From a virus (lineage: Duplodnaviria; Heunggongvirae; Uroviricota; Caudoviricetes): a stretch of 64,000 bases of DNA. Where the stretch lies: positions 1 to 64,000 of IMG/VR virus record IMGVR_UViG_3300022660_000062. One strand, written 5' to 3'. Shown here piece after piece: positions 1 to 64,000 of the stretch. The notes under the pieces were generated by a model that saw only the letters and a program-made list of their open reading frames with translations, was not told the origin of the DNA and searched no databases. The stretch's first letter is position 1; every line of letters begins with the position of its first letter. Both the position numbers and the translations under genes were made by a program.

Positions 1-8080: not shown

Positions 8081-8113
8081 GCTAACTGTAGAAATATAGT
8101 TAGCTTTTTTTAG

Positions 8114-8142
8114 TTGATTATTTAACTGTTATCATATATAAT
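8114..8142 (+). promoter_or_regulatory. Sigma-A-type promoter (family consensus)
   Basis: TAGTTGATTATTTAACTGTTATCATATATAAT; TTGATT-17-TATAAT. Confidence 0.6.
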
Positions 8143-8179
8143 GTTAGTATAATAAATAACAGTTAAGGAAGTGCATCTT

Positions 8180-8527
8180 ATGTTTAAGTTCCATACTTAT
8201 GTTCCCGCTTCTCAGATTTGGCCTACTGCTGAAAATCATGTTGACAAGGGAATGGCCCTTGGCTTAGTAAGAGGCTATTGTGTTGAGGTTAAGCTCAGTG
8301 ACGGTAGCACTGATTGGTGGTCTTGTGAGTGGATTCAAAGCGAGCCCGAAACTGAATTCAATGATGATTTTCATATTTGGTTGTGGAAGGAAAACTGTGT
8401 TGAACTCACCGGTAGAATCTGCTTCAGAGGTTATGGTTTTGAAGAATATGACTTTGAAGAGCGTGAACATGTAGTTCGGCCCATCGATGACGCCGAAGCA
8501 CTTAAAATCATTCAGAGTGTTGCTTGA
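8180..8527 (+). CDS. Hypothetical protein
   Basis: ORF; RBS TAAGGAAG, ATG at 8180. Confidence 0.55.
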   Translation: MFKFHTYVPASQIWPTAENHVDKGMALGLVRGYCVEVKLSDGSTDWWSCEWIQSEPETEFNDDFHIWLWKENCVELTGRICFRGYGFEEYDFEEREHVVRPIDDAEALKIIQSVA

Positions 8528-8540
8528 GGAGGTAACTGTT

Positions 8541-8744
8541 ATGTATGAAATGAATTTTGTTTGTAAGTGTATCAAGTCCTGTTGGGACTTCGATGTGGAC
8601 GCTGGAGAGGTTTACAACGGAACTGCTGTTTTCGACAAAAACGGATTTGTTACGTTTGTTATCCACATCTTTGATGACCCTCCTATCCGTTGTGTTCAAG
8701 AGTGGTTCGAAGAGTATTTTGAACTTGTACATACAAACAACTAG
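8541..8744 (+). CDS. Hypothetical small protein
   Basis: GAGGAGG RBS before the ATG at 8541. Confidence 0.5.
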   Translation: MYEMNFVCKCIKSCWDFDVDAGEVYNGTAVFDKNGFVTFVIHIFDDPPIRCVQEWFEEYFELVHTNN

Positions 8745-8761
8745 TTCAGGAGGTTACTAGA

Positions 8762-9172
8762 ATGAGGTTTAATATATTTGAAAGCACCGTTGGTGCATGT
8801 GTGGCGGTAGAAGATGCACTCACTGAAAGAGAGGCGTTGATTCAGTATCTTCTAAGACATGAAGAACTGGATGATATTATGTTGTGGAAGTTTACCGATC
8901 GTTCCAGCTCGTGGAAACTTGCTAAGTATGATCAGGAAGATGAATACTTGTATGCAAAGTTAGCTCCTCACGAGGATAACTTGTGGGAATTTTTCAATCA
9001 ACTACCTCAAGGATACGATATGCAGATTTTTGATGCCGAAGGTAAACTTTTGGTAGAAAGTTACAATAGCATCTCAAGTTCAATGGATGATTATAGAATT
9101 CAATCCGTAAAAAGATCAGAAACTGATCACACTGTTTTCATTGTAAAAGTTGAGAAGGGAGGGGATGTGTAA
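8762..9172 (+). CDS. Hypothetical protein
   Basis: ORF with AGGAGG RBS. Confidence 0.55.
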   Translation: MRFNIFESTVGACVAVEDALTEREALIQYLLRHEELDDIMLWKFTDRSSSWKLAKYDQEDEYLYAKLAPHEDNLWEFFNQLPQGYDMQIFDAEGKLLVESYNSISSSMDDYRIQSVKRSETDHTVFIVKVEKGGDV

Positions 9173-9175
9173 ACT

Positions 9176-9574
9176 ATGAAAGAATACACGCTTGAAAACA
9201 TCTCTGAATGGGTGAAGGATCTTGAATCTAAGTCAAAGTTTAGTCAATTCAGAGTATATTGCATTGTTTCGAGGCATGATGAAAATTGTGTAAAACAAAA
9301 TCATATCATTGAAGCTGCAGGATTGAACAACAGATTTGGTGGCAAACAGGTTCACTGCGTTGGCGAGGATATGGCTGTCATTGAATATCAAGATTCAAGA
9401 AGAGAAGAAACTTATTTCATACCTTATGTTAAAGATCATCCTCATTCTTCGGAATGGTTTTCATCTTTTGATTGTGCTCTTCTGGCTGCAATAAGTTTGA
9501 AATATACACATAGCGTTGATGGTGGTAAATTTGCTGCAAAAATGTTGGAAGTGAGAGACAAATGCGAGGATTAA
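9176..9574 (+). CDS. Hypothetical protein
   Basis: ORF with GGGAGGGG RBS. Confidence 0.55.
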   Translation: MKEYTLENISEWVKDLESKSKFSQFRVYCIVSRHDENCVKQNHIIEAAGLNNRFGGKQVHCVGEDMAVIEYQDSRREETYFIPYVKDHPHSSEWFSSFDCALLAAISLKYTHSVDGGKFAAKMLEVRDKCED

Positions 9575-9726
9575 CTTTGATGCTCGGAGCTATATATCTG
9601 TGGTATGTAGCTGCTAACATAAGTAACAAATATGAAAAAGCTAACTTTCTTAGAGGAATATTTGTATTCCTATCTTGGATGTCTTTCATAGCATCCATTA
9701 TACTAACATGTATCGGGGTATAACTA

Positions 9727-9939
9727 ATGAGTTATGTTCGTGAAAACACAATTCTAACTGATCTGTTGAAGGTTCCTGTTAATGTGCCATTTGGTTGTGG
9801 TGGCAGTATATATAGAGTTACAAACTACAACAATCTTCAAGTTAAGTACACACACGGTTGGTGTGAAGTTCATCCCGCAGAAGCTGTAGAGGTATACATC
9901 AACAGAAACAAAATAAAGATTTTGGAGGATTATGTATGA
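9727..9939 (+). CDS. Hypothetical small protein
   Basis: ORF with weak RBS. Confidence 0.45.
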   Translation: MSYVRENTILTDLLKVPVNVPFGCGGSIYRVTNYNNLQVKYTHGWCEVHPAEAVEVYINRNKIKILEDYV

Positions 9940-10095
9940 TTATCCGTAAGGGTTGGAGACGTAAAATATATCGCAGAGATAGCGATATCAGTAAGTACGT
10001 TTATGAAGGTTGGTTTTTGCTTGGAATCTTCCCTTTGTATATCCATCGAGTCACTGTATATAACAAGTGACATATACCAGAGAGGATAACTAACA

Positions 10096-10290
10096 ATGGC
10101 AACTAAACCTATTACAAATGACACTGAACAACGCTCTGCAACTATTCTACTAAATCATCATAGTTTAGCAATGTGCAACGACAAGACCATGGACAAACTT
10201 GTTGAAAATTTTGCACAAGCAAAAGATCTTCTGATTGAAATTTACAAGTACAACGCAAAACGTATTGTTGAGTCACAAGAAAAGAAATAA
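10096..10290 (+). CDS. Hypothetical small protein
   Basis: ORF with GAGAGGA RBS. Confidence 0.5.
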   Translation: MATKPITNDTEQRSATILLNHHSLAMCNDKTMDKLVENFAQAKDLLIEIYKYNAKRIVESQEKK

Positions 10291-10335
10291 CGCGCACAAC
10301 TGATTGTGCAAGGATGTGCATAGGAGATAACTACT

Positions 10336-10965
10336 TTGGGATTATTTACACCGGAACAAAATAAGAAGCTGATTGAAATCTATCCATATTTACAACCTCG
10401 CAATGTTTGGACAGATAAGATCCCAGAGGACTACGACTACAGTTACATTCGTGGTGACAGAGAGGTTCCTGATGGTTGGATGCGATTGTTCTTGCTATAT
10501 TGTAAAGCAATTCGTCCTGCTCTTGTTAACGATAACTATCTCGAGCAATTTCGTTTTTCTCAGGTAAAGGAAAAGTACGGATCAATGCGCTTATATGACT
10601 TTGGTGCACCGAAAGAAGTTCGAGATCAGGAATGGCTTTACAGTGGATATAGTGAGTTTGTTTGCCAGCGCTGCGGCAACTTCGCTAAGTATAGAACTTC
10701 ATACTGGGTGGAACAGCTATGTGAACAATGCTATGATCCGAAGGAGTGTAGCGAGTCTGTTGAAAAAGTTGTTAAACACAGATCTATAACCATTCGTTCC
10801 TATGGACGAGATGGAGATACGTCAAGGACTCTATCATACAAAGATGTAAACACTGAGTACCGTAAGTGTATGAAGATGACAGATCAGCAATTCTTCGATT
10901 ACATTACAAAGGAGGAGAACTATGCTCCAGAAAAACATCGACAAACAGGAACGCAAGAAGCGTGA
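10336..10965 (+). CDS. Hypothetical Cys-rich protein (TTG start)
   Basis: ORF with AGGAGA RBS 7 nt before the TTG start; multiple CxxC pairs. Confidence 0.5.
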   Translation: MGLFTPEQNKKLIEIYPYLQPRNVWTDKIPEDYDYSYIRGDREVPDGWMRLFLLYCKAIRPALVNDNYLEQFRFSQVKEKYGSMRLYDFGAPKEVRDQEWLYSGYSEFVCQRCGNFAKYRTSYWVEQLCEQCYDPKECSESVEKVVKHRSITIRSYGRDGDTSRTLSYKDVNTEYRKCMKMTDQQFFDYITKEENYAPEKHRQTGTQEA

Positions 10966-11308
10966 TACTTGGGTTGGATACTACCCTCGTAGAACTCCTA
11001 CCAAGAAGACGCTGATGGATCGTCAAGATAAAAAGCACAGGAATAAACAAGCCCTGCTATCTACTAAGTGGCGGGGTGATTTTTTGCCAGTTTTTTGGTA
11101 GTTTTTCTTAGTAGATCTTGTTACAACTAATCAAGTAGTATACATTATACTCTACAAGTTGATCGCGTTAAAACTTGTTGCACAAAGTGTAATAAATCAA
11201 GTTGAATTACAATAATATAATAAATATAATATGACCTGTGGTCATTAACTTGGTTAAAGTTATACAAAGTTGATTGTACGATTTAAGTAAAAGTATGAGG
11301 TCTACAAC

Positions 11309-11524
11309 ATGAAGATGATTACAGCAAAAGGCTACAAAGCATTCCACGGCAAGATGCTTATTCAGCTTGCTCCAAGTGTAAAAGATGTTGCTCCATTTAT
11401 CGAGGGCCCATATGATTGGATCTATGATCCTGAAACAAATATGTGGTATTCAGATCATCATTCCTATTCCGGCAACGTAACTACTCCGTTGTTTGATGAT
11501 TGGAAAGACGAAAAAACAAGTTGA
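11309..11524 (+). CDS. Hypothetical small protein
   Basis: ORF with GAGGT RBS. Confidence 0.5.
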   Translation: MKMITAKGYKAFHGKMLIQLAPSVKDVAPFIEGPYDWIYDPETNMWYSDHHSYSGNVTTPLFDDWKDEKTS

Positions 11525-11625
11525 TTGTTTTAACAGTTTACAATATAATGTAAGTGTAGATAATAAATTTACAAATGAATTCTCAATCAAGTTATTACAT
11601 ATCTTTTATGAGGAGGAGTTTGTAA

Positions 11626-11868
11626 ATGAGTGAACTACGATATGCTACTGTACGAAAGTATGCTTCTCGTGAGTTAGCAAACAACAACTGTCAACATGCA
11701 ATAATTGGAGCAAAGATTGTTCAAGAGGATGGTCAGGCTGTTCTAGTTCTTGCAAGTAATCCTGATAGGATTGTTTACATTGTTGATGATGTGTCCTTTG
11801 AGAATTACATTCAGATGTTGTTTGATAAGTATCCACAGATTAATTCAATTTGTGCAGTTCATAGATAG
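11626..11868 (+). CDS. Hypothetical protein
   Basis: ORF with GAGGAGGAG RBS. Confidence 0.55.
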   Translation: MSELRYATVRKYASRELANNNCQHAIIGAKIVQEDGQAVLVLASNPDRIVYIVDDVSFENYIQMLFDKYPQINSICAVHR

Positions 11869-11872
11869 AAAC

Positions 11873-11948
11873 GGGCCATTAGCTCAACTGGCAGAGCATC
11901 TGGCTCATAACCGGACGGTTCAGGGTTCAATCCCCTGGTGGCCCACCA
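11873..11948 (+). tRNA. tRNA with anticodon CAT (elongator Met or Ile2-lysidine type)
   Basis: Acceptor GGGCCAT/GTGGCCC, D-arm GCTCAACTGGCAGAGC, anticodon stem TCTGG/CCGGA with loop CTCATAA, T-arm CAGGG-TTCAATC-CCCTG, CCA encoded. Confidence 0.8.
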
Positions 11949-12052
11949 CTATGTATCCATAACATAGTACCTCCTTTCAAATTAAAAGCCTCAATGTGGC
12001 ACAAGGCTCCAGCTGCAACTGGTTCAGGAGTGCCACACTTCTACGAAATATA

Positions 12053-12130
12053 TCCTTCAATGGTGCAGTTGGTAGACACCGCCTTGCTATGGAAAGGCGT
12101 TGCGTTGGTTCGAGTCCAACTTGATGGACC
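12053..12130 (+). tRNA. Atypical tRNA-like gene with 8-nt anticodon loop (GCTATGGA) and one acceptor mismatch
   Basis: Acceptor CCTTCAA/TTGATGG (one T-T mismatch), D-loop AGTTGGTAGA, anticodon stem GCCTT/AAGGC around an 8-nt loop, T-arm GTTGG-TTCGAGT-CCAAC, discriminator A, CCA encoded. Confidence 0.4.
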
Positions 12131-12237
12131 AGAATGTCGTAGATCTGAATCTAGGCGGGGTGGCGAAGTGCCCAAAATCCTCGTGAGGGCAATTGCAGGG
12201 GAGCTGCTTCTAGGGCTGAAGGCTCCTTACGACATCT
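12131..12237 (+). other. Structured element closed by a long inverted repeat (ATGTCGTAG...CTACGACAT)
   Basis: A 9-bp inverted repeat at 12134-12142 and 12227-12235 encloses about 85 nt of GC-rich sequence with internal hairpins (GGAGC...GCTCC, GGCGGGG...). No credible ORF. Confidence 0.3.
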
Positions 12238-12664
12238 AAATATGATGAGAGCTGGTTACTCTGCTGAGCGGTGAAACGATATATCTGCAGGCGGTGCGTG
12301 CACCTACACGACATCATATTTAGCGTTAACCGAACTCTTTACGTGAAGTTGAGTGACTCATACACAGGTAGCATTTACATTAAATCTGCTTCTATAAAGT
12401 TATGTTCAAGAGTTGTTAAGAGGATCTGTATGAGAGATCCGTCGGGTTGCAGCGTTTATTTAACAACAAATGAGCAGCATCATAGGCCACTGGCTTGTTA
12501 CACGACCTCAAGGCGAACAGATAAGATGGATGACGGTGTGGCAACGCAGACCAACTTACGGCTCTGTAACAAACTTGTATAATTGTTACATCTATAGATA
12601 GTGTCTAGGCGTTGAGTAGAGGAAATGTAACAAGTTAGTGGTACTAGTTGTTTTCTTAAGATCT

Positions 12665-12751
12665 GCGGGATTGCATGGAATGGTAGACAGGGCAGACTCA
12701 AAATCTGTTGCTCATAAGAGCGTGAGGGTTCGAGTCCCTCATCCCGCACCA
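12665..12751 (+). tRNA. tRNA-Leu (anticodon CAA)
   Basis: Acceptor GCGGGAT/ATCCCGC, Leu-type D-loop GGAATGGTAGAC, anticodon loop CTCAAAA, variable-arm hairpin GCTCATAAGAGC, T-arm GAGGG-TTCGAGT-CCCTC, discriminator A, CCA encoded. Confidence 0.8.
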
Positions 12752-12763
12752 TACAAAAGATAG

Positions 12764-12792
12764 TTGATTTAACTGTTATCATAAATTATAAT
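12764..12792 (+). promoter_or_regulatory. Sigma-A-type promoter (family consensus)
   Basis: TAGTTGATTTAACTGTTATCATAAATTATAAT; TTGATT-17-TATAAT. Confidence 0.55.
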
Positions 12793-12809
12793 AAGAATGT
12801 AAATAATTC

Positions 12810-13022
12810 ATGGAGGTTGATGTTATGCCAAAGCCTGATGGAACTCTTTACAGATGGGAGCTTGCCGAATTGCGCCAAGCGGAAGCAAGTTATGAAAGAG
12901 CTGTTCACAGAACAAAGATGACACAAGGATCCTCCTCTCAGCCCTACAATGAGGCGGCAGAGAAAGTTGCGTTTGCTCGTTTGCTATCCGCAAATACAAA
13001 GTATGGCGGATACAGACGTTAA
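12810..13022 (+). CDS. Hypothetical small protein
   Basis: ORF with GGAGGT RBS. Confidence 0.5.
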   Translation: MEVDVMPKPDGTLYRWELAELRQAEASYERAVHRTKMTQGSSSQPYNEAAEKVAFARLLSANTKYGGYRR

Positions 13023-13251
13023 CAGTTTTCTGTTAGCTGTATAAAACAGTTTGATTAGACGCTAAGTTGCAAGTCGCTTAGCAGCGAGTGAAGGCTTGCC
13101 GAAGAGTACAACTTGCATGAATGATTTGAAGAGGTAATTGCACTTCTTGTTGTTCTATGTAAGCCAGTTAGTTGACTCCACACCATTGATGGACTAGATG
13201 GTATCAAGTTGATCATTTCGTAGTATAACTATATAATCACTTTATAGATAA

Positions 13252-13277
13252 GCCCGTGTGGTGGAATAGGTAGACAC
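13252..13277 (+). pseudogene. tRNA-Leu-like 5' fragment (acceptor + D-arm only)
   Basis: GCCCGTG-TG-GTGGAATAGGTAGACAC breaks off after the D-arm. It is preceded by a TTGATC-17-TATAAT promoter and followed by the junction motif TTGTATATATTACTATAA (13290-13307), which is shared with 1113-1130. Confidence 0.6.
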
Positions 13278-13316
13278 TTTAATCTTTCGTTGTATATATT
13301 ACTATAAAATAAATTT

Positions 13317-13453
13317 GGCCCAATGGTGGAATTGGTAGACACAAGGGACTTGTTGGATGCCAGTGCTAATCGAGTAGGGGCAGCACCTACATCCGACACC
13401 AAAAATCCCTCGCTGGAGACAGCGTACCGGTTCGAGTCCGGTTTGGGCCACCA
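13317..13453 (+). tRNA. tRNA-Leu-like gene (inferred anticodon TAA) carrying a ~50-nt insertion in the anticodon loop
   Basis: Acceptor GGCCCAA/TTGGGCC is a perfect match, with Leu-type D-arm GTGGAATTGGTAGACAC and variable-arm hairpin CGCTGGAGACAGCG. T-arm is ACCGG-TTCGAGT-CCGGT, discriminator A, CCA encoded. Anticodon stem halves AGGGA (13344-13348) and TCCCT (13406-13410) are separated by 57 nt. Removing 13352-13401 restores a CTTAAAA loop. Confidence 0.5.
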
Positions 13454-13467
13454 GAAAGATCAATAGT

Positions 13468-14388
13468 ATGAGTACAAAAGAAGATTATAACTTATCTAGA
13501 CCAAGAATTGCGTGTCCTCATTGTGGTCGAGGAATAACAAAAGCTTGTTATGATCGGCATGTTTCAGTTTGTTTGAAAAATCAGTCACAGATCCAAAGAG
13601 AGTCTTACAAGTTAGATCATGATGGTTTGAATTGTAAGTTCTGTGGAAAGTTGTGCAAGAGCACAAACAGTTTGATACAACACGAAATCCGATGTAAAGA
13701 TAATCCCCATAGGAATTGTCATACCGCTTTGCAAGATCATGTTGCTAACAATGTTAGAGGTCAAACAAAGCATACATCTTTGCAGATACGGAAACAAAGT
13801 GAGCGCTTACAAGATCTGTATGCAAGTGGTGAGCTTATTCCTGCAAGTAAAGGAAAGCCTGGAAGCTTTTCCGGATGTAAACACAGCATAGAAACAAAAC
13901 GCAAGATTGGAGAACATGTTTCTGCGTCACGAAAAGCAGGATATGCTTCAGGTAGAATAACACCAGCAAAGGGTGTTGGTTGTGGTAAGTATTCTTACAT
14001 ACAGTACAAAGACAGAACGTACATGTTGCGAAGCACATACGAGTTCATCTATGCGCTGTATCTTTTGAAGAACGGTATTGAATTTGAACTGGAAGCTATT
14101 CGAGTTCCAGCAACAAATTCTTCTACTGTTTCAAACTCAACATTCATTTCAGATTTTAGTTACGATAACAAGGTTGTAGAAATCAAGGGAATTCCAAGCG
14201 AAAAAGACTCATGTATAAAAGATGCATTTGAGTCCGCTGGATATACATTTGTAGAACTATTTGAATCTGATATCGCTATCTATAAAGAGTGGCTGAAATC
14301 AAACAATATTCCTATCGATGAATTACTAGTTAAAATCAAAGATCATCATGACAAGAAAGACTATTTTGTCTTCACATTTGATAACTAG
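13468..14388 (+). CDS. Homing-endonuclease-like protein (C2HC zinc fingers + NUMOD3-like motif + PD-(D/E)XK-like C-terminal domain)
   Basis: Motifs CPHCGRG...H and CKFCGKLCKSTNSLIQHEIRC, NUMOD3-like FSGCKHSIETKRKIGEHVS, and a C-terminal STYEFIYALYLL...VVEIKG nuclease-like domain. It is a paralog of the ORFs at 1152, 15055 and 21881. Confidence 0.7.
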   Translation: MSTKEDYNLSRPRIACPHCGRGITKACYDRHVSVCLKNQSQIQRESYKLDHDGLNCKFCGKLCKSTNSLIQHEIRCKDNPHRNCHTALQDHVANNVRGQTKHTSLQIRKQSERLQDLYASGELIPASKGKPGSFSGCKHSIETKRKIGEHVSASRKAGYASGRITPAKGVGCGKYSYIQYKDRTYMLRSTYEFIYALYLLKNGIEFELEAIRVPATNSSTVSNSTFISDFSYDNKVVEIKGIPSEKDSCIKDAFESAGYTFVELFESDIAIYKEWLKSNNIPIDELLVKIKDHHDKKDYFVFTFDN

Positions 14389-14656
14389 TTGTTTATACCA
14401 ATCGCTTGATTCCTGTAGCGTTTGAAACCGCCAATAATGCGACCCAGCGACTAATGTCGCTGCTAAGTGAGGCGTACGAGGAAAGAAGGGTTGAGCGATA
14501 CAAAGCGTCTTGCTTTTGTTACTTTTTCTTCTGGCGCAGAATACTAAAAGTATCCGTAACGATGCAATACTTCCTAAGACGTGACAGGGTTAGGGATAAG
14601 TAAAATCCGACGACAAATCATGGTTGACTGCTGGAATAGACAGCTATTTTTAACAT

Positions 14657-14747
14657 GGAGCGGTACCCAAGTGGTGAAGGGGGCAGTTTGCTAAACTGCT
14701 AGGCGGTTAACAGCCGTGCAAGGGTTCGAACCCCTCCCGCTCCGCCA
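14657..14747 (+). tRNA. tRNA-Ser (anticodon GCT)
   Basis: Acceptor GGAGCGG/CCGCTCC, discriminator G, 3-bp D-stem, anticodon loop TTGCTAA, long variable arm, T-loop GTTCGAA, CCA encoded. Confidence 0.8.
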
Positions 14748-15054
14748 ATTCATTCAAAGGCGGTAAGATGGAAAAGTTAACTCCCGAGATTGAAAACTTA
14801 CTAGCTGGAACATTCAAGCTCCGACAAACACTATCTTCTGTACTTCCTCCCGAAGCAGTTGATTACATTATTGAATTGATTGCAAAGGATGGCGCACATA
14901 GAAAATTCTTGGAGATTACAAATATGCAAGATTAAGTTGATTGTTTACATAGTACATTATATAATGTTGACGTGGTTACTAGATAGTTTATGCGGTTAGT
15001 CTTGTTTTATTCATTGTATAATATGTTATATAATTCTTCCGGAGTTTGTAACAT

Positions 15055-15726
15055 ATGTACATTTGCCCATTTTGTAACAAAGAATGCAAAAATCAAAACA
15101 GTTTAACAAATCATAAACGATTTTGTAAACTCAATCCAGACCATATTATTATGCCACCTCATAGGAAAGGCATTCCTTCATGGAATAGTGGCTTGACAAG
15201 CAAAGATGATTCTAGAATTCTTTGTGGTTCAGAATTATCAGATGCAGTTAAACAGGGAATGATGAATTCTAATTATATCCCAACAGGACGAGCTTCAACC
15301 GATGAGAAAGAACAACTAAGAAGACAAAAGTTGTCCGTGGTAGCAAAAGAAAGAAACTTGGGTGGATATGTTCCAGGCTCTGGAAGAGGCAAGAAGGGTT
15401 GGTATAAAGGATTTTTCTGCGATTCTACATATGAGTTAGTTTATGTAATCTTCAATCTTGATAACGGTATACCATTCAAGAAATGTCAGAAAGTTTATCA
15501 ATATCTGATTGATGGTGAAACTCATAACTATCATCCTGATTTTGAATTAGCAGATGGGACGCTTGTTGAGATAAAAGGTTATCATAACAGTCTTGTTGAT
15601 ATAAAAGCTGCATCTGTTGTAGATACAAAAATTGACATTCTTTATGAGTCAGACTTGAAGTATGCATTTGACTGGGTTGAAAGTCATTATGAATACAAAG
15701 AATTATCTGACTTATATGAAAAATAA
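15055..15726 (+). CDS. Homing-endonuclease-like protein (C2HC zinc finger + PD-(D/E)XK-like domain)
   Basis: Motif CPFCNKECKNQNSLTNHKRFC, then STYELVYVIF...PDFELADGTLVEIKG. Preceded by an ATTGTATAATATGTTATATAA junction-like motif. Paralog family. Confidence 0.7.
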   Translation: MYICPFCNKECKNQNSLTNHKRFCKLNPDHIIMPPHRKGIPSWNSGLTSKDDSRILCGSELSDAVKQGMMNSNYIPTGRASTDEKEQLRRQKLSVVAKERNLGGYVPGSGRGKKGWYKGFFCDSTYELVYVIFNLDNGIPFKKCQKVYQYLIDGETHNYHPDFELADGTLVEIKGYHNSLVDIKAASVVDTKIDILYESDLKYAFDWVESHYEYKELSDLYEK

Positions 15727-15731
15727 TATTT

Positions 15732-15826
15732 GGCGGGATACCGAAGCGGTCATAACGGCACGGTCTTGAAAACCGTTGTGTCGGCTCTGATCCGACCCGG
15801 GGGTTCGAGTCCCTCTCCCGCCGCCA
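15732..15826 (+). tRNA. tRNA-Ser (anticodon TGA)
   Basis: Acceptor GGCGGGA/TCCCGCC, discriminator G, anticodon stem ACGGT/ACCGT with loop CTTGAAA, about 21-nt variable arm, T-arm GGGGG-TTCGAGT-CCCTC, CCA encoded. Confidence 0.85.
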
Positions 15827-15927
15827 TAAACAATTTACTACTTGATTGAAAGTAGTTGAAGTTATTTACATTCTATCATATAATATGGATGTAAACGATA
15901 GATAAATTCTTAGATGATTACAAGGAG

Positions 15928-17598
15928 ATGACCTGTATGAGCAAATTGTCTAATGCAGCAATGGAAATGCGTGAAGAGGCAACTCTGCGCAGAGACGAAA
16001 CCGTCGTCAATTTTATGGGTGGTGACTCTTATGTTATCAACCCTCTGGACACCTTGAAGATGATTACCGCGTCTTCTATTTATGGTGAGCCTTCCTATTA
16101 TCGGGATAGTGCTAGCGCAAAGAAGACTTGCGGTAAATACACTCTGGATAGTCGGTATGTTACTGACTCTGTTATTCCTTCCGAGTATGAAGGTAAGCAG
16201 ACCAATGTGGTTATGGAGGAGGCAATTGATGCCGCTCTGAACTACGATTTTGCAGGAACTTTGCAGTGGGCAATTGAATTGCGTAATGAGTTCAATATGC
16301 GCTTGAATCCTCAGGTAATCATGGTTCGGGCTGCCCTGCATCCGAAGCGTGCTGAGTTTACTGCAGCAAATCCTGGTGAGTTTGATAAGATCAATCAGCA
16401 GGTGATGTCTCGTGCCGATGAGCCGATGACTCAGATGGCTTACTACTTGTACAAGAACAAGGGCAAGAAGAACAACATTCCTTCTGTTATTAAGCGCTCT
16501 TGGGCAACTAAGCTGAGTAAGCTCGGCAGATATCCTGTTGCTAAGTACAAGAATCATGAAATCGGCATGATCAATGCGGTTCGTTTGTGTCATGCAAACT
16601 CAGCTGTCATTGATGAACTGATGACTTCTGGCACTGTTGAGGTGTCTGAAGATAAGAAGACTTGGGAGAATCTTCGCTCCGAAGGCAAGTCTTGGAAGGA
16701 AATTTTCCAGACTGTTGATATGGGTCACATGGCTCTACTTCGTAACCTGCGCGGTGTATTCAGCGAGGTAGACGATGTAGCATTCTGTAAGGAATATCTG
16801 GATAAGCTGAAGGCTGGTGTTCTTACCGGCAAACAGTTCCCGTTCCGTTACTATGCAGCAATGAATGCTGTTAACAGCAGTAGCAAGTGCAATCATCGTT
16901 CTATGATCATTGATGCTCTGGAGGAGTGCTTTGACATTGCTCTTGAGAACTATCCTAAGTTAAAGGGCAAGACGATGTGTCTGTCTGATAACTCCGGGTC
17001 TGCTTGGGGCACAATGAACTCTGAGTATGGCACTGTTACAATTGCAGAAATTGACAACTTGTCTTCCGTTATTACTGCAGCTTGCTCCGAAGATGGTTAT
17101 GTTGGTGAATTTGGTGACAGACTCATTGTTCATCCTGTTAGCAAGCGTCAGGGCGTCCTGAATCAAGCCAAGCAGATCTCTATGGATCGCGGTCGTAAGG
17201 TTGGTGGTTCCACCGAGGGTGGTATCTGGGAGTTCTTCTACAATGCTATCCAGAACAAGGAACATTGGGATAACATCTTCATCTACTCTGACCAGCAAGC
17301 AGGCCATGGTGGTTTGTATGGTACTTCCACTCAGTCTGCTAAGTACTCCAAGGCAGGATTCGGCTGCGGTAGTGCATGGGGTGGCAACTACATCAACGTG
17401 TATAAGTTGATCCTGGAGTACCGTAAGAAGGTTAATCCTCATGTTAACGTCTTCTCTATTCAGACTGCAGGTTATGATAACATTGTAATTCCTGAAATGG
17501 CTTATCGTACTGCTATTCAGTATGGTTGGACCGGCAAGGAAGCGGTGTTTGCCTCTGAATACATTCGTCAGTGGAATGACATTGAAAACCGTAACTAA
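15928..17598 (+). CDS. rsr: Ro60 (Rsr) homolog: TROVE domain + vWA domain with MIDAS motif
   Basis: N-terminal TROVE signature NFMGGDSYVINPLDTLKMITASSIYGEPSYY; C-terminal vWA with MIDAS-like DNSGSAWG; AAGGAG RBS. The minus-strand ORF 15910-16593 is an antisense artefact. Confidence 0.85.
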   Translation: MTCMSKLSNAAMEMREEATLRRDETVVNFMGGDSYVINPLDTLKMITASSIYGEPSYYRDSASAKKTCGKYTLDSRYVTDSVIPSEYEGKQTNVVMEEAIDAALNYDFAGTLQWAIELRNEFNMRLNPQVIMVRAALHPKRAEFTAANPGEFDKINQQVMSRADEPMTQMAYYLYKNKGKKNNIPSVIKRSWATKLSKLGRYPVAKYKNHEIGMINAVRLCHANSAVIDELMTSGTVEVSEDKKTWENLRSEGKSWKEIFQTVDMGHMALLRNLRGVFSEVDDVAFCKEYLDKLKAGVLTGKQFPFRYYAAMNAVNSSSKCNHRSMIIDALEECFDIALENYPKLKGKTMCLSDNSGSAWGTMNSEYGTVTIAEIDNLSSVITAACSEDGYVGEFGDRLIVHPVSKRQGVLNQAKQISMDRGRKVGGSTEGGIWEFFYNAIQNKEHWDNIFIYSDQQAGHGGLYGTSTQSAKYSKAGFGCGSAWGGNYINVYKLILEYRKKVNPHVNVFSIQTAGYDNIVIPEMAYRTAIQYGWTGKEAVFASEYIRQWNDIENRN

Positions 17599-17769
17599 CT
17601 AAAGTAGATGGCTGAAGCGGCCGTAACAGTTCCTTCAAAAATAACATCTTACATACTCTACAAATGTTTTCTTTTGAACTCTTTTATAACTTCACCTCCT
17701 GTTATAAATCCATTTTTTCAAACTGTTACATTTCATTCTCAGCCTTTACATAGATAAACTAGATACTAC

Positions 17770-18005
17770 GATTGTTGATGCAGTTGGTCCAGTTACTTCG
17801 GATAATAAATTTTACTGTCAAACAAAATTTTAGTTGGTTCAAATCCAACAACGTCTATTGCGGGCGTAAGTGCTTATGCTGGAACAGTATTTCTCAACAA
17901 TCTTTGAAAACATAGTTTGCTGATGCAGCTGAAAGAGTTACTTCAAATTTGACTGTTAATCAAAAACTTGAGACCACATATCTCTTTCCTTTATTCTCAG
18001 CTTCT
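17770..18005 (+). ncRNA. Structured RNA elements B and C sharing the GATGCAG-N6-(C/G)AGTTACTTC motif
   Basis: Motif copies at 17777-17801 and 17922-17948. Copy B is followed by a perfect T-arm-like hairpin GTTGG-TTCAAAT-CCAAC (17836-17852). Long-range complementarity between GCAGCTGA (17927-17934) and TCAGCTTC (17996-18003). No ORF. Confidence 0.3.
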
Positions 18006-18026
18006 ATATAACAATAAAATATCATT

Positions 18027-18175
18027 TGTGATGCAGTCGAATCAGTTACTTCTTGCTTAGGGAGCACGGGGTCGTGGGTTCGAGTCCCACCTGTTCGTTT
18101 AAGCAGCGACAGTAGCTCAGTCGGGAGAGCACGTACAATAGTATTCACTGGTTCATTTATTCTCACAAATTGTTA
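18027..18175 (+). ncRNA. Y-RNA-like candidate (copy D) with circularly permuted tRNA-like module immediately downstream of the Ro60 homolog
   Basis: Motif GATGCAGTCGAATCAGTTACTTC is followed by a T-arm GTGGG-TTCGAGT-CCCAC and an acceptor-like hairpin CTGT(T)CG-TTTAAGCAG-CGACAG. Then come TA and a canonical D-arm GCTCAGTCGGGAGAGC. Outer helices ATTTGTGA/TCACAAAT and GAATCAGT/ACTGGTTC enclose the module. Confidence 0.45.
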
Positions 18176-18279
18176 TTGTATAATATATCATATGTTTCGA
18201 TGCGGTAGTTCGAGATACTTCAACATTGTTTTTCTGGATGTACTTAAGACCTTGAACAATTGTTCTCGAAACATCTTAT

Positions 18280-18357
18280 GGGCCCGTAGCTCAGTTTTGG
18301 GAGAGCATCTGATTTGCACTCAGAAGGTCAGGAGTTCGAGCCTCCTCGGGTCCACCA
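18280..18357 (+). tRNA. tRNA-Ala (anticodon TGC)
   Basis: Acceptor GGGCCCG/CGGGTCC with the G3:U70 Ala identity pair, anticodon loop TTTGCAC, T-arm AGGAG-TTCGAGC-CTCCT, discriminator A, CCA encoded. Preceded by a long imperfect hairpin (18196-18278) that carries a fifth motif variant, GATGCGGTAGTTCGAGATACTTC. Confidence 0.9.
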
Positions 18358-18656
18358 GCTTACTCGAGTAAGACGCTTGTCAGTCAAGTGGTGGAACATC
18401 TGATGGTTGACGCTGTAAAAGTTAAATGCGTTCGAGTGCGGAGCGAAGGTTGGTCGCCGCATAAACATAAATTGTATATAAAGATATAAGATATTATGAA
18501 AGGGTTATGCGCCATGTTTGAACTTAGATTTGAACTCAATATGGATAATGGTGGATACCCTCATTATGATATTTTTAACAATCGTTGTGAAAGAATAACA
18601 TCACATGTATTGCGAATAACTTGAATGTACAGTATATATAACTGATCAGCATTGAG

Positions 18657-18688
18657 TGTTCGCAAGAATATTCAATGCTTTTATTTTT
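18657..18688 (+). terminator. Rho-independent terminator
   Basis: CAGCATTGAGTGTTCGCAAGAATATTCAATGCT followed by TTTATTTTT. Confidence 0.55.
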
Positions 18689-18741
18689 AGTTGATAATTC
18701 CTTGTGCATATTATAACATATGTATATAGAATAATAGATAT

Positions 18742-18817
18742 TCCCCTATAGCTCAGTTGGTAGAGCGGCGGACTGTTAATCCGTGTGTCGCAGGTTCGAG
18801 CCCTGCTGGGGGAGCCA
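18742..18817 (+). tRNA. tRNA-Asn (anticodon GTT)
   Basis: Acceptor TCCCCTA/TGGGGGA, D-arm GCTCAGTTGGTAGAGC, anticodon stem GCGGA/TCCGT with loop CTGTTAA, T-arm GCAGG-TTCGAGC-CCTGC, CCA encoded. Confidence 0.85.
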
Positions 18818-18926
18818 TAAATCACGGTTTAGTTTAAGTGTAAAACATCCGAATCCCAGGAACAAGACCACATTTAATTATGTGAAGATATGTAAGGTCA
18901 AGACTTACAGCCGTGTCCAAAAATAA

Positions 18927-19013
18927 GGGTCGGTAGAGCGTAGTTGGTACCGCACCGGACTGTAAATCCGGTCCTTATTGGCAGCGCTGGTTCGAGTCCA
19001 GCCCGGCCCACCA
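18927..19013 (+). tRNA. tRNA-Tyr (anticodon GTA)
   Basis: Acceptor GGGTCGG/CCGGCCC, anticodon stem CCGGA/TCCGG with loop CTGTAAA, about 14-nt variable region, T-arm GCTGG-TTCGAGT-CCAGC, discriminator A, CCA encoded. Confidence 0.8.
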
Positions 19014-19155
19014 ATGCTTACTTTGATGAAGATGAATGTAGTCAAGTAGAAAACTTATGCCTAAGTGTACAGTTGATCATCCGGCTGTGCAGGGACAGGA
19101 TAAAACGTCGGGGAAGTTTAGATTAGTGTCACCTGTCATCCTACTTAATATATTT

Positions 19156-19233
19156 CCGGGTGTAGCTCAGTTTGGCTAGAGCGCGTGATTTGGGATCACG
19201 AGGCCGCGAGTTCGAGTCTCGCCACTCGGACCA
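19156..19233 (+). tRNA. tRNA-Pro (anticodon TGG)
   Basis: Acceptor CCGGGTG/CACTCGG, D-arm GCTCAGTTTGGCTAGAGC, anticodon stem CGTGA/TCACG with loop TTTGGGA, T-arm GCGAG-TTCGAGT-CTCGC, CCA encoded. Confidence 0.85.
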
Positions 19234-19236
19234 CAT

Positions 19237-19311
19237 GTCGTCATCATACAGCGGTTAGTATGCCAGACTGTCTCTCTGGTCACAGGGGTTCGAGTCCCCT
19301 TGACGGCGCCA
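19237..19311 (+). tRNA. tRNA-Asp (anticodon GTC)
   Basis: Acceptor GTCGTCA/TGACGGC, D-stem ATAC/GTAT, anticodon stem CCAGA/TCTGG with loop CTGTCTC, T-arm AGGGG-TTCGAGT-CCCCT, discriminator G, CCA encoded. Confidence 0.85.
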
Positions 19312-19689
19312 TTCTTTCATTATTGAGGAAACATTATGGCACTTGGTTTTAGTGATTTACTTGAGTCTATTGAAGATGCATCTGAAAGTTATGATTCTGG
19401 CTGTTCTCTTTTAGCAACTTCAGATGATCTTGAATATACAAATTCGACAAGTGACAAACATGATTCTTCTTGCTCTTTATTAAATCCAACAGATTGAGGT
19501 AACTAAGAGATGACTCAGTTTCAATTTGATATGATCTGTAAGATTATTCAGAATGGTGCTCCTGTTCTTGCAAATGAACTTTGTGGTGCATTGAATGATC
19601 TTGTTGTTGATTATAACAAACTAGTTGAGCGAATACAGAGTATTCAGGAAACAGATGTTGAATCTAAGGATGAAAATCCTTCCTGATAT

Positions 19690-19784
19690 GCTCCCGTAGC
19701 TCAATTGGTAGAGCGGCGGATTTATACTCCGTTTAGCACCAGATTAGTGCAAGGTTCTCGGTTCGAGTCCGAGTGGGAGTACCA
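19690..19784 (+). tRNA. tRNA with anticodon TAT (AUA-decoding, Ile-like) carrying a ~19-nt hairpin insertion between anticodon stem and variable loop
   Basis: Type-I body: acceptor GCTCCCG/TGGGAGT (GU pairs at both ends), D-arm GCTCAATTGGTAGAGC, anticodon stem GCGGA/TCCGT with loop TTTATAC. An extra TTAGCACCAGATTAGTGCA sits before AGGTT. T-arm CTCGG-TTCGAGT-CCGAG, CCA encoded. Confidence 0.5.
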
Positions 19785-19804
19785 CTCAATCTGATAACTA
19801 GGAG

Positions 19805-20089
19805 TTGATTTACTTGAGTTCTGAAAAGAAGTGCTCTGGAGTACAGCGCATAACATATGAGGAGTTTGATAAACTACATACAAAGCAGCTGATAGCTATG
19901 CGACATACGGTAACTGATCCTTATTTCTGTGATTATATTTGTCCTGGCTGTTGTGCAAGGTATGAATGTGAAGCAGCTCGAGAACATAATTATAAAACTC
20001 TTAGAGAGGTTCTTGCTACAAGACCTCATGTGCTTAACAAACAAGAAAGTAAAGCACTTCGTAAACAGCGCAAGAAACAAGGTAAATAA
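19805..20089 (+). CDS. Hypothetical Cys-rich protein (TTG start)
   Basis: ORF with CTAGGAG RBS; CDYICPGCCARYEC motif. Confidence 0.5.
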   Translation: MIYLSSEKKCSGVQRITYEEFDKLHTKQLIAMRHTVTDPYFCDYICPGCCARYECEAAREHNYKTLREVLATRPHVLNKQESKALRKQRKKQGK

Positions 20090-20209
20090 GTTGATACGGG
20101 CAGTTAAGTATGTTTACGATATAGCTTGTTTAGCTCATGACTGTACTAGCGTATGTGTAAAAACTTAGTCGGTGCGCAACGATGTTCTTCGGACGCTGTC
20201 CTTTGATTT

Positions 20210-20284
20210 GCCTCAGTCGCCAAGCGGTAAGGCACGGTCTTCATACGGCCGCTATCGTAAGTTCAAATCTTACCTGAGGCACCA
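20210..20284 (+). tRNA. tRNA with anticodon CAT (Met/Ile2 type), 3-bp D-stem
   Basis: Acceptor GCCTCAG/CTGAGGC, D-arm GCCAAGCGGTAAGGC, anticodon stem CGGTC/GGCCG with loop TTCATAC, T-arm GTAAG-TTCAAAT-CTTAC, CCA encoded. Confidence 0.8.
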
Positions 20285-20298
20285 AGAGGAGATAACTA

Positions 20299-20559
20299 AT
20301 GGTTGGTCAGAATTATACTTTTACAATGACTCCTGAAGAATACCATCTATATGAACAATGGTGCAAAGAAAATCATCTGGATGAATATTCAGGGGCAGCT
20401 GGTGGTAATGTGGGGTTTGAAATTATTCCTACATCACTTGGAGAAATTGTAACAGTTTTTGCTCATATTGTTGTTCGTGATGAACTTGGTGAAGTCAGTC
20501 ATGATAAGAATGGCGTTCCTAAGAGAAAGCGGATTGAATATGTGCTTCGTGATATCTAA
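20299..20559 (+). CDS. Hypothetical small protein
   Basis: ORF with AAGAGGAG RBS. Confidence 0.5.
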   Translation: MVGQNYTFTMTPEEYHLYEQWCKENHLDEYSGAAGGNVGFEIIPTSLGEIVTVFAHIVVRDELGEVSHDKNGVPKRKRIEYVLRDI

Positions 20560-20572
20560 TATGCTTCCGTAG

Positions 20573-20639
20573 CTCAGTTGGCTAGAGCACCTGACTCTTA
20601 ATCAGGGTGTCCTCGGTTCGAACCCGAGCGGGAGTACCA
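20573..20639 (+). tRNA. tRNA-Lys (anticodon CTT)
   Basis: Acceptor GCTTCCG/CGGGAGT, D-arm GCTCAGTTGGCTAGAGC, anticodon stem CCTGA/TCAGG with loop CTCTTAA, T-arm CTCGG-TTCGAAC-CCGAG, CCA encoded. Confidence 0.85.
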
Positions 20640-20645
20640 ATACAT

Positions 20646-20724
20646 ACATCCGTAGCTCAGTAGGAATTAGAGCGCTTGACTACGAATCAAGAGGTCGTGG
20701 GTTCGAGTCCAGCCGAGGACACCA
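20646..20724 (+). tRNA. tRNA-Arg (anticodon ACG)-like gene with non-complementary acceptor stem (probable pseudogene or chimeric 3' end)
   Basis: All arms have canonical lengths. The 5' acceptor ACATCCG resembles E. coli tRNA-Arg GCATCCG, with D-arm GCTCAGTAGGAATTAGAGC and anticodon stem CTTGA/TCAAG around loop CTACGAA. The 3' acceptor CGAGGAC cannot pair with the 5' strand, and the T-stem GTGGG/CCAGC has one mismatch. Confidence 0.5.
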
Positions 20725-20761
20725 AAACTTGTATATGATTTCATATAGAATTATATAGAGG

Positions 20762-21139
20762 TTGAATATGAAATTCAAACGTGTAAATGATATTGATGAG
20801 CGATTTACTAACGAGTATAGTAAAAAGGATCATCACTCTCGACATGTTGTTAAGAATCGAGAATATCCACCCATAACAGAAACAGAGTATGAAGCAATTG
20901 CGGACAAGCTTGCTCTCACACCTGTAGATCACAGAACTATCTTCGGTTATCAAACAACTGCTCCTGAAGGTGACTCAAGAGTTCGGTATGCAAAGTATAA
21001 CAAGGAAACCGGTGATTTTGTTGTATACGGATACAAAGGCTCGGAGCCAATGATTATATCTTTACACAAGAAAACATGGCGCCAATTCAATACTGATATG
21101 ACTGTTAAATATCAGGATGAAATTCCTGCAGGAAAATAA
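20762..21139 (+). CDS. Hypothetical protein
   Basis: ORF with AGAGGT RBS. Confidence 0.55.
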   Translation: MNMKFKRVNDIDERFTNEYSKKDHHSRHVVKNREYPPITETEYEAIADKLALTPVDHRTIFGYQTTAPEGDSRVRYAKYNKETGDFVVYGYKGSEPMIISLHKKTWRQFNTDMTVKYQDEIPAGK

Positions 21140-21199
21140 GTTGAATTATTTCCATACATATATTATAATTGTAGTATAATAATTGTGGAGGGAATAGTT

Positions 21200-21415
21200 A
21201 TGAAGAGAATCAACGAAGTTCTTGCTCAGGATATCATAGATGAACAGATTGCCTCAGGATATCAGTTGACAGTGTGTCCTGTTTGTGGTAATGAGACTTT
21301 TGATGATTATTCCATCTGCCCGCACTGTGGTTGGGAACAGGACGGAACAGTTGATCTAGATCAGTATTCTTCTGCAAATGGTTCCTCCATTCATGAATAT
21401 AGAAAATCCTTGTAA
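21200..21415 (+). CDS. Hypothetical zinc-ribbon protein (CPVCG...CPHCG)
   Basis: GGAGGGA RBS before the ATG at 21200. Confidence 0.5.
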   Translation: MKRINEVLAQDIIDEQIASGYQLTVCPVCGNETFDDYSICPHCGWEQDGTVDLDQYSSANGSSIHEYRKSL

Positions 21416-21463
21416 ATTTACACGATTTCAATGATTTTCCTTGTATACATTATATGTAAATAT

Positions 21464-21541
21464 TGCAGAGTAGAGAAGTGGCCTATCTCGCAAGCCTCAT
21501 AAGCTTGAGACCGTTGGTTCGAATCCAACCTCTTGCAACCA
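21464..21541 (+). tRNA. Third CAT-anticodon tRNA (irregular acceptor; candidate initiator/Met/Ile2 member)
   Basis: Acceptor TGCAGAG/TCTTGCA (one A-C mismatch, extra C after the T-stem), D-stem GAGA/TCTC, anticodon stem CAAGC/GCTTG with loop CTCATAA, T-arm GTTGG-TTCGAAT-CCAAC, CCA encoded. Confidence 0.55.
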
Positions 21542-21800
21542 TAAATCAGATGCTATTTGGTAGTAAAAGTACGATGCCGAAAGGTAAGAAAATAGCTATG
21601 TCCATTTCTTGCGACCTTTTAATGGTGAAGATATAGTGGTCTTCACGAATGGATGTCCTGCTTGGAGAATCGGGAGTGCAGGAGTAGCATCATAAGACCA
21701 CATCGGGAAGTATCCTCACGCTATATCACAAGACGGTATGGGATGACTTAATAGAAAGTAGAGGCTAGTGGTGTCTTTGTGTTTCGCTTCCCGCTCATTT

Positions 21801-21836
21801 GCCGGTATAGCTCAGTTGGTAGAGCAGCTGATTTGA
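21801..21836 (+). pseudogene. tRNA 5' fragment (acceptor, D-arm, 5' anticodon stem) truncated at insertion point of homing-endonuclease gene
   Basis: GCCGGTA-TA-GCTCAGTTGGTAGAGC-A-GCTGATTTG runs directly into ATTGTATATAAATATGC (junction-like motif) and then the ORF at 21881. No matching 3' half (TACCGGC) is found downstream. Confidence 0.6.
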
Positions 21837-21880
21837 TTATTGTATATAAATATGCATAAGTAATAATGGAGCATATTTAT

Positions 21881-22564
21881 ATGAGCGAAGAAACTAAGTT
21901 TCAGTGTGAATACTGTAATAAAATATGCAAAAATGCTAATAGTTTAGCACAGCATCAGATAAGATGTTCTTCAAATCCAAATAGAATTCACTCTTCCTTT
22001 GTTGCTGGTTTTAATACAAAAGGAAGACAAGCTTGGAATACTGGGCGTACAAAAGAAACAGATGAGCGTGTGGCAAAACAAGCGGAACAACAACGCAAGT
22101 TTTATGAAACACATCCTGGAACATTTACAGGAAAGACTCATACTGAAACATATAAGTTAATGATGAGTGAACTTGCTCATGAACGAGGCCTTGGTGGGTT
22201 CAATATGAGAAGCAAGGGCATTCATTATCATGGATCAAAATTAGATTCAACTTATGAGCTAGCTGTTGCTCAGTCTCTTGATGAAAACAGTATTGTTTGG
22301 GAGAGACCAAAATCATTTACATATGTTGGATTTGATAACAAACAACATAGATATGTCCCTGATTTCTATCTTCCAGATTATGACATTTATCTTGATCCGA
22401 AAAATGATTTTCTAATCAACAATGTTAATCCTGGTCTTGGTTACAATGACTGTGACAAGATTAAACTTGTTGAACATCAGTTGGGAATTAGAGTCTTAAT
22501 TCTTGATTCAGAGCATCTTACATGGGACAAGATAAAATCTAAGATTGATGCCGAAGTCCCATAG
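21881..22564 (+). CDS. Homing-endonuclease-like protein (C2HC zinc finger + NUMOD3-like + PD-(D/E)XK-like domain)
   Basis: Motifs CEYCNKICKNANSLAQHQIRC, FTGKTHTETYKLMMSELAHERGLGG, and STYELAVAQSL...YVPDFYLPDYDIYLDPKNDF. GGAG RBS before the ATG at 21881. The 3' end (stop at 22562-22564) overlaps the first 15 nt of the tRNA at 22550. Confidence 0.7.
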   Translation: MSEETKFQCEYCNKICKNANSLAQHQIRCSSNPNRIHSSFVAGFNTKGRQAWNTGRTKETDERVAKQAEQQRKFYETHPGTFTGKTHTETYKLMMSELAHERGLGGFNMRSKGIHYHGSKLDSTYELAVAQSLDENSIVWERPKSFTYVGFDNKQHRYVPDFYLPDYDIYLDPKNDFLINNVNPGLGYNDCDKIKLVEHQLGIRVLILDSEHLTWDKIKSKIDAEVP

Positions 22565-22635
22565 CGGCCGATTGGACCGGATTTGTAACCCGGTGGCTCC
22601 TGCCCGCGTCGGTTCGAATCCGACCTTCGGCTCCA
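22550..22635 (+). tRNA. tRNA-like gene with long variable region; anticodon loop TTTGTAA (TGT?), identity uncertain
   Basis: Perfect acceptor GCCGAAG/CTTCGGC, 3-bp D-stem CCA/TGG, anticodon stem CCGGA/CCCGG with a terminal A-C mismatch, 14-nt variable region, T-arm GTCGG-TTCGAAT-CCGAC, discriminator T, CCA encoded. Confidence 0.5.
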
Positions 22636-22648
22636 TAAAAATTGAATC

Positions 22649-22676
22649 TTGACAAGTGCATAGTAAAATATATAAT
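22649..22676 (+). promoter_or_regulatory. Strong consensus sigma-A promoter (TTGACA-16-TATAAT) driving a noncoding region
   Basis: CTTGACAAGTGCATAGTAAAATATATAATC. Confidence 0.6.
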
Positions 22677-22677
22677 C

Positions 22678-23430
22678 ATTGACAACTCAGTGCAGAACGA
22701 ATACCATCGTGCTGAGAACTCGATCCTGCCTGCGGGCGCCTGGAATGCGAAAAACATTCACGAACGATAGCTTGTGATAGCTAGAGGGTTTATGGAGTGA
22801 TTCATAGATTCCGCCTCTGAACTGAGGTCCAGGATGGAAGGGTGTGCTGACATAGTTGTAATCAAAGATACCGTCTTATCGCTCCCACAATAGACAGCTT
22901 GGTTAACAGCCGAGCCGAATCCAAGTTAGGTATTAGCTGGTGACTGTTACAAACCTTGGAAAGACCAACAAGGAAGTTTGCGTTGATCCCTCAGCAATGA
23001 GGAGTATAAGATAAGGTCGGAGGTGCGAGTAGCTCAAACGCAGTCGACTTAAGATGAAAAAATGCTATAAAGAGCTTGTAGATAGTAATAGAAAGTTACT
23101 AATATCAAATTTCTGAATGGCGAGTGAAAGTTGCAAGTAATCAGTCTTGTACAGGAATTATAATGGAGAACGGTGAGTGAGCCTTAAGGTCAAGCCGATG
23201 GCTCCTCAAGGAAGTTGGAAGGCTTCTGGGGCAAGAAGTTTATAGTGGACGCATTGTAAGCTCAGACTTGTCTCCCTGTTGATCGAATATGGTTGAAGGC
23301 TAAACAGTTGGTAAGGCGAAGGCCTGTTGATGAACTTATATATTTTACTATGTGCTTGTCGTGCGTTTTCATTCCTCCTTTCGTGATAACGAGCTTGTCG
23401 ATTATTCGGCGAGCTCGTTATTTGTTTGTT
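22678..23430 (+). ncRNA. About 750-nt promoter-to-terminator transcript with no credible ORF (unclassified structured RNA)
   Basis: It lies between the consensus promoter at 22649-22676 and the terminator at 23388-23430. GC is locally elevated with many short hairpins (CCTCTGAACTGAGG, GGCGCC, AGTCGACT). Only spurious short or antisense ORFs are present. Confidence 0.35.
23388..23430 (+). terminator. Rho-independent terminator
   Basis: AACGAGCTTGTCGATTATTCGGCGAGCTCGTT followed by ATTTGTTTGTTT. Confidence 0.55.
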
Positions 23431-23500
23431 TATTTCTACAATAACTGTTTGTTTATAGTTGATAGTTTCTTAGATCTACTATATAATAAGAATGTAAAAT

Positions 23501-23791
23501 ATGATATGGAGGCGTATTCATATGGATGAAATCAAATATGCAAAGTGTTCTTTTAACAAGGCAACAGGTCAAATTGAAGATTCTGATCTGGAATGGCTGG
23601 AAGGAACAGAGGAGTCCGCTTGTAAGTCTGTTCGAGATGACAGCACTACTTGTGTCCTATTTTTCCCCAAAGATGTTCCTGGTAAGGGTCATCCGGTTAT
23701 TCCAGAGGTGTCCAGAGCTATGTTTGAAGTAGATCCTGCTATCTATGGTGTCTGTTACTACAAGGGGTGGAGTGGCTATGTGTTTGAGTGA
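23501..23791 (+). CDS. Hypothetical protein
   Basis: ORF with GGAGG RBS. Confidence 0.5.
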   Translation: MIWRRIHMDEIKYAKCSFNKATGQIEDSDLEWLEGTEESACKSVRDDSTTCVLFFPKDVPGKGHPVIPEVSRAMFEVDPAIYGVCYYKGWSGYVFE

Positions 23792-24020
23792 TGAGAATGT
23801 TAATCTTCGTCATATCTTCAAGATTGAAATTTACAACAGCATTGGTCCTTTTGAACAGGACGAGGTAATTCTTTACAATGCGGATAAGATTGATGAAGAA
23901 ACTGCCCTTCAAGTTGTAAGTGCAGGAGCACATAGTAAGTATGTGCTGCACATGAGTAAGCGACATTTTGAAGCTCTATTTTTGAACAAGGAGTGTGACG
24001 ACAGATGTCTTTTGGTATGA
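23745..24020 (+). CDS. Hypothetical protein
   Basis: ORF with AGGGGTGGAG RBS; overlaps the upstream gene by 47 nt. Confidence 0.4.
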   Translation: MVSVTTRGGVAMCLSDENVNLRHIFKIEIYNSIGPFEQDEVILYNADKIDEETALQVVSAGAHSKYVLHMSKRHFEALFLNKECDDRCLLV

Positions 24021-24442
24021 TACAGTACAAGAGTCCTTTTAGACCTGTTCCTCGTGATCGTAATCATGTTTGCGGATTTTGTGGAACGCGTGTTGATGTC
24101 AAGTACTCTTACGATGTTGACTCGTCCGATAAATATCCTGAAGCGTCAAGGGAGACTGAAACATCTATCTACAGTTGCAGTTCATGCACTCTTAGACGGA
24201 TGTTTACTTTTCCAAACCATCAATTTGAATATGATTTCAATATTGCAGATCCGTACAAGTTCATGTCTACTCTTCAGCGCATGTACAAAGATCTAGAAAC
24301 TCAGAAAACTTTGTTTCACAAAACTTGGGTATACTGTTACGGCTGTAAAGCTTATGTTAGAGTTGAAGACTCTATTGTGACAAAAGATGAAGATCAGGAT
24401 GTACTGAAATGCGCTACATGTGATTCTATCTTGAGGGATTGA
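24005..24442 (+). CDS. Hypothetical zinc-ribbon protein
   Basis: ORF; CGFCG...CSSC...CYGC...CATC motifs. Confidence 0.5.
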   Translation: MSFGMIQYKSPFRPVPRDRNHVCGFCGTRVDVKYSYDVDSSDKYPEASRETETSIYSCSSCTLRRMFTFPNHQFEYDFNIADPYKFMSTLQRMYKDLETQKTLFHKTWVYCYGCKAYVRVEDSIVTKDEDQDVLKCATCDSILRD

Positions 24443-24750
24443 GAATGAAAAGAATTCTATTACTGAGTTTGCTGATACTGATTATGATGTTTCTGTGTGC
24501 GTGTGATTCTACAATGGATACCGTAACAACTGTTACTACTGGAAATATCCATGTGGAAAGACACTATCAAGATAACGGTGACTTGGTCTGCATCAAAGAG
24601 ACAAACACAGAAACTGGAGTTATTGTTACTACATATTTTTACTGGCAACATGATCAACACGGACGCCGTACTCTTTCTGGAACTGAATGTATTACTGTTG
24701 ATGGTGATGGTAAGATTGTAGCTCACGAGTTTAGTCCAGGGCATAGTTGA
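24439..24750 (+). CDS. Putative lipoprotein
   Basis: Signal peptide plus lipobox MRMKRILLLSLLILIMMFLCAC; GAGGGA RBS. Confidence 0.6.
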   Translation: MRMKRILLLSLLILIMMFLCACDSTMDTVTTVTTGNIHVERHYQDNGDLVCIKETNTETGVIVTTYFYWQHDQHGRRTLSGTECITVDGDGKIVAHEFSPGHS

Positions 24751-24812
24751 TAAAACAGTCCTGTTACTATAATATATGTAATGTCCAAAATAAATGAACG
24801 AAAGGATGATGT

Positions 24813-26312
24813 ATGTTAACTTATCTTATCCCCGCAGCGGTAGTCGTTGCCTTGCTGATTCTGTTGTTTATTACAGGTTATGTCAAGTCACCCCCTGATA
24901 CCGCTTATCTTATCAGTGGTGTTCGGAAGAAAACTGTCATTGGTAAGGCTGCTCTGAAGATTCCCTTCTTTGAGCGAATTGACAAGCTGACTCTAAAGTT
25001 GATTCCTATTGATGTGAAGACTTCAAGCACAGTTCCTACTGCAGATTACATTGACATCAGTGTTGATGCAATCGTAAACGTCAAGATTTCAAGTAAGCCT
25101 GAACTGCTTGCTCTGGCTGCTGAAAACTTCCTAAATCAGCCGATGGATTACATTGCTCGTGTTGCTAGAGAAGTGCTGGAAGGCAACATGCGTGAAATTG
25201 TTGGTCAGATGAAGTTGGAAGAGATGGTTACTGACCGTCAGCTGTTCTCAGAAAAGGTTAAGCAGAATGCTGCTCCCGATCTGGCTGCAATGGGTCTTGA
25301 AATCGTTGCATTCAATGTTCAGAATTTCGACGATCGCAACGGCGTAATTGAGAATCTGGGTGTTGACAATGTTGAGCAGATTCGTAAAAAGGCTGCTATC
25401 GCAAAGGCTGATGCTCACAAGGAAATTGCAATTGCCGAAGCAAATGCAAGTAAGGATGCAAATGATGCTCAGGTAGCATCCGATCTGGAGATTGCTCGTA
25501 AGCGGAATGAGCTTGCTTTGGAGCAGGCTGAACTTCAGAAGAAGGCTGACATCAAGTGGGCAGAAACCGAAGCTGCAAAGGGCATTCAGGCTGAGGAACA
25601 GCGTAAGATTCTTGAGATTTCTACTGCAAATGCAAATCTGGCTAAGCAGGAGAAGGAGATTGAGCTGAAAGCTCGTGAGGTTGAGATTACTGAGCGTAGA
25701 CTGGAAGCAGAAGTCAAGAAGACTGCTGATGCAAAGAAGTACGCAGCTCAGCAGGAAGCAGATGCTAAGTTGTATGCCACTCAGAAGCAAGCTGATGCAG
25801 ATCTCTTTAAGCGTCAGCGTGAAGCAGAAGCTGAGAAGTTCGAAGCAGAACAGAAGGCTGAAGCAACAAAGGCTGCATCTGATGCTCAGAAGGTTGCTAT
25901 GGAAAATGAGGCAGCAGGTATTGCAGCAAAAGGTCGTGCTGAAGCTGAAGCAATTCGAGCAAAAGCCGAAGCCGAAGCAGCTGGTATTCTGAAGAAGGCA
26001 GAAGCAATGGAACGCTATGGTGAAGCTGCAAAGATGGACATGCAGCTCCAGGCTCTCAAGGTTTACTTTGAGCAGCTTCCTGCAATGGCTCAGGCAATCG
26101 GTGAAGGCTATCAGGGTGTTGACAAGATTGTCATGATGGGATCTGATTCCAATCAGCTGGCAAACAACATCATGAATACTACCACTCAGTTGAGTGAGGG
26201 TATGGCAGCAAGCCTCGGAATTGATCTGAAGACTCTGCTGGCTGGTGTGCTGGGACACACTATCGGTAGTAAGTCAAGCTGCGACTGCGGCGGCAACTGC
26301 CACGAAAAGTAA
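24813..26312 (+). CDS. Flotillin-like protein (SPFH/band-7 domain + EA-rich coiled coil; FloT/YuaG family)
   Basis: N-terminal TM helix and SPFH domain (...YLISGVRKKTVIGKAALKIPFFERIDKLTLKLIPIDV...VDAIVNVKI...), then a long Ala/Glu/Lys-rich coiled coil. The minus-strand ORF 25248-26258 is an antisense artefact. Confidence 0.8.
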   Translation: MLTYLIPAAVVVALLILLFITGYVKSPPDTAYLISGVRKKTVIGKAALKIPFFERIDKLTLKLIPIDVKTSSTVPTADYIDISVDAIVNVKISSKPELLALAAENFLNQPMDYIARVAREVLEGNMREIVGQMKLEEMVTDRQLFSEKVKQNAAPDLAAMGLEIVAFNVQNFDDRNGVIENLGVDNVEQIRKKAAIAKADAHKEIAIAEANASKDANDAQVASDLEIARKRNELALEQAELQKKADIKWAETEAAKGIQAEEQRKILEISTANANLAKQEKEIELKAREVEITERRLEAEVKKTADAKKYAAQQEADAKLYATQKQADADLFKRQREAEAEKFEAEQKAEATKAASDAQKVAMENEAAGIAAKGRAEAEAIRAKAEAEAAGILKKAEAMERYGEAAKMDMQLQALKVYFEQLPAMAQAIGEGYQGVDKIVMMGSDSNQLANNIMNTTTQLSEGMAASLGIDLKTLLAGVLGHTIGSKSSCDCGGNCHEK

Positions 26313-26336
26313 AGCTCATCTTACATAGTAAAAATA

Positions 26337-26368
26337 AGCTCGAGATGAAACCTCGAGCTTATTTTTTA
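26337..26368 (+). terminator. Rho-independent terminator
   Basis: AAGCTCGAGATGAAACCTCGAGCTT followed by ATTTTTTAT. Confidence 0.6.
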
Positions 26369-26430
26369 TAGTTGATTAAACAACAGTTTCTAAATATAAT
26401 GTTAATATAAAAGTAATGGAGGAGTTCAAT

Positions 26431-26703
26431 ATGCCAACATTTTCTGTCTTCACACCCACTTCAAATTACAAAAATTTAACATTCCTGGAAACTTTGCACA
26501 CAGTAAATGAGTACATTGCAAAAACCGGCGACAATGAAATTCCAGTTATAATGTTAGAAGAAACTGGAGAAATGGTAAATCAGTATATTTTCTTCGTGGA
26601 TAATGTACCTTATCAAATCACGGACCTACTTGAATTACTTCCTTATATCCACAGATTTCACGAAATCAAAACTTGCTTCGGAATTCTGTGGTTCAATGAT
26701 TAA
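26431..26703 (+). CDS. Hypothetical protein
   Basis: GGAGGAG RBS before the ATG at 26431. Confidence 0.5.
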   Translation: MPTFSVFTPTSNYKNLTFLETLHTVNEYIAKTGDNEIPVIMLEETGEMVNQYIFFVDNVPYQITDLLELLPYIHRFHEIKTCFGILWFND

Positions 26704-26722
26704 CAGTTGGAGGTAGAGTAGA

Positions 26723-27343
26723 ATGAAACCTGAAGATTTTATCATTGGTTGTGACATGGATGACACTTTGACACATCTTGTCACACCTTGGATTCAGTAT
26801 CTGAACAATAGATACGGAACACATGTTGATCCGTACAAAGAACTTCATTGGGACATGAAAGTTCAATATCCTCAGCTGACATACGAGCAGATTTTTGAAC
26901 CTCTGTTTGAAAAAGAATTCTGGAAACACGTTACGCCACTTCCTGGTGCTGTTAACATTGTTAAGAAGCTTATCGATGAGGGATTTCAATTCTATATTGT
27001 TACATCTACACACTATCGTAGTTTAGCTGATAAACTTCCTGATGTACTTTTCAAATATTTTCCGTTCATCGATAGACACAATGTCATCATTACATACAAC
27101 AAACAGCTGATCAACTGTCATGTTCTGATTGATGATGGTACACATAACATTGTTGGTCCGTACAAAGGATTGCTGATGGACGCTCAGCACAACAAGTCTT
27201 TCAAAGAAACAGATTTTGACAATGTGAAACGAATTTACAGCTGGGCTGAAGCATACGAAGAAGTTCATAAAATCTATAATCAGTATAAGGAGAGTGTCTA
27301 TGACGATAAGCCAGATTATTCAGTTATGGATGAAGCACACTGA
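26723..27343 (+). CDS. 5'(3')-deoxyribonucleotidase-like HAD-family phosphatase
   Basis: N-terminal DMDDTL (DxDxT) motif plus a HAD-like core (...FYIVTSTHY...LIDDG). GGAGGT RBS. Confidence 0.65.
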   Translation: MKPEDFIIGCDMDDTLTHLVTPWIQYLNNRYGTHVDPYKELHWDMKVQYPQLTYEQIFEPLFEKEFWKHVTPLPGAVNIVKKLIDEGFQFYIVTSTHYRSLADKLPDVLFKYFPFIDRHNVIITYNKQLINCHVLIDDGTHNIVGPYKGLLMDAQHNKSFKETDFDNVKRIYSWAEAYEEVHKIYNQYKESVYDDKPDYSVMDEAH

Positions 27344-29285
27344 TTATGATCCTGATAGAAAATCTTTCTATCTCGGATCTATGATAAGCGAGGCTCATAC
27401 TTGCACTAAGCTCATGTCAGAACTGAGCAACGAATATGACAATTCAGGTATGCTTGCTGTTCTGTACGCTAAGAGCTGTTATGAAGATATGTTACACGGA
27501 TTCCGTATCAATCTTGAAGAGTTTGTTAAGGACAAAACTGTAATTCAAGAATACTGGAATATGTGGGATGCATTCAATTCCCCTGTTGTTAAGGAAGCTG
27601 AAGACCATCTGATTCAAATCTTCAATGCTCTTGTAGCTAAAGTGTCCGGATGTAAGCTTCTTGGAGCTGGTAATCGGGAAGAGGATCTTCAGCTGCTCTA
27701 CAGCAGTGTTTCTAAAGTAACAGAATCCTTGTGTAAATGCAAAGTGGAATCATTCCTGAAGGGCGCACCGTGTCTCGGCGAATTGAATCATGTAAGTGGA
27801 ATCATTGAGGTGTTCCCTACTCTTGCACAATGTCTAAGAACTGTTGAGTGCAGAGTTGATGGTGTGTATATTGCTTACATATCTCAGTACAACTCTGCTG
27901 GTGGTTATTTTACATTCATTCTCAAGAGTAACGGCAATATCATTTCTATCAATGATCGTATTGATGAAACATATATCGGTCAGCACGGAAACAGCCGTAA
28001 CGGTAGATGGACCGAAAAGGCTCTGTTTGATCTTTTTCCTTATGACGAGATCTTGAAGTTTAGCTCTTACGACTATAAGGGCTATGCCACTAAGTGGGAT
28101 GTTAAAGAAATTGAGGATGCTGGTTTCCCGCTGAAAAATCTCACGCAAGAATCTTACATGGCTGTTCTTCTTGCCATCATTCTTATTGTTAAAAAGTATG
28201 CAGGAAGAGACATTACCGATATTACGAGAAAGTTTGTTGACACACTGTTAACTCCGAATCTGAATCTTCTTGAAGCACATGTTGATACTACTGCACTAGT
28301 GCCTGTAACTAACAGCGCTATTGTTGCATACACCAATGAATGGAAGCCAACCATTGATACCGCGACTGTAATGAATCCTGATAGCGGAAAGAGATTTGAC
28401 TACGCCACCAACAAAGATTCAGGGAAGTCGTATGAAGAGATGGGGTGCTTCAAAGGTTTCAATCAAGAGTTTGTAGACTTGTATGGTGACGATTTTATTC
28501 TTGATCCTTCCAAAGTTTTCTATACTCCGGATAGATTAGCTATTACCGATGGAGGAGAAACCACAATGCGCTGTGCGGAGTTTGTAGGCACAAGAGAAAA
28601 ATTTGATCTTGAAGTGTTTCGTCAAAGTAGAAAACAACTGGCTGATCATATTAACAAGCGTATGGTCGAAGAGTACGAAGCATTCGGTGGTCACGAGGCA
28701 GTTATGAAGTGGTTCTATGGTCTTGTTATCTCAAACAAGGAAAAACTTACACAGCTTGCTCTTGATGAATGGACTGCAATCATGGTTGATAAAACAAAGC
28801 ATAACTATGAGTCTTCTCCTGGTTGGATACCTTGTTCTAGAGAACTTCATACAAGCATTCGAGAGACAGGTGAGTTCTACGGCATCATCGGTCGAATGGT
28901 GAACGAACCGCAAGACCACAAAACTCATCACAGATGGGACTGCGAATGGTCGGAACACTGGAAATGTCCTGTTACTGGAACTACTGCAAATGTTTGGTTT
29001 ACTTTCCTACCTTGCAGTTACACGGAGATTGAGAGAATTTTCGGCGTTGAGGTTCCGAAAGTTATGAAGGGCTATACCATCACAAGTAGCGTTGATGGAT
29101 TTGCAAAGGGTAACAGTATTCTGGATTCTACAGATGCAGTTGCTGACGTGGATCACATCTACTCCTCCAGAAGTAAGGCAGCAAGTATGTGCAAAGATCG
29201 TCCTAACAGCAGATTTGAGTTCAGCATCGGCTTCAGTAAGCGTGGATTAAATCGACTGTTGAAAGAACGTCAAAATAACAGTTGA
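27294..29285 (+). CDS. Large hypothetical protein (663 aa)
   Basis: Long ORF with AGGAG RBS; no recognised motif. Confidence 0.65.
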   Translation: MSMTISQIIQLWMKHTDYDPDRKSFYLGSMISEAHTCTKLMSELSNEYDNSGMLAVLYAKSCYEDMLHGFRINLEEFVKDKTVIQEYWNMWDAFNSPVVKEAEDHLIQIFNALVAKVSGCKLLGAGNREEDLQLLYSSVSKVTESLCKCKVESFLKGAPCLGELNHVSGIIEVFPTLAQCLRTVECRVDGVYIAYISQYNSAGGYFTFILKSNGNIISINDRIDETYIGQHGNSRNGRWTEKALFDLFPYDEILKFSSYDYKGYATKWDVKEIEDAGFPLKNLTQESYMAVLLAIILIVKKYAGRDITDITRKFVDTLLTPNLNLLEAHVDTTALVPVTNSAIVAYTNEWKPTIDTATVMNPDSGKRFDYATNKDSGKSYEEMGCFKGFNQEFVDLYGDDFILDPSKVFYTPDRLAITDGGETTMRCAEFVGTREKFDLEVFRQSRKQLADHINKRMVEEYEAFGGHEAVMKWFYGLVISNKEKLTQLALDEWTAIMVDKTKHNYESSPGWIPCSRELHTSIRETGEFYGIIGRMVNEPQDHKTHHRWDCEWSEHWKCPVTGTTANVWFTFLPCSYTEIERIFGVEVPKVMKGYTITSSVDGFAKGNSILDSTDAVADVDHIYSSRSKAASMCKDRPNSRFEFSIGFSKRGLNRLLKERQNNS

Positions 29286-29339
29286 TTATTCACTTCCAAT
29301 CCTTTATAATATAAACATAAAGGATTGGAGGTTTACATT

Positions 29340-29759
29340 ATGGCAATCAAAGACATCGTGAAGGATACAACTATCCTGACTCAAAAGAGTGTTCCTTTTG
29401 TTTTCGGTGAGGATGATGCAATCATTCAGGATCTGCAGGACACTGCAACTGCTCATGAAGATAACTGTGCAGGTCTTGCAGCTATTCAGCTCGGTATTCC
29501 AAAAAGAGTCATTGTGGTCAAGGAAGGCAGTAATTTTGTTACATACATAAATCCCGTCATTGTTAAGAGAAGTCGTGAATCCTACATGGCAACGGAAGGC
29601 TGCCTCAGCTTGGAAGGTCCTCGTACTGTTAAGAGATACCGATCTGTCATGGTAAGTTATACTACTGCCAATGGCAAGAAGAGGTCCAAAACATTTAACG
29701 GTTTTGTGGCAGAAATTTTGCAGCACGAGATTGATCATTGTAACGGTGTACTTATTTGA
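29340..29759 (+). CDS. def: Peptide deformylase
   Basis: Signature motifs GLAAIQLG, EGCLS and HEIDHCNG. GGAGGT RBS before the ATG at 29340. Confidence 0.85.
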   Translation: MAIKDIVKDTTILTQKSVPFVFGEDDAIIQDLQDTATAHEDNCAGLAAIQLGIPKRVIVVKEGSNFVTYINPVIVKRSRESYMATEGCLSLEGPRTVKRYRSVMVSYTTANGKKRSKTFNGFVAEILQHEIDHCNGVLI

Positions 29760-29775
29760 GAGGAGGAACTATTAC

Positions 29776-30117
29776 ATGACGTATGCGGAAGAGACAACAG
29801 CTGTTGTTAAGATCTGGATCGATGATGTTCGTCCTGCTCCTCCCGGATACAAGTGGATAAAATCCACAAATGAAGCCATTCGATATCTTCAAGAATGTCA
29901 GTGGTACGATCGCTATGTTGTTGATGTCTCTCTGATCATCGATATTGATCATGATGCAGGAGATTATGCAGCTGATGGTGGTGACTACATTAAGATACTC
30001 GATTGGATGGAAAGTGAGCGTCTTGGCGCTACATTCCACATTCACTCTATGAACCCTGTTGGAGTTCAAAATATGAGAAACATCATTCAGAAAAATGGTT
30101 GGAGGGAAATGAGATGA
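29776..30117 (+). CDS. Small receiver-like domain protein (possible cREC-type cyclic-phosphate-processing receiver domain)
   Basis: Pattern VVKIWIDDVRPAPPGYKW...A...L...DVSLIIDIDHDAGD...W is reminiscent of cREC domains linked to RNA-repair loci. GAGGAGG RBS. Confidence 0.45.
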   Translation: MTYAEETTAVVKIWIDDVRPAPPGYKWIKSTNEAIRYLQECQWYDRYVVDVSLIIDIDHDAGDYAADGGDYIKILDWMESERLGATFHIHSMNPVGVQNMRNIIQKNGWREMR

Positions 30118-30371
30118 TTATTTTCGTCATTGCTTGGCAATTTTTTGGTGCACTTCTACTGGTCTGTATTAGCTGTCTATCGAAGGAAGGCTTCATGCGT
30201 GAGTTCACCGGATGGGAATTTGTAAATCCGTACTGGTGCTACAAATTTAACAAGCATGTGAATGTTTTCGGAGCTCTGATGCTTGCACTGATGTTTACTG
30301 CAATCTGTCCTGCTGGCGCAGTTTGTTACTGGTTCTACAAGCTCTGCACCTTCGGCAGAAGAAAGCAGTAA
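30114..30371 (+). CDS. Small membrane protein
   Basis: GGAGGGA RBS before the ATG at 30114; two hydrophobic helices. Confidence 0.5.
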   Translation: MIIFVIAWQFFGALLLVCISCLSKEGFMREFTGWEFVNPYWCYKFNKHVNVFGALMLALMFTAICPAGAVCYWFYKLCTFGRRKQ

Positions 30372-30400
30372 TCAATACTGAAGATTAAAATTGGAAGGTT

Positions 30401-30592
30401 GTGGTAAGTATGTTACGAAAGTATTTTGAGAATACACGACACTATACTTGTCCAGAATGCGGTAAGGATTTCAGTTACAATTTCTTGCAGTGGTTCTGGA
30501 CAATGATGCATTTTGACATCACTCGTCACAGATATGTTAAATGTACACACTGTGGAAAGCGTCACTGGTTGCAAGCAAAGAAGGTGATGTAA
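30401..30592 (+). CDS. Small zinc-ribbon protein
   Basis: CPECG...CTHCG; GGAAGG RBS. Confidence 0.5.
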   Translation: MVSMLRKYFENTRHYTCPECGKDFSYNFLQWFWTMMHFDITRHRYVKCTHCGKRHWLQAKKVM

Positions 30593-30595
30593 ACT

Positions 30596-31072
30596 ATGCA
30601 GTTGTTTATTTTATTTACTGCATTAACAACTCTCAATGTCATTGTAAGCACTATCAAGTCTATTGTGACCATCAAGTCTGGAAAACTTGCTGCTGCACTT
30701 GTTAACGCGTTAGCATACGCGATAAATACAGTTGCAATCGTCTATACTGTATGTGACTTGCCTCTGTGGTTGAAGATGCTTGTTGTAGCTGTTACAAACT
30801 TCATCGGTGTGTTCATTGTAAAGTGGGCCGAAGAAAAGGCAAGAAAGGACAGACTCTGGAAAGTTGAAGCTACATTCAATCACGATGACAACCTGATCAG
30901 AGAGCTCAAAACTTGGTCAGAAAAATATGACATAAGCACTAAGTATTCAGATATTGTGAAGTACTATGAAGTGGATTTCTATGCTAAAACCAAACACGAA
31001 AGCTCGCTCATTCGTGAATTCATAAAGACTCACAATGGTAAGTATTTCGTTACAGAGAGTAAAGAGTTATGA
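30596..31072 (+). CDS. Membrane protein
   Basis: ORF with AGGTGATG RBS; multiple TM helices. Confidence 0.55.
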   Translation: MQLFILFTALTTLNVIVSTIKSIVTIKSGKLAAALVNALAYAINTVAIVYTVCDLPLWLKMLVVAVTNFIGVFIVKWAEEKARKDRLWKVEATFNHDDNLIRELKTWSEKYDISTKYSDIVKYYEVDFYAKTKHESSLIREFIKTHNGKYFVTESKEL

Positions 31073-31287
31073 TTGAAATTGGTAAAACTTACAGATACAG
31101 TTATGATGATCATCCAACAAATAGAAGTGCAGCAATTGTAGAGGTTGTTGGAATGTTGTCAGATGAAGTTGCAGTTGTTAAATTTCATAAGGTTTTGTGT
31201 GACCAAACTGGTAACGGTTATTTTGAGTACCTGCAACGAAGCGGTCACACAATGAATGTTACTGCAAGTAGATTAAAACAACTGTAA
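31069..31287 (+). CDS. Hypothetical small protein
   Basis: ORF, translationally coupled. Confidence 0.5.
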   Translation: MIEIGKTYRYSYDDHPTNRSAAIVEVVGMLSDEVAVVKFHKVLCDQTGNGYFEYLQRSGHTMNVTASRLKQL

Positions 31288-31295
31288 TTTTATAG

Positions 31296-31324
31296 TTGAA
31301 TGATTCTAACTGTTACTATATAAT
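31296..31324 (+). promoter_or_regulatory. Sigma-A-type promoter (family)
   Basis: TAGTTGAATGATTCTAACTGTTACTATATAAT. Confidence 0.55.
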
Positions 31325-31360
31325 GATAGTATAATAAATAACCTGATGGAGGTAACTATT

Positions 31361-32314
31361 ATGGCACATGAAGTTGAGTCTCTGATGTATACTTCTAACG
31401 ACAAGAACGGCCGCTTTGTTCCTTGGCATGGTCTGGGAACTCCTGTTCAGGAATCTCCTACGAGTGCTGATGCACTCAAGATTGCTGGTTTGGACTGGAG
31501 AGTTGAGGCTAAGCCGATCTATACAAACGATGGAATCAAGATTCCTGGCTATGTTGCAAATACCCGTGACAGCGACAACAGTGTTCTGGGTGTTGTTACT
31601 GAAAAGTACAAGATCGTCCAGAACGAAGATGCTTTCGCGTTTACCGATTCTTTGATCGGTGGCGATGTTCGATACGAGACCGCAGGTAGCCTCCGTAACG
31701 GTAAGAGCACATTCCTGTTGGCTAAGCTGCCTGATACAAAGATTCTGGATGATGCTTTCGGTCAGTACCTTTGCTTTACCAACACTCATGATGGTAGCGG
31801 TGCTGTTAAGGTCATGATGACTCCTGTTCGAGTTGTGTGCAACAATACGCTGAACCTTGCGCTCAATACTACAAAGCGCATGTGGACTTGTAAGCACATG
31901 GGCAGCATGAAAGACAAGCTGCACGAAGCTGAGGAGACTCTCGGCTTTGCTCACAAGTATATGGACAATCTGGCTGTGGTAGCAGAGCGTCTGGCAAATG
32001 TTTCTCTTCGTGATGAAGAGATTCAGGCAATTGTTGCTGAGCTCTTTCCGATGGACGAAAACAGCTCTGATCGCACAAAGGCAAACATGCAAAAGGCGAA
32101 GCAGGAATTCATGGTGGCTTACTACATGCCTGATATCGCGAAGTTCCGCAATACTGCATGGGGCTTGCTCAATGCAACAAGTGACTGGATGAGTCACACT
32201 TCTCCTCAGCGTAACACTCCTACCTATCAGGAACGTAACTTCGAGCGCATCATTTGCGGTCATCCTATTCTTGATGCTATCATGAAGAAGGTTGGCGCAG
32301 GAGTTGAGACCTAA
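31361..32314 (+). CDS. Phage/plasmid DUF932-like protein
   Basis: MAHEVESLMYTSNDKNGRFVPWHGLGT... resembles the DUF932 N-terminus. GGAGGT RBS. The minus-strand ORF 31316-32263 is an antisense artefact. Confidence 0.55.
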   Translation: MAHEVESLMYTSNDKNGRFVPWHGLGTPVQESPTSADALKIAGLDWRVEAKPIYTNDGIKIPGYVANTRDSDNSVLGVVTEKYKIVQNEDAFAFTDSLIGGDVRYETAGSLRNGKSTFLLAKLPDTKILDDAFGQYLCFTNTHDGSGAVKVMMTPVRVVCNNTLNLALNTTKRMWTCKHMGSMKDKLHEAEETLGFAHKYMDNLAVVAERLANVSLRDEEIQAIVAELFPMDENSSDRTKANMQKAKQEFMVAYYMPDIAKFRNTAWGLLNATSDWMSHTSPQRNTPTYQERNFERIICGHPILDAIMKKVGAGVET

Positions 32315-32395
32315 TCCAAATAAACAGTTGATTATCTGTCAACAGGAATCTATAATATAACTGTTGACAGATATTCTTTGTAAAGGAGAATCATT

Positions 32396-34264
32396 GTGAG
32401 TAAGGAATATACTTCCGAATCAATTCAAGTGCTTGACGACATTGCACACATGCAATTGCGTAGAGGCATGTATATCGGTGAAGCTAATGATCCTCGTCAG
32501 CTGTTGTCTGAAGTTTTTGACAACGCGATTGATGAAGTGCAGGCAGGCTTCAGCGACGAGCTGGTAGTTACAATTGACACAACTGCAAACAAGTACAGTG
32601 TAAGAGACTTCGGTCGAGGTATTCCTCACGGCAAGAAGACTCTTGAGAATGGAACTCAGAAAGAAATTCTGGAAATTCTGATTACAAAAGCTAACAGTGG
32701 TGGTAAGTTTGATAACTCTTCTTACAACTACTCCTCTGGCTTGAATGGTCTAGGACTGACGATTACCAATGCGCTTTCAAATGAAATCCATCTTGCATCC
32801 TATCGTGATGGTAAGGTTGTAGAAGCAAGAGCTTATGGCAGTACTGTTGTGGATCTTGCTTATGAGTGCGGCAGCACTGAGCGCAATGGTACGCTGGTTG
32901 AGTTCATTCCCAATCCTAAAATGTTCCACAGTAAGAAAATTCCGATCGACTTCATTCGTGATCGTTGTCGAGTAGCAAGTGCTCTTGGATTTAGAGCACG
33001 ACTCGTTGTCGATGGTGTTGAGCAGAAAACTGATGCAAGTATGTTTGACCTCATCAAAGAAGAGAATGACAAGGTTAGCGTCTATGTTAACATTCAGCCG
33101 ATCGAAGTCATTGCGAGTACTGCAGAAAAGATGAAAGTAGCCCTGCGCTATACTTCAGAAACAAATGATCGGTACTTCGGTTATACTAATCTGTTGAGCA
33201 ACTATCTTGGTGGCACTCATGTTCAAGAGCTGTCTAAAACAATCATTGCAACTTGGAAGGAATTCATTGATAGTCACAAGAATATCAAGCCTTCCATTGA
33301 ACTTCATAACAACGACTTCCTGATTGGTCTCCGTGGCGTATGTGCAGTGTTTATTGCACATCCTGAATTCTCTTCTCAGACAAAAGAAAAGCTCGTTGTT
33401 AACAAGAAGTACTTTGAGGAATTGATGGGCTTGTTCAAGTCTCAGTTCTCTCGTTATCTTGAAGAGAATGTTCTCATCGCACAGCAGCTTATTAAGCGCT
33501 TCGAAGAGTATCGAGTTGCTCAAAATAATCTATTGTCCAGAAAAGAGATTAGTTCTTTGATCAAAGTGAACAACGATGGTGAAGATAACATCCGTAGACG
33601 ATCCGTTGTGTCAAAGTTGGTTGAATGTACTTCTCGTAAGAGAAAGAACACAGAGTTGTTTATCGTTGAGGGTGACTCTGCAAAAGGACCTTATATGTTT
33701 ACTCGTAACAGAGAACTGCAAGCTGTGCTGCCTCTGAGAGGTAAGATTCTGAATGTGACTTACAAGTCTATCAAGGATGCAATTAAGAACTCTGAAATTT
33801 GTGATATTGCAAACAGTATGGGTTGTGGTATCGGTGGCGCTTGCGATGCTAACAAGTCACGATATGAGCGAGTGATTATCTCGGCTGATGCTGACCCAGA
33901 TGGTTTGCAGATCAATTGTCTGGTTCTATCTGTGTTCATCAATCTATTCCCTGATATGGTAAAGCAAGGTCGAGTGTATGTATCTATGCCTCCTCTGTAT
34001 TGTTGGGGAGATAATCCTAAGAATTACGGTTGGTGCAACCGAGTGGAAGATATTCCTGCTGGTGTAAAGAATGTTCATCGCTTCAAGGGCTTGGGCGAAA
34101 TGAATGATGATCAGCTTGAGTACTTCTTAGTTAATCCTGAAACTAGAAACTTGATGCAGATTCAGTACCCTAGTGATGTTGAAGAGTTTAACAGAATTCT
34201 TGGAACCTCTGCTGGTAAGAATGATCTTCTGAAAGAGCTCGGAATTGTTGAGAAAGGTGAGTAA
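32396..34264 (+). CDS. Type II DNA topoisomerase ATPase/toprim subunit (GyrB-like; T4 gp39-type)
   Basis: GHKL ATPase N-terminus (LDDIAHMQLRRGMYIG, DNAIDE), transducer region, and toprim (ELFIVEGDSA, DADPDG). GTG start with AAGGAG RBS. Confidence 0.9.
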   Translation: MSKEYTSESIQVLDDIAHMQLRRGMYIGEANDPRQLLSEVFDNAIDEVQAGFSDELVVTIDTTANKYSVRDFGRGIPHGKKTLENGTQKEILEILITKANSGGKFDNSSYNYSSGLNGLGLTITNALSNEIHLASYRDGKVVEARAYGSTVVDLAYECGSTERNGTLVEFIPNPKMFHSKKIPIDFIRDRCRVASALGFRARLVVDGVEQKTDASMFDLIKEENDKVSVYVNIQPIEVIASTAEKMKVALRYTSETNDRYFGYTNLLSNYLGGTHVQELSKTIIATWKEFIDSHKNIKPSIELHNNDFLIGLRGVCAVFIAHPEFSSQTKEKLVVNKKYFEELMGLFKSQFSRYLEENVLIAQQLIKRFEEYRVAQNNLLSRKEISSLIKVNNDGEDNIRRRSVVSKLVECTSRKRKNTELFIVEGDSAKGPYMFTRNRELQAVLPLRGKILNVTYKSIKDAIKNSEICDIANSMGCGIGGACDANKSRYERVIISADADPDGLQINCLVLSVFINLFPDMVKQGRVYVSMPPLYCWGDNPKNYGWCNRVEDIPAGVKNVHRFKGLGEMNDDQLEYFLVNPETRNLMQIQYPSDVEEFNRILGTSAGKNDLLKELGIVEKGE

Positions 34265-34265
34265 G

Positions 34266-35654
34266 ATGAAAGAATTTATTTCTATGGATGCTTGTGAACT
34301 TGCAAAGACCAACTATACCGAGTATTCTCAGTATGTTGCTCAAGGTCGTAGTTATCCTTCTATCTATGATGGTGCAAAGAGTAGCTACAAGAGAGCAATC
34401 TACGGTATGTATACCAACAAGACAAGCAAGACTGTTAAGGTTGCGGAGCTGGCTGCTCATGCACTACCTTATCACCCTCATCCCACTTCCGTGGCAGGAG
34501 TCATCATTCAGCTCGGTGATGGTGGTAACAAGCTCAAGCTGATGGATACTCAAGGTAACTGGGGTAACAGTGCTCGACATATTGAAGCTTCTGCAGAGAG
34601 ATATATTGGCGGTAAACTGTCTACTCTGGCGGAACATCTACTGTGTGACTCTATTGAATACTGCAAGTTCGTTCCTGGTGAGATTGATAAGGATGAGCCT
34701 CTTGCTCTTCCTGCTCTCATTCCTCTGTGCTTTATCAATGGTAACAGTGGTATTCCTTCTGGATTGCCTACTTTGAATATTCCAACAATTGACATCATGG
34801 GAATGATTGATTACTATCTTGATATTCTTGCTCACAAGGATGTTGAGTACAAGCCGAAGAAGTATCCGAAGCCCAATCTGGAAATCAATGTGCTGTCCTC
34901 TGTTGAGGATTGGAATAATGTCTTGGAGACTGGTAAAGGAAGCATCCGCACTGCTCCTATCATGAGCATTGACGCTGCTAATGTAATCACGATTACTGGT
35001 TTACCGAAGACTAAAACAGTTGATCATGTTCGTAAGATTGTCGAGAAGGAAATCTTGCTCGACAAGATCGATATTCGAGATGAGACAGCTGAGACTATTC
35101 GTATTGTTATTGAGAAAGTTCCTCATAAGCAGTGCGATATGAAAGAACTGTTCAAGAGACTGTACACTAAATTGCAGTCCTCCGAGACTTACAACCTTGC
35201 ATTCTTCGATGAAGATAAGATCTATGTACCTTGTAGCTTCCACAAAGTCATTAGAACTAATCTTCAGTATGTCATTGACACTCAGCGCAATCGTCTAGCT
35301 AAGGAGCTGGAACAGCTGAAGATTCGCCTGCGTGTTCTGGAAATCATTGAGGACATGAAGAAAAAGAACAGTCTGAAGAGCTTGTTTGACCTGGATAGTA
35401 AGGCTGCGCTTAGTCACATCTGTGCCACATATAAATGTGATCAGGATATTGCAAGCAAGGTGTTGCAGAAGCCTATTTCTTACCTGACAAAGGAACATGG
35501 TCAGGAGTTGATTGATCTTCGTAATGATATTGAAGCAAACGAAGCCGATCAGAGTGACATCTATGAGTTCATGACTCGTAAGTACAAAGCTCTGAAGAAG
35601 GAGCTAACTCCCGTTCTTAAAAATAAGTTTGCTCCTACAACTTTCATCAAGTAA
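34266..35654 (+). CDS. Type II DNA topoisomerase breakage-reunion subunit (GyrA N-terminal-like; T4 gp52-type)
   Basis: Immediately follows the ATPase subunit. GyrA-like N-terminal domain (SYPSIYDGAKSSYKRAIYGM..., GNWGN). RBS AAAGGTGAG before the ATG at 34266. Confidence 0.8.
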   Translation: MKEFISMDACELAKTNYTEYSQYVAQGRSYPSIYDGAKSSYKRAIYGMYTNKTSKTVKVAELAAHALPYHPHPTSVAGVIIQLGDGGNKLKLMDTQGNWGNSARHIEASAERYIGGKLSTLAEHLLCDSIEYCKFVPGEIDKDEPLALPALIPLCFINGNSGIPSGLPTLNIPTIDIMGMIDYYLDILAHKDVEYKPKKYPKPNLEINVLSSVEDWNNVLETGKGSIRTAPIMSIDAANVITITGLPKTKTVDHVRKIVEKEILLDKIDIRDETAETIRIVIEKVPHKQCDMKELFKRLYTKLQSSETYNLAFFDEDKIYVPCSFHKVIRTNLQYVIDTQRNRLAKELEQLKIRLRVLEIIEDMKKKNSLKSLFDLDSKAALSHICATYKCDQDIASKVLQKPISYLTKEHGQELIDLRNDIEANEADQSDIYEFMTRKYKALKKELTPVLKNKFAPTTFIK

Positions 35655-35667
35655 GCGGAGGAGTGTA

Positions 35668-36108
35668 ATGCATAGTATCAACATCCAGAAAGTAAACTTG
35701 AATGCAGTAGTACCGACTTACGGTAGCGAGGGTGCGGCAGGCGCAGATCTGTATGCTTGCTTAGAGACTCCCGTTCGAATTGATCCAGGTGAGGATGGAA
35801 TCATTCCTACTGGCATTGCTGTTGAAATCCCGAAAGGCTTTGCGGGACTTATCTATGCTCGTAGTGGTATGGCTTGTAAGAGAGGTTTAGCTCCTGCAAA
35901 CAAAGTTGGAGTTATTGACAGTGACTATCGTGGAGAAATGATTGTGGTGTTGCACAACCACAGCAATGAAACAGAATATATCTATGATAAGGACAGGATT
36001 GCGCAGTTTGTGCTAACACCTGTTTGGACTCCTAGCTTCAATGTTTGTAAAGAACTTTCTGACACAGCCAGAGCTTCTGGAGGATTCGGTTCAACAGGCA
36101 CACGATAA
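35668..36108 (+). CDS. dut: dUTP diphosphatase (dUTPase)
   Basis: Motifs GAAGADL, ARSGMACKRGL, IDSDYRGE and GGFGSTG. GGAGGAG RBS before the ATG at 35668. Confidence 0.85.
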   Translation: MHSINIQKVNLNAVVPTYGSEGAAGADLYACLETPVRIDPGEDGIIPTGIAVEIPKGFAGLIYARSGMACKRGLAPANKVGVIDSDYRGEMIVVLHNHSNETEYIYDKDRIAQFVLTPVWTPSFNVCKELSDTARASGGFGSTGTR

Positions 36109-36109
36109 G

Positions 36110-36138
36110 TTGATTAAATAACTGTTATCATATATAAT
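36110..36138 (+). promoter_or_regulatory. Sigma-A-type promoter (family)
   Basis: AAGTTGATTAAATAACTGTTATCATATATAAT. Confidence 0.55.
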
Positions 36139-36167
36139 AAGAGCATAAAGGATAGGAGGTAGCTTAT

Positions 36168-36584
36168 ATGACTATCAAACATGCTCTTGTTGCTGGTGAG
36201 ATCTGCGCATATGTTGAGGGAACTGTTACTCGTATTCCTAACCAGTGGGTTCCCGGCGTAGTAGATATTCAATGGAAGGATCCTCGTGGCGTTACAAATG
36301 TTGTTGCTGGTGAGGAGAACTTCATTCCTGGAGCTTACAATGATCTAGTTGACATGGTCCGTAAAGCTAAAGAAGCTATCGAGCGTGATGTTCGAGTTGT
36401 TCTGAATCAGTCTTTCTTCCGTCCTTCAGATACAGAAAAGGCAATCGTCCGTCTCATGGTGCAAGATGGCGAGGACCTTAACAGCATCACTCCTCGTAGA
36501 GTGAAGAAGGTTTGGGAAGGTATGCTACGACTCTACGATGTGTGCAACACGATGGAAGAAGCATACATGTGCTACATGCACTAA
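36168..36584 (+). CDS. Hypothetical protein
   Basis: ORF with GGAGGT RBS. Confidence 0.55.
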   Translation: MTIKHALVAGEICAYVEGTVTRIPNQWVPGVVDIQWKDPRGVTNVVAGEENFIPGAYNDLVDMVRKAKEAIERDVRVVLNQSFFRPSDTEKAIVRLMVQDGEDLNSITPRRVKKVWEGMLRLYDVCNTMEEAYMCYMH

Positions 36585-36649
36585 GATCAAGTTGATTATC
36601 CAACAGTTATCTATTATAATAAGCACATAATAGATAAGGAGATGGTTGT

Positions 36650-36829
36650 ATGAAACAGCTCAAAGTTAATATCGTGTGCGATGAAAAAGCACGCACAGTC
36701 GCCATTGCAGTTGACGACGGTGAGTACATGGTCTACAACAATGACAATCCAGTCATTGATCGTCTGCTGAAGTATCTGGATTGGCCCGAACGATATCATA
36801 CCATCATTGATGTCGTTGATAATAAATAA
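36650..36829 (+). CDS. Hypothetical small protein (59 aa)
   Basis: AAGGAG RBS, downstream of a family promoter at about 36590-36625. Confidence 0.4.
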   Translation: MKQLKVNIVCDEKARTVAIAVDDGEYMVYNNDNPVIDRLLKYLDWPERYHTIIDVVDNK

Positions 36830-36849
36830 ACATACTGGAGGTAAATGTT

Positions 36850-37320
36850 ATGAAGCCTGAGAAGATTCTCGAAGCCATCAAGGCGATTCCTGGTGGCAGA
36901 TTTTTCCGCGTCCGTTACATGACCAAGGTCAAGATGAATGCCGAGTCCGTCAAGAACGGCATTACGGTTATCAAGATCGTGGACACCACCACTCGTACTG
37001 GTGTCAAGTACAAGAACATTGCTGGCGTTGTGCTGAACGAGTACCCCGACAGCTATGTCCCCAAGGTCTCCAACTGGGAGTGGGTTATTCCTCAGCGAGT
37101 CAAGCACAACAGCAAGACTGGTAAGGATTACCTGGTCATCGCTCCCATCGCGAAGGGTCACAACACTCATGTGTCCTATGTCCTGACCGATGGTGACGGC
37201 AACAGCCGAGTCATCACGAAGGAAGAGGCAAAGGAGTACTCTGTTCCCTCCTACTGGAAGGAAGGCGACAAGCCTGCTATCATGAACGTTACTCTGGAGA
37301 ATGTTCTGATGGTTAAGTAA
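36850..37320 (+). CDS. Hypothetical protein; compositionally foreign (GC about 52%, C/G-ending codons)
   Basis: ORF with GGAGGT RBS. Codon usage (AAG, GTC, ATC, GGC) contrasts with the AT-rich neighbours. Followed by an 11-bp perfect inverted repeat AGGCGCTAACG...CGTTAGCGCCT (37348-37413). Confidence 0.6.
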   Translation: MKPEKILEAIKAIPGGRFFRVRYMTKVKMNAESVKNGITVIKIVDTTTRTGVKYKNIAGVVLNEYPDSYVPKVSNWEWVIPQRVKHNSKTGKDYLVIAPIAKGHNTHVSYVLTDGDGNSRVITKEEAKEYSVPSYWKEGDKPAIMNVTLENVLMVK

Positions 37321-37449
37321 CTTCCAGAGTTACAACTAAAAGTTATAGGCGCTAACGGGAAGATTGGAGCCACTTAATAATAGTGACTAGTTACTAATCA
37401 ACTCGTTAGCGCCTAAAGCACAAGGGAGGAATGTTGCGGAGAATCTTGA

Positions 37450-37815
37450 ATGAAAACCGCTTCAGAATACATTATGTCAACAGAAAAAATCTACATAACA
37501 GCAGACCAGATCAAGAATACTTGCACGGATAGAGACTCGCAAGAAACAAATATCAACTGGCTCCGAGATGATGAAATATTGTCGATAGAAACAAGCGACA
37601 ATACATTCTTAACTAAGATGAAACACATCATGGAAAGAGATCCAGATAACTACAAATGCTACTACTATGCAAGCAATGTAGATAAAAAGACCGGCAAAGT
37701 ATGTGCATATGTATTTGAAGTAAGCAAGAAGCTCCTCAACTTTAGAGTCAACAGCGGCAGAAGAGAATTAACTGAGGATGAAAAAATAGCACTTAAACAA
37801 CGGTTGAAAAAATAA
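37450..37815 (+). CDS. Hypothetical protein
   Basis: ORF with GGGAGGAATG RBS. Confidence 0.5.
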   Translation: MKTASEYIMSTEKIYITADQIKNTCTDRDSQETNINWLRDDEILSIETSDNTFLTKMKHIMERDPDNYKCYYYASNVDKKTGKVCAYVFEVSKKLLNFRVNSGRRELTEDEKIALKQRLKK

Positions 37816-37886
37816 ATCAGATCAATAAAACTGTTTGTTTATTGACCATAATTAGTGCTAAATTGTTCGTTCAAAGATACAAAACA

Positions 37887-37922
37887 AAGCACTACAGCAC
37901 ATAACGCGTTGTAGTGCTTTTT
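37887..37922 (+). terminator. Rho-independent terminator
   Basis: AGCACTACAGCACATAACGCGTTGTAGTGCT followed by TTTTGTT. Confidence 0.55.
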
Positions 37923-37990
37923 GTTATATGCACATGTAGCTCTTGTATATAGTAATGTAAGTTAACTTATAACAAAGAGGTAGATAAGAA

Positions 37991-39517
37991 ATGAGAGATA
38001 TATTTGTTTATGATACAAGTAAGAAGGTTCCAAAGGATGTAACACATGTTAGAGTTGCAGATGGCGTTGAGATAATTCCATTCAATGCATTCAAAAATTG
38101 CAAACATCTTGAATCAATCGAGATTCCGTCAAGTGTAAGAGCAATCGGTATAAATGCTTTTGAGGGATGTGGTAACATAACTGATGTGTATGTTACTAAC
38201 GACTCAGTATGGAACAATATGAGCTTCATGGGTGGTTGGTGTGATCCTGTTAAAGAGCGTGGAGCTAGTTTGCATATAGTTGACAAGCTAACAGATTGTG
38301 AAGTTACAGCTACACAAGATGATACAGAGGAAGAAGATGAGCTAGATGATCTTTCTTGGAGCGACATGCTTGATGAACTCGATGGTGATGAGGATTGGAT
38401 GGATTCCCTCTATCAAGAGTTTTGTGATGAAGCTTATGCTCTTGTTGAGAAAGAAGGCTTTACTGACGTGTTTACTGAGCCTTCAACACAGATGGGACGT
38501 GGTGGTGATTTCTTCTGGGCCAAGAAAAATGGCGTAAATTATCGTGGTAACTATGATTTTGAATCTGAACAAGATATGTTCTGGAATTGTTGTTATGAAG
38601 CGGATTCAAGAGAAGAAGCTATTGAACTGTGTGCAAAGAAATATGCAAGTATTATCTTGAGTTCATTGAAGCCTGTAGTTGATGATCTTGATGAAGCTGC
38701 TTTCAGTGGCGGTATGGCTGGTGACAACAGTGCTAGCGGTGGCACTATTCGTGGTAGAGGTGCTTCTACGCAGCCTGGAAAGAACAACTACTTGAACAGA
38801 ATGAAGAGCAAGAATCCTGATCTTGTTGATACTATGGTAATCAAAGTTAGTGACATCAAGCCTGGAATGATTACTCAAGCTGGTCAAGTTAAGGAAGCTG
38901 AGGCTCGTAATCATGTTAGCGGTGGCAAGAAGATGTACATCATGCACACTAATGGTTATGATGGATTCTGGGGTCTTGATGAAACAATGGATGTTATGGT
39001 TGATCCTGAGAACAAGTCAAAGCCCTTTGCTGGTGATTACAGAGCTCTGCTGAAGATGGGCTTAAAGGAATCTAAATCTATCAAAGAGAAAATAGGAGAT
39101 AATTATTCTAACAATATCGAATATTGTCCTAGTTGTGGTGAATACTTAGATGGTAGTGATATCTCCGATGAACGTGACAATTCAGTAAGGTATACTTGTT
39201 ATCATTGCGGTAACTCATTTGACCGCACTAAATACTATAATGAATCTAAATCTATTGATGAAGCTCTTGTTACTGATTACATGGACAGTGAAACACTTCA
39301 TAGAGCGATGCAACATTTGATGTTTGGAACCTTCAATGCATATAATCAAGAAGAGAACATGATTGTTAAGACTACTACAAATCATGGTGCATTTGGAGGC
39401 GTAAATCAATTACATAGATATTTCAAATTTGTACATGGTGAGGATGGATGGGAAGCATACGAAGTTTCTTCTACAGGTGATAAAGTAGGGGACGCATTCT
39501 TGATTGACAACATCTAA
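37991..39517 (+). CDS. BspA-type leucine-rich-repeat protein with acidic linker and C-terminal zinc ribbon
   Basis: BspA-like LRR (...IIPFNAFKNCKHLESIEIPSSVRAIGINAFEGCGNITDVYV...), a D/E-rich region, and CPSCG...CYHCG. Confidence 0.6.
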   Translation: MRDIFVYDTSKKVPKDVTHVRVADGVEIIPFNAFKNCKHLESIEIPSSVRAIGINAFEGCGNITDVYVTNDSVWNNMSFMGGWCDPVKERGASLHIVDKLTDCEVTATQDDTEEEDELDDLSWSDMLDELDGDEDWMDSLYQEFCDEAYALVEKEGFTDVFTEPSTQMGRGGDFFWAKKNGVNYRGNYDFESEQDMFWNCCYEADSREEAIELCAKKYASIILSSLKPVVDDLDEAAFSGGMAGDNSASGGTIRGRGASTQPGKNNYLNRMKSKNPDLVDTMVIKVSDIKPGMITQAGQVKEAEARNHVSGGKKMYIMHTNGYDGFWGLDETMDVMVDPENKSKPFAGDYRALLKMGLKESKSIKEKIGDNYSNNIEYCPSCGEYLDGSDISDERDNSVRYTCYHCGNSFDRTKYYNESKSIDEALVTDYMDSETLHRAMQHLMFGTFNAYNQEENMIVKTTTNHGAFGGVNQLHRYFKFVHGEDGWEAYEVSSTGDKVGDAFLIDNI

Positions 39518-39530
39518 CAAGATACTATTC

Positions 39531-39569
39531 ATAGCGCAGTTGCACTTAGTTGTAGCTGCGCTATTTTAG
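39531..39569 (+). terminator. Rho-independent terminator
   Basis: ATAGCGCAGTTGCACTTAGTTGTAGCTGCGCTAT followed by TTTAGTT. Confidence 0.5.
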
Positions 39570-39628
39570 TTGTATGTTTTAACTGTTTATTATATAATAT
39601 GTATATAATGAGACAGGAGGTCTTCTAT

Positions 39629-39913
39629 ATGGAAATGTACACACTGAAGGATCTGAATACTGGTACCACCGTTGCAATCATTGATCAAACTGAGATGTCT
39701 CTGGAAGAGGCATTTGACTACATACGGAAAGAGAACAAGGAGCTGAATAGACAGTTGGCTACTGCCGTTGAATGTATTGAAATGTTTATCAAGTCTTGTG
39801 GTTCTTGTGCTCTTTGTGTCAAGCAAGATTGTAAGCTTCGTGACAAGCATCGTGAGTGGGGCAGCCCTTGTAAGCCTATCTGGTCTGGTGGTATGGATGC
39901 GGCAGCTGGTTGA
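39629..39913 (+). CDS. Hypothetical Cys-rich small protein
   Basis: CAGGAGG RBS before the ATG at 39629. Confidence 0.5.
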   Translation: MEMYTLKDLNTGTTVAIIDQTEMSLEEAFDYIRKENKELNRQLATAVECIEMFIKSCGSCALCVKQDCKLRDKHREWGSPCKPIWSGGMDAAAG

Positions 39914-39968
39914 TCTTGTATATACTGTTATGAGCTATTTTGAGAATGAATAGAAAGGTGCTTAGTGT

Positions 39969-40220
39969 ATGAAAGGTTTGATTGAGTTATTGAACAGAGC
40001 ACATGAACTCGATGAAGCAGCTAACAAAGAAGTAGTTGGATCTGATGTTGTTATCAGTCAAGACGCAGAAGATTATTTCTGCGAAGGTGAGGATGATTGT
40101 GGTTACATTGGTTCATGTGGTACGCTGATTTCTCACGATACTACAACAGATATGTGTGAAGTTGAATTCAGTGATGGCTGTATCATAACAATTCCGTTTG
40201 AGTACTTAGAATTGAATTGA
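39969..40220 (+). CDS. Hypothetical small protein
   Basis: ORF with AAAGGTG RBS. Confidence 0.5.
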   Translation: MKGLIELLNRAHELDEAANKEVVGSDVVISQDAEDYFCEGEDDCGYIGSCGTLISHDTTTDMCEVEFSDGCIITIPFEYLELN

Positions 40221-40272
40221 ACATGAAATTCAAATGAGAGAATTACAAACAGTATAAGAGGTTTAACTATAT

Positions 40273-43005
40273 ATGAATGAACATGATGTAAAAAGTCTTG
40301 TAAGTGATCTATCTAGCATCGATGGAATCTTTGTTTCGGAAACATTTCCTGTTCGAACTAGAAAGTATGCTCAAGGATACCGAGTATATGCAAAATACAT
40401 CTTTGATGATCAACAGTATGCACAGAATCTTGAAACTCTTGTTAAGAATGGTTGTGACAAAAACACTGTTCTTGAGGACCGTGGAGAGTGCGTGAAAAAG
40501 TTCATGGACAGTGCTATTCGGTCAATCATTGATAAATATTCTAACTTGAATATTGCTGTTAACCACAAGCTGTGGGGAATAGCTGGTCATGATGTTTGGG
40601 ATGAAGTTACATTGACTGTCAAACCTGCTTCAGGCATTGCAGAGGATCTAGAAACTGAACTCGAAATTCCTGCTCCATACAATCAGTACTACGAGTTTTC
40701 TCCCAACGAAGTAAACTTTGATGAGTTGCCTGATGCTTTTGATCATTACAAAGATCTGAAAGTTATTGCTGAGTTGTATGCAAAAGAGCAGTATGAAGAT
40801 GCACTTGCTGATAACTGTCTTGACTTCTGCTGGCTTGTTGAAGATGAGATTGGTAAGCTGTTGTTAGTCACCACAGCTGGTTTGCGTGTGTATCCGATTA
40901 CACTTGAAGAGATTCAGAATTGTGTTGGTGATGGATCCAGTGACAACTACTTTGATTTTGATGAGGGGTACACTGGTGAGCCGTCCTCTACTGAGTACGG
41001 TGATGCAGTGTCTCGTTACTTTAGAGAGATGACTGATGCTATCGAAAAGTACAACATCCGTAAAATCGGTCGTAAGCGTTCTATCGAGTATGATGGTGTT
41101 GTTAACGGACACAAGTTCTTCTTTGTTGAAGGTAATACTGGAACAGGACATTATGCTAAAGAACTTTACATTGATGGTAAAGAAGTAAATCTATATCAAT
41201 CAAAAGAGTCAGAAAGATCTTTTGCATATCTGAATGAAATGAATCAGTTTGGTATTCTGTCACTTGTTAAGATGTTAGAGAATGATAATCTTAGCGGAAT
41301 TGTTTATCGTGATGTTGATACTCTTGACGACTATGAAGAGGGTCTGGTTGAAGATGTTGAAATGTCTGATGCTCAGAGACTTGCCCTCCAGGAATTGGAT
41401 TCCTGTTTAGAATGTGGCGAGCTTACTGCAGAGAAACATGCTCTTGCTTATCAGATTCAGTGGGATATCAACTTTGAGGATGTACTGCTGTTTATCAACG
41501 GTATTGATGCTGATTTGAAAGATATCAAACATGTGGAGTACGGCGACTGCGATGAAACAAAATTTGATGGTTGCTACTCTGTAACATTCCACAACGGTGA
41601 TGTTAAGAATTATGGCTGGCACGATTTTGATATGACTGGTTCATTGACCTGCATTGATTGTAATGAAGGTATTCTAAGTGCCATTACTGGGATGACTCCA
41701 GTTGGTTTGACTGAAGATGTTGATGACGGTTGGGAGAAGCCTTTTGACTGGACTGAACGTTATGTTAAAGATGGTTTCGTGATCTACAACAATTATCAAG
41801 GCGCTTGGCATCTAGAACAAACAAGACCTAAGACCAAGCACTTCGGTAACTACAAAACTCTTGAAGCTGCAAAAGCAGCTGGTGACAAAGAGATTGCTGC
41901 AAGAGAGAACAAGAATAGAGGCAAGAAACCTCAGTTTGGCGTTCATCGTTTCTCTACTGATTCAATCATCTTCAGAGGCACTGAAGCAGAGTGTGGTAAA
42001 TACATTGACGATAGAGAAGAGCTGTGGGACGACGCAGAAGTTTACATGATGACTCCTTCTGATCCACATTATCTACAAGAGGGAACTGGCTCTGACACTG
42101 CTCATGTTATTCGTGATGTACTTACTACTGCATCAAAAGAAGATAAGGATGGTTGGACAAAAACTATTGCTGATATCATTGATGTTATTCCCGACCAATA
42201 CATTGATGATTTGTATGACATTACATCCGAGAAGCTGAAGGATGTTAAAGTCACAGACGCAGAAAAGAAAAAGATTCTTGATGCATCTGGCTCCGACATC
42301 GACTTGAATAACGACTTTGACACAGTCGGAAAGATTCTTGCACTGTTCGATGTACAGTCTTGGGATGCAGCAACATTGAAGAAGTTTGTTCTTGTTGTTC
42401 TGGGAATTGTGGCTGTTATTGAACCTACTCCGATTTTAGAAATTGTAACAGCGGTTGTTTCTCTGCTTCCTGCTGATATTGTTAAGACTATTCTTTCCAT
42501 TACAAACACGATCGGCAATCCTGTAGGTGCAATCGGCACTATTGCAAACCGTGCTTATCAAAGCAGTAAAAATGAAGATTATGCTCGTGTTGATGCAAAA
42601 GACTTTGTAAAACATCCTATGAACTATGATGTGACTAGTATGCTTGAATTTGAAGTTCAGGATGATGTTAAGGTCTACATTCATAGAGGTCCTGGAAGAC
42701 AGCGTGAGTTCTACATTATTATCGGCGACGCATATGTTCAGCACGCATTCAACAAGCTTGAAACTGTTGAGAAGTATCTCAGAAGAAACAATCTTGTTAA
42801 AGAAGTTATCTCAGAAAGTTTCAAGCCAGGTGATGTTGTTTATGTTACCGTTTGTAACAGACAAGGTCGTGTTCGTAAGATGATTTCTCCTGATGTTGTG
42901 GAAGTAGAGCTGCATGACAACGGCGTCTATCCCGAAAGAATTGATCGGTACTATGTAGACGAAGTGGAACTACAGTACAGTGATGATCTGGACGATGAGT
43001 TCTAA
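40273..43005 (+). CDS. Large hypothetical protein (910 aa), acidic, with C-terminal hydrophobic segment
   Basis: Long uninterrupted ORF with AAGAGGT RBS. Confidence 0.7.
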   Translation: MNEHDVKSLVSDLSSIDGIFVSETFPVRTRKYAQGYRVYAKYIFDDQQYAQNLETLVKNGCDKNTVLEDRGECVKKFMDSAIRSIIDKYSNLNIAVNHKLWGIAGHDVWDEVTLTVKPASGIAEDLETELEIPAPYNQYYEFSPNEVNFDELPDAFDHYKDLKVIAELYAKEQYEDALADNCLDFCWLVEDEIGKLLLVTTAGLRVYPITLEEIQNCVGDGSSDNYFDFDEGYTGEPSSTEYGDAVSRYFREMTDAIEKYNIRKIGRKRSIEYDGVVNGHKFFFVEGNTGTGHYAKELYIDGKEVNLYQSKESERSFAYLNEMNQFGILSLVKMLENDNLSGIVYRDVDTLDDYEEGLVEDVEMSDAQRLALQELDSCLECGELTAEKHALAYQIQWDINFEDVLLFINGIDADLKDIKHVEYGDCDETKFDGCYSVTFHNGDVKNYGWHDFDMTGSLTCIDCNEGILSAITGMTPVGLTEDVDDGWEKPFDWTERYVKDGFVIYNNYQGAWHLEQTRPKTKHFGNYKTLEAAKAAGDKEIAARENKNRGKKPQFGVHRFSTDSIIFRGTEAECGKYIDDREELWDDAEVYMMTPSDPHYLQEGTGSDTAHVIRDVLTTASKEDKDGWTKTIADIIDVIPDQYIDDLYDITSEKLKDVKVTDAEKKKILDASGSDIDLNNDFDTVGKILALFDVQSWDAATLKKFVLVVLGIVAVIEPTPILEIVTAVVSLLPADIVKTILSITNTIGNPVGAIGTIANRAYQSSKNEDYARVDAKDFVKHPMNYDVTSMLEFEVQDDVKVYIHRGPGRQREFYIIIGDAYVQHAFNKLETVEKYLRRNNLVKEVISESFKPGDVVYVTVCNRQGRVRKMISPDVVEVELHDNGVYPERIDRYYVDEVELQYSDDLDDEF

Positions 43006-43029
43006 GCAATAATATATAACAGTTATAAT

Positions 43030-43062
43030 GAGCTACTGACTTCGGTTGGTAGCTCATTTTTA
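43030..43062 (+). terminator. Rho-independent terminator
   Basis: GAGCTACTGACTTCGGTTGGTAGCTC followed by ATTTTTAT. Confidence 0.6.
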
Positions 43063-43138
43063 TGTTTATTAGTTGATTAAACTGTTATGTACATATATAA
43101 TATGTATGTAGTTAGTAATGGATTGGAGGTGTATTCCA

Positions 43139-43369
43139 GTGGACTACGGTAAGATCTATATCGCGACGAAGAACTGGCAGACTGGTACAGATATTCTTGA
43201 TTACAGTGACGGCACTGCATATTTCAATCTCTTTGGTGAGAAGTGCAAGTGCAATCTGTTTGAGCGTGTTGTGTATCATGAAGTAAACGGCGAATGGAAG
43301 CCTTATGAGAGGGCAGCCGAGGTTGTTGACGTTCGTACTCCTGAAATCTCTGTTAAGGGAGGCAAGTAA
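43139..43369 (+). CDS. Hypothetical small protein (GTG start)
   Basis: GGAGGTG RBS before the GTG at 43139; the track ATG at 43118 lies inside the RBS. Confidence 0.45.
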   Translation: MDYGKIYIATKNWQTGTDILDYSDGTAYFNLFGEKCKCNLFERVVYHEVNGEWKPYERAAEVVDVRTPEISVKGGK

Positions 43370-43375
43370 GTACAT

Positions 43376-43660
43376 ATGAAATCATTGATTCGGAGCATCG
43401 TTATCAAGATAGCAGTAGCAGTTATTCTCTGCACAGTGCTATCATTGGTACTAAGTGCAATCATGCCAACATTCGGCAATGATATTGCAATGGGACAGCT
43501 GGAACATGATGATGTAAGTTTCATGCAGATGGAAATGTGGAACCGAATTCAGAATGGTGTTACAACTGTTCAGTACATTATCACAGTCATTTGTGGTGTC
43601 TTAGTCGGCACCGATGTATACAAACTTATCAAAACAAGAAAGAAGGAAATTGACAAATGA
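43376..43660 (+). CDS. Small membrane protein
   Basis: ORF with GGGAGG RBS; two TM helices. Confidence 0.5.
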   Translation: MKSLIRSIVIKIAVAVILCTVLSLVLSAIMPTFGNDIAMGQLEHDDVSFMQMEMWNRIQNGVTTVQYIITVICGVLVGTDVYKLIKTRKKEIDK

Positions 43661-44607
43661 AGAAGCATATCAAGAAGTTCTTGCTGCTTGCAGTTCTGGT
43701 AGTCCTGGTGTGTTCTCTGGCTGGTTGTCGTAGACCTTATGACACTCCTGAGTTCGTGACCATTGAAGCATCTCAGACTGCATTCCTGATCCCTCTGGTA
43801 GGTGACACTACTGATCAGGGTGTATTTGAATCTGAAGAGTTGCTGTTGCAGGCAAAGGTTGCAACAAAGGAAATTCAGATTCCGCACCGTTGGGTACAGA
43901 CTGGACGCAGAGATTATACCGGTGAGTGGCGTCCGAGTGCAACTTTGATTGTTGTCGAACGTAAGCCTGTATCTCGTTCCTGGGAATCTGGTGAGTCTAC
44001 TGCAACATCTGCAAACAAAGCAATCTTCGGCGAGACTTCAGATAACATCGGCATCTATGTTGGTATGAACTGCACTGCAATGATTGAAGAAAAGGATGCA
44101 GCAAAGTTCTTGTATCGTTACAACAACACGCCTCTGGAAACGATTATCGATACTGACATCAAGAAGATGGTGGAAGATCGTTTCAATATTGAGACAGCAA
44201 AGTATACTTCTACAGAGCTCGGTGCAAAGAAGGGTGACATCATGGAAGCCGTCAAGGAGTATGTTGTCACATATTTCAAGGATTATGGCATCACGATTAC
44301 TGTGCTTGGTCTGAAGGAGGGTATCAGTTTTGAAAACCCCGCAATTCAGGAAGCTATTGATGCAAAGTTTGCTTCCGAACAAGAACTGGTAATTCAGCAG
44401 AACAAGAATGAGGCAAATCTGGCTAAGGCAGAAGCAGAGGCGAAGGCAATGATCATGCTGGCAGAAGCTGAGGCAGAAGCTAATCGTCTGCTTGCCGAAT
44501 CTTTGACTGACGAAATTCTGGCACAGCTCTACTACGAGAAGTGGGATGGTAAGCTGCCTACTTACTACGGTGGTGGCGATGAAGTTCCTGTAATTCAGGT
44601 TCCCTGA
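43657..44607 (+). CDS. SPFH/band-7 domain lipoprotein (prohibitin/HflC-like)
   Basis: Lipobox LVCSLAGC; SPFH-like core; C-terminal LAKAEAEAKAMIMLAEAEAEANRLLAESL coiled coil. Confidence 0.65.
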   Translation: MKKHIKKFLLLAVLVVLVCSLAGCRRPYDTPEFVTIEASQTAFLIPLVGDTTDQGVFESEELLLQAKVATKEIQIPHRWVQTGRRDYTGEWRPSATLIVVERKPVSRSWESGESTATSANKAIFGETSDNIGIYVGMNCTAMIEEKDAAKFLYRYNNTPLETIIDTDIKKMVEDRFNIETAKYTSTELGAKKGDIMEAVKEYVVTYFKDYGITITVLGLKEGISFENPAIQEAIDAKFASEQELVIQQNKNEANLAKAEAEAKAMIMLAEAEAEANRLLAESLTDEILAQLYYEKWDGKLPTYYGGGDEVPVIQVP

Positions 44608-44626
44608 TAACTAACAATTAACAATA

Positions 44627-44669
44627 CTAGCGCAGCCGCATAAAGTGGCTGCGCTAGTATTATTTTTAC
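44627..44669 (+). terminator. Rho-independent terminator
   Basis: CTAGCGCAGCCGCATAAAGTGGCTGCGCTAG followed by TATTATTTTT. Confidence 0.6.
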
Positions 44670-44702
44670 AGTTGAATAAAATATCAAACTACTTTATAAT
44701 AT

Positions 44703-44930
44703 ATGTATAATAAGAGACTTGTTGAGGTGAGTTCTTTGACTAAACAGCAGTTACAATCAGAGCTCGATCGGATGACTGCAGGCAAGTACAGCCCTTACAG
44801 TATCTGTGACTTAACTGACAAGATTTCTTGGATGTGGAAGTGGCGTAAGATTACTGAAGAGGAAAAGAACTCAATGGTTGAACAAGCCATCAGTATTATG
44901 CAGTCTGGTGAGTATTCTGTTTATCGTTGA
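44703..44930 (+). CDS. Hypothetical small protein (start uncertain; TTG at 44736 has the better RBS)
   Basis: ORF downstream of a family promoter; GAGGTGAG RBS precedes the TTG. Confidence 0.4.
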   Translation: MYNKRLVEVSSLTKQQLQSELDRMTAGKYSPYSICDLTDKISWMWKWRKITEEEKNSMVEQAISIMQSGEYSVYR

Positions 44931-44945
44931 ATTGGAGGAACAGTT

Positions 44946-45305
44946 ATGAAGAAGTTTGTTACCCTTGTTGATTTCGGTGTGGAGTTTGGTAAGGCTACTT
45001 ATGGTCACGGCAGTATGCGTCTGATGTCCATTGGAACTACCAGCGACGGTTACTATACTTTCCGTTGTCGTGATGATGAGGGCAATGAGAAGGTCTTCAA
45101 AGTTTCCTGTTGGGACCAGACTGCTCCTGCGCTGATTGATCGTGTTGCTATTCTGGAACATGCAATTCAGTATGGTAAGGATGCCGCCGTTGAGCTATTG
45201 AAGTGCTACGGTCCTGACAACTATCTGCAGACCAAAGATAACTACAATGATCTTCTGTATCTCCTCACTGGTGGCAAGGAAGGTTCTCCTATGGAGGATT
45301 TCTGA
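44946..45305 (+). CDS. Hypothetical protein
   Basis: ORF with GGAGGAA RBS. Confidence 0.55.
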   Translation: MKKFVTLVDFGVEFGKATYGHGSMRLMSIGTTSDGYYTFRCRDDEGNEKVFKVSCWDQTAPALIDRVAILEHAIQYGKDAAVELLKCYGPDNYLQTKDNYNDLLYLLTGGKEGSPMEDF

Positions 45306-45511
45306 TGTTAACAATCTTGAAACCTTGTCCCTTCTGTAAAGGAAAGGCAAAGCGTAAGCACGGCAAGTACAATCTTCTTGGAGCGTATGGTACTCCAGAA
45401 CAAGATAGAACTTGGTATGCTGTTTATTGCACAAAGTGTCACATAAGTCAGTGGCCTAAGACTTATCATTCAAGAGAAGAGTCGGACGCCGCTTGGAATG
45501 AACGGAGTTGA
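45305..45511 (+). CDS. Small zinc-ribbon protein
   Basis: CPFC...CTKCH; GGAGGA RBS. Confidence 0.5.
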   Translation: MLTILKPCPFCKGKAKRKHGKYNLLGAYGTPEQDRTWYAVYCTKCHISQWPKTYHSREESDAAWNERS

Positions 45512-45515
45512 TTTT

Positions 45516-46181
45516 ATGGCAAATGTTGATAAGATGTATACATATTTGAGAGGTTATCTGATTGGTGCAAACATGACTGAGTCTATCAAGGCTCTGAGTT
45601 TTGCTCGACAGCAGCATTCTCTACAAACTCGTAAGGATGGCACACCTTACATTGTTCATCCACTGTCTATGGCTTGTTATGCTGTAGCCCTTGGTTTGCG
45701 TGATGACAACATCATTGCAACTATCCTACTTCATGATGTTCCTGAGGACTGTGGTGTTCCTGTTGACTACATTCCCGTTAATAGTGTTATTCGTGACGCT
45801 GTTAAGCATATGACGATTACAAAGTTTGACACCGATGTCGATAAGATTGAAACAAAGTGTCGGTATTTCAATGAACTCCTCGAGAGTAGAGAAGCTCTTA
45901 TTTGTAAAGCTCTGGATCGGTATAACAATCTTTCCGATGCACCGTTGTCTCTTTCTCCCGATGCTGTGGCAAAGAACGTTGCTGAAACCGAAGTACTTCT
46001 GCTTCCTGTTTTGAAGTCTGCAAAAGCGATCTATGCTGATCTTGCCGATGCACTTTTCATCATGAGAACTAATCTTGAGGTCCTCGTCGGTATTTTGAAG
46101 CAACAGCACTGGGATCAGTACACTAAGTGGAAGTGCATCTATGAGCGGCAAACTTCCGTTACTTCCTTAAATAAGGAATGA
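45516..46181 (+). CDS. Small alarmone hydrolase: HD-domain (p)ppGpp pyrophosphohydrolase (SpoT/Mesh1-like)
   Basis: HD motif HSLQTRKDGTPYIVHPLSMACYAVALGLRDDNIIATILLHDVPED; AACGGAG RBS before the ATG at 45516. Confidence 0.75.
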   Translation: MANVDKMYTYLRGYLIGANMTESIKALSFARQQHSLQTRKDGTPYIVHPLSMACYAVALGLRDDNIIATILLHDVPEDCGVPVDYIPVNSVIRDAVKHMTITKFDTDVDKIETKCRYFNELLESREALICKALDRYNNLSDAPLSLSPDAVAKNVAETEVLLLPVLKSAKAIYADLADALFIMRTNLEVLVGILKQQHWDQYTKWKCIYERQTSVTSLNKE

Positions 46182-46191
46182 GGTGAGGTAG

Positions 46192-46425
46192 TTGGAACAC
46201 TGGGTAAAACGTGTTGGAGACAGAGTATTCCTTGTTGGTGAACATGCTGACGACGGCTTGTATGAGATTCTGCGTCGTATTGAACAATTAGAGAATGATT
46301 TGGATCTTCAAAAAACTATGTATCGCAATCTAGAGCGTAAGTATGAGATTGCTAAACAATGGAACAAATGCACAGAGGAGGAAGTAACTGATGCCTTGTT
46401 ACAAACTATTCAACAAGTGTCCTGA
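46192..46425 (+). CDS. Hypothetical small protein (TTG start)
   Basis: GAGGTGAGG RBS. Confidence 0.45.
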   Translation: MEHWVKRVGDRVFLVGEHADDGLYEILRRIEQLENDLDLQKTMYRNLERKYEIAKQWNKCTEEEVTDALLQTIQQVS

Positions 46426-46621
46426 TACTGCAATCAGGTTACGATTTGCTTGGACACCGTTAAGTGACATGAATGGAAAAACAATCTGGCTACAAAGATA
46501 CTGGGAGTTTGGAGAGTGGTGGGAATTCGGCTTCTTTGTCCTTCGTGGTAGCAAGAAACAGTTTCCTACTAAACAGTTGTTCTGGGACTACATCAAATAT
46601 CGAGTTGCATCGATGTACTAA
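46391..46621 (+). CDS. Hypothetical small protein
   Basis: ORF overlapping the upstream gene. Confidence 0.4.
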   Translation: MPCYKLFNKCPDTAIRLRFAWTPLSDMNGKTIWLQRYWEFGEWWEFGFFVLRGSKKQFPTKQLFWDYIKYRVASMY

Positions 46622-46636
46622 GGGGGAATACATACT

Positions 46637-47239
46637 ATGGATTGGATGCATAACAAAGCATATTACAGATTTGTCTACATCATGATTAACATCTTTTCTG
46701 CGTTGATCACAGTTTCTCCTGCGATTCTTGTTCTGTTGTTACCTGAAAATCTGCAGTGGATCGCATTTATTCTTATTCCGTTCACTATCAGTCAGATCTT
46801 CTTTGTTGCAACTCCTGTTCTCAGTGTGCTGGAAGCTTACAAGAATGCTTCAAGCAAGAGAGGCCTTATTCATGAAAAAGATATCTATGCTTTGTTCAAG
46901 GAAGATGGCACTGCAAAACTTCATGTTGGTGACATTGATACACTGCCTCGTTATAATGTAGAAATTCCTGAAACGAAAGTTACAATGGTACCGACAGAGG
47001 GCTTCTGGATTCAAGACAGTGAGATCTGGCAGCAGACTGGTGAGCCTACTAAACATTTGCTACCCGTCTGTAACAGTTGCGGTAAAGAGTTAGGAATGAA
47101 ATTCATGGAAGACTCCACATTCAAGCATTGTCCTGGATGTGGCAAAAGAATCACACTTGCTCGTATTCCGAATAACTGGTTAGAAGAAATGCAAGCACAA
47201 GAAGAGTTAAGAACGAAACTGAAGGATAAAGCTGAATGA
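46637..47239 (+). CDS. Membrane protein with C-terminal zinc ribbon
   Basis: TM helices; CNSCG...CPGCG; AAGGGGGA RBS. Confidence 0.55.
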   Translation: MDWMHNKAYYRFVYIMINIFSALITVSPAILVLLLPENLQWIAFILIPFTISQIFFVATPVLSVLEAYKNASSKRGLIHEKDIYALFKEDGTAKLHVGDIDTLPRYNVEIPETKVTMVPTEGFWIQDSEIWQQTGEPTKHLLPVCNSCGKELGMKFMEDSTFKHCPGCGKRITLARIPNNWLEEMQAQEELRTKLKDKAE

Positions 47240-47505
47240 CGTATGTACATTACTGGCATTTTCAAAAAGCTTGGTATGTAAGACTTACAGACTGCTCGAC
47301 TCCAGAAAGAGTCTATTGGCACGACAGCGCTAGGATTCAAGAGTTCTGGAATCAACATTATCTTATTGCTGGCTCTGAATGGATGACAGAACGAGAAGTC
47401 AGAACTAAGTTGAAAGAAGCTAATCCTGACTTTATAATAATTAAAGATAAGCCCTTCCATGAGGGAAGACGATGGTTCGGTTACAAAGATGGCTCAAGGA
47501 GATAA
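47236..47505 (+). CDS. Hypothetical small protein
   Basis: ORF, translationally coupled. Confidence 0.45.
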   Translation: MTYVHYWHFQKAWYVRLTDCSTPERVYWHDSARIQEFWNQHYLIAGSEWMTEREVRTKLKEANPDFIIIKDKPFHEGRRWFGYKDGSRR

Positions 47506-47507
47506 CA

Positions 47508-47837
47508 ATGCCAACTATTCATGATTGTGAAAGATGTACTCAAGAATGTCCTCAAAGACAACTTGCAAGAGAGAATGCGGAAAAGCGTATGTATGCAACT
47601 CATGAATTTGTTGCACTACAGAAGGAAATTGAAGCAGGAAATCTAACTTACATTGTACATTCCCACTGGATGTGGAATAAGTATAACGGTGAAGTTAGAT
47701 GTAGGAACTGCAAAGCTCTTATCGGTGTGTGTTTTTCTGAAACATCACTAAACGAACTCAAGAACGAACAACACTACTGTTACAACTGCGGTGCAAGGAT
47801 GGTGGAGGTAACGAATGCCAGATCAACTGATTCGTAA
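47508..47837 (+). CDS. Zinc-finger protein (CERC...CRNC...CYNCG)
   Basis: CAAGGAG RBS before the ATG at 47508. Confidence 0.5.
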   Translation: MPTIHDCERCTQECPQRQLARENAEKRMYATHEFVALQKEIEAGNLTYIVHSHWMWNKYNGEVRCRNCKALIGVCFSETSLNELKNEQHYCYNCGARMVEVTNARSTDS

Positions 47838-48174
47838 ATGTGATGCACGCAGAGCGGTACTTAGAGAATGTCCTTCTGCAGCTCATGTAATTGATTCTAT
47901 CAAAACTGTGGATGCTATGCCAGTAGTTCATGCACATCTTGTTGAAAGAATTGTAGATCATGAAGTTCCCAGTTACACTGTATTTGAATGCAGTGCTTGT
48001 TTTAATAGATGCGACAACTGGGTAAGATACTGCTCTTACTGTGGAGCAAGATTGGATGGTGAAACAGAATTTGTCAGAACTATTACCACACCCGGATTTT
48101 CTCTGGACAATCAGCACAACAAGAATTATGAGGAGAAGAGCAAAGATGTTAACTCTGAGGAGTACATATGGTAG
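47815..48174 (+). CDS. Zinc-ribbon protein
   Basis: CSAC...CSYCG; GGAGGT RBS. Confidence 0.5.
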   Translation: MPDQLIRKCDARRAVLRECPSAAHVIDSIKTVDAMPVVHAHLVERIVDHEVPSYTVFECSACFNRCDNWVRYCSYCGARLDGETEFVRTITTPGFSLDNQHNKNYEEKSKDVNSEEYIW

Positions 48175-48368
48175 TCGACGAAAAAACATGTAAGTTCGCA
48201 AAGAATCGAGAATGCATAATTACTGGTCGTCTATGTATTCATTCTGATCCATATGTGTGCGAGTACATTCATAAAGCATATGAGCAGGGCTACAAAGAGG
48301 GTTACAATGCTTGTCAAGCAGATGATCTATTTGAGGGATCTGGCATAGGAGGTTTTCATGACTACTGA
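48168..48368 (+). CDS. Hypothetical small protein
   Basis: ORF with GAGGAG RBS. Confidence 0.45.
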   Translation: MVVDEKTCKFAKNRECIITGRLCIHSDPYVCEYIHKAYEQGYKEGYNACQADDLFEGSGIGGFHDY

Positions 48369-48633
48369 TAATGAGAAGAAGTACAAGAGCATTATTCACA
48401 AGCCTCCTGTTAGTATTGATGATACTTTGTATTTCATCATCAATGGTGATGTATATAAAGCAACAGTTTGTTTAATTTCGTATACTGAATATAGAAATCA
48501 CATAGTTACGGAGATTCGTGGAGAGGTACATCCTTTTCACACTGTTAGCGTTACATGGGATGATTGGAAAATCAAAGTATTCCGTACAGAAGAAGAGGCT
48601 TATGCCAAACTGTACAACAAATGTGGAGAATGA
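48358..48633 (+). CDS. Hypothetical protein
   Basis: ORF with GGAGGT RBS. Confidence 0.5.
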   Translation: MTTDNEKKYKSIIHKPPVSIDDTLYFIINGDVYKATVCLISYTEYRNHIVTEIRGEVHPFHTVSVTWDDWKIKVFRTEEEAYAKLYNKCGE

Positions 48634-48635
48634 AT

Positions 48636-48821
48636 ATGCCTAAGTATGTACTGCTGGATTGCCTGTGGACTTGTAACACTTGTTTGAATCGTGTTAATGG
48701 AATGTGTCGTCCTGATGTTTGGTGTGAGTGTGGAGAAGCATATCGTCCTGCTTATGATAAGTTAACAATTGTGGAAGGCACTATTGTAAAGGATAAACAT
48801 GAAGACCATCGACAAGATTAG
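48636..48821 (+). CDS. Small Cys-rich protein
   Basis: GGAGAA RBS before the ATG at 48636. Confidence 0.4.
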   Translation: MPKYVLLDCLWTCNTCLNRVNGMCRPDVWCECGEAYRPAYDKLTIVEGTIVKDKHEDHRQD

Positions 48822-48990
48822 AAATTACATTAGATCCATTTCTTCAACTGAGGATCAATATAACAAACTGTTAGATAAGATTTGGATAAATCCTGAACAA
48901 AGAAACAAGGAGTGTAAACATCCCGAACAAGAAACATGTGCTGGATGCCCTCTGAACTATTTCAGAAAGGAATCATATGTTCTGGAATAA
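48799..48990 (+). CDS. Hypothetical small protein
   Basis: ORF. Confidence 0.4.
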   Translation: MKTIDKIRNYIRSISSTEDQYNKLLDKIWINPEQRNKECKHPEQETCAGCPLNYFRKESYVLE

Positions 48991-49339
48991 ACATAAAAAT
49001 AGTAACAGTTATTCTACTGTTACTGTAAATGGTAAGACAATTCGTGTAAAGGGAAACAACATTGCAATTATCGGTGACAAGATAATTGTTGATGGTAAAC
49101 CACTCGATGAGTCAATGGATGCTAAAAACATTACTGTTATAGTTGAAGGTAGTTGTAATCAACTTGACGCTTGTGGTAATGTAGAAGTCCACGGAGATTG
49201 CAACTATGTGGATTGCGGCGGCAACTGCACTATCAGAGGATCTGTCATAGGAGATGTTGATGCGGGTGGCGCTGTTAACTGTGGTGATGTTGGAGGCAGT
49301 ATTGACGCTGGTGGTACTGTTTGGTCTTTAAGGAGCTAA
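48977..49339 (+). CDS. Beta-helix-type repeat protein (bactofilin-like repeats?)
   Basis: Repetitive G-x-V/I-x-V-x-G-D/N pattern (NVEVHGDCNYVDCGGNCTIRGSVIGDVDAGGAVNCGDVGGSIDAGG). Confidence 0.5.
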   Translation: MFWNKHKNSNSYSTVTVNGKTIRVKGNNIAIIGDKIIVDGKPLDESMDAKNITVIVEGSCNQLDACGNVEVHGDCNYVDCGGNCTIRGSVIGDVDAGGAVNCGDVGGSIDAGGTVWSLRS

Positions 49340-49343
49340 AAAT

Positions 49344-49664
49344 ATGAAGCAAACTGAAATGACACTCGATGCAGCTCTTAAGATTGTTGATGAGTTTTGT
49401 CCCATCAAAGTTATCTTCAACAACTGCATTCTATATAACGACTACGATGATGAAATCCCTCGTGGCAAGGATGTGGATGATACTGTTATGTACGGTGAAA
49501 CTCAACCTCCTATGAAAGTTATTCCGCATCGTCTTTACATGTATCATAGCTATGTTGTAACTACAATCAAAGTTGAAATTGTGCAGCATCATCATAGTAT
49601 TGTAACTATTACTGGTCACTATGATCCGAAGGCTGCTGAAAGAGGTACTGATCATGATAGTTGA
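49344..49664 (+). CDS. Hypothetical protein
   Basis: ORF with TAAGGAG RBS. Confidence 0.5.
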   Translation: MKQTEMTLDAALKIVDEFCPIKVIFNNCILYNDYDDEIPRGKDVDDTVMYGETQPPMKVIPHRLYMYHSYVVTTIKVEIVQHHHSIVTITGHYDPKAAERGTDHDS

Positions 49665-50100
49665 TGTTCGTACTAAGCAAGTTCCTGCAAGAACTATTAC
49701 TGAGACCTGGTATATTGCTTCAGATGGCAGAGAGTTCTTGAGTCAATCTGCATGTGAGGACTGGGAACGATGGCTCGAGATTCAAGAACAGCCTGTGTTC
49801 AAAACATGTATCACAAATGTTTGGACACTCGATGATGAAGCCGCCATTCTTTACAATATCAGAAACAATGAAGATCATCAAACTTTGATGTCTACTTTCT
49901 CAGACAGACAAAAGCGTAACTTTAGTGACGAGTACATGAAATATGGCCCTGGCTGGTACATCTATTTCAGTATTGATGGTGGAGATGGTCCTGACTTCTA
50001 TCATCTGTGGCAGTACGATGCTTACTTGAAAGAGCATGAAGACGACTTCAATCGTTGGAAGAATGAGATGGCATCAAAGATGGCTTCAACTTTCAACTAA
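49654..50100 (+). CDS. Hypothetical protein
   Basis: GAAAGAGG RBS before the ATG at 49654. Confidence 0.5.
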   Translation: MIVDVRTKQVPARTITETWYIASDGREFLSQSACEDWERWLEIQEQPVFKTCITNVWTLDDEAAILYNIRNNEDHQTLMSTFSDRQKRNFSDEYMKYGPGWYIYFSIDGGDGPDFYHLWQYDAYLKEHEDDFNRWKNEMASKMASTFN

Positions 50101-50224
50101 GAATGTGAACCGAGTAGAAATCTTTATAGCTAGTTTCGTTGTAGATATGAATGCTGATCAGGAATTCTTACTTAGTTTACTGATTGGCAGATGATACAAG
50201 AAGATCCAGAATCATATTATTCCT

Positions 50225-50258
50225 GACGCTGCAGAAATGCAGCGTCATGTTTTGTTTC
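50225..50258 (+). terminator. Rho-independent terminator
   Basis: GACGCTGCAGAAATGCAGCGTC followed by ATGTTTTGTTTC. Confidence 0.6.
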
Positions 50259-50348
50259 TCCTGTTGTAAAATTATGATAGAGAATTCTTCACATTTCCGT
50301 CATTCTTGTATATAATATAGAATAGCAAACACGAAAGGAGAATAATCA

Positions 50349-51332
50349 ATGTATCTGGCTCTACCAACAAGTATCCATGTAGATACAGTAAATCCACCTA
50401 CAAGGACGAACTGCTTGTGGCTATGTACAACTCCGATACGAGTGATTCCTGTAACAGGAACATTCATCGAAGAATCTACAATGAATGCTGAATCTTTTAC
50501 TTCGTTTATTACTAATGACTCTTTTCAAGTATATGAGTTCAACACATACCCTGTTATCAAATTTTATGTTCAAACAAGTAATAGTTGGGAAGACGTTATT
50601 ACAAATAATACATACAACATCACCATGAATATGTCAGGATGCTTCGGATACTCTACCAACCCAACAGAGATTGATGAAGGCGATAGTGCAACGCTTTACT
50701 TCCAGGCAAATGCAGGGTATTCCTTGCCGACTAGTATCTATGTAAGTGGGGCGGAATATGACTGGAACTGGTCTGTCGGGGAATTGATCCTTCGTAATCC
50801 CACAGGCCCGGTGTATGTAAGTATAAGTTGTGTGGGGAATTGCTGTTTTGCGGCAGGGACACCTGTATTGATGAGTAACGGTACTTTCAAAAACATTGAA
50901 AACATTGTAGCTGGCGACATCGTTATAACATTCAATGAAGAATCCGAGGTATATGAGCCTGGAACGGTTATATACTTCTTTGTTAAGCCAAACACGCAGG
51001 ATATGGCGAAGCTGATATTTGAAGACGGCACAGAAATAACTATGAACGCATATCACCCGATGTATACGACTGACGGCTGGAAATCGCTGACAGGAAGCGG
51101 AGGTCTGCCGATCCTGACGAAGGAGGACACAATTCTTTCGACCGACAAGAAGTGGGTGAAAATATCGGACATTGTGCGGTGGTTCAGCGATGAATATATC
51201 ACAACTTACAACCTTGATGTCGAGAATAACGACAACTACTTTGTAGGAAAGACACCAGTAATGGCAAGCAATGTCGAATCCTGCTTTGTTCCTTCGCCTG
51301 GCATAAAACCTGCACCTGAGATAACAGTATGA
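50349..51332 (+). CDS. Bacterial intein-like (BIL)/Hint-domain protein with about 165-aa N-terminal domain
   Basis: Hint block A (CCFAAGTPVLMSNG...IENIVAGDIVITF) and C-terminal intein-like block (YNLDVENNDNYFVGKTPVMASN) followed by a short extension. AAAGGAG RBS. GC higher than neighbours. Confidence 0.6.
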   Translation: MYLALPTSIHVDTVNPPTRTNCLWLCTTPIRVIPVTGTFIEESTMNAESFTSFITNDSFQVYEFNTYPVIKFYVQTSNSWEDVITNNTYNITMNMSGCFGYSTNPTEIDEGDSATLYFQANAGYSLPTSIYVSGAEYDWNWSVGELILRNPTGPVYVSISCVGNCCFAAGTPVLMSNGTFKNIENIVAGDIVITFNEESEVYEPGTVIYFFVKPNTQDMAKLIFEDGTEITMNAYHPMYTTDGWKSLTGSGGLPILTKEDTILSTDKKWVKISDIVRWFSDEYITTYNLDVENNDNYFVGKTPVMASNVESCFVPSPGIKPAPEITV

Positions 51333-51745
51333 TATTCGATACATCGAATCAAGAATGGGGATATTACAAAAATATCTTGAACGCACCAGACTTGACTGTT
51401 CCCGAATACGGAGTATACGGTAGGATCGTGTATATGACTGCCGAGCAGTATATTCGTGAGTGTGCAAGGATAACGCACACTCAATACGAATCGCATATGC
51501 GAATACTGAAACATGAAAAAGCAGATAGGAATAACATCGAGTATCTGAAAACGCTGGACTTCCCTATTGCCATTCCGGTAATCAACTATTCCTGCCGGGC
51601 GCAGGAGGGCAGACACCGGGCAGTCGCATTCGCGGAACTTCACGGGGATGATGCTACCTTCCCATGTTTGGCGGTGTACTGGATCGATGAACAAAAGAAA
51701 GGCCTTAGCTTCTGGCAATGGATGCGCAAGCGGAGAAAAGAATAG
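51329..51745 (+). CDS. ParB/sulfiredoxin-like nuclease domain protein
   Basis: ParB-like catalytic motif ...CRAQEGRHRAVAFAE...; translationally coupled to the BIL gene. Confidence 0.5.
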   Translation: MIFDTSNQEWGYYKNILNAPDLTVPEYGVYGRIVYMTAEQYIRECARITHTQYESHMRILKHEKADRNNIEYLKTLDFPIAIPVINYSCRAQEGRHRAVAFAELHGDDATFPCLAVYWIDEQKKGLSFWQWMRKRRKE

Positions 51746-51805
51746 CTGGAGCATTCAACGCAATAATGAGCTGAGAGTTAGTTTGAACTAATATACAACC
51801 TGAAT

Positions 51806-51836
51806 GACGCTGTAATCTTTACAGCGTCATTTTTGT
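51806..51836 (+). terminator. Rho-independent terminator
   Basis: GACGCTGTAATCTTTACAGCGTC followed by ATTTTTG. Confidence 0.6.
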
Positions 51837-51898
51837 AGTTGATCAAAGAAGAATTTTACTATATCATATTATCGACAAACTATATAAACGGAGTAACT

Positions 51899-52150
51899 AT
51901 GAGTAAACAGAAGAAACCAACTGATGGTAAGATTTATCTTTACGGCGCACGAGATACTACTACAGGTAAGCTAGTCTCTGATATTACAAATCCTCGTCGT
52001 AAGTACTGGGACAAAGAAGGCAATGCAAGAAGTGCTATTGACTACTATAACCGTAGTTATGCAAACAGACCGCTGAAGCCCTTTGACAACAAAGGCGAAC
52101 ACGGAACTATCGAGCTTGTTAAGTTTGAGCTTGTAGAGGTGAAAGAATGA
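51899..52150 (+). CDS. Hypothetical small protein
   Basis: GGAG RBS before the ATG at 51899. Confidence 0.45.
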   Translation: MSKQKKPTDGKIYLYGARDTTTGKLVSDITNPRRKYWDKEGNARSAIDYYNRSYANRPLKPFDNKGEHGTIELVKFELVEVKE

Positions 52151-52581
52151 AACATCTGATAGGCTCAAGCTATTTCTTTTCTTGTTATGATGATTTCACT
52201 CCGCATGATGTAGATCATATTGAAATCATTGAAACAAACGAATTCAACCATAAGCGACAAATTACAGGAAGAGGTAGCTGTTTATTTCAGCTAAAGAAAA
52301 AAGATTCCTTCAAAGAGTATCTTGATTGGGACATCACTGAGTCGGTGGGAATGTGTCTTGGTAAATGGCTTATTCCTGAATTCTGTGAAGAAGTTGGTTT
52401 TACTGTAGATGATCTTCCTCAACTGTTGCCATTTATTGACCTTCTTGATCCTAAACATAGATATGAAGCAATCATCTACAACGCGTATGTTGAGAATGGC
52501 TCGCTCACTTTAACGGATAAACAGAGACTTGAGGCATACAAGAGCTACCAAGAGTCTCGTAATCTCTCTACAGTTGAATAA
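52147..52581 (+). CDS. Hypothetical protein
   Basis: ORF with GAGGTG RBS. Confidence 0.5.
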   Translation: MKHLIGSSYFFSCYDDFTPHDVDHIEIIETNEFNHKRQITGRGSCLFQLKKKDSFKEYLDWDITESVGMCLGKWLIPEFCEEVGFTVDDLPQLLPFIDLLDPKHRYEAIIYNAYVENGSLTLTDKQRLEAYKSYQESRNLSTVE

Positions 52582-52632
52582 ACTGTTAGTATACATTATA
52601 ATAACAATATAAGATAACTGGAGGTTGTTACT

Positions 52633-52953
52633 ATGCTGGATTTTGAACTGTTTTCTGAGATGGTTACTCGTTGGAAGAGTGGTCGTGAGGAAGTTGATAA
52701 GTTTGAAGAAGCTATGAAGCCTTTCTTTGATCGTTCTCCCCTCATGACTATGGGACAGGATGTTCGGGATGCATTGTCTGAACTGATCTGTGTGTCCTGT
52801 GGACTGGAGAAAGACAGCGACCTGCTCTGGTGGTGGGCTTTCGAGAATGTCGACAAGGTTATCGAAGTCAGCGGCGGCAAGAAGTATGACGTAACAACTC
52901 TGGAAGGTTTGTATCAATATATTCTGGATGGAAATGAGGCGGCTAAGAAATGA
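52633..52953 (+). CDS. Hypothetical protein
   Basis: ORF with GGAGGT RBS. Confidence 0.5.
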   Translation: MLDFELFSEMVTRWKSGREEVDKFEEAMKPFFDRSPLMTMGQDVRDALSELICVSCGLEKDSDLLWWWAFENVDKVIEVSGGKKYDVTTLEGLYQYILDGNEAAKK

Positions 52954-53210
52954 CTTGGGAAAACTGCAGACTCTGTGAGCACTGCTGTGCTTGCTGTGAG
53001 AACAGTCAGTACAAATCCGACTGTGATCTTTGCTTCGAAAACGATAACTTTGTTCCGAAGAAACATTTCAAGTATTGTCCCGCTAGTGGAGTGCCTCTTA
53101 ATAGACCGAAACCGAATAGGCCAGTTGTTATCATGGGAGGTGGTTCTCCTACTAAACAAGAAATGGAACAGGCAGTTGCAAAATATTTCAAGGAGCATAA
53201 GTTTCTGTGA
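52950..53210 (+). CDS. Small Cys-rich protein
   Basis: CRLCEHCCACC...C motifs; coupled ORF. Confidence 0.45.
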   Translation: MTWENCRLCEHCCACCENSQYKSDCDLCFENDNFVPKKHFKYCPASGVPLNRPKPNRPVVIMGGGSPTKQEMEQAVAKYFKEHKFL

Positions 53211-53479
53211 AACGGATAGATTTTGAATACAGTGGCAACAAATATGTTGCATTCATACATAAGAAATACGACGCATTCTGTAAAGCAAATATCTTCTATG
53301 TTCGTCCAACAAGGAAGTGGTATCAGTTCACACTGATGTATCTTGATACCATTCATTTCTTCTTGGTGGATGTGGAAACAAAAGAAGACATCATTGAGAA
53401 GTTTTGTTGGAAGATTCAGCAGGAGTTAGACAGATGTGACAGAATTGATTCTGCAACAAAGTTATGGAGATCTTTATGA
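53207..53479 (+). CDS. Hypothetical small protein (GTG start)
   Basis: ORF. Confidence 0.4.
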   Translation: MKRIDFEYSGNKYVAFIHKKYDAFCKANIFYVRPTRKWYQFTLMYLDTIHFFLVDVETKEDIIEKFCWKIQQELDRCDRIDSATKLWRSL

Positions 53480-53757
53480 AACAGTTAACAGTGGATCATG
53501 CAAGTGAGGAATGGTATGTCACTATGACTGTTGATGGTCACGGAGTGTGCGACACGACGATTTACCGTAAACGGAAAACAAAGAAGTGGTGGCAGCCTTA
53601 TTACGTATTCTTTGCGGACTTTGTTACATGCCCTGAAAGCATGGAGGAGCAGATGGAGAATATTAGAACCGTCATTGATAAGAAACTCCTAGAAGAGAAA
53701 ACAAGAAACAACTTTCTTACTGAATATCAGAAGCTGGAGGATGTTCCTTACATATGA
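53476..53757 (+). CDS. Hypothetical protein
   Basis: GGAG RBS before the ATG at 53476. Confidence 0.45.
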   Translation: MKQLTVDHASEEWYVTMTVDGHGVCDTTIYRKRKTKKWWQPYYVFFADFVTCPESMEEQMENIRTVIDKKLLEEKTRNNFLTEYQKLEDVPYI

Positions 53758-54200
53758 GAAGAGTTACAGTATACCGAAAGAAACCAACACGACAGTCTCT
53801 TGAAGTAGATCTTGTTGTTCACAAGGAGATGCTTGAACAAGCTGAAATTGAGATCTGTCGCCATAAAGACACTATCGACACGCTTCAGAAAGAACTTGTA
53901 GAAGCTCATGACAAGCTGCATCAACTGGAGAGGGCTGTTGTAACTCAATCTTGTTGTTGGATGTGTGCTAACAATCTAATGTGTCACCAAGGACGAGAGT
54001 TGCCTCAAAGTCCAGATGTTGCTTGTGGTAATTTCAAGTTCGGTTACAAAACATCAGAAAAACACAGTGACACTGTTTGTGATTACAAACATGGAAAAGT
54101 ATGTTGGGCTCAGAAGGGTGCCCCTTTGTGTGATCCGGTGTTCTGTCCAGTAAAGGAGAAACGTCCAAGTGAAAACATTAACTTCGTGGCTACAAAATGA
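53754..54200 (+). CDS. Hypothetical coiled-coil/Cys-rich protein
   Basis: ORF. Confidence 0.5.
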   Translation: MRRVTVYRKKPTRQSLEVDLVVHKEMLEQAEIEICRHKDTIDTLQKELVEAHDKLHQLERAVVTQSCCWMCANNLMCHQGRELPQSPDVACGNFKFGYKTSEKHSDTVCDYKHGKVCWAQKGAPLCDPVFCPVKEKRPSENINFVATK

Positions 54201-54432
54201 CGCAAAAGATTGTGGTTTGTGCGACCCTCCGATGAAAGCTCAAGAAGCTGTTGACTTCCTAAAGAACTATCTTCTCGGAGAGAACTGGTATGTTACAATG
54301 CCACAGAATGCAGAACAGTGTAATACTGCAATTGTAATTGAAATCTTATGCAAGTATTCTCCGAAATTCCGTAAGGAATTGAAAGAGGCAAAGAAGGAGA
54401 AGAAACGTCGTGAGAAGAATAAGCACATATAA
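54169..54432 (+). CDS. Hypothetical small protein
   Basis: ORF (GTG start). Confidence 0.4.
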   Translation: MKTLTSWLQNDAKDCGLCDPPMKAQEAVDFLKNYLLGENWYVTMPQNAEQCNTAIVIEILCKYSPKFRKELKEAKKEKKRREKNKHI

Positions 54433-54667
54433 GAGCTGGGTCTATGTGGCTGTAACAAAAGATGGTCTTATTGAGTGTATGTTTGAAGAACTTTCTGATG
54501 CGGAAGAATACATTTTTAGTATCTGGGAAGCTGAAGCATATGAAATCTTCTGTAGAAGAGGCTGCAATGAGCTTGGACCCGATATGCGTCCGTTAACTTA
54601 TCTCGACTACATGCACAAAGTTCCGAGCTGTTTGTTGCCTCATATTGAGCCTTACAGAGTGTGGTGA
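54410..54667 (+). CDS. Hypothetical small protein
   Basis: ORF (GTG start). Confidence 0.4.
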   Translation: MRRISTYKSWVYVAVTKDGLIECMFEELSDAEEYIFSIWEAEAYEIFCRRGCNELGPDMRPLTYLDYMHKVPSCLLPHIEPYRVW

Positions 54668-54670
54668 GTT

Positions 54671-54886
54671 ATGAAACTGTACATAAAAGAAGTCAAGTAC
54701 GACTTGTGGGAGGCAGTACCAGCTTACGGATTCAACTGCGACGGATATGATGATAGAATTGTTGACACCACAGGCTGGATAACGGAAGAGGAAGAAAACT
54801 TCAGATATAAATTCGATGGTCCATTCAGAGTAAGCAAGGGTCAGTGGATTTCTAGACAAGAACGTTACATACAATTCATAGATTAA
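54671..54886 (+). CDS. Hypothetical small protein
   Basis: ORF with GGTGAG RBS. Confidence 0.45.
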   Translation: MKLYIKEVKYDLWEAVPAYGFNCDGYDDRIVDTTGWITEEEENFRYKFDGPFRVSKGQWISRQERYIQFID

Positions 54887-55049
54887 AAGAGGAATGATAT
54901 ATGCAAGACAAGCAAACTATTATCATTGAGCTTGTTAAAAGCTTGAATGCTGGAAACACTAGCTACTCTCAAGATAGAGTGAAGATAGCTATTCAGCAAT
55001 ACAACCAGTTGGTTGATTACGAAATTGTGAAAGGACCGAAGGTGAAAGT

Positions 55050-55520
55050 ATGACAATTGAAATCCTAAACAGAGACATGATCATGTGCTGGAAGCAAGGT
55101 GACATCTTTATGAAGAATGTTCTTGCAAACATGATTGATGCAGTTAAGAAAGCAAGTATGACTGCAAAGGGTCGTGTAGAGATTACTGAGCAGTTAGTAA
55201 ATGAAACCCTACAGAAGTATCAGAAGACTGTTCAGGAACAGTATGATTCTTGCCCTGACTCTGCAGCTGATCCTGATCGTGATGCAGAGCTGAAGCAGCG
55301 TAAAGCTGATTACTTGAGAGAGCTGCGCATTGTTAAGGAGTATACTCCTCAGCTGTTAACTGATCCTGAGGAGATCAAGAAGACAATCATGTCACTTGTT
55401 GGTGACTTGCCTCTTGTTAAATCCAATAGAGGTAACATCATGAAGCTGATTGCTCCTGAGTTCAAGGGCAAGGCTGATATGAGCGTCGTCAATAAAGTTG
55501 TTGGAGAATTGCTGGCATGA
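55050..55520 (+). CDS. YqeY/GatB-like domain protein (tentative)
   Basis: Pattern ...KNVLANMIDAVKKA...EITEQLVNETLQKYQK... resembles YqeY-like helical domains. Confidence 0.45.
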   Translation: MTIEILNRDMIMCWKQGDIFMKNVLANMIDAVKKASMTAKGRVEITEQLVNETLQKYQKTVQEQYDSCPDSAADPDRDAELKQRKADYLRELRIVKEYTPQLLTDPEEIKKTIMSLVGDLPLVKSNRGNIMKLIAPEFKGKADMSVVNKVVGELLA

Positions 55521-55816
55521 TGATTCATGGAATTACAAATTCAGATCTTCTAGCTGCTTACATTGATAAGTATCATCGTAACATGAATGTTATGGTTGTT
55601 TATATCAATGTTACAAGTGGATGTCAGAGACTCCTTGGTGACATCAAAGATCAGCTGTTGTTGCCTATTCCAGATAGAATTGAACTTGACTCCGATTATA
55701 TCATGATTGGTTCTCATAGAGAAGAGTTAACCAAGTTCATCAACGCACACGATCATCTAATCTACGATACTAGATTAGAGCTGTATATTGATGGTTGTCT
55801 GTACATGACCAACTAA
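55517..55816 (+). CDS. Hypothetical protein
   Basis: ORF, coupled. Confidence 0.45.
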   Translation: MMIHGITNSDLLAAYIDKYHRNMNVMVVYINVTSGCQRLLGDIKDQLLLPIPDRIELDSDYIMIGSHREELTKFINAHDHLIYDTRLELYIDGCLYMTN

Positions 55817-55875
55817 GTTGATATGTTTCAACAGTTACTATATAATATATGTATAACGTGTAGGAGGTAGTTACA

Positions 55876-56076
55876 ATGTTGAATGATCTGAAGGTTTTCT
55901 TGGATAACAAGCTGAAGCAGTGCGAGGGGATCTATGACAGATATCAACTGCAGCTCATCAAAAGTGAAGCTTTTGGAGCATGTAACTTTCTCCTCACTGT
56001 AACTAAAGATAATTCTGTTGTTGAACTGTGGGAAGAATATAGACCGAAGTTCGATGACTGCATGGAGGGCTTTTGA
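55876..56076 (+). CDS. Hypothetical small protein
   Basis: ORF with AGGAGGT RBS. Confidence 0.45.
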   Translation: MLNDLKVFLDNKLKQCEGIYDRYQLQLIKSEAFGACNFLLTVTKDNSVVELWEEYRPKFDDCMEGF

Positions 56077-56456
56077 TGTTTGACAGTAAAACTACTGGTG
56101 AAGAATATACTCTCACCATTGCGAACGAAACTATTCTAATCGGTTGTAATGTACATGCATACGGCAATGAAGTTGTTGTGAAGATTCCTGAAGGTGTCAA
56201 AGAAATTGCAGGGTATGCAATGCAGGGTTGTTCTGGTGTGAAGAGAATCATTCTTCCGAAGTCACTGAGAAAAATCGGACAAGCTGCTTTTATCAGCTGT
56301 ACTGATCTGGAAGCAGTTTACATTCCGGACACTGTAACTGAAATTGGTGTTGGAGTCTTCCGGAATTGTCCTAAACTGAAACGAGTACATGTCCCTCCAA
56401 AGATCATGGAAAGTGCATTTGCAAAAGATCGTGGTTTACCGAGTTATATGTGGTAA
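56073..56456 (+). CDS. BspA-type leucine-rich-repeat protein
   Basis: ...IPEGVKEIAGYAMQGCSGVKRIILPKSLRKIGQAAFISCTDLEAVYIPDTVTEIGVGVFRNCPKLKRVHVP. Confidence 0.6.
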   Translation: MMFDSKTTGEEYTLTIANETILIGCNVHAYGNEVVVKIPEGVKEIAGYAMQGCSGVKRIILPKSLRKIGQAAFISCTDLEAVYIPDTVTEIGVGVFRNCPKLKRVHVPPKIMESAFAKDRGLPSYMW

Positions 56457-56469
56457 ATAAAATATGTCG

Positions 56470-56504
56470 AGAGCAGCCAGAAGGAACTGGCTGCTCTCTT
56501 TTTA
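56470..56504 (+). terminator. Rho-independent terminator
   Basis: GAGAGCAGCCAGAAGGAACTGGCTGCTCTC followed by TTTTT. Confidence 0.65.
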
Positions 56505-56576
56505 TGTTTTTACTATCTTGTATAATTATTATATAGAATTATTATCTAAACTTCTTTCAAAGGAGATTACATATCT

Positions 56577-57113
56577 ATGGCTTATGATTATATTCGACAA
56601 GTAGAACTTACAGACGGAACTACCAAACCAGTAGGACCTGAAACTTTCTTTAAGAGAACAGTTACCACAAGCAATCTGCTTGTAATCGGTATCAAAGCAA
56701 ATGAGTCAGGAATAGTACATATGTATACAACTTGTGACTCTGAAACTAATGAGTATGCATTCAAGTATCTTCATGAATCAGCCAGTGTACAACCTACATT
56801 TGTTGCAGGTAATCCTCACACAAGTATGAAGATGGTTGTGAGTATACCGAACGCTTCAACAGCTCAACTGTTTCCTGATTTTGATTTCTACACAGTACAA
56901 TTCGGCACGTCTGTCGATGTTGTTGAGTTGAGAACTCTTCTCCCTAACGTTGATATTGTTTGTTTGAACGATACTTACTCTAAGGCACAGCTGAACACAA
57001 TGTTCACAGCTGGTTATGAGGCTTATCCCCAAACCTTGCTTAACGTGAAGGATTTCGGTGACACGTTACCCAGTGCAGGCACTCCTGGTCGCATATTCTT
57101 CAAGAAAATATGA
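56577..57113 (+). CDS. Hypothetical protein (possible virion/structural)
   Basis: ORF with AAAGGAG RBS. Confidence 0.55.
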   Translation: MAYDYIRQVELTDGTTKPVGPETFFKRTVTTSNLLVIGIKANESGIVHMYTTCDSETNEYAFKYLHESASVQPTFVAGNPHTSMKMVVSIPNASTAQLFPDFDFYTVQFGTSVDVVELRTLLPNVDIVCLNDTYSKAQLNTMFTAGYEAYPQTLLNVKDFGDTLPSAGTPGRIFFKKI

Positions 57114-57149
57114 TAATCATGATACACTCTTGAGGAAGGAGATTGATCC

Positions 57150-58574
57150 ATGTCACAACAAACATTTAACGCGGCGATGCGATATGGTGGACTACGTAAT
57201 GGAGCTTCATACGAGTCTTGGCCTACCAATGCCGTGGCTTATCAAGGATGTTACAATGGTCTACACTACCCTAACGTTGAAGAGGCAGGCTACATAGGTG
57301 GAACTCGTTACGGTATCATTCAATTTGATGGCATAAGTGAACTGTGTAGTACAAAAAAGATTACTGCTCTTGAAATGACGATTGATTTTCCTACAGCTGG
57401 TAACAACACTAAGAAAACAATCAAATTCTGGAAGTCAAATTATACTTCAGTTGATACAAGTAAAAATCCAAGTTCCTACATTGGTGCATCACTGGGTGAC
57501 TATGCAACAACTGTTGTTGCATACAACAAGTCAGAAACTATAACTCTGAACGAGACAACAAACTCAGAGTTATTCAACTCTTTTGTTAACTACTTTTCTA
57601 CATCTGGTAATGATCTAATTTGTATCTATAATGGTGAAGATACCGACGATCTTATTGGAAAAGGTAATGAATCTACTAGTACACAGTGTTACAGCCCAAA
57701 CTATCTTCAGTTCAAAACATGCACACTAAAAGTTACTTACAAAGAAAAGTATACAGTAACTTACGTTGCTAATGGAGGCTCAGGAGCTCCTGCAGCACAA
57801 GCAAAGATAGAGGGTGAAGATTTAACTCTAAGCTCAACTGTTCCAACTTACACTGGAAGAACTTTTAAGGGCTGGGGAACTTCAGCAACTGATACAACTG
57901 TAGATTATGCAGCTGGCGGAACATATAGTACGGATGGAAACATCACACTGTATGCAATCTGGGAACTCAATGAATACACAATCTCCTACAATCGTAACGG
58001 ATATACAGTTGCTTCAGGATTTCCTAGTCCCTCCACGCAAACCAAAACTTACGGAACAGCATTAACTCTATCCTCTAGCAAACCTGTTTTAGACCCCACA
58101 CAATTGACTGCGTATACAGTCACATTGAACGCGAATGGGGGAACTTGTACATCAAGTAGTTTAACAGCAGCTCGAACAAAAACAAATACATTTACGAGCT
58201 GGAATACAAAAGCTGATGGCACTGGAGTAAACTACAATGTAGGAGCATCCTACACAGCAGAATCCAATGCAACACTATATATAAAAGCAGATAGCTCAAC
58301 TGTTACAAACAACGTTGACCTACCTACTGCAACAAAAACAGGTTACAAGTTTTTAGGCTGGGCAACTAGCCCTACAGCAATCGGTGGAACAACAGGAAGT
58401 TACACACCTACAGGAAATGTAACGTTGTACGCAATCTGGGAAGCTCAGGGTCTTGTTTATATTGACAATGGAACAACTCTTGAACCTTATTCTATCTGGA
58501 TCGACAACGGCACAAGCTGGGACCAGTACATGGCATACGTGGATAACGGCACAAGTTGGGATCCTTGTGGTTAA
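57150..58574 (+). CDS. Listeria-Bacteroides repeat (InlB B-repeat type) surface/receptor-binding-like protein
   Basis: Three repeats of the YTVTYVANGGSG...GW(G/A)TS...G(T/S)Y...N(I/V)TLYAIWE type, plus C-terminal DNGTSWD repeats. GAAGGAG RBS. Confidence 0.7.
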   Translation: MSQQTFNAAMRYGGLRNGASYESWPTNAVAYQGCYNGLHYPNVEEAGYIGGTRYGIIQFDGISELCSTKKITALEMTIDFPTAGNNTKKTIKFWKSNYTSVDTSKNPSSYIGASLGDYATTVVAYNKSETITLNETTNSELFNSFVNYFSTSGNDLICIYNGEDTDDLIGKGNESTSTQCYSPNYLQFKTCTLKVTYKEKYTVTYVANGGSGAPAAQAKIEGEDLTLSSTVPTYTGRTFKGWGTSATDTTVDYAAGGTYSTDGNITLYAIWELNEYTISYNRNGYTVASGFPSPSTQTKTYGTALTLSSSKPVLDPTQLTAYTVTLNANGGTCTSSSLTAARTKTNTFTSWNTKADGTGVNYNVGASYTAESNATLYIKADSSTVTNNVDLPTATKTGYKFLGWATSPTAIGGTTGSYTPTGNVTLYAIWEAQGLVYIDNGTTLEPYSIWIDNGTSWDQYMAYVDNGTSWDPCG

Positions 58575-58595
58575 CTGAATACACGTTGAACTAAT

Positions 58596-58626
58596 AAGCT
58601 ACCGATTCTTCGGTAGCTTATTTTTG
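58596..58626 (+). terminator. Rho-independent terminator
   Basis: AAGCTACCGATTCTTCGGTAGCTT followed by ATTTTTG. Confidence 0.65.
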
Positions 58627-58694
58627 TAGTTGATAGTTACTTAACTGTTTATTATAATATGTATGTAAACTAACTAAACTGAAGGAGGCATCAG

Positions 58695-59048
58695 ATGGCA
58701 GGATATACTCAGACGTATGTTTCTCTCGTCGATAAAGAAATTCCTAGCACTTATGAAGTGGAAAAGTGCAAACTCCTAAACAAGATTGAAACCGAACTTG
58801 GGCAGCACTACATGATCAGCTACAGTAAGGAGCCGATTGACAGTTATCCTTACATCATCAACACGTTGCTGGATCACTTCAAACGTGAGGATGGGGAATA
58901 TTCTTACAGAGGAAATCTTGTCGATCGAGAAAAAGTTCTATCCACTATTAAAGAACGCTACTATGCCCTTGTGCTAACGTGTGTAACAATGGAAACCGTT
59001 CCAGCTAGTTACAAAGTATTGGAGTTCGGTAAGGAGACAGATGAATGA
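58695..59048 (+). CDS. Hypothetical protein
   Basis: ORF with GAAGGAGG RBS. Confidence 0.5.
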   Translation: MAGYTQTYVSLVDKEIPSTYEVEKCKLLNKIETELGQHYMISYSKEPIDSYPYIINTLLDHFKREDGEYSYRGNLVDREKVLSTIKERYYALVLTCVTMETVPASYKVLEFGKETDE

Positions 59049-59383
59049 AAAAGAATATCAAGAATCTAAATCATGTGTGGATGATCTATCTGTATGATGT
59101 TGTTGTAGTCCTTGCATTTGTAGGACTTGCTATCTCGTTCACTAAGTGGTGGATTGCTCTTTTCGGGTTGCTGTTCATTATGACACCTTCCTATAAGAAA
59201 ACAGAGTACTATCGTCTATGTGACAACTGTGGTAAGCGCAGCCCTGGTGCAGAAACTTACAATGATGCAATCGACAAGGCTGTTAGTTCTGGATGGCTTC
59301 ATAGACCGAAAAAGCGCATTGATGGTTCAGATAATTTCGAAGACTTCTGTCCGGACTGTAGACGAAAGTTGGGGTTATACTAA
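59045..59383 (+). CDS. Membrane-anchored zinc-ribbon protein
   Basis: Two TM helices; CDNCG...CPDC. Confidence 0.5.
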   Translation: MKKNIKNLNHVWMIYLYDVVVVLAFVGLAISFTKWWIALFGLLFIMTPSYKKTEYYRLCDNCGKRSPGAETYNDAIDKAVSSGWLHRPKKRIDGSDNFEDFCPDCRRKLGLY

Positions 59384-59586
59384 TGAAATCAGCTCGAGTA
59401 AGAAGTGACTACAGCACATCAAAGCTCAACATGCTACAAACAGACGATGGAGACATCATTCTGCAAGTTTACGGTAAGGATGAATTCCGTATTGCAACTT
59501 CTGGTGGTCAATATCATGGAGAACAACTAGCTAAGATTTGTAACAAGTTTAGTGAACTGATTGATTTGTTGAATGGAGATGCATAA
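59383..59586 (+). CDS. Hypothetical small protein
   Basis: ORF. Confidence 0.4.
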   Translation: MKSARVRSDYSTSKLNMLQTDDGDIILQVYGKDEFRIATSGGQYHGEQLAKICNKFSELIDLLNGDA

Positions 59587-59814
59587 ATGGACAGAATAAG
59601 AGACATCACAGTTAGGGGCAGATTTCATCCTGAGTGTCAAGGTTGTAAGAAACTTGTTCTAGAGCGAAACGGTTACGATGATGTCTGGAACTGTTGTTTT
59701 TATTTCCAGTGTGGTAATCAGTTAGCTCATTCTGGAAAATGCATCGGAACTGATAATCATGAAGAACCATTACCGCTGTTAAAGCAGGAGAGTGAATATG
59801 TCGGACACGCATGA
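59587..59814 (+). CDS. Small Cys-rich protein
   Basis: ORF. Confidence 0.4.
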   Translation: MDRIRDITVRGRFHPECQGCKKLVLERNGYDDVWNCCFYFQCGNQLAHSGKCIGTDNHEEPLPLLKQESEYVGHA

Positions 59815-60064
59815 ATTGAAAATACTACCGCAATACTTTCAAGCTGTTTGGGATGGTAACAAAAACTTTGAATTACGAAAGAACGATCGAGATTACAAAG
59901 TTGGTGATTATCTTGTTCTACGAGAGTATTCAGGCGCTGGATATACGGGTTCATTCCTGAAAGTGGTTATTACATACATCTTGAAAGATTGTCCTGAATA
60001 TGGATTAAACAAGGATTACTGTATACTTGGTATCAGACGTACTAGTGGGTATGTAGTTGATTAA
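59798..60064 (+). CDS. ASCH/DUF3850-like small protein
   Basis: ...ELRKNDRDYKVGDYLVLREY... pattern; AGGAGAG RBS before the ATG at 59798. Confidence 0.5.
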   Translation: MSDTHELKILPQYFQAVWDGNKNFELRKNDRDYKVGDYLVLREYSGAGYTGSFLKVVITYILKDCPEYGLNKDYCILGIRRTSGYVVD

Positions 60065-60085
60065 ACAACAGTTATCTATTATAAT
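60057..60085 (+). promoter_or_regulatory. Sigma-A-type promoter (family)
   Basis: AGTTGATTAAACAACAGTTATCTATTATAAT. Confidence 0.55.
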
Positions 60086-60117
60086 GTAAGTATAATAAAT
60101 GACTGGAGGCACTACAT

Positions 60118-60300
60118 ATGCAACGCAGTGACATCATCTACCTCAGCATTCTGGACGGAACATGGCTCCTCCTTCTGTTGGAACACATTGTCCTCAATCT
60201 CGAGCTTGCTCTCCCTCTAGCAATCATCTGGGGCATCGGAACAATGCTATTCAACATCAAGGTCATTGCTAAGTATGCAATATCAGTTACATATGAATAA
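60118..60300 (+). CDS. Small membrane protein
   Basis: ORF with GGAGG RBS. Confidence 0.4.
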   Translation: MQRSDIIYLSILDGTWLLLLLEHIVLNLELALPLAIIWGIGTMLFNIKVIAKYAISVTYE

Positions 60301-60391
60301 ACAACAGTAAGATAAGAAGGCTGCAGTACAAGTTGCTGCAGCCTTTAACTGTATATAAAATTATCAATAGAAAATAAAGAGGATTAAGAAG

Positions 60392-61009
60392 ATGAAAAAA
60401 TTACAGTTTGAATCTACTGTACATAAACAAAGATTCAGTCTTGGAATACTGTGTGGATTACTTCCAATACTTTGTGTGCTGTTCGGTTTCATGTCTTGCA
60501 CTTGGGGAGGAAATCCTTGGGAGCTCCTGAACTCAATTTCTGAAACATACTATAGTAACCACAATGCCATTATGTTGATTGCTCTAGGACTTTGTGGATT
60601 CTTTCTATTTACATATGAAGGATACGATCTTGGAGACAGAGTTCTAACAATCATTGCTGGAGCTGGAGCTCTCGGAGTTGCTTTCTTTCCTTGTGAATCC
60701 GTGGTGTCATCAACTCATGTTGGATTGTTAAGTTTACCTCTTTCTATCTCCAACATTCTCCACTTTACAAGTGCAGGAATGGTGTTCGGTGGATTTGCTC
60801 TAATGACTCTCACACAGTTTACAAAAGGTAAAGATAGTAAAAGAAACAACCTCTATGTGATTTGTGGTGTCGTGATGTTGATTGCACTAATACTAGTTCC
60901 CATTAAGAGTATATTCAACTGGCCGGATTGGACTATGATGCTACTAGAGTTCTTCATGTTAGAAGCTTTCAGTGTTGCTTGGATTGTTAAGAGTAAAGTT
61001 AATCTGTAA
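60392..61009 (+). CDS. Integral membrane protein (about 6 TM)
   Basis: ORF with AAAGAGGA RBS. Confidence 0.55.
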   Translation: MKKLQFESTVHKQRFSLGILCGLLPILCVLFGFMSCTWGGNPWELLNSISETYYSNHNAIMLIALGLCGFFLFTYEGYDLGDRVLTIIAGAGALGVAFFPCESVVSSTHVGLLSLPLSISNILHFTSAGMVFGGFALMTLTQFTKGKDSKRNNLYVICGVVMLIALILVPIKSIFNWPDWTMMLLEFFMLEAFSVAWIVKSKVNL

Positions 61010-61029
61010 AATTGATTTTGAATAATAGG

Positions 61030-61062
61030 ATGCACTCTCTGTTTCGAGAGTGCATTTTTTAT
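61030..61062 (+). terminator. Rho-independent terminator
   Basis: GCACTCTCTGTTTCGAGAGTGC followed by ATTTTTT. Confidence 0.65.
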
Positions 61063-61121
61063 TTTACAGTTGAATAATCTTACCTCATCATTTATAATAA
61101 CAGTATAAATAAGAGGAGGTT

Positions 61122-62327
61122 ATGATCATGACCTACACTATTCACTCTGTTCTTCTTGAGCGTTTCGAGAATAAGCTGAAGAGCTTCCAGCGTAAGTTCG
61201 CCAAGTATGGAGACGGAAAGCTCGTGTACTCCGTTTCCGAGCCATACATCTACGAGTTCGATGCTAACGTTGATGGCTCTATTGAGGCATTTGATGGCCG
61301 TGAAGTTATCGACATTACTGTCGAGGGTGAATACAAGATCAACGATTATGAGTTCGTTGCAGCTCTTCAGTTTGATTCTGAGTCTGGTCGTAACATCGTC
61401 AATGGCGGCAACGTTCCTGAGGAGTTCCTGACTCGGTGCGCTTGTGATCATTGTAAGACGAGTCGTGCTCGAGTTCGGACAATCATTCTTCGCAATGGCG
61501 ATGAATACATCCAGGTCGGTAATTCCTGTGTGAAGGATTACCTCGGTGTCAACATTGAGCGATATGCAAGTTATCTGAGCTTCTGGCATGATCTGGAGGA
61601 GTTGGAAGAGGACAACAAGATGATGATTGTCTCCGCTCGTCCTGCTTATCTTGTTGAAGATGTGCTGTTGGAAACTGCGTGGCGTGTTGCTAAGTCTGGC
61701 TATGTCAGTAAGGAGAAGGCCTGGGAGTGGGAAGTTGATGCAACTTCTAGCGCTGTTTGGAATGCTCTCCATTCTCATATCAATCATGAGTACACCGATG
61801 AGCACAGAGCCGCTGTTGCAGCTGTTGTTGAATTTGTCAACAGTCAGGATGAAGACTTCGGTTATGTTTCTAATCTGAAGTCTCTGATCAACAACAAGTA
61901 TGTTACTAACAAGAACTTCGGATTGCTGGTTAGTTCCTTTGGATACTATGCTGCAGAGATGCGTAAACTGGAAAGAGAAAAGGCTGAACAAGTTACTGCT
62001 AATAGCCAGTGGATTAAATCTGTTGGTGAAAAGATTAAATTTGTTGCACAGCCTACTCTGATCTTCTCTATGGAAACTCAGTGGGGTTACTCTTACTTGT
62101 ATAGATTCATCTTGGATGGCAACGAGCTGATTTGGAAAACCGGAACTTGGCTGGACACTGACATCGAGTATGAAGTTTCTGGAACCATCAAAGCTCACAA
62201 TGAATATCGTGGCAAGAAGCAGACTGAACTCACTCGTTGCAGAGTTAAAGAAATTGCTCGCAAGTTCAAGGAAGAGAAAGTTGACACTGATGTTTCTGAA
62301 ACTCCTGATTGGTGGAACATGATTTAA
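61122..62327 (+). CDS. Hypothetical protein (401 aa)
   Basis: ORF with AAGAGGAGGT RBS. The overlapping 465-aa minus-strand ORF (61092-62489) is judged an antisense artefact. Confidence 0.65.
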   Translation: MIMTYTIHSVLLERFENKLKSFQRKFAKYGDGKLVYSVSEPYIYEFDANVDGSIEAFDGREVIDITVEGEYKINDYEFVAALQFDSESGRNIVNGGNVPEEFLTRCACDHCKTSRARVRTIILRNGDEYIQVGNSCVKDYLGVNIERYASYLSFWHDLEELEEDNKMMIVSARPAYLVEDVLLETAWRVAKSGYVSKEKAWEWEVDATSSAVWNALHSHINHEYTDEHRAAVAAVVEFVNSQDEDFGYVSNLKSLINNKYVTNKNFGLLVSSFGYYAAEMRKLEREKAEQVTANSQWIKSVGEKIKFVAQPTLIFSMETQWGYSYLYRFILDGNELIWKTGTWLDTDIEYEVSGTIKAHNEYRGKKQTELTRCRVKEIARKFKEEKVDTDVSETPDWWNMI

Positions 62328-62390
62328 GTTGAACTTTCTTTCAGGATAAACAATAATTATATTGATAACATACTTAGGAGGCAACAAATC

Positions 62391-64000: not shown

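Follow-up and report, generated by a model that had tools for sequence, protein, structure and literature searches.

Two overlapping genes, called here ORF1 and ORF2, were found in the window, a stretch of 64,000 nucleotides of Caudoviricetes DNA, in agreement with a preliminary description of the locus. The genes, their domains and the surrounding signals are as follows:

50224..50257, + strand: upstream intrinsic-terminator-like hairpin, stem TGACGCTGCAG-AAAT-GCAGCGTCA and then a T-run (hairpin scan match 50224-50247)
50288..50316, + strand: candidate sigma-70-like promoter, TTCACA-17-TATAAT (11/12 matches; consensus match only)
50334..50340, + strand: Shine-Dalgarno sequence AAAGGAG, read from the sequence, the ATG at 50349 being 8 nt downstream
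50349..51332, + strand: ORF1, Hint-domain protein of 327 aa starting at ATG 50349 (ORF list, family searches)
50349..50606, + strand: ORF1 residues 1-86, unique N-terminal region with native-like GC (0.353), outside the block common to contig L006
50607..50843, + strand: ORF1 residues 87-165, one copy (~78 aa) of an Ig-like beta-sandwich repeat, NTYNIT..STNPTEIDEG..NPTGPVYVSIS
50607..51736, + strand: horizontally shared block, 90% nucleotide identity to contig L006 (SRR27608055), GC 0.455
50820..51273, + strand: near-identical sub-block spanning the Hint, 6 mismatches in 454 nt with respect to L006
50844..51272, + strand: mini-Hint (BIL-type), Cys166 to Asn308, no endonuclease insert (family and structure-database matches)
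51273..51329, + strand: 19-aa C-terminal tail VESCFVPSPGIKPAPEITV, the C-extein equivalent, with Val309 at +1 and Cys at +4
51329..51745, + strand: ORF2, 138 aa, uncharacterised family with a ParB/sulfiredoxin-like predicted fold (sequence and structure model)
51602..51619, + strand: QEGRHR motif, ORF2 residues 92-97, read from the sequence
51802..51838, + strand: downstream terminator-like hairpin, 13-bp perfect stem AATGACGCTGTAA / TTACAGCGTCATT and then a T-run (scan match 51802-51832)

The preceding operon ends at the upstream hairpin, and the candidate promoter is the top-scoring site between 48 and 54 kb. The stem GACGCTG...CAGCGTC is common to both hairpins and occurs nowhere else in the 64 kb (chance expectation 0); a 13-nt direct repeat, CAGCGTCAT(G/T)TTT, is present alongside it. 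The start of ORF2 overlaps the stop of ORF1 by ATGA (51329-51332), an arrangement giving translational coupling. The coupling and the bounding terminators had both been proposed previously, and the latter were recovered on either side by the hairpin scan. Judging from these signals, ORF1 and ORF2 appear to form a separately promoted, terminator-bounded unit. Gene calling on the JGI contig L001 (223 kb) yielded this same 327-aa gene, and the 4 kb of L001 that were compared show 100% identity to the window; this contig occurs in 5 samples, and 20 further contigs bearing ORF2 are reported as similar places.

ORF1 consists, in order, of an 86-aa unique N-terminus, a 79-aa Ig-like repeat, a 143-aa mini-Hint and a 19-aa tail. 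The predicted Hint domain was recovered in family searches: PT-HINT (Pfam PF07591), the top Pfam family, matched residues 179-301 (30.5 bits, cut-off 27.7, E 4.9e-7), the NCBIfam model intein_Nterm matched residues 166-240 (28.3, cut-off 24.5) and intein_Cterm (NCBIfam) was marginally under its threshold (14.2, cut-off 15.6), while Vint, Hom_end_hint, Hint and Intein_splicing gave weaker Pfam matches. Among the PDB sequences searched with phmmer, the closest solved sequence was the Tetrahymena BUBL Hint (6tmm/6y75, E 1e-8, 136 residues), and 8w20 (E 2e-7) and the BIL domain of Clostridium thermocellum (2lwy, E 9e-7) were also matched. Alignment with relatives places Hint residue 1 at Cys166, the second C of CCFAAGT; the block B histidine is His236 (codon 51054-51056), and block F reads TYNLDVENNDNYFVG, its terminal Asn being Asn308. 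These three residues are invariant in the relatives, Cys166 being found in the 4 closest sequences and across the subfamily. The 143-aa domain is contiguous with the Hint profile and has no homing-endonuclease insert. The +1 residue is Val309, a non-nucleophile; none of the four closest Hint sequences has a nucleophile at this position, which is mostly occupied in relatives by Ala, otherwise by Lys, Gly or Val, and once each by Tyr, Thr, Pro and Met. In ORF1 and in P0002, its closest Hint-bearing relative, the penultimate Hint residue is Ser (Ser307 in ORF1) in place of His, whereas the Hint ends in HN in P0003, P0006 and most of the subfamily; block F reads DN in ORF1 and P0002 versus HN in many relatives. 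Because of these two substitutions, C-terminal cleavage may be slow or lost: with Ser307 and Asn308, ORF1 has kept only half of the C-terminal His-Asn pair. The N-terminal parts of the proteins hosting the Hint differ among relatives.

The arrangement announced in the preliminary description (Cys first, Asn last and a 19-aa tail) was found. With a +1 residue that is not a nucleophile and without an endonuclease, the ORF1 Hint can be assigned from its sequence to the A-type BIL / PT-HINT kind. A-type BIL domains were reportedly the subject of studies by Amitai in 2003 and Dassa in 2004. They undergo cleavage, as well as splicing without a +1 nucleophile (PMC7765530, PMC5874633). The ORF1 domain resembles them in its size (~140 aa without endonuclease), in Cys1, the block B His and the C-terminal Asn, in its non-nucleophilic +1 residue, in its variable, non-conserved host protein and in its direct sequence match to the solved C. 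thermocellum example. It differs from them in having Ser in place of the penultimate His, in being phage-encoded behind an Ig-like repeat with a C-flank of only 19 residues, and in belonging to a subfamily which pairs Cys at -1 with Cys at about +3. It scores above the gathering cut-off of PT-HINT and has the same auto-proteolytic fold, but unlike PT-HINT systems it has no toxin domain after the Hint, no trafficking domain recognised before it in the Pfam search and no immunity-type neighbour tied to it. Tetrahymena BUBL likewise carries its cargo N-terminal to a BIL-type Hint, but this is a eukaryotic polyprotein with a ubiquitin-like cargo. According to Chiarini et al. in 2021, the BUBL cargo is said to be conjugated by the Hint-generated thioester. 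The order of cargo followed by a C-terminal self-removing domain is also that of the Hedgehog Hog domain and of the phage tail spike Peptidase_S74; ORF1 has no sterol-recognition region of the Hog type, and the comparison with Peptidase_S74 is an analogy only, since the fold and chemistry of the latter are unrelated to those of Hint. A canonical intein was considered and rejected: Val occupies +1, and the Hint lies in a variable protein whose Hint-less relatives differ in architecture at this point.

The regions flanking the Hint are less familiar. No homologue of residues 1-86 was found, and their predicted structure has a pLDDT of about 30; the possibility that they are a degenerate copy of the repeat was rejected, as they do not match the repeat profile. 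ORF1 also lacks the N-terminal domain of P0002 and could therefore be a crippled fragment, residues 1-86 having neither a homologue nor a confident structure. No Pfam family matched within residues 1-165 or in the 19 residues after Asn308, and the window contains the repeat, the Hint and the ORF2 domain once each. The tail is longer than the 3-8 residues which follow the Hint in the close subfamily, and its Pro-rich part (KPAPEITV) resembles the ends of Hint-less relatives (..PPELVE, ..APPEL). The Ig-like repeat ends in Cys165, which is the -1 residue. Across the wider Hint subfamily, the short C-tail contains a Cys, usually at +3, whenever the -1 residue is Cys (41/41) and never otherwise (0/14), a strict covariation. 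This pairing points to a possible redox or acyl-relay step outside the textbook mechanism, and the strictness of the covariation suggests that the Hint may be co-adapted with its flanks. No description of the paired cysteines was found in the BIL literature examined.

ORF2 had been described as a ParB-like nuclease with a ParB/Srx-type motif. The motif is present: QEGRHR is invariant in 10 close relatives and Q-G-HR in 61 distant ones, at least 328 cluster representatives having been found as remote relatives. In the structure model (pLDDT 87), G94-R95-H96-R97 is located between a predicted strand (91-93) and a predicted helix (95-105), and the weak BFVD matches are enriched for ParB/Srx, GmrS-like and Dnd-associated proteins. 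HMM searches gave no link from ORF2 to ParB: ORF2 matched no Pfam family (including ParBc) to E 1 and no NCBIfam model to E 0.1; the 61 remote relatives matched no ParB family in Pfam and PHROG, the only hits being sporadic ones to YunG and GNAT; two ORF2 profiles gave chance-level matches only among PDB sequences, with no solved ParB/Srx protein; and the profile did not match P1 DdrB, even with the hmmsearch filters off (hhalign probability 0.3%). When QEGRHR was aligned by hhalign onto GGCHR of sulfiredoxin, P was 0.004 and the probability 7.9%. No evidence of a nuclease was found in these sequence comparisons. ORF2 is under purifying selection (dN/dS 0.12 versus L006), and shows higher conservation (67-83% identity) than the partner repeats (about 45-87%). 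We take ORF2 to be a solo domain with a predicted ParB/sulfiredoxin-like fold and an invariant QEGxHR motif in a putative pocket, a signature specific to this family; its activity would most likely be nucleotide binding or hydrolysis. DdrB-like ParB domains are known from phage late regions and polyvalent proteins (Iyer et al. 2017, PMC5512222). ORF2 and its family resemble these and ParB-sulfiredoxin proteins in the predicted fold, in G-x-H/x-R at a strand-helix junction, and in occurring solo or fused, in late regions beside virion genes and in MuF fusions, but have no detectable sequence relationship with P1 DdrB, Pfam ParBc or solved ParB/Srx proteins.

The Hint and the ParB-like protein had been presented as coupled, and the distribution survey does not support a functional couple of the two. 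Homologues of ORF2 are located directly 3' of repeat-protein genes in L002/3, L004, L005 and L006, mostly overlapping the stop codon of the upstream gene, and in L002, L004 and L005 the Ig-repeat protein has no Hint. Conversely, no ORF2 was found near other Hint relatives with sufficient downstream DNA (L007/8, L020/21, L024-26); L009, ending 78 nt past the Hint gene, is uninformative in this respect. An Ig-repeat protein invariably precedes the ORF2 homologues, whether or not it contains a Hint, so that the link of ORF2 is with the Ig-like repeat and not with the Hint. In L002, the ORF2 homologue closes the tail module: the tape measure and DUF6711 genes precede it, and an Amidase_3 lysin follows. 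Among the remote relatives, that of L016 is the C-terminal domain of a Phage_Mu_F protein adjoining an SPP1-type portal, that of L013 lies between terminase and portal, and that of L017 makes up the C-terminus of a protein of 649 aa in which GSGNFGHxGRPGxVGGS motifs recur. Hardly any function was assigned by PHROG to neighbouring genes in L002, L004, L006, L007 and L009, and the label "virion or adhesin-type" applied to the repeat protein is based on the L002 position and the fold, PHROG assigning it no function. Elsewhere, members of the Hint subfamily have non-structural or even chromosomal surroundings; P0176, at 182 aa a similarly short copy in which the called start runs over the repeat, is found in a bacterial chromosome-like contig, and more distant matches to the Hint profile (P0226, P0235, P0243 and others) carry toxin-sized C-terminal extensions after HN-x-C.

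Relatives were sought in other collections as well. Megablast of 49300-52600 against 50,697 phage records gave no match, nor did tblastn of ORF2 and its remote relative P0020 against phages, and tblastn of ORF1 against phages gave distant Hint matches only, in Vibrio phage helicase inteins and one Ruminococcus phage protein. GTDB species genomes yielded one distant ORF2 relative, so that no host prophage was identified. Scans for the Hint in metagenome contigs, and a nucleotide scan for it in viral contigs, returned nothing, and a search of IMG/VR for an "empty site" by means of the upstream flanking gene returned no relative.

Both genes had been said to be richer in GC than their flanks. This is so on average (ORF1 0.422 and ORF2 0.463, versus 0.33-0.40), but ORF1 begins with 258 nt at 0.353, and only 50607-51736 is raised; among windows of 1130 nt it ranks in the top 2.3%, and a GC content as high is reached in four other parts of the window. 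The GC content of this block (0.455) is close to that of L006 (0.465) and L002 (0.471), as against 0.405 for the window. L006 is an unrelated phage-like contig, in which nothing outside the block matches the window. The 90% identity with L006 and the donor-like GC establish the horizontal acquisition of 50607-51736, and the cassette was picked up from smaller phages. The mobility proposed for the two-gene module is supported as regards acquisition, but the mobile block is not the whole pair, and the Hint has a separate history. The Hint segment is 98.8% identical to that of L006 at the nucleotide level, with 346 nt perfectly identical at 50928-51273, and dS is 0.034 for the Hint, as against ~1.6 for the adjoining repeat and 0.20 for ORF2. 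The near-identical sub-block starts 24 nt upstream of the Cys166 codon and stops at the boundary between Asn308 and +1. The repeat of ORF1 shares 87%, 79% and 78% identity with Hint-less alleles but 66% with the Hint-bearing one, and homology between the window and the Hint-less L004 halts at 50830 and resumes at ORF2. The tail shows a 6-nt indel with respect to L006, and dN (0.18) exceeds dS (0.08); the low-divergence tract may reach ~51411, in which case the tail would be a short patch evolving rapidly within it. The recent history of the Hint-coding segment differs from that of its flanks. A chimeric assembly was rejected as the cause of this mosaic, as L006 differs from the window to either side of the Hint and 5 mismatches also occur within the Hint.

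ORF1 is a real BIL-type protein, probably self-processing, in an acquired cassette. The data show the identities of the domains, the catalytic residues, the linkage of ORF2 to the repeat, the horizontal transfer and the mosaic history; self-cleavage, an activity of ORF2 on nucleotides and whatever part the pair may play in the jumbo phage we infer from them. The explanation we favour, with somewhat better than even confidence, is that a jumbo phage acquired a cassette comprising a cargo, a BIL-type Hint and a tail, in which ORF2 partners the Ig-repeat protein. The recipient would be a novel jumbo phage (contigs of ~223-254 kb), which would transcribe the cassette separately, and the cargo would consist of the unique 86-aa N-terminus and one Ig-like repeat of the sort that terminates virion/adhesin-type proteins in phages of Gram-positive bacteria. 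The chemical steps are those of the established Hint/BIL mechanism: Cys166 would attack the Cys165-Cys166 peptide bond (N-to-S acyl shift), giving a thioester, which would be either hydrolysed, freeing the ~18-kDa cargo, or captured; the tail would be freed by cyclisation of Asn308, and its amine might rejoin the cargo by the nucleophile-independent route of A-type BILs. In either case the 143-aa Hint would remove itself. The Hint would be an apparent insertion near the C-terminus of an Ig-repeat protein rather than a toxin-releasing device, and ORF2 would be similar to the ParB-like domains, solo or fused, that occur in phage late regions and in MuF or polyvalent proteins packaged into virions. 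A further reading, which seems improbable, makes the Hint a thioester-generating conjugation module, like that reported for Tetrahymena BUBL, in which the acyl group is passed on or held by the strictly paired cysteines at -1 and +3/+4. A covalent bond would then link the cargo to a partner, which could be the tail peptide (a C-terminal CxxC-type loop), another virion protein or an amine or thiol of the host surface, and the Hint-coding block would in addition spread between alleles like an endonuclease-less intein.

Among the rivals of the acquired-cassette explanation, the selfish spread of an intein-like Hint among Ig-repeat alleles, excising itself without benefit to the phage and with ORF2 as unrelated cargo, is unlikely but deserves serious consideration. 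The low dS of the Hint, the end of the near-identical block at the Asn308/+1 junction, the affinity of the repeat with Hint-less alleles, the interrupted homology with L004 and the similarity of the Pro-rich tail to the ends of Hint-less relatives all favour it. However, ORF1 has no endonuclease domain and BILs are not known to home, the low-divergence tract may extend beyond the Hint and the cysteine covariation suggests co-adaptation with the flanks; moreover, as only a single allele pair is available, ordinary phage mosaic recombination explains the pattern equally well. It is distinctly improbable that ORF1 is in decay and represents the 3' remains of a foreign fibre-type gene, captured downstream of a start codon present by chance and without function in the jumbo phage. 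It does lack the N-terminal domain present in P0002, P0004 and others, residues 1-86 have no homologue and are poorly modelled, the penultimate His has been lost and P0176 offers a comparable short copy; yet both frames are intact, the promoter, RBS and terminator are all strong, the same gene is called on L001 and its contig occurs in 5 samples, ORF2 is under purifying selection, and the catalytic Cys, His and Asn of the Hint have been kept.

The two other rivals concern ORF2 more directly. As it always lies immediately 3' of a repeat-protein gene, mostly overlapping its stop codon, and was transferred together with the 3' part of that gene, it might be a cognate assembly chaperone of an Ig-repeat fibre tip, like lambda Tfa or T4 gp38, and not an enzyme. 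We consider this improbable: ORF2 is more conserved than the partner repeats, and the polar QEGxHR motif is kept across 328 remote relatives, many of them MuF-fused or solo and far from fibres. The toxin-like effector suggested in the preliminary description would be a polymorphic-toxin-like module in which a pretoxin Hint frees a toxic C-terminal part and ORF2 is a ParB-like DNase toxin or an immunity protein. PT-HINT is indeed the top Pfam family, distant Hint-profile matches bear toxin-sized extensions, and ParB-like DNases occur in polymorphic toxins (PMC5512222). With only 19 residues after the Hint in ORF1 and 3-8 in the close subfamily, no match to PADLOC or toxin families, no trafficking domain found, and ORF2 forming a separate gene which also follows Hint-less partners, this is highly improbable.

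The kind of system is known, but the phage version is uncharacterised, unusual features being the cysteine pair and a Hint segment that moves separately. The chemistry of BIL and Hint domains is well known, while their natural roles beyond inteins, Hedgehog and polymorphic toxins are poorly understood. The present analysis brings to light a phage-borne subfamily consisting of a cargo, a Hint and a tiny tail, with a signature open to testing, Cys at -1 and a tail Cys (usually at +3) being either both present or both absent, together with a natural case in which Hint-coding DNA is far younger than its flanks despite the lack of an endonuclease. If self-cleavage or ligation proves true, compact 143-aa domains working without a +1 nucleophile could serve in protein engineering. 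The QEGxHR proteins, with their ParB/Srx-like predicted fold, form a large unannotated family of at least 328 cluster representatives, occurring in phage late regions and in MuF fusions.

Both genes lie on the same strand, and the preliminary description placed them between terminators. The following features were located there:

50224-50247, plus strand, upstream terminator-like hairpin (hairpin scan)
50288-50316, plus strand, promoter-like TTCACA-17-TATAAT upstream of ORF1, the top-scoring such site of the neighbourhood
50349-51332, plus strand, ORF1, 327 aa, start 8 nt past AAAGGAG
51329-51745, plus strand, ORF2, 138 aa, ATGA overlap with the ORF1 stop codon
51802-51832, plus strand, downstream terminator-like hairpin (hairpin scan)

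The stem GACGCTG...CAGCGTC and the subsequent CAT(G/T)TTT are common to both hairpins, and this stem pattern occurs at only these two sites in the 64 kb (chance expectation 0). With a promoter, a ribosome-binding site and paired hairpins of its own, the pair is thus a "moron"-type unit that is transcribed separately. A 277-aa antisense ORF (50634-51467, minus strand) overlaps ORF1 and ORF2; it is most likely spurious, given the clear homologues of the sense-strand proteins.

The Hint domain announced for ORF1 was recovered as a mini-Hint at residues 166-308, where Pfam PT-HINT and NCBIfam intein_Nterm both exceed their cut-offs. Its best solved relatives are of the bacterial-intein-like (BIL) type (Tetrahymena BUBL 6tmm/6y75, 8w20, and the Clostridium thermocellum BIL 2lwy), and the relatives all keep Cys166, His236 (block B), and Asn308. 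The endonuclease insert is absent, Ser307 replaces the penultimate His, block F reads DN where HN is the norm, the +1 residue is Val, and a 19-aa Pro-rich tail follows. These features agree with those described for A-type BILs, which undergo autocleavage at either end and occasionally splice without a +1 nucleophile (PMC7765530, PMC5874633). Residues 1-86 yielded no homologue in the search, are modeled with a pLDDT of about 30, and have a native-like GC content (0.353).

The best-supported reading of the sequence is that ORF1 would be a self-processing protein: the Hint would form a thioester at Cys165-Cys166 and then remove itself, and the Ig-like cargo would be freed or re-joined to the tail. 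The toxin-like effector also suggested for this locus is unlikely. A non-functional relic retains some probability, but the signals are intact and selection is purifying, which speaks against this reading.

A profile built from four Hint domains recovered 188 proteins. The close members of this subfamily (~40-56% identity) are short: a variable N-terminal part leads into the Hint, and a tail of 3-8 aa follows. Whenever residue -1 is Cys, a tail Cys is present (41/41 proteins), at +3 in 32 of them (motif HN|AxCP) and at +4 in ORF1, whereas it occurs in 0/14 proteins with another -1 residue, a group spanning several distinct lineages (Fisher's test, p = 2e-13, shared ancestry not corrected for). 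No description of this pairing was found in the BIL/Hint literature consulted. Ligation of the BIL type would bring both cysteines together as C-x-x-C at the new C-terminus; alternatively, within the precursor the pair may act as a redox trap or relay the acyl group.

The surroundings of the Hint genes vary from a phage adhesin-like region (L026) and the replication region of a phage, where the gene is on the opposite strand (L025), to a contig resembling a bacterial chromosome (L024) and the 4.35-kb contig L009, which encodes a Rep, and the "tail fibre" label is therefore best confined to the Ig-repeat group. In the 798-4276 stretch of the 4354-bp contig L009, the Hint protein P0006 carries a hydrophobic N-terminal segment and one Ig-like repeat before its Hint; a Rep with Rep_OBD and superfamily-3 helicase domains is also encoded, and the contig is possibly a small plasmid or ssDNA-type element. 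In L024 (7848-8549), the 182-aa Hint gene P0176 lies between ligA and recJ/relA; the open frame 5' of its called start encodes most of an Ig-like repeat, and it looks like a truncated copy with a layout akin to that of ORF1. In L007/L008, the Hint gene (P0003, L007 1486-2379) is followed by that of a Stealth_CR2 (capsule phosphotransferase family) protein, and in L025 two GIY-YIG genes are near the Hint gene.

ORF2, previously described as a ParB-like nuclease, matched no model in Pfam, PHROG, NCBIfam or PADLOC. Many residues, QEGRHR among them, are invariant in ten close homologues (67-83% identity); an exhaustive profile search gave 328 cluster representatives of remote relatives at E up to 1e-3, and Y..Q-G-HR is invariant across 61 aligned ones. 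In hhalign, human sulfiredoxin aligned with P 0.004 and a probability of 8%, placing QEGRHR on GGCHR and FPCLAV on IPAKLV. Two ORF2 profiles found no sequence match among the ParB/Srx proteins in the PDB, and ORF2 did not match P1 DdrB, which serves as prototype for the "DdrB-like ParB" domains of phages (PMC5512222). A ParB/Srx fold is rather likely, and the nuclease label is unproven.

The remote relatives include the C-terminal domain of a minor head protein (Phage_Mu_F) adjoining an SPP1-type portal (L016), a domain of a protein encoded between terminase and portal (L013), stand-alone proteins of jumbo contigs, and the C-terminal domain of a 649-aa protein (L017, 885-2834) with three copies of GSGNFGHxGRPGxVGGS, which reads as polyvalent-like, resembling the polyvalent virion proteins of PMC5512222. 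This context agrees with that of virion-delivered polyvalent proteins, whose ParB-like domains Iyer et al. predicted to act as NTP-regulated DNases or as sensors of NTP (PMC5512222). ORF2 would bind nucleotides and act as a ParB/Srx-like partner to the cargo family.

The close ORF2 homologues directly follow an Ig-repeat protein gene in all recovered contexts, mostly overlapping it. This is the case in L004 and L006; in the 43.7-kb siphophage-like contig L002/L003, the homologue comes last in the tail module, ahead of the lysin, after a 25-nt gap, and in L005 it follows a 700-aa LRR protein. Three of the Ig-repeat partners have no Hint, and no ORF2-like gene is present within the examined flanks of the Hint relatives in L007/L008, L020/L021, L024, L025, and L026 (L009 ends 78 nt past its Hint gene and is uninformative). 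A functional couple of Hint and ORF2 is therefore not borne out: ORF2 is partnered with the repeat protein, and the Hint comes as an optional extra.

In L002, the 270-aa two-repeat protein (7163-7975) upstream of the ORF2 homologue P0011 has the N-terminus MLKLDLQFFAGG, which fits the Prp/L27 cleavage motif of Firmicutes, MLxx(D/N)LQ(F/L)F'A (PMC9405229), and suggests a virion protein processed by a host protease, the host belonging to Firmicutes. The same contig carries a GIY-YIG/NUMOD3 homing endonuclease gene (2923-3792) that separates the tape-measure gene from the distal-tail (DUF6711) gene.

Both genes had been described as GC-elevated and mobile. The nucleotide match to L006, an SRR27608055 contig, is restricted to 50607-51736 (90% identity). 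Since the raised-GC stretch coincides exactly with this block (0.455, versus a window mean of 0.405; L006 0.465, L002 0.471), the GC signal is the footprint of a foreign block; the block begins within ORF1, where the repeat starts, and does not cover both genes entirely. Within it, divergence from L006 is strongly uneven.

Divergence between the window and L006 by segment
Ig repeat: 69% nucleotide identity; dS about 1.6, saturated
Hint: 98.8% nucleotide identity, 346 nt perfect; dS 0.034
Tail: 78% nucleotide identity, 6-nt indel; dS 0.08, dN 0.18
ORF2: 90% nucleotide identity; dS 0.20, dN/dS 0.12

The near-identical tract begins 24 nt before the Cys166 codon, and the perfect Hint match is first broken in the +1 codon. 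The ORF1 repeat shares 87%, 79%, and 78% identity with those of Hint-less proteins but only 66% with that of the Hint-bearing P0002; with the Hint-less L004, homology ends at 50830 and picks up again at ORF2. The uneven divergence and the closeness of the repeat to Hint-less alleles indicate that the Hint-coding segment was exchanged recently, independently of its flanks. The tract of low divergence may reach to about 51411, in which case the tail would be a patch of fast change within it. Intein-like mobility and ordinary phage mosaicism both fit this pattern, which comes from one allele pair and does not separate them.

Over the 4 kb that were compared, the window and a 223-kb JGI contig are 100% identical, and further contigs with the same ORF2 were reported as similar places, the longest being 254 kb. 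The phage encodes the following proteins, the two SPFH proteins being an unusual cargo for a phage:

24813-26312 and 43657-44607, plus strand, SPFH/Band 7 (flotillin-like) proteins
32396-35654, topoisomerase II B and A subunits
37991-39517, BspA-type LRR_5
57150-58574, Flg_new (Listeria-Bacteroides repeat)
55050-55520, YqeY
45498-46181, HD_4
54169-54432, plus strand, Tad8 "Type II Thoeris inhibitor", 87 aa (Pfam, E 8e-29, 99.7 bits)

Since the contigs are long, no close relative was found among 50,697 phage records, and the topoisomerase A subunit shares ~30% identity with its counterparts in large Bacillus, Listeria, and Streptococcus phages, this is a novel jumbo phage, probably with a Gram-positive host. 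Downstream of the cassette, at a distance of 2.4 kb, is the Tad8 anti-Thoeris gene; the cassette therefore sits in a series of small genes of accessory or anti-defence type. The whole cassette would come from a higher-GC phage and have been placed under its own promoter in this accessory-gene region. The preliminary observation was real and mostly read correctly, and the underlying kind of system is already known; what stands out in the cassette are two unexplained features, the cysteine pair and the young Hint block.
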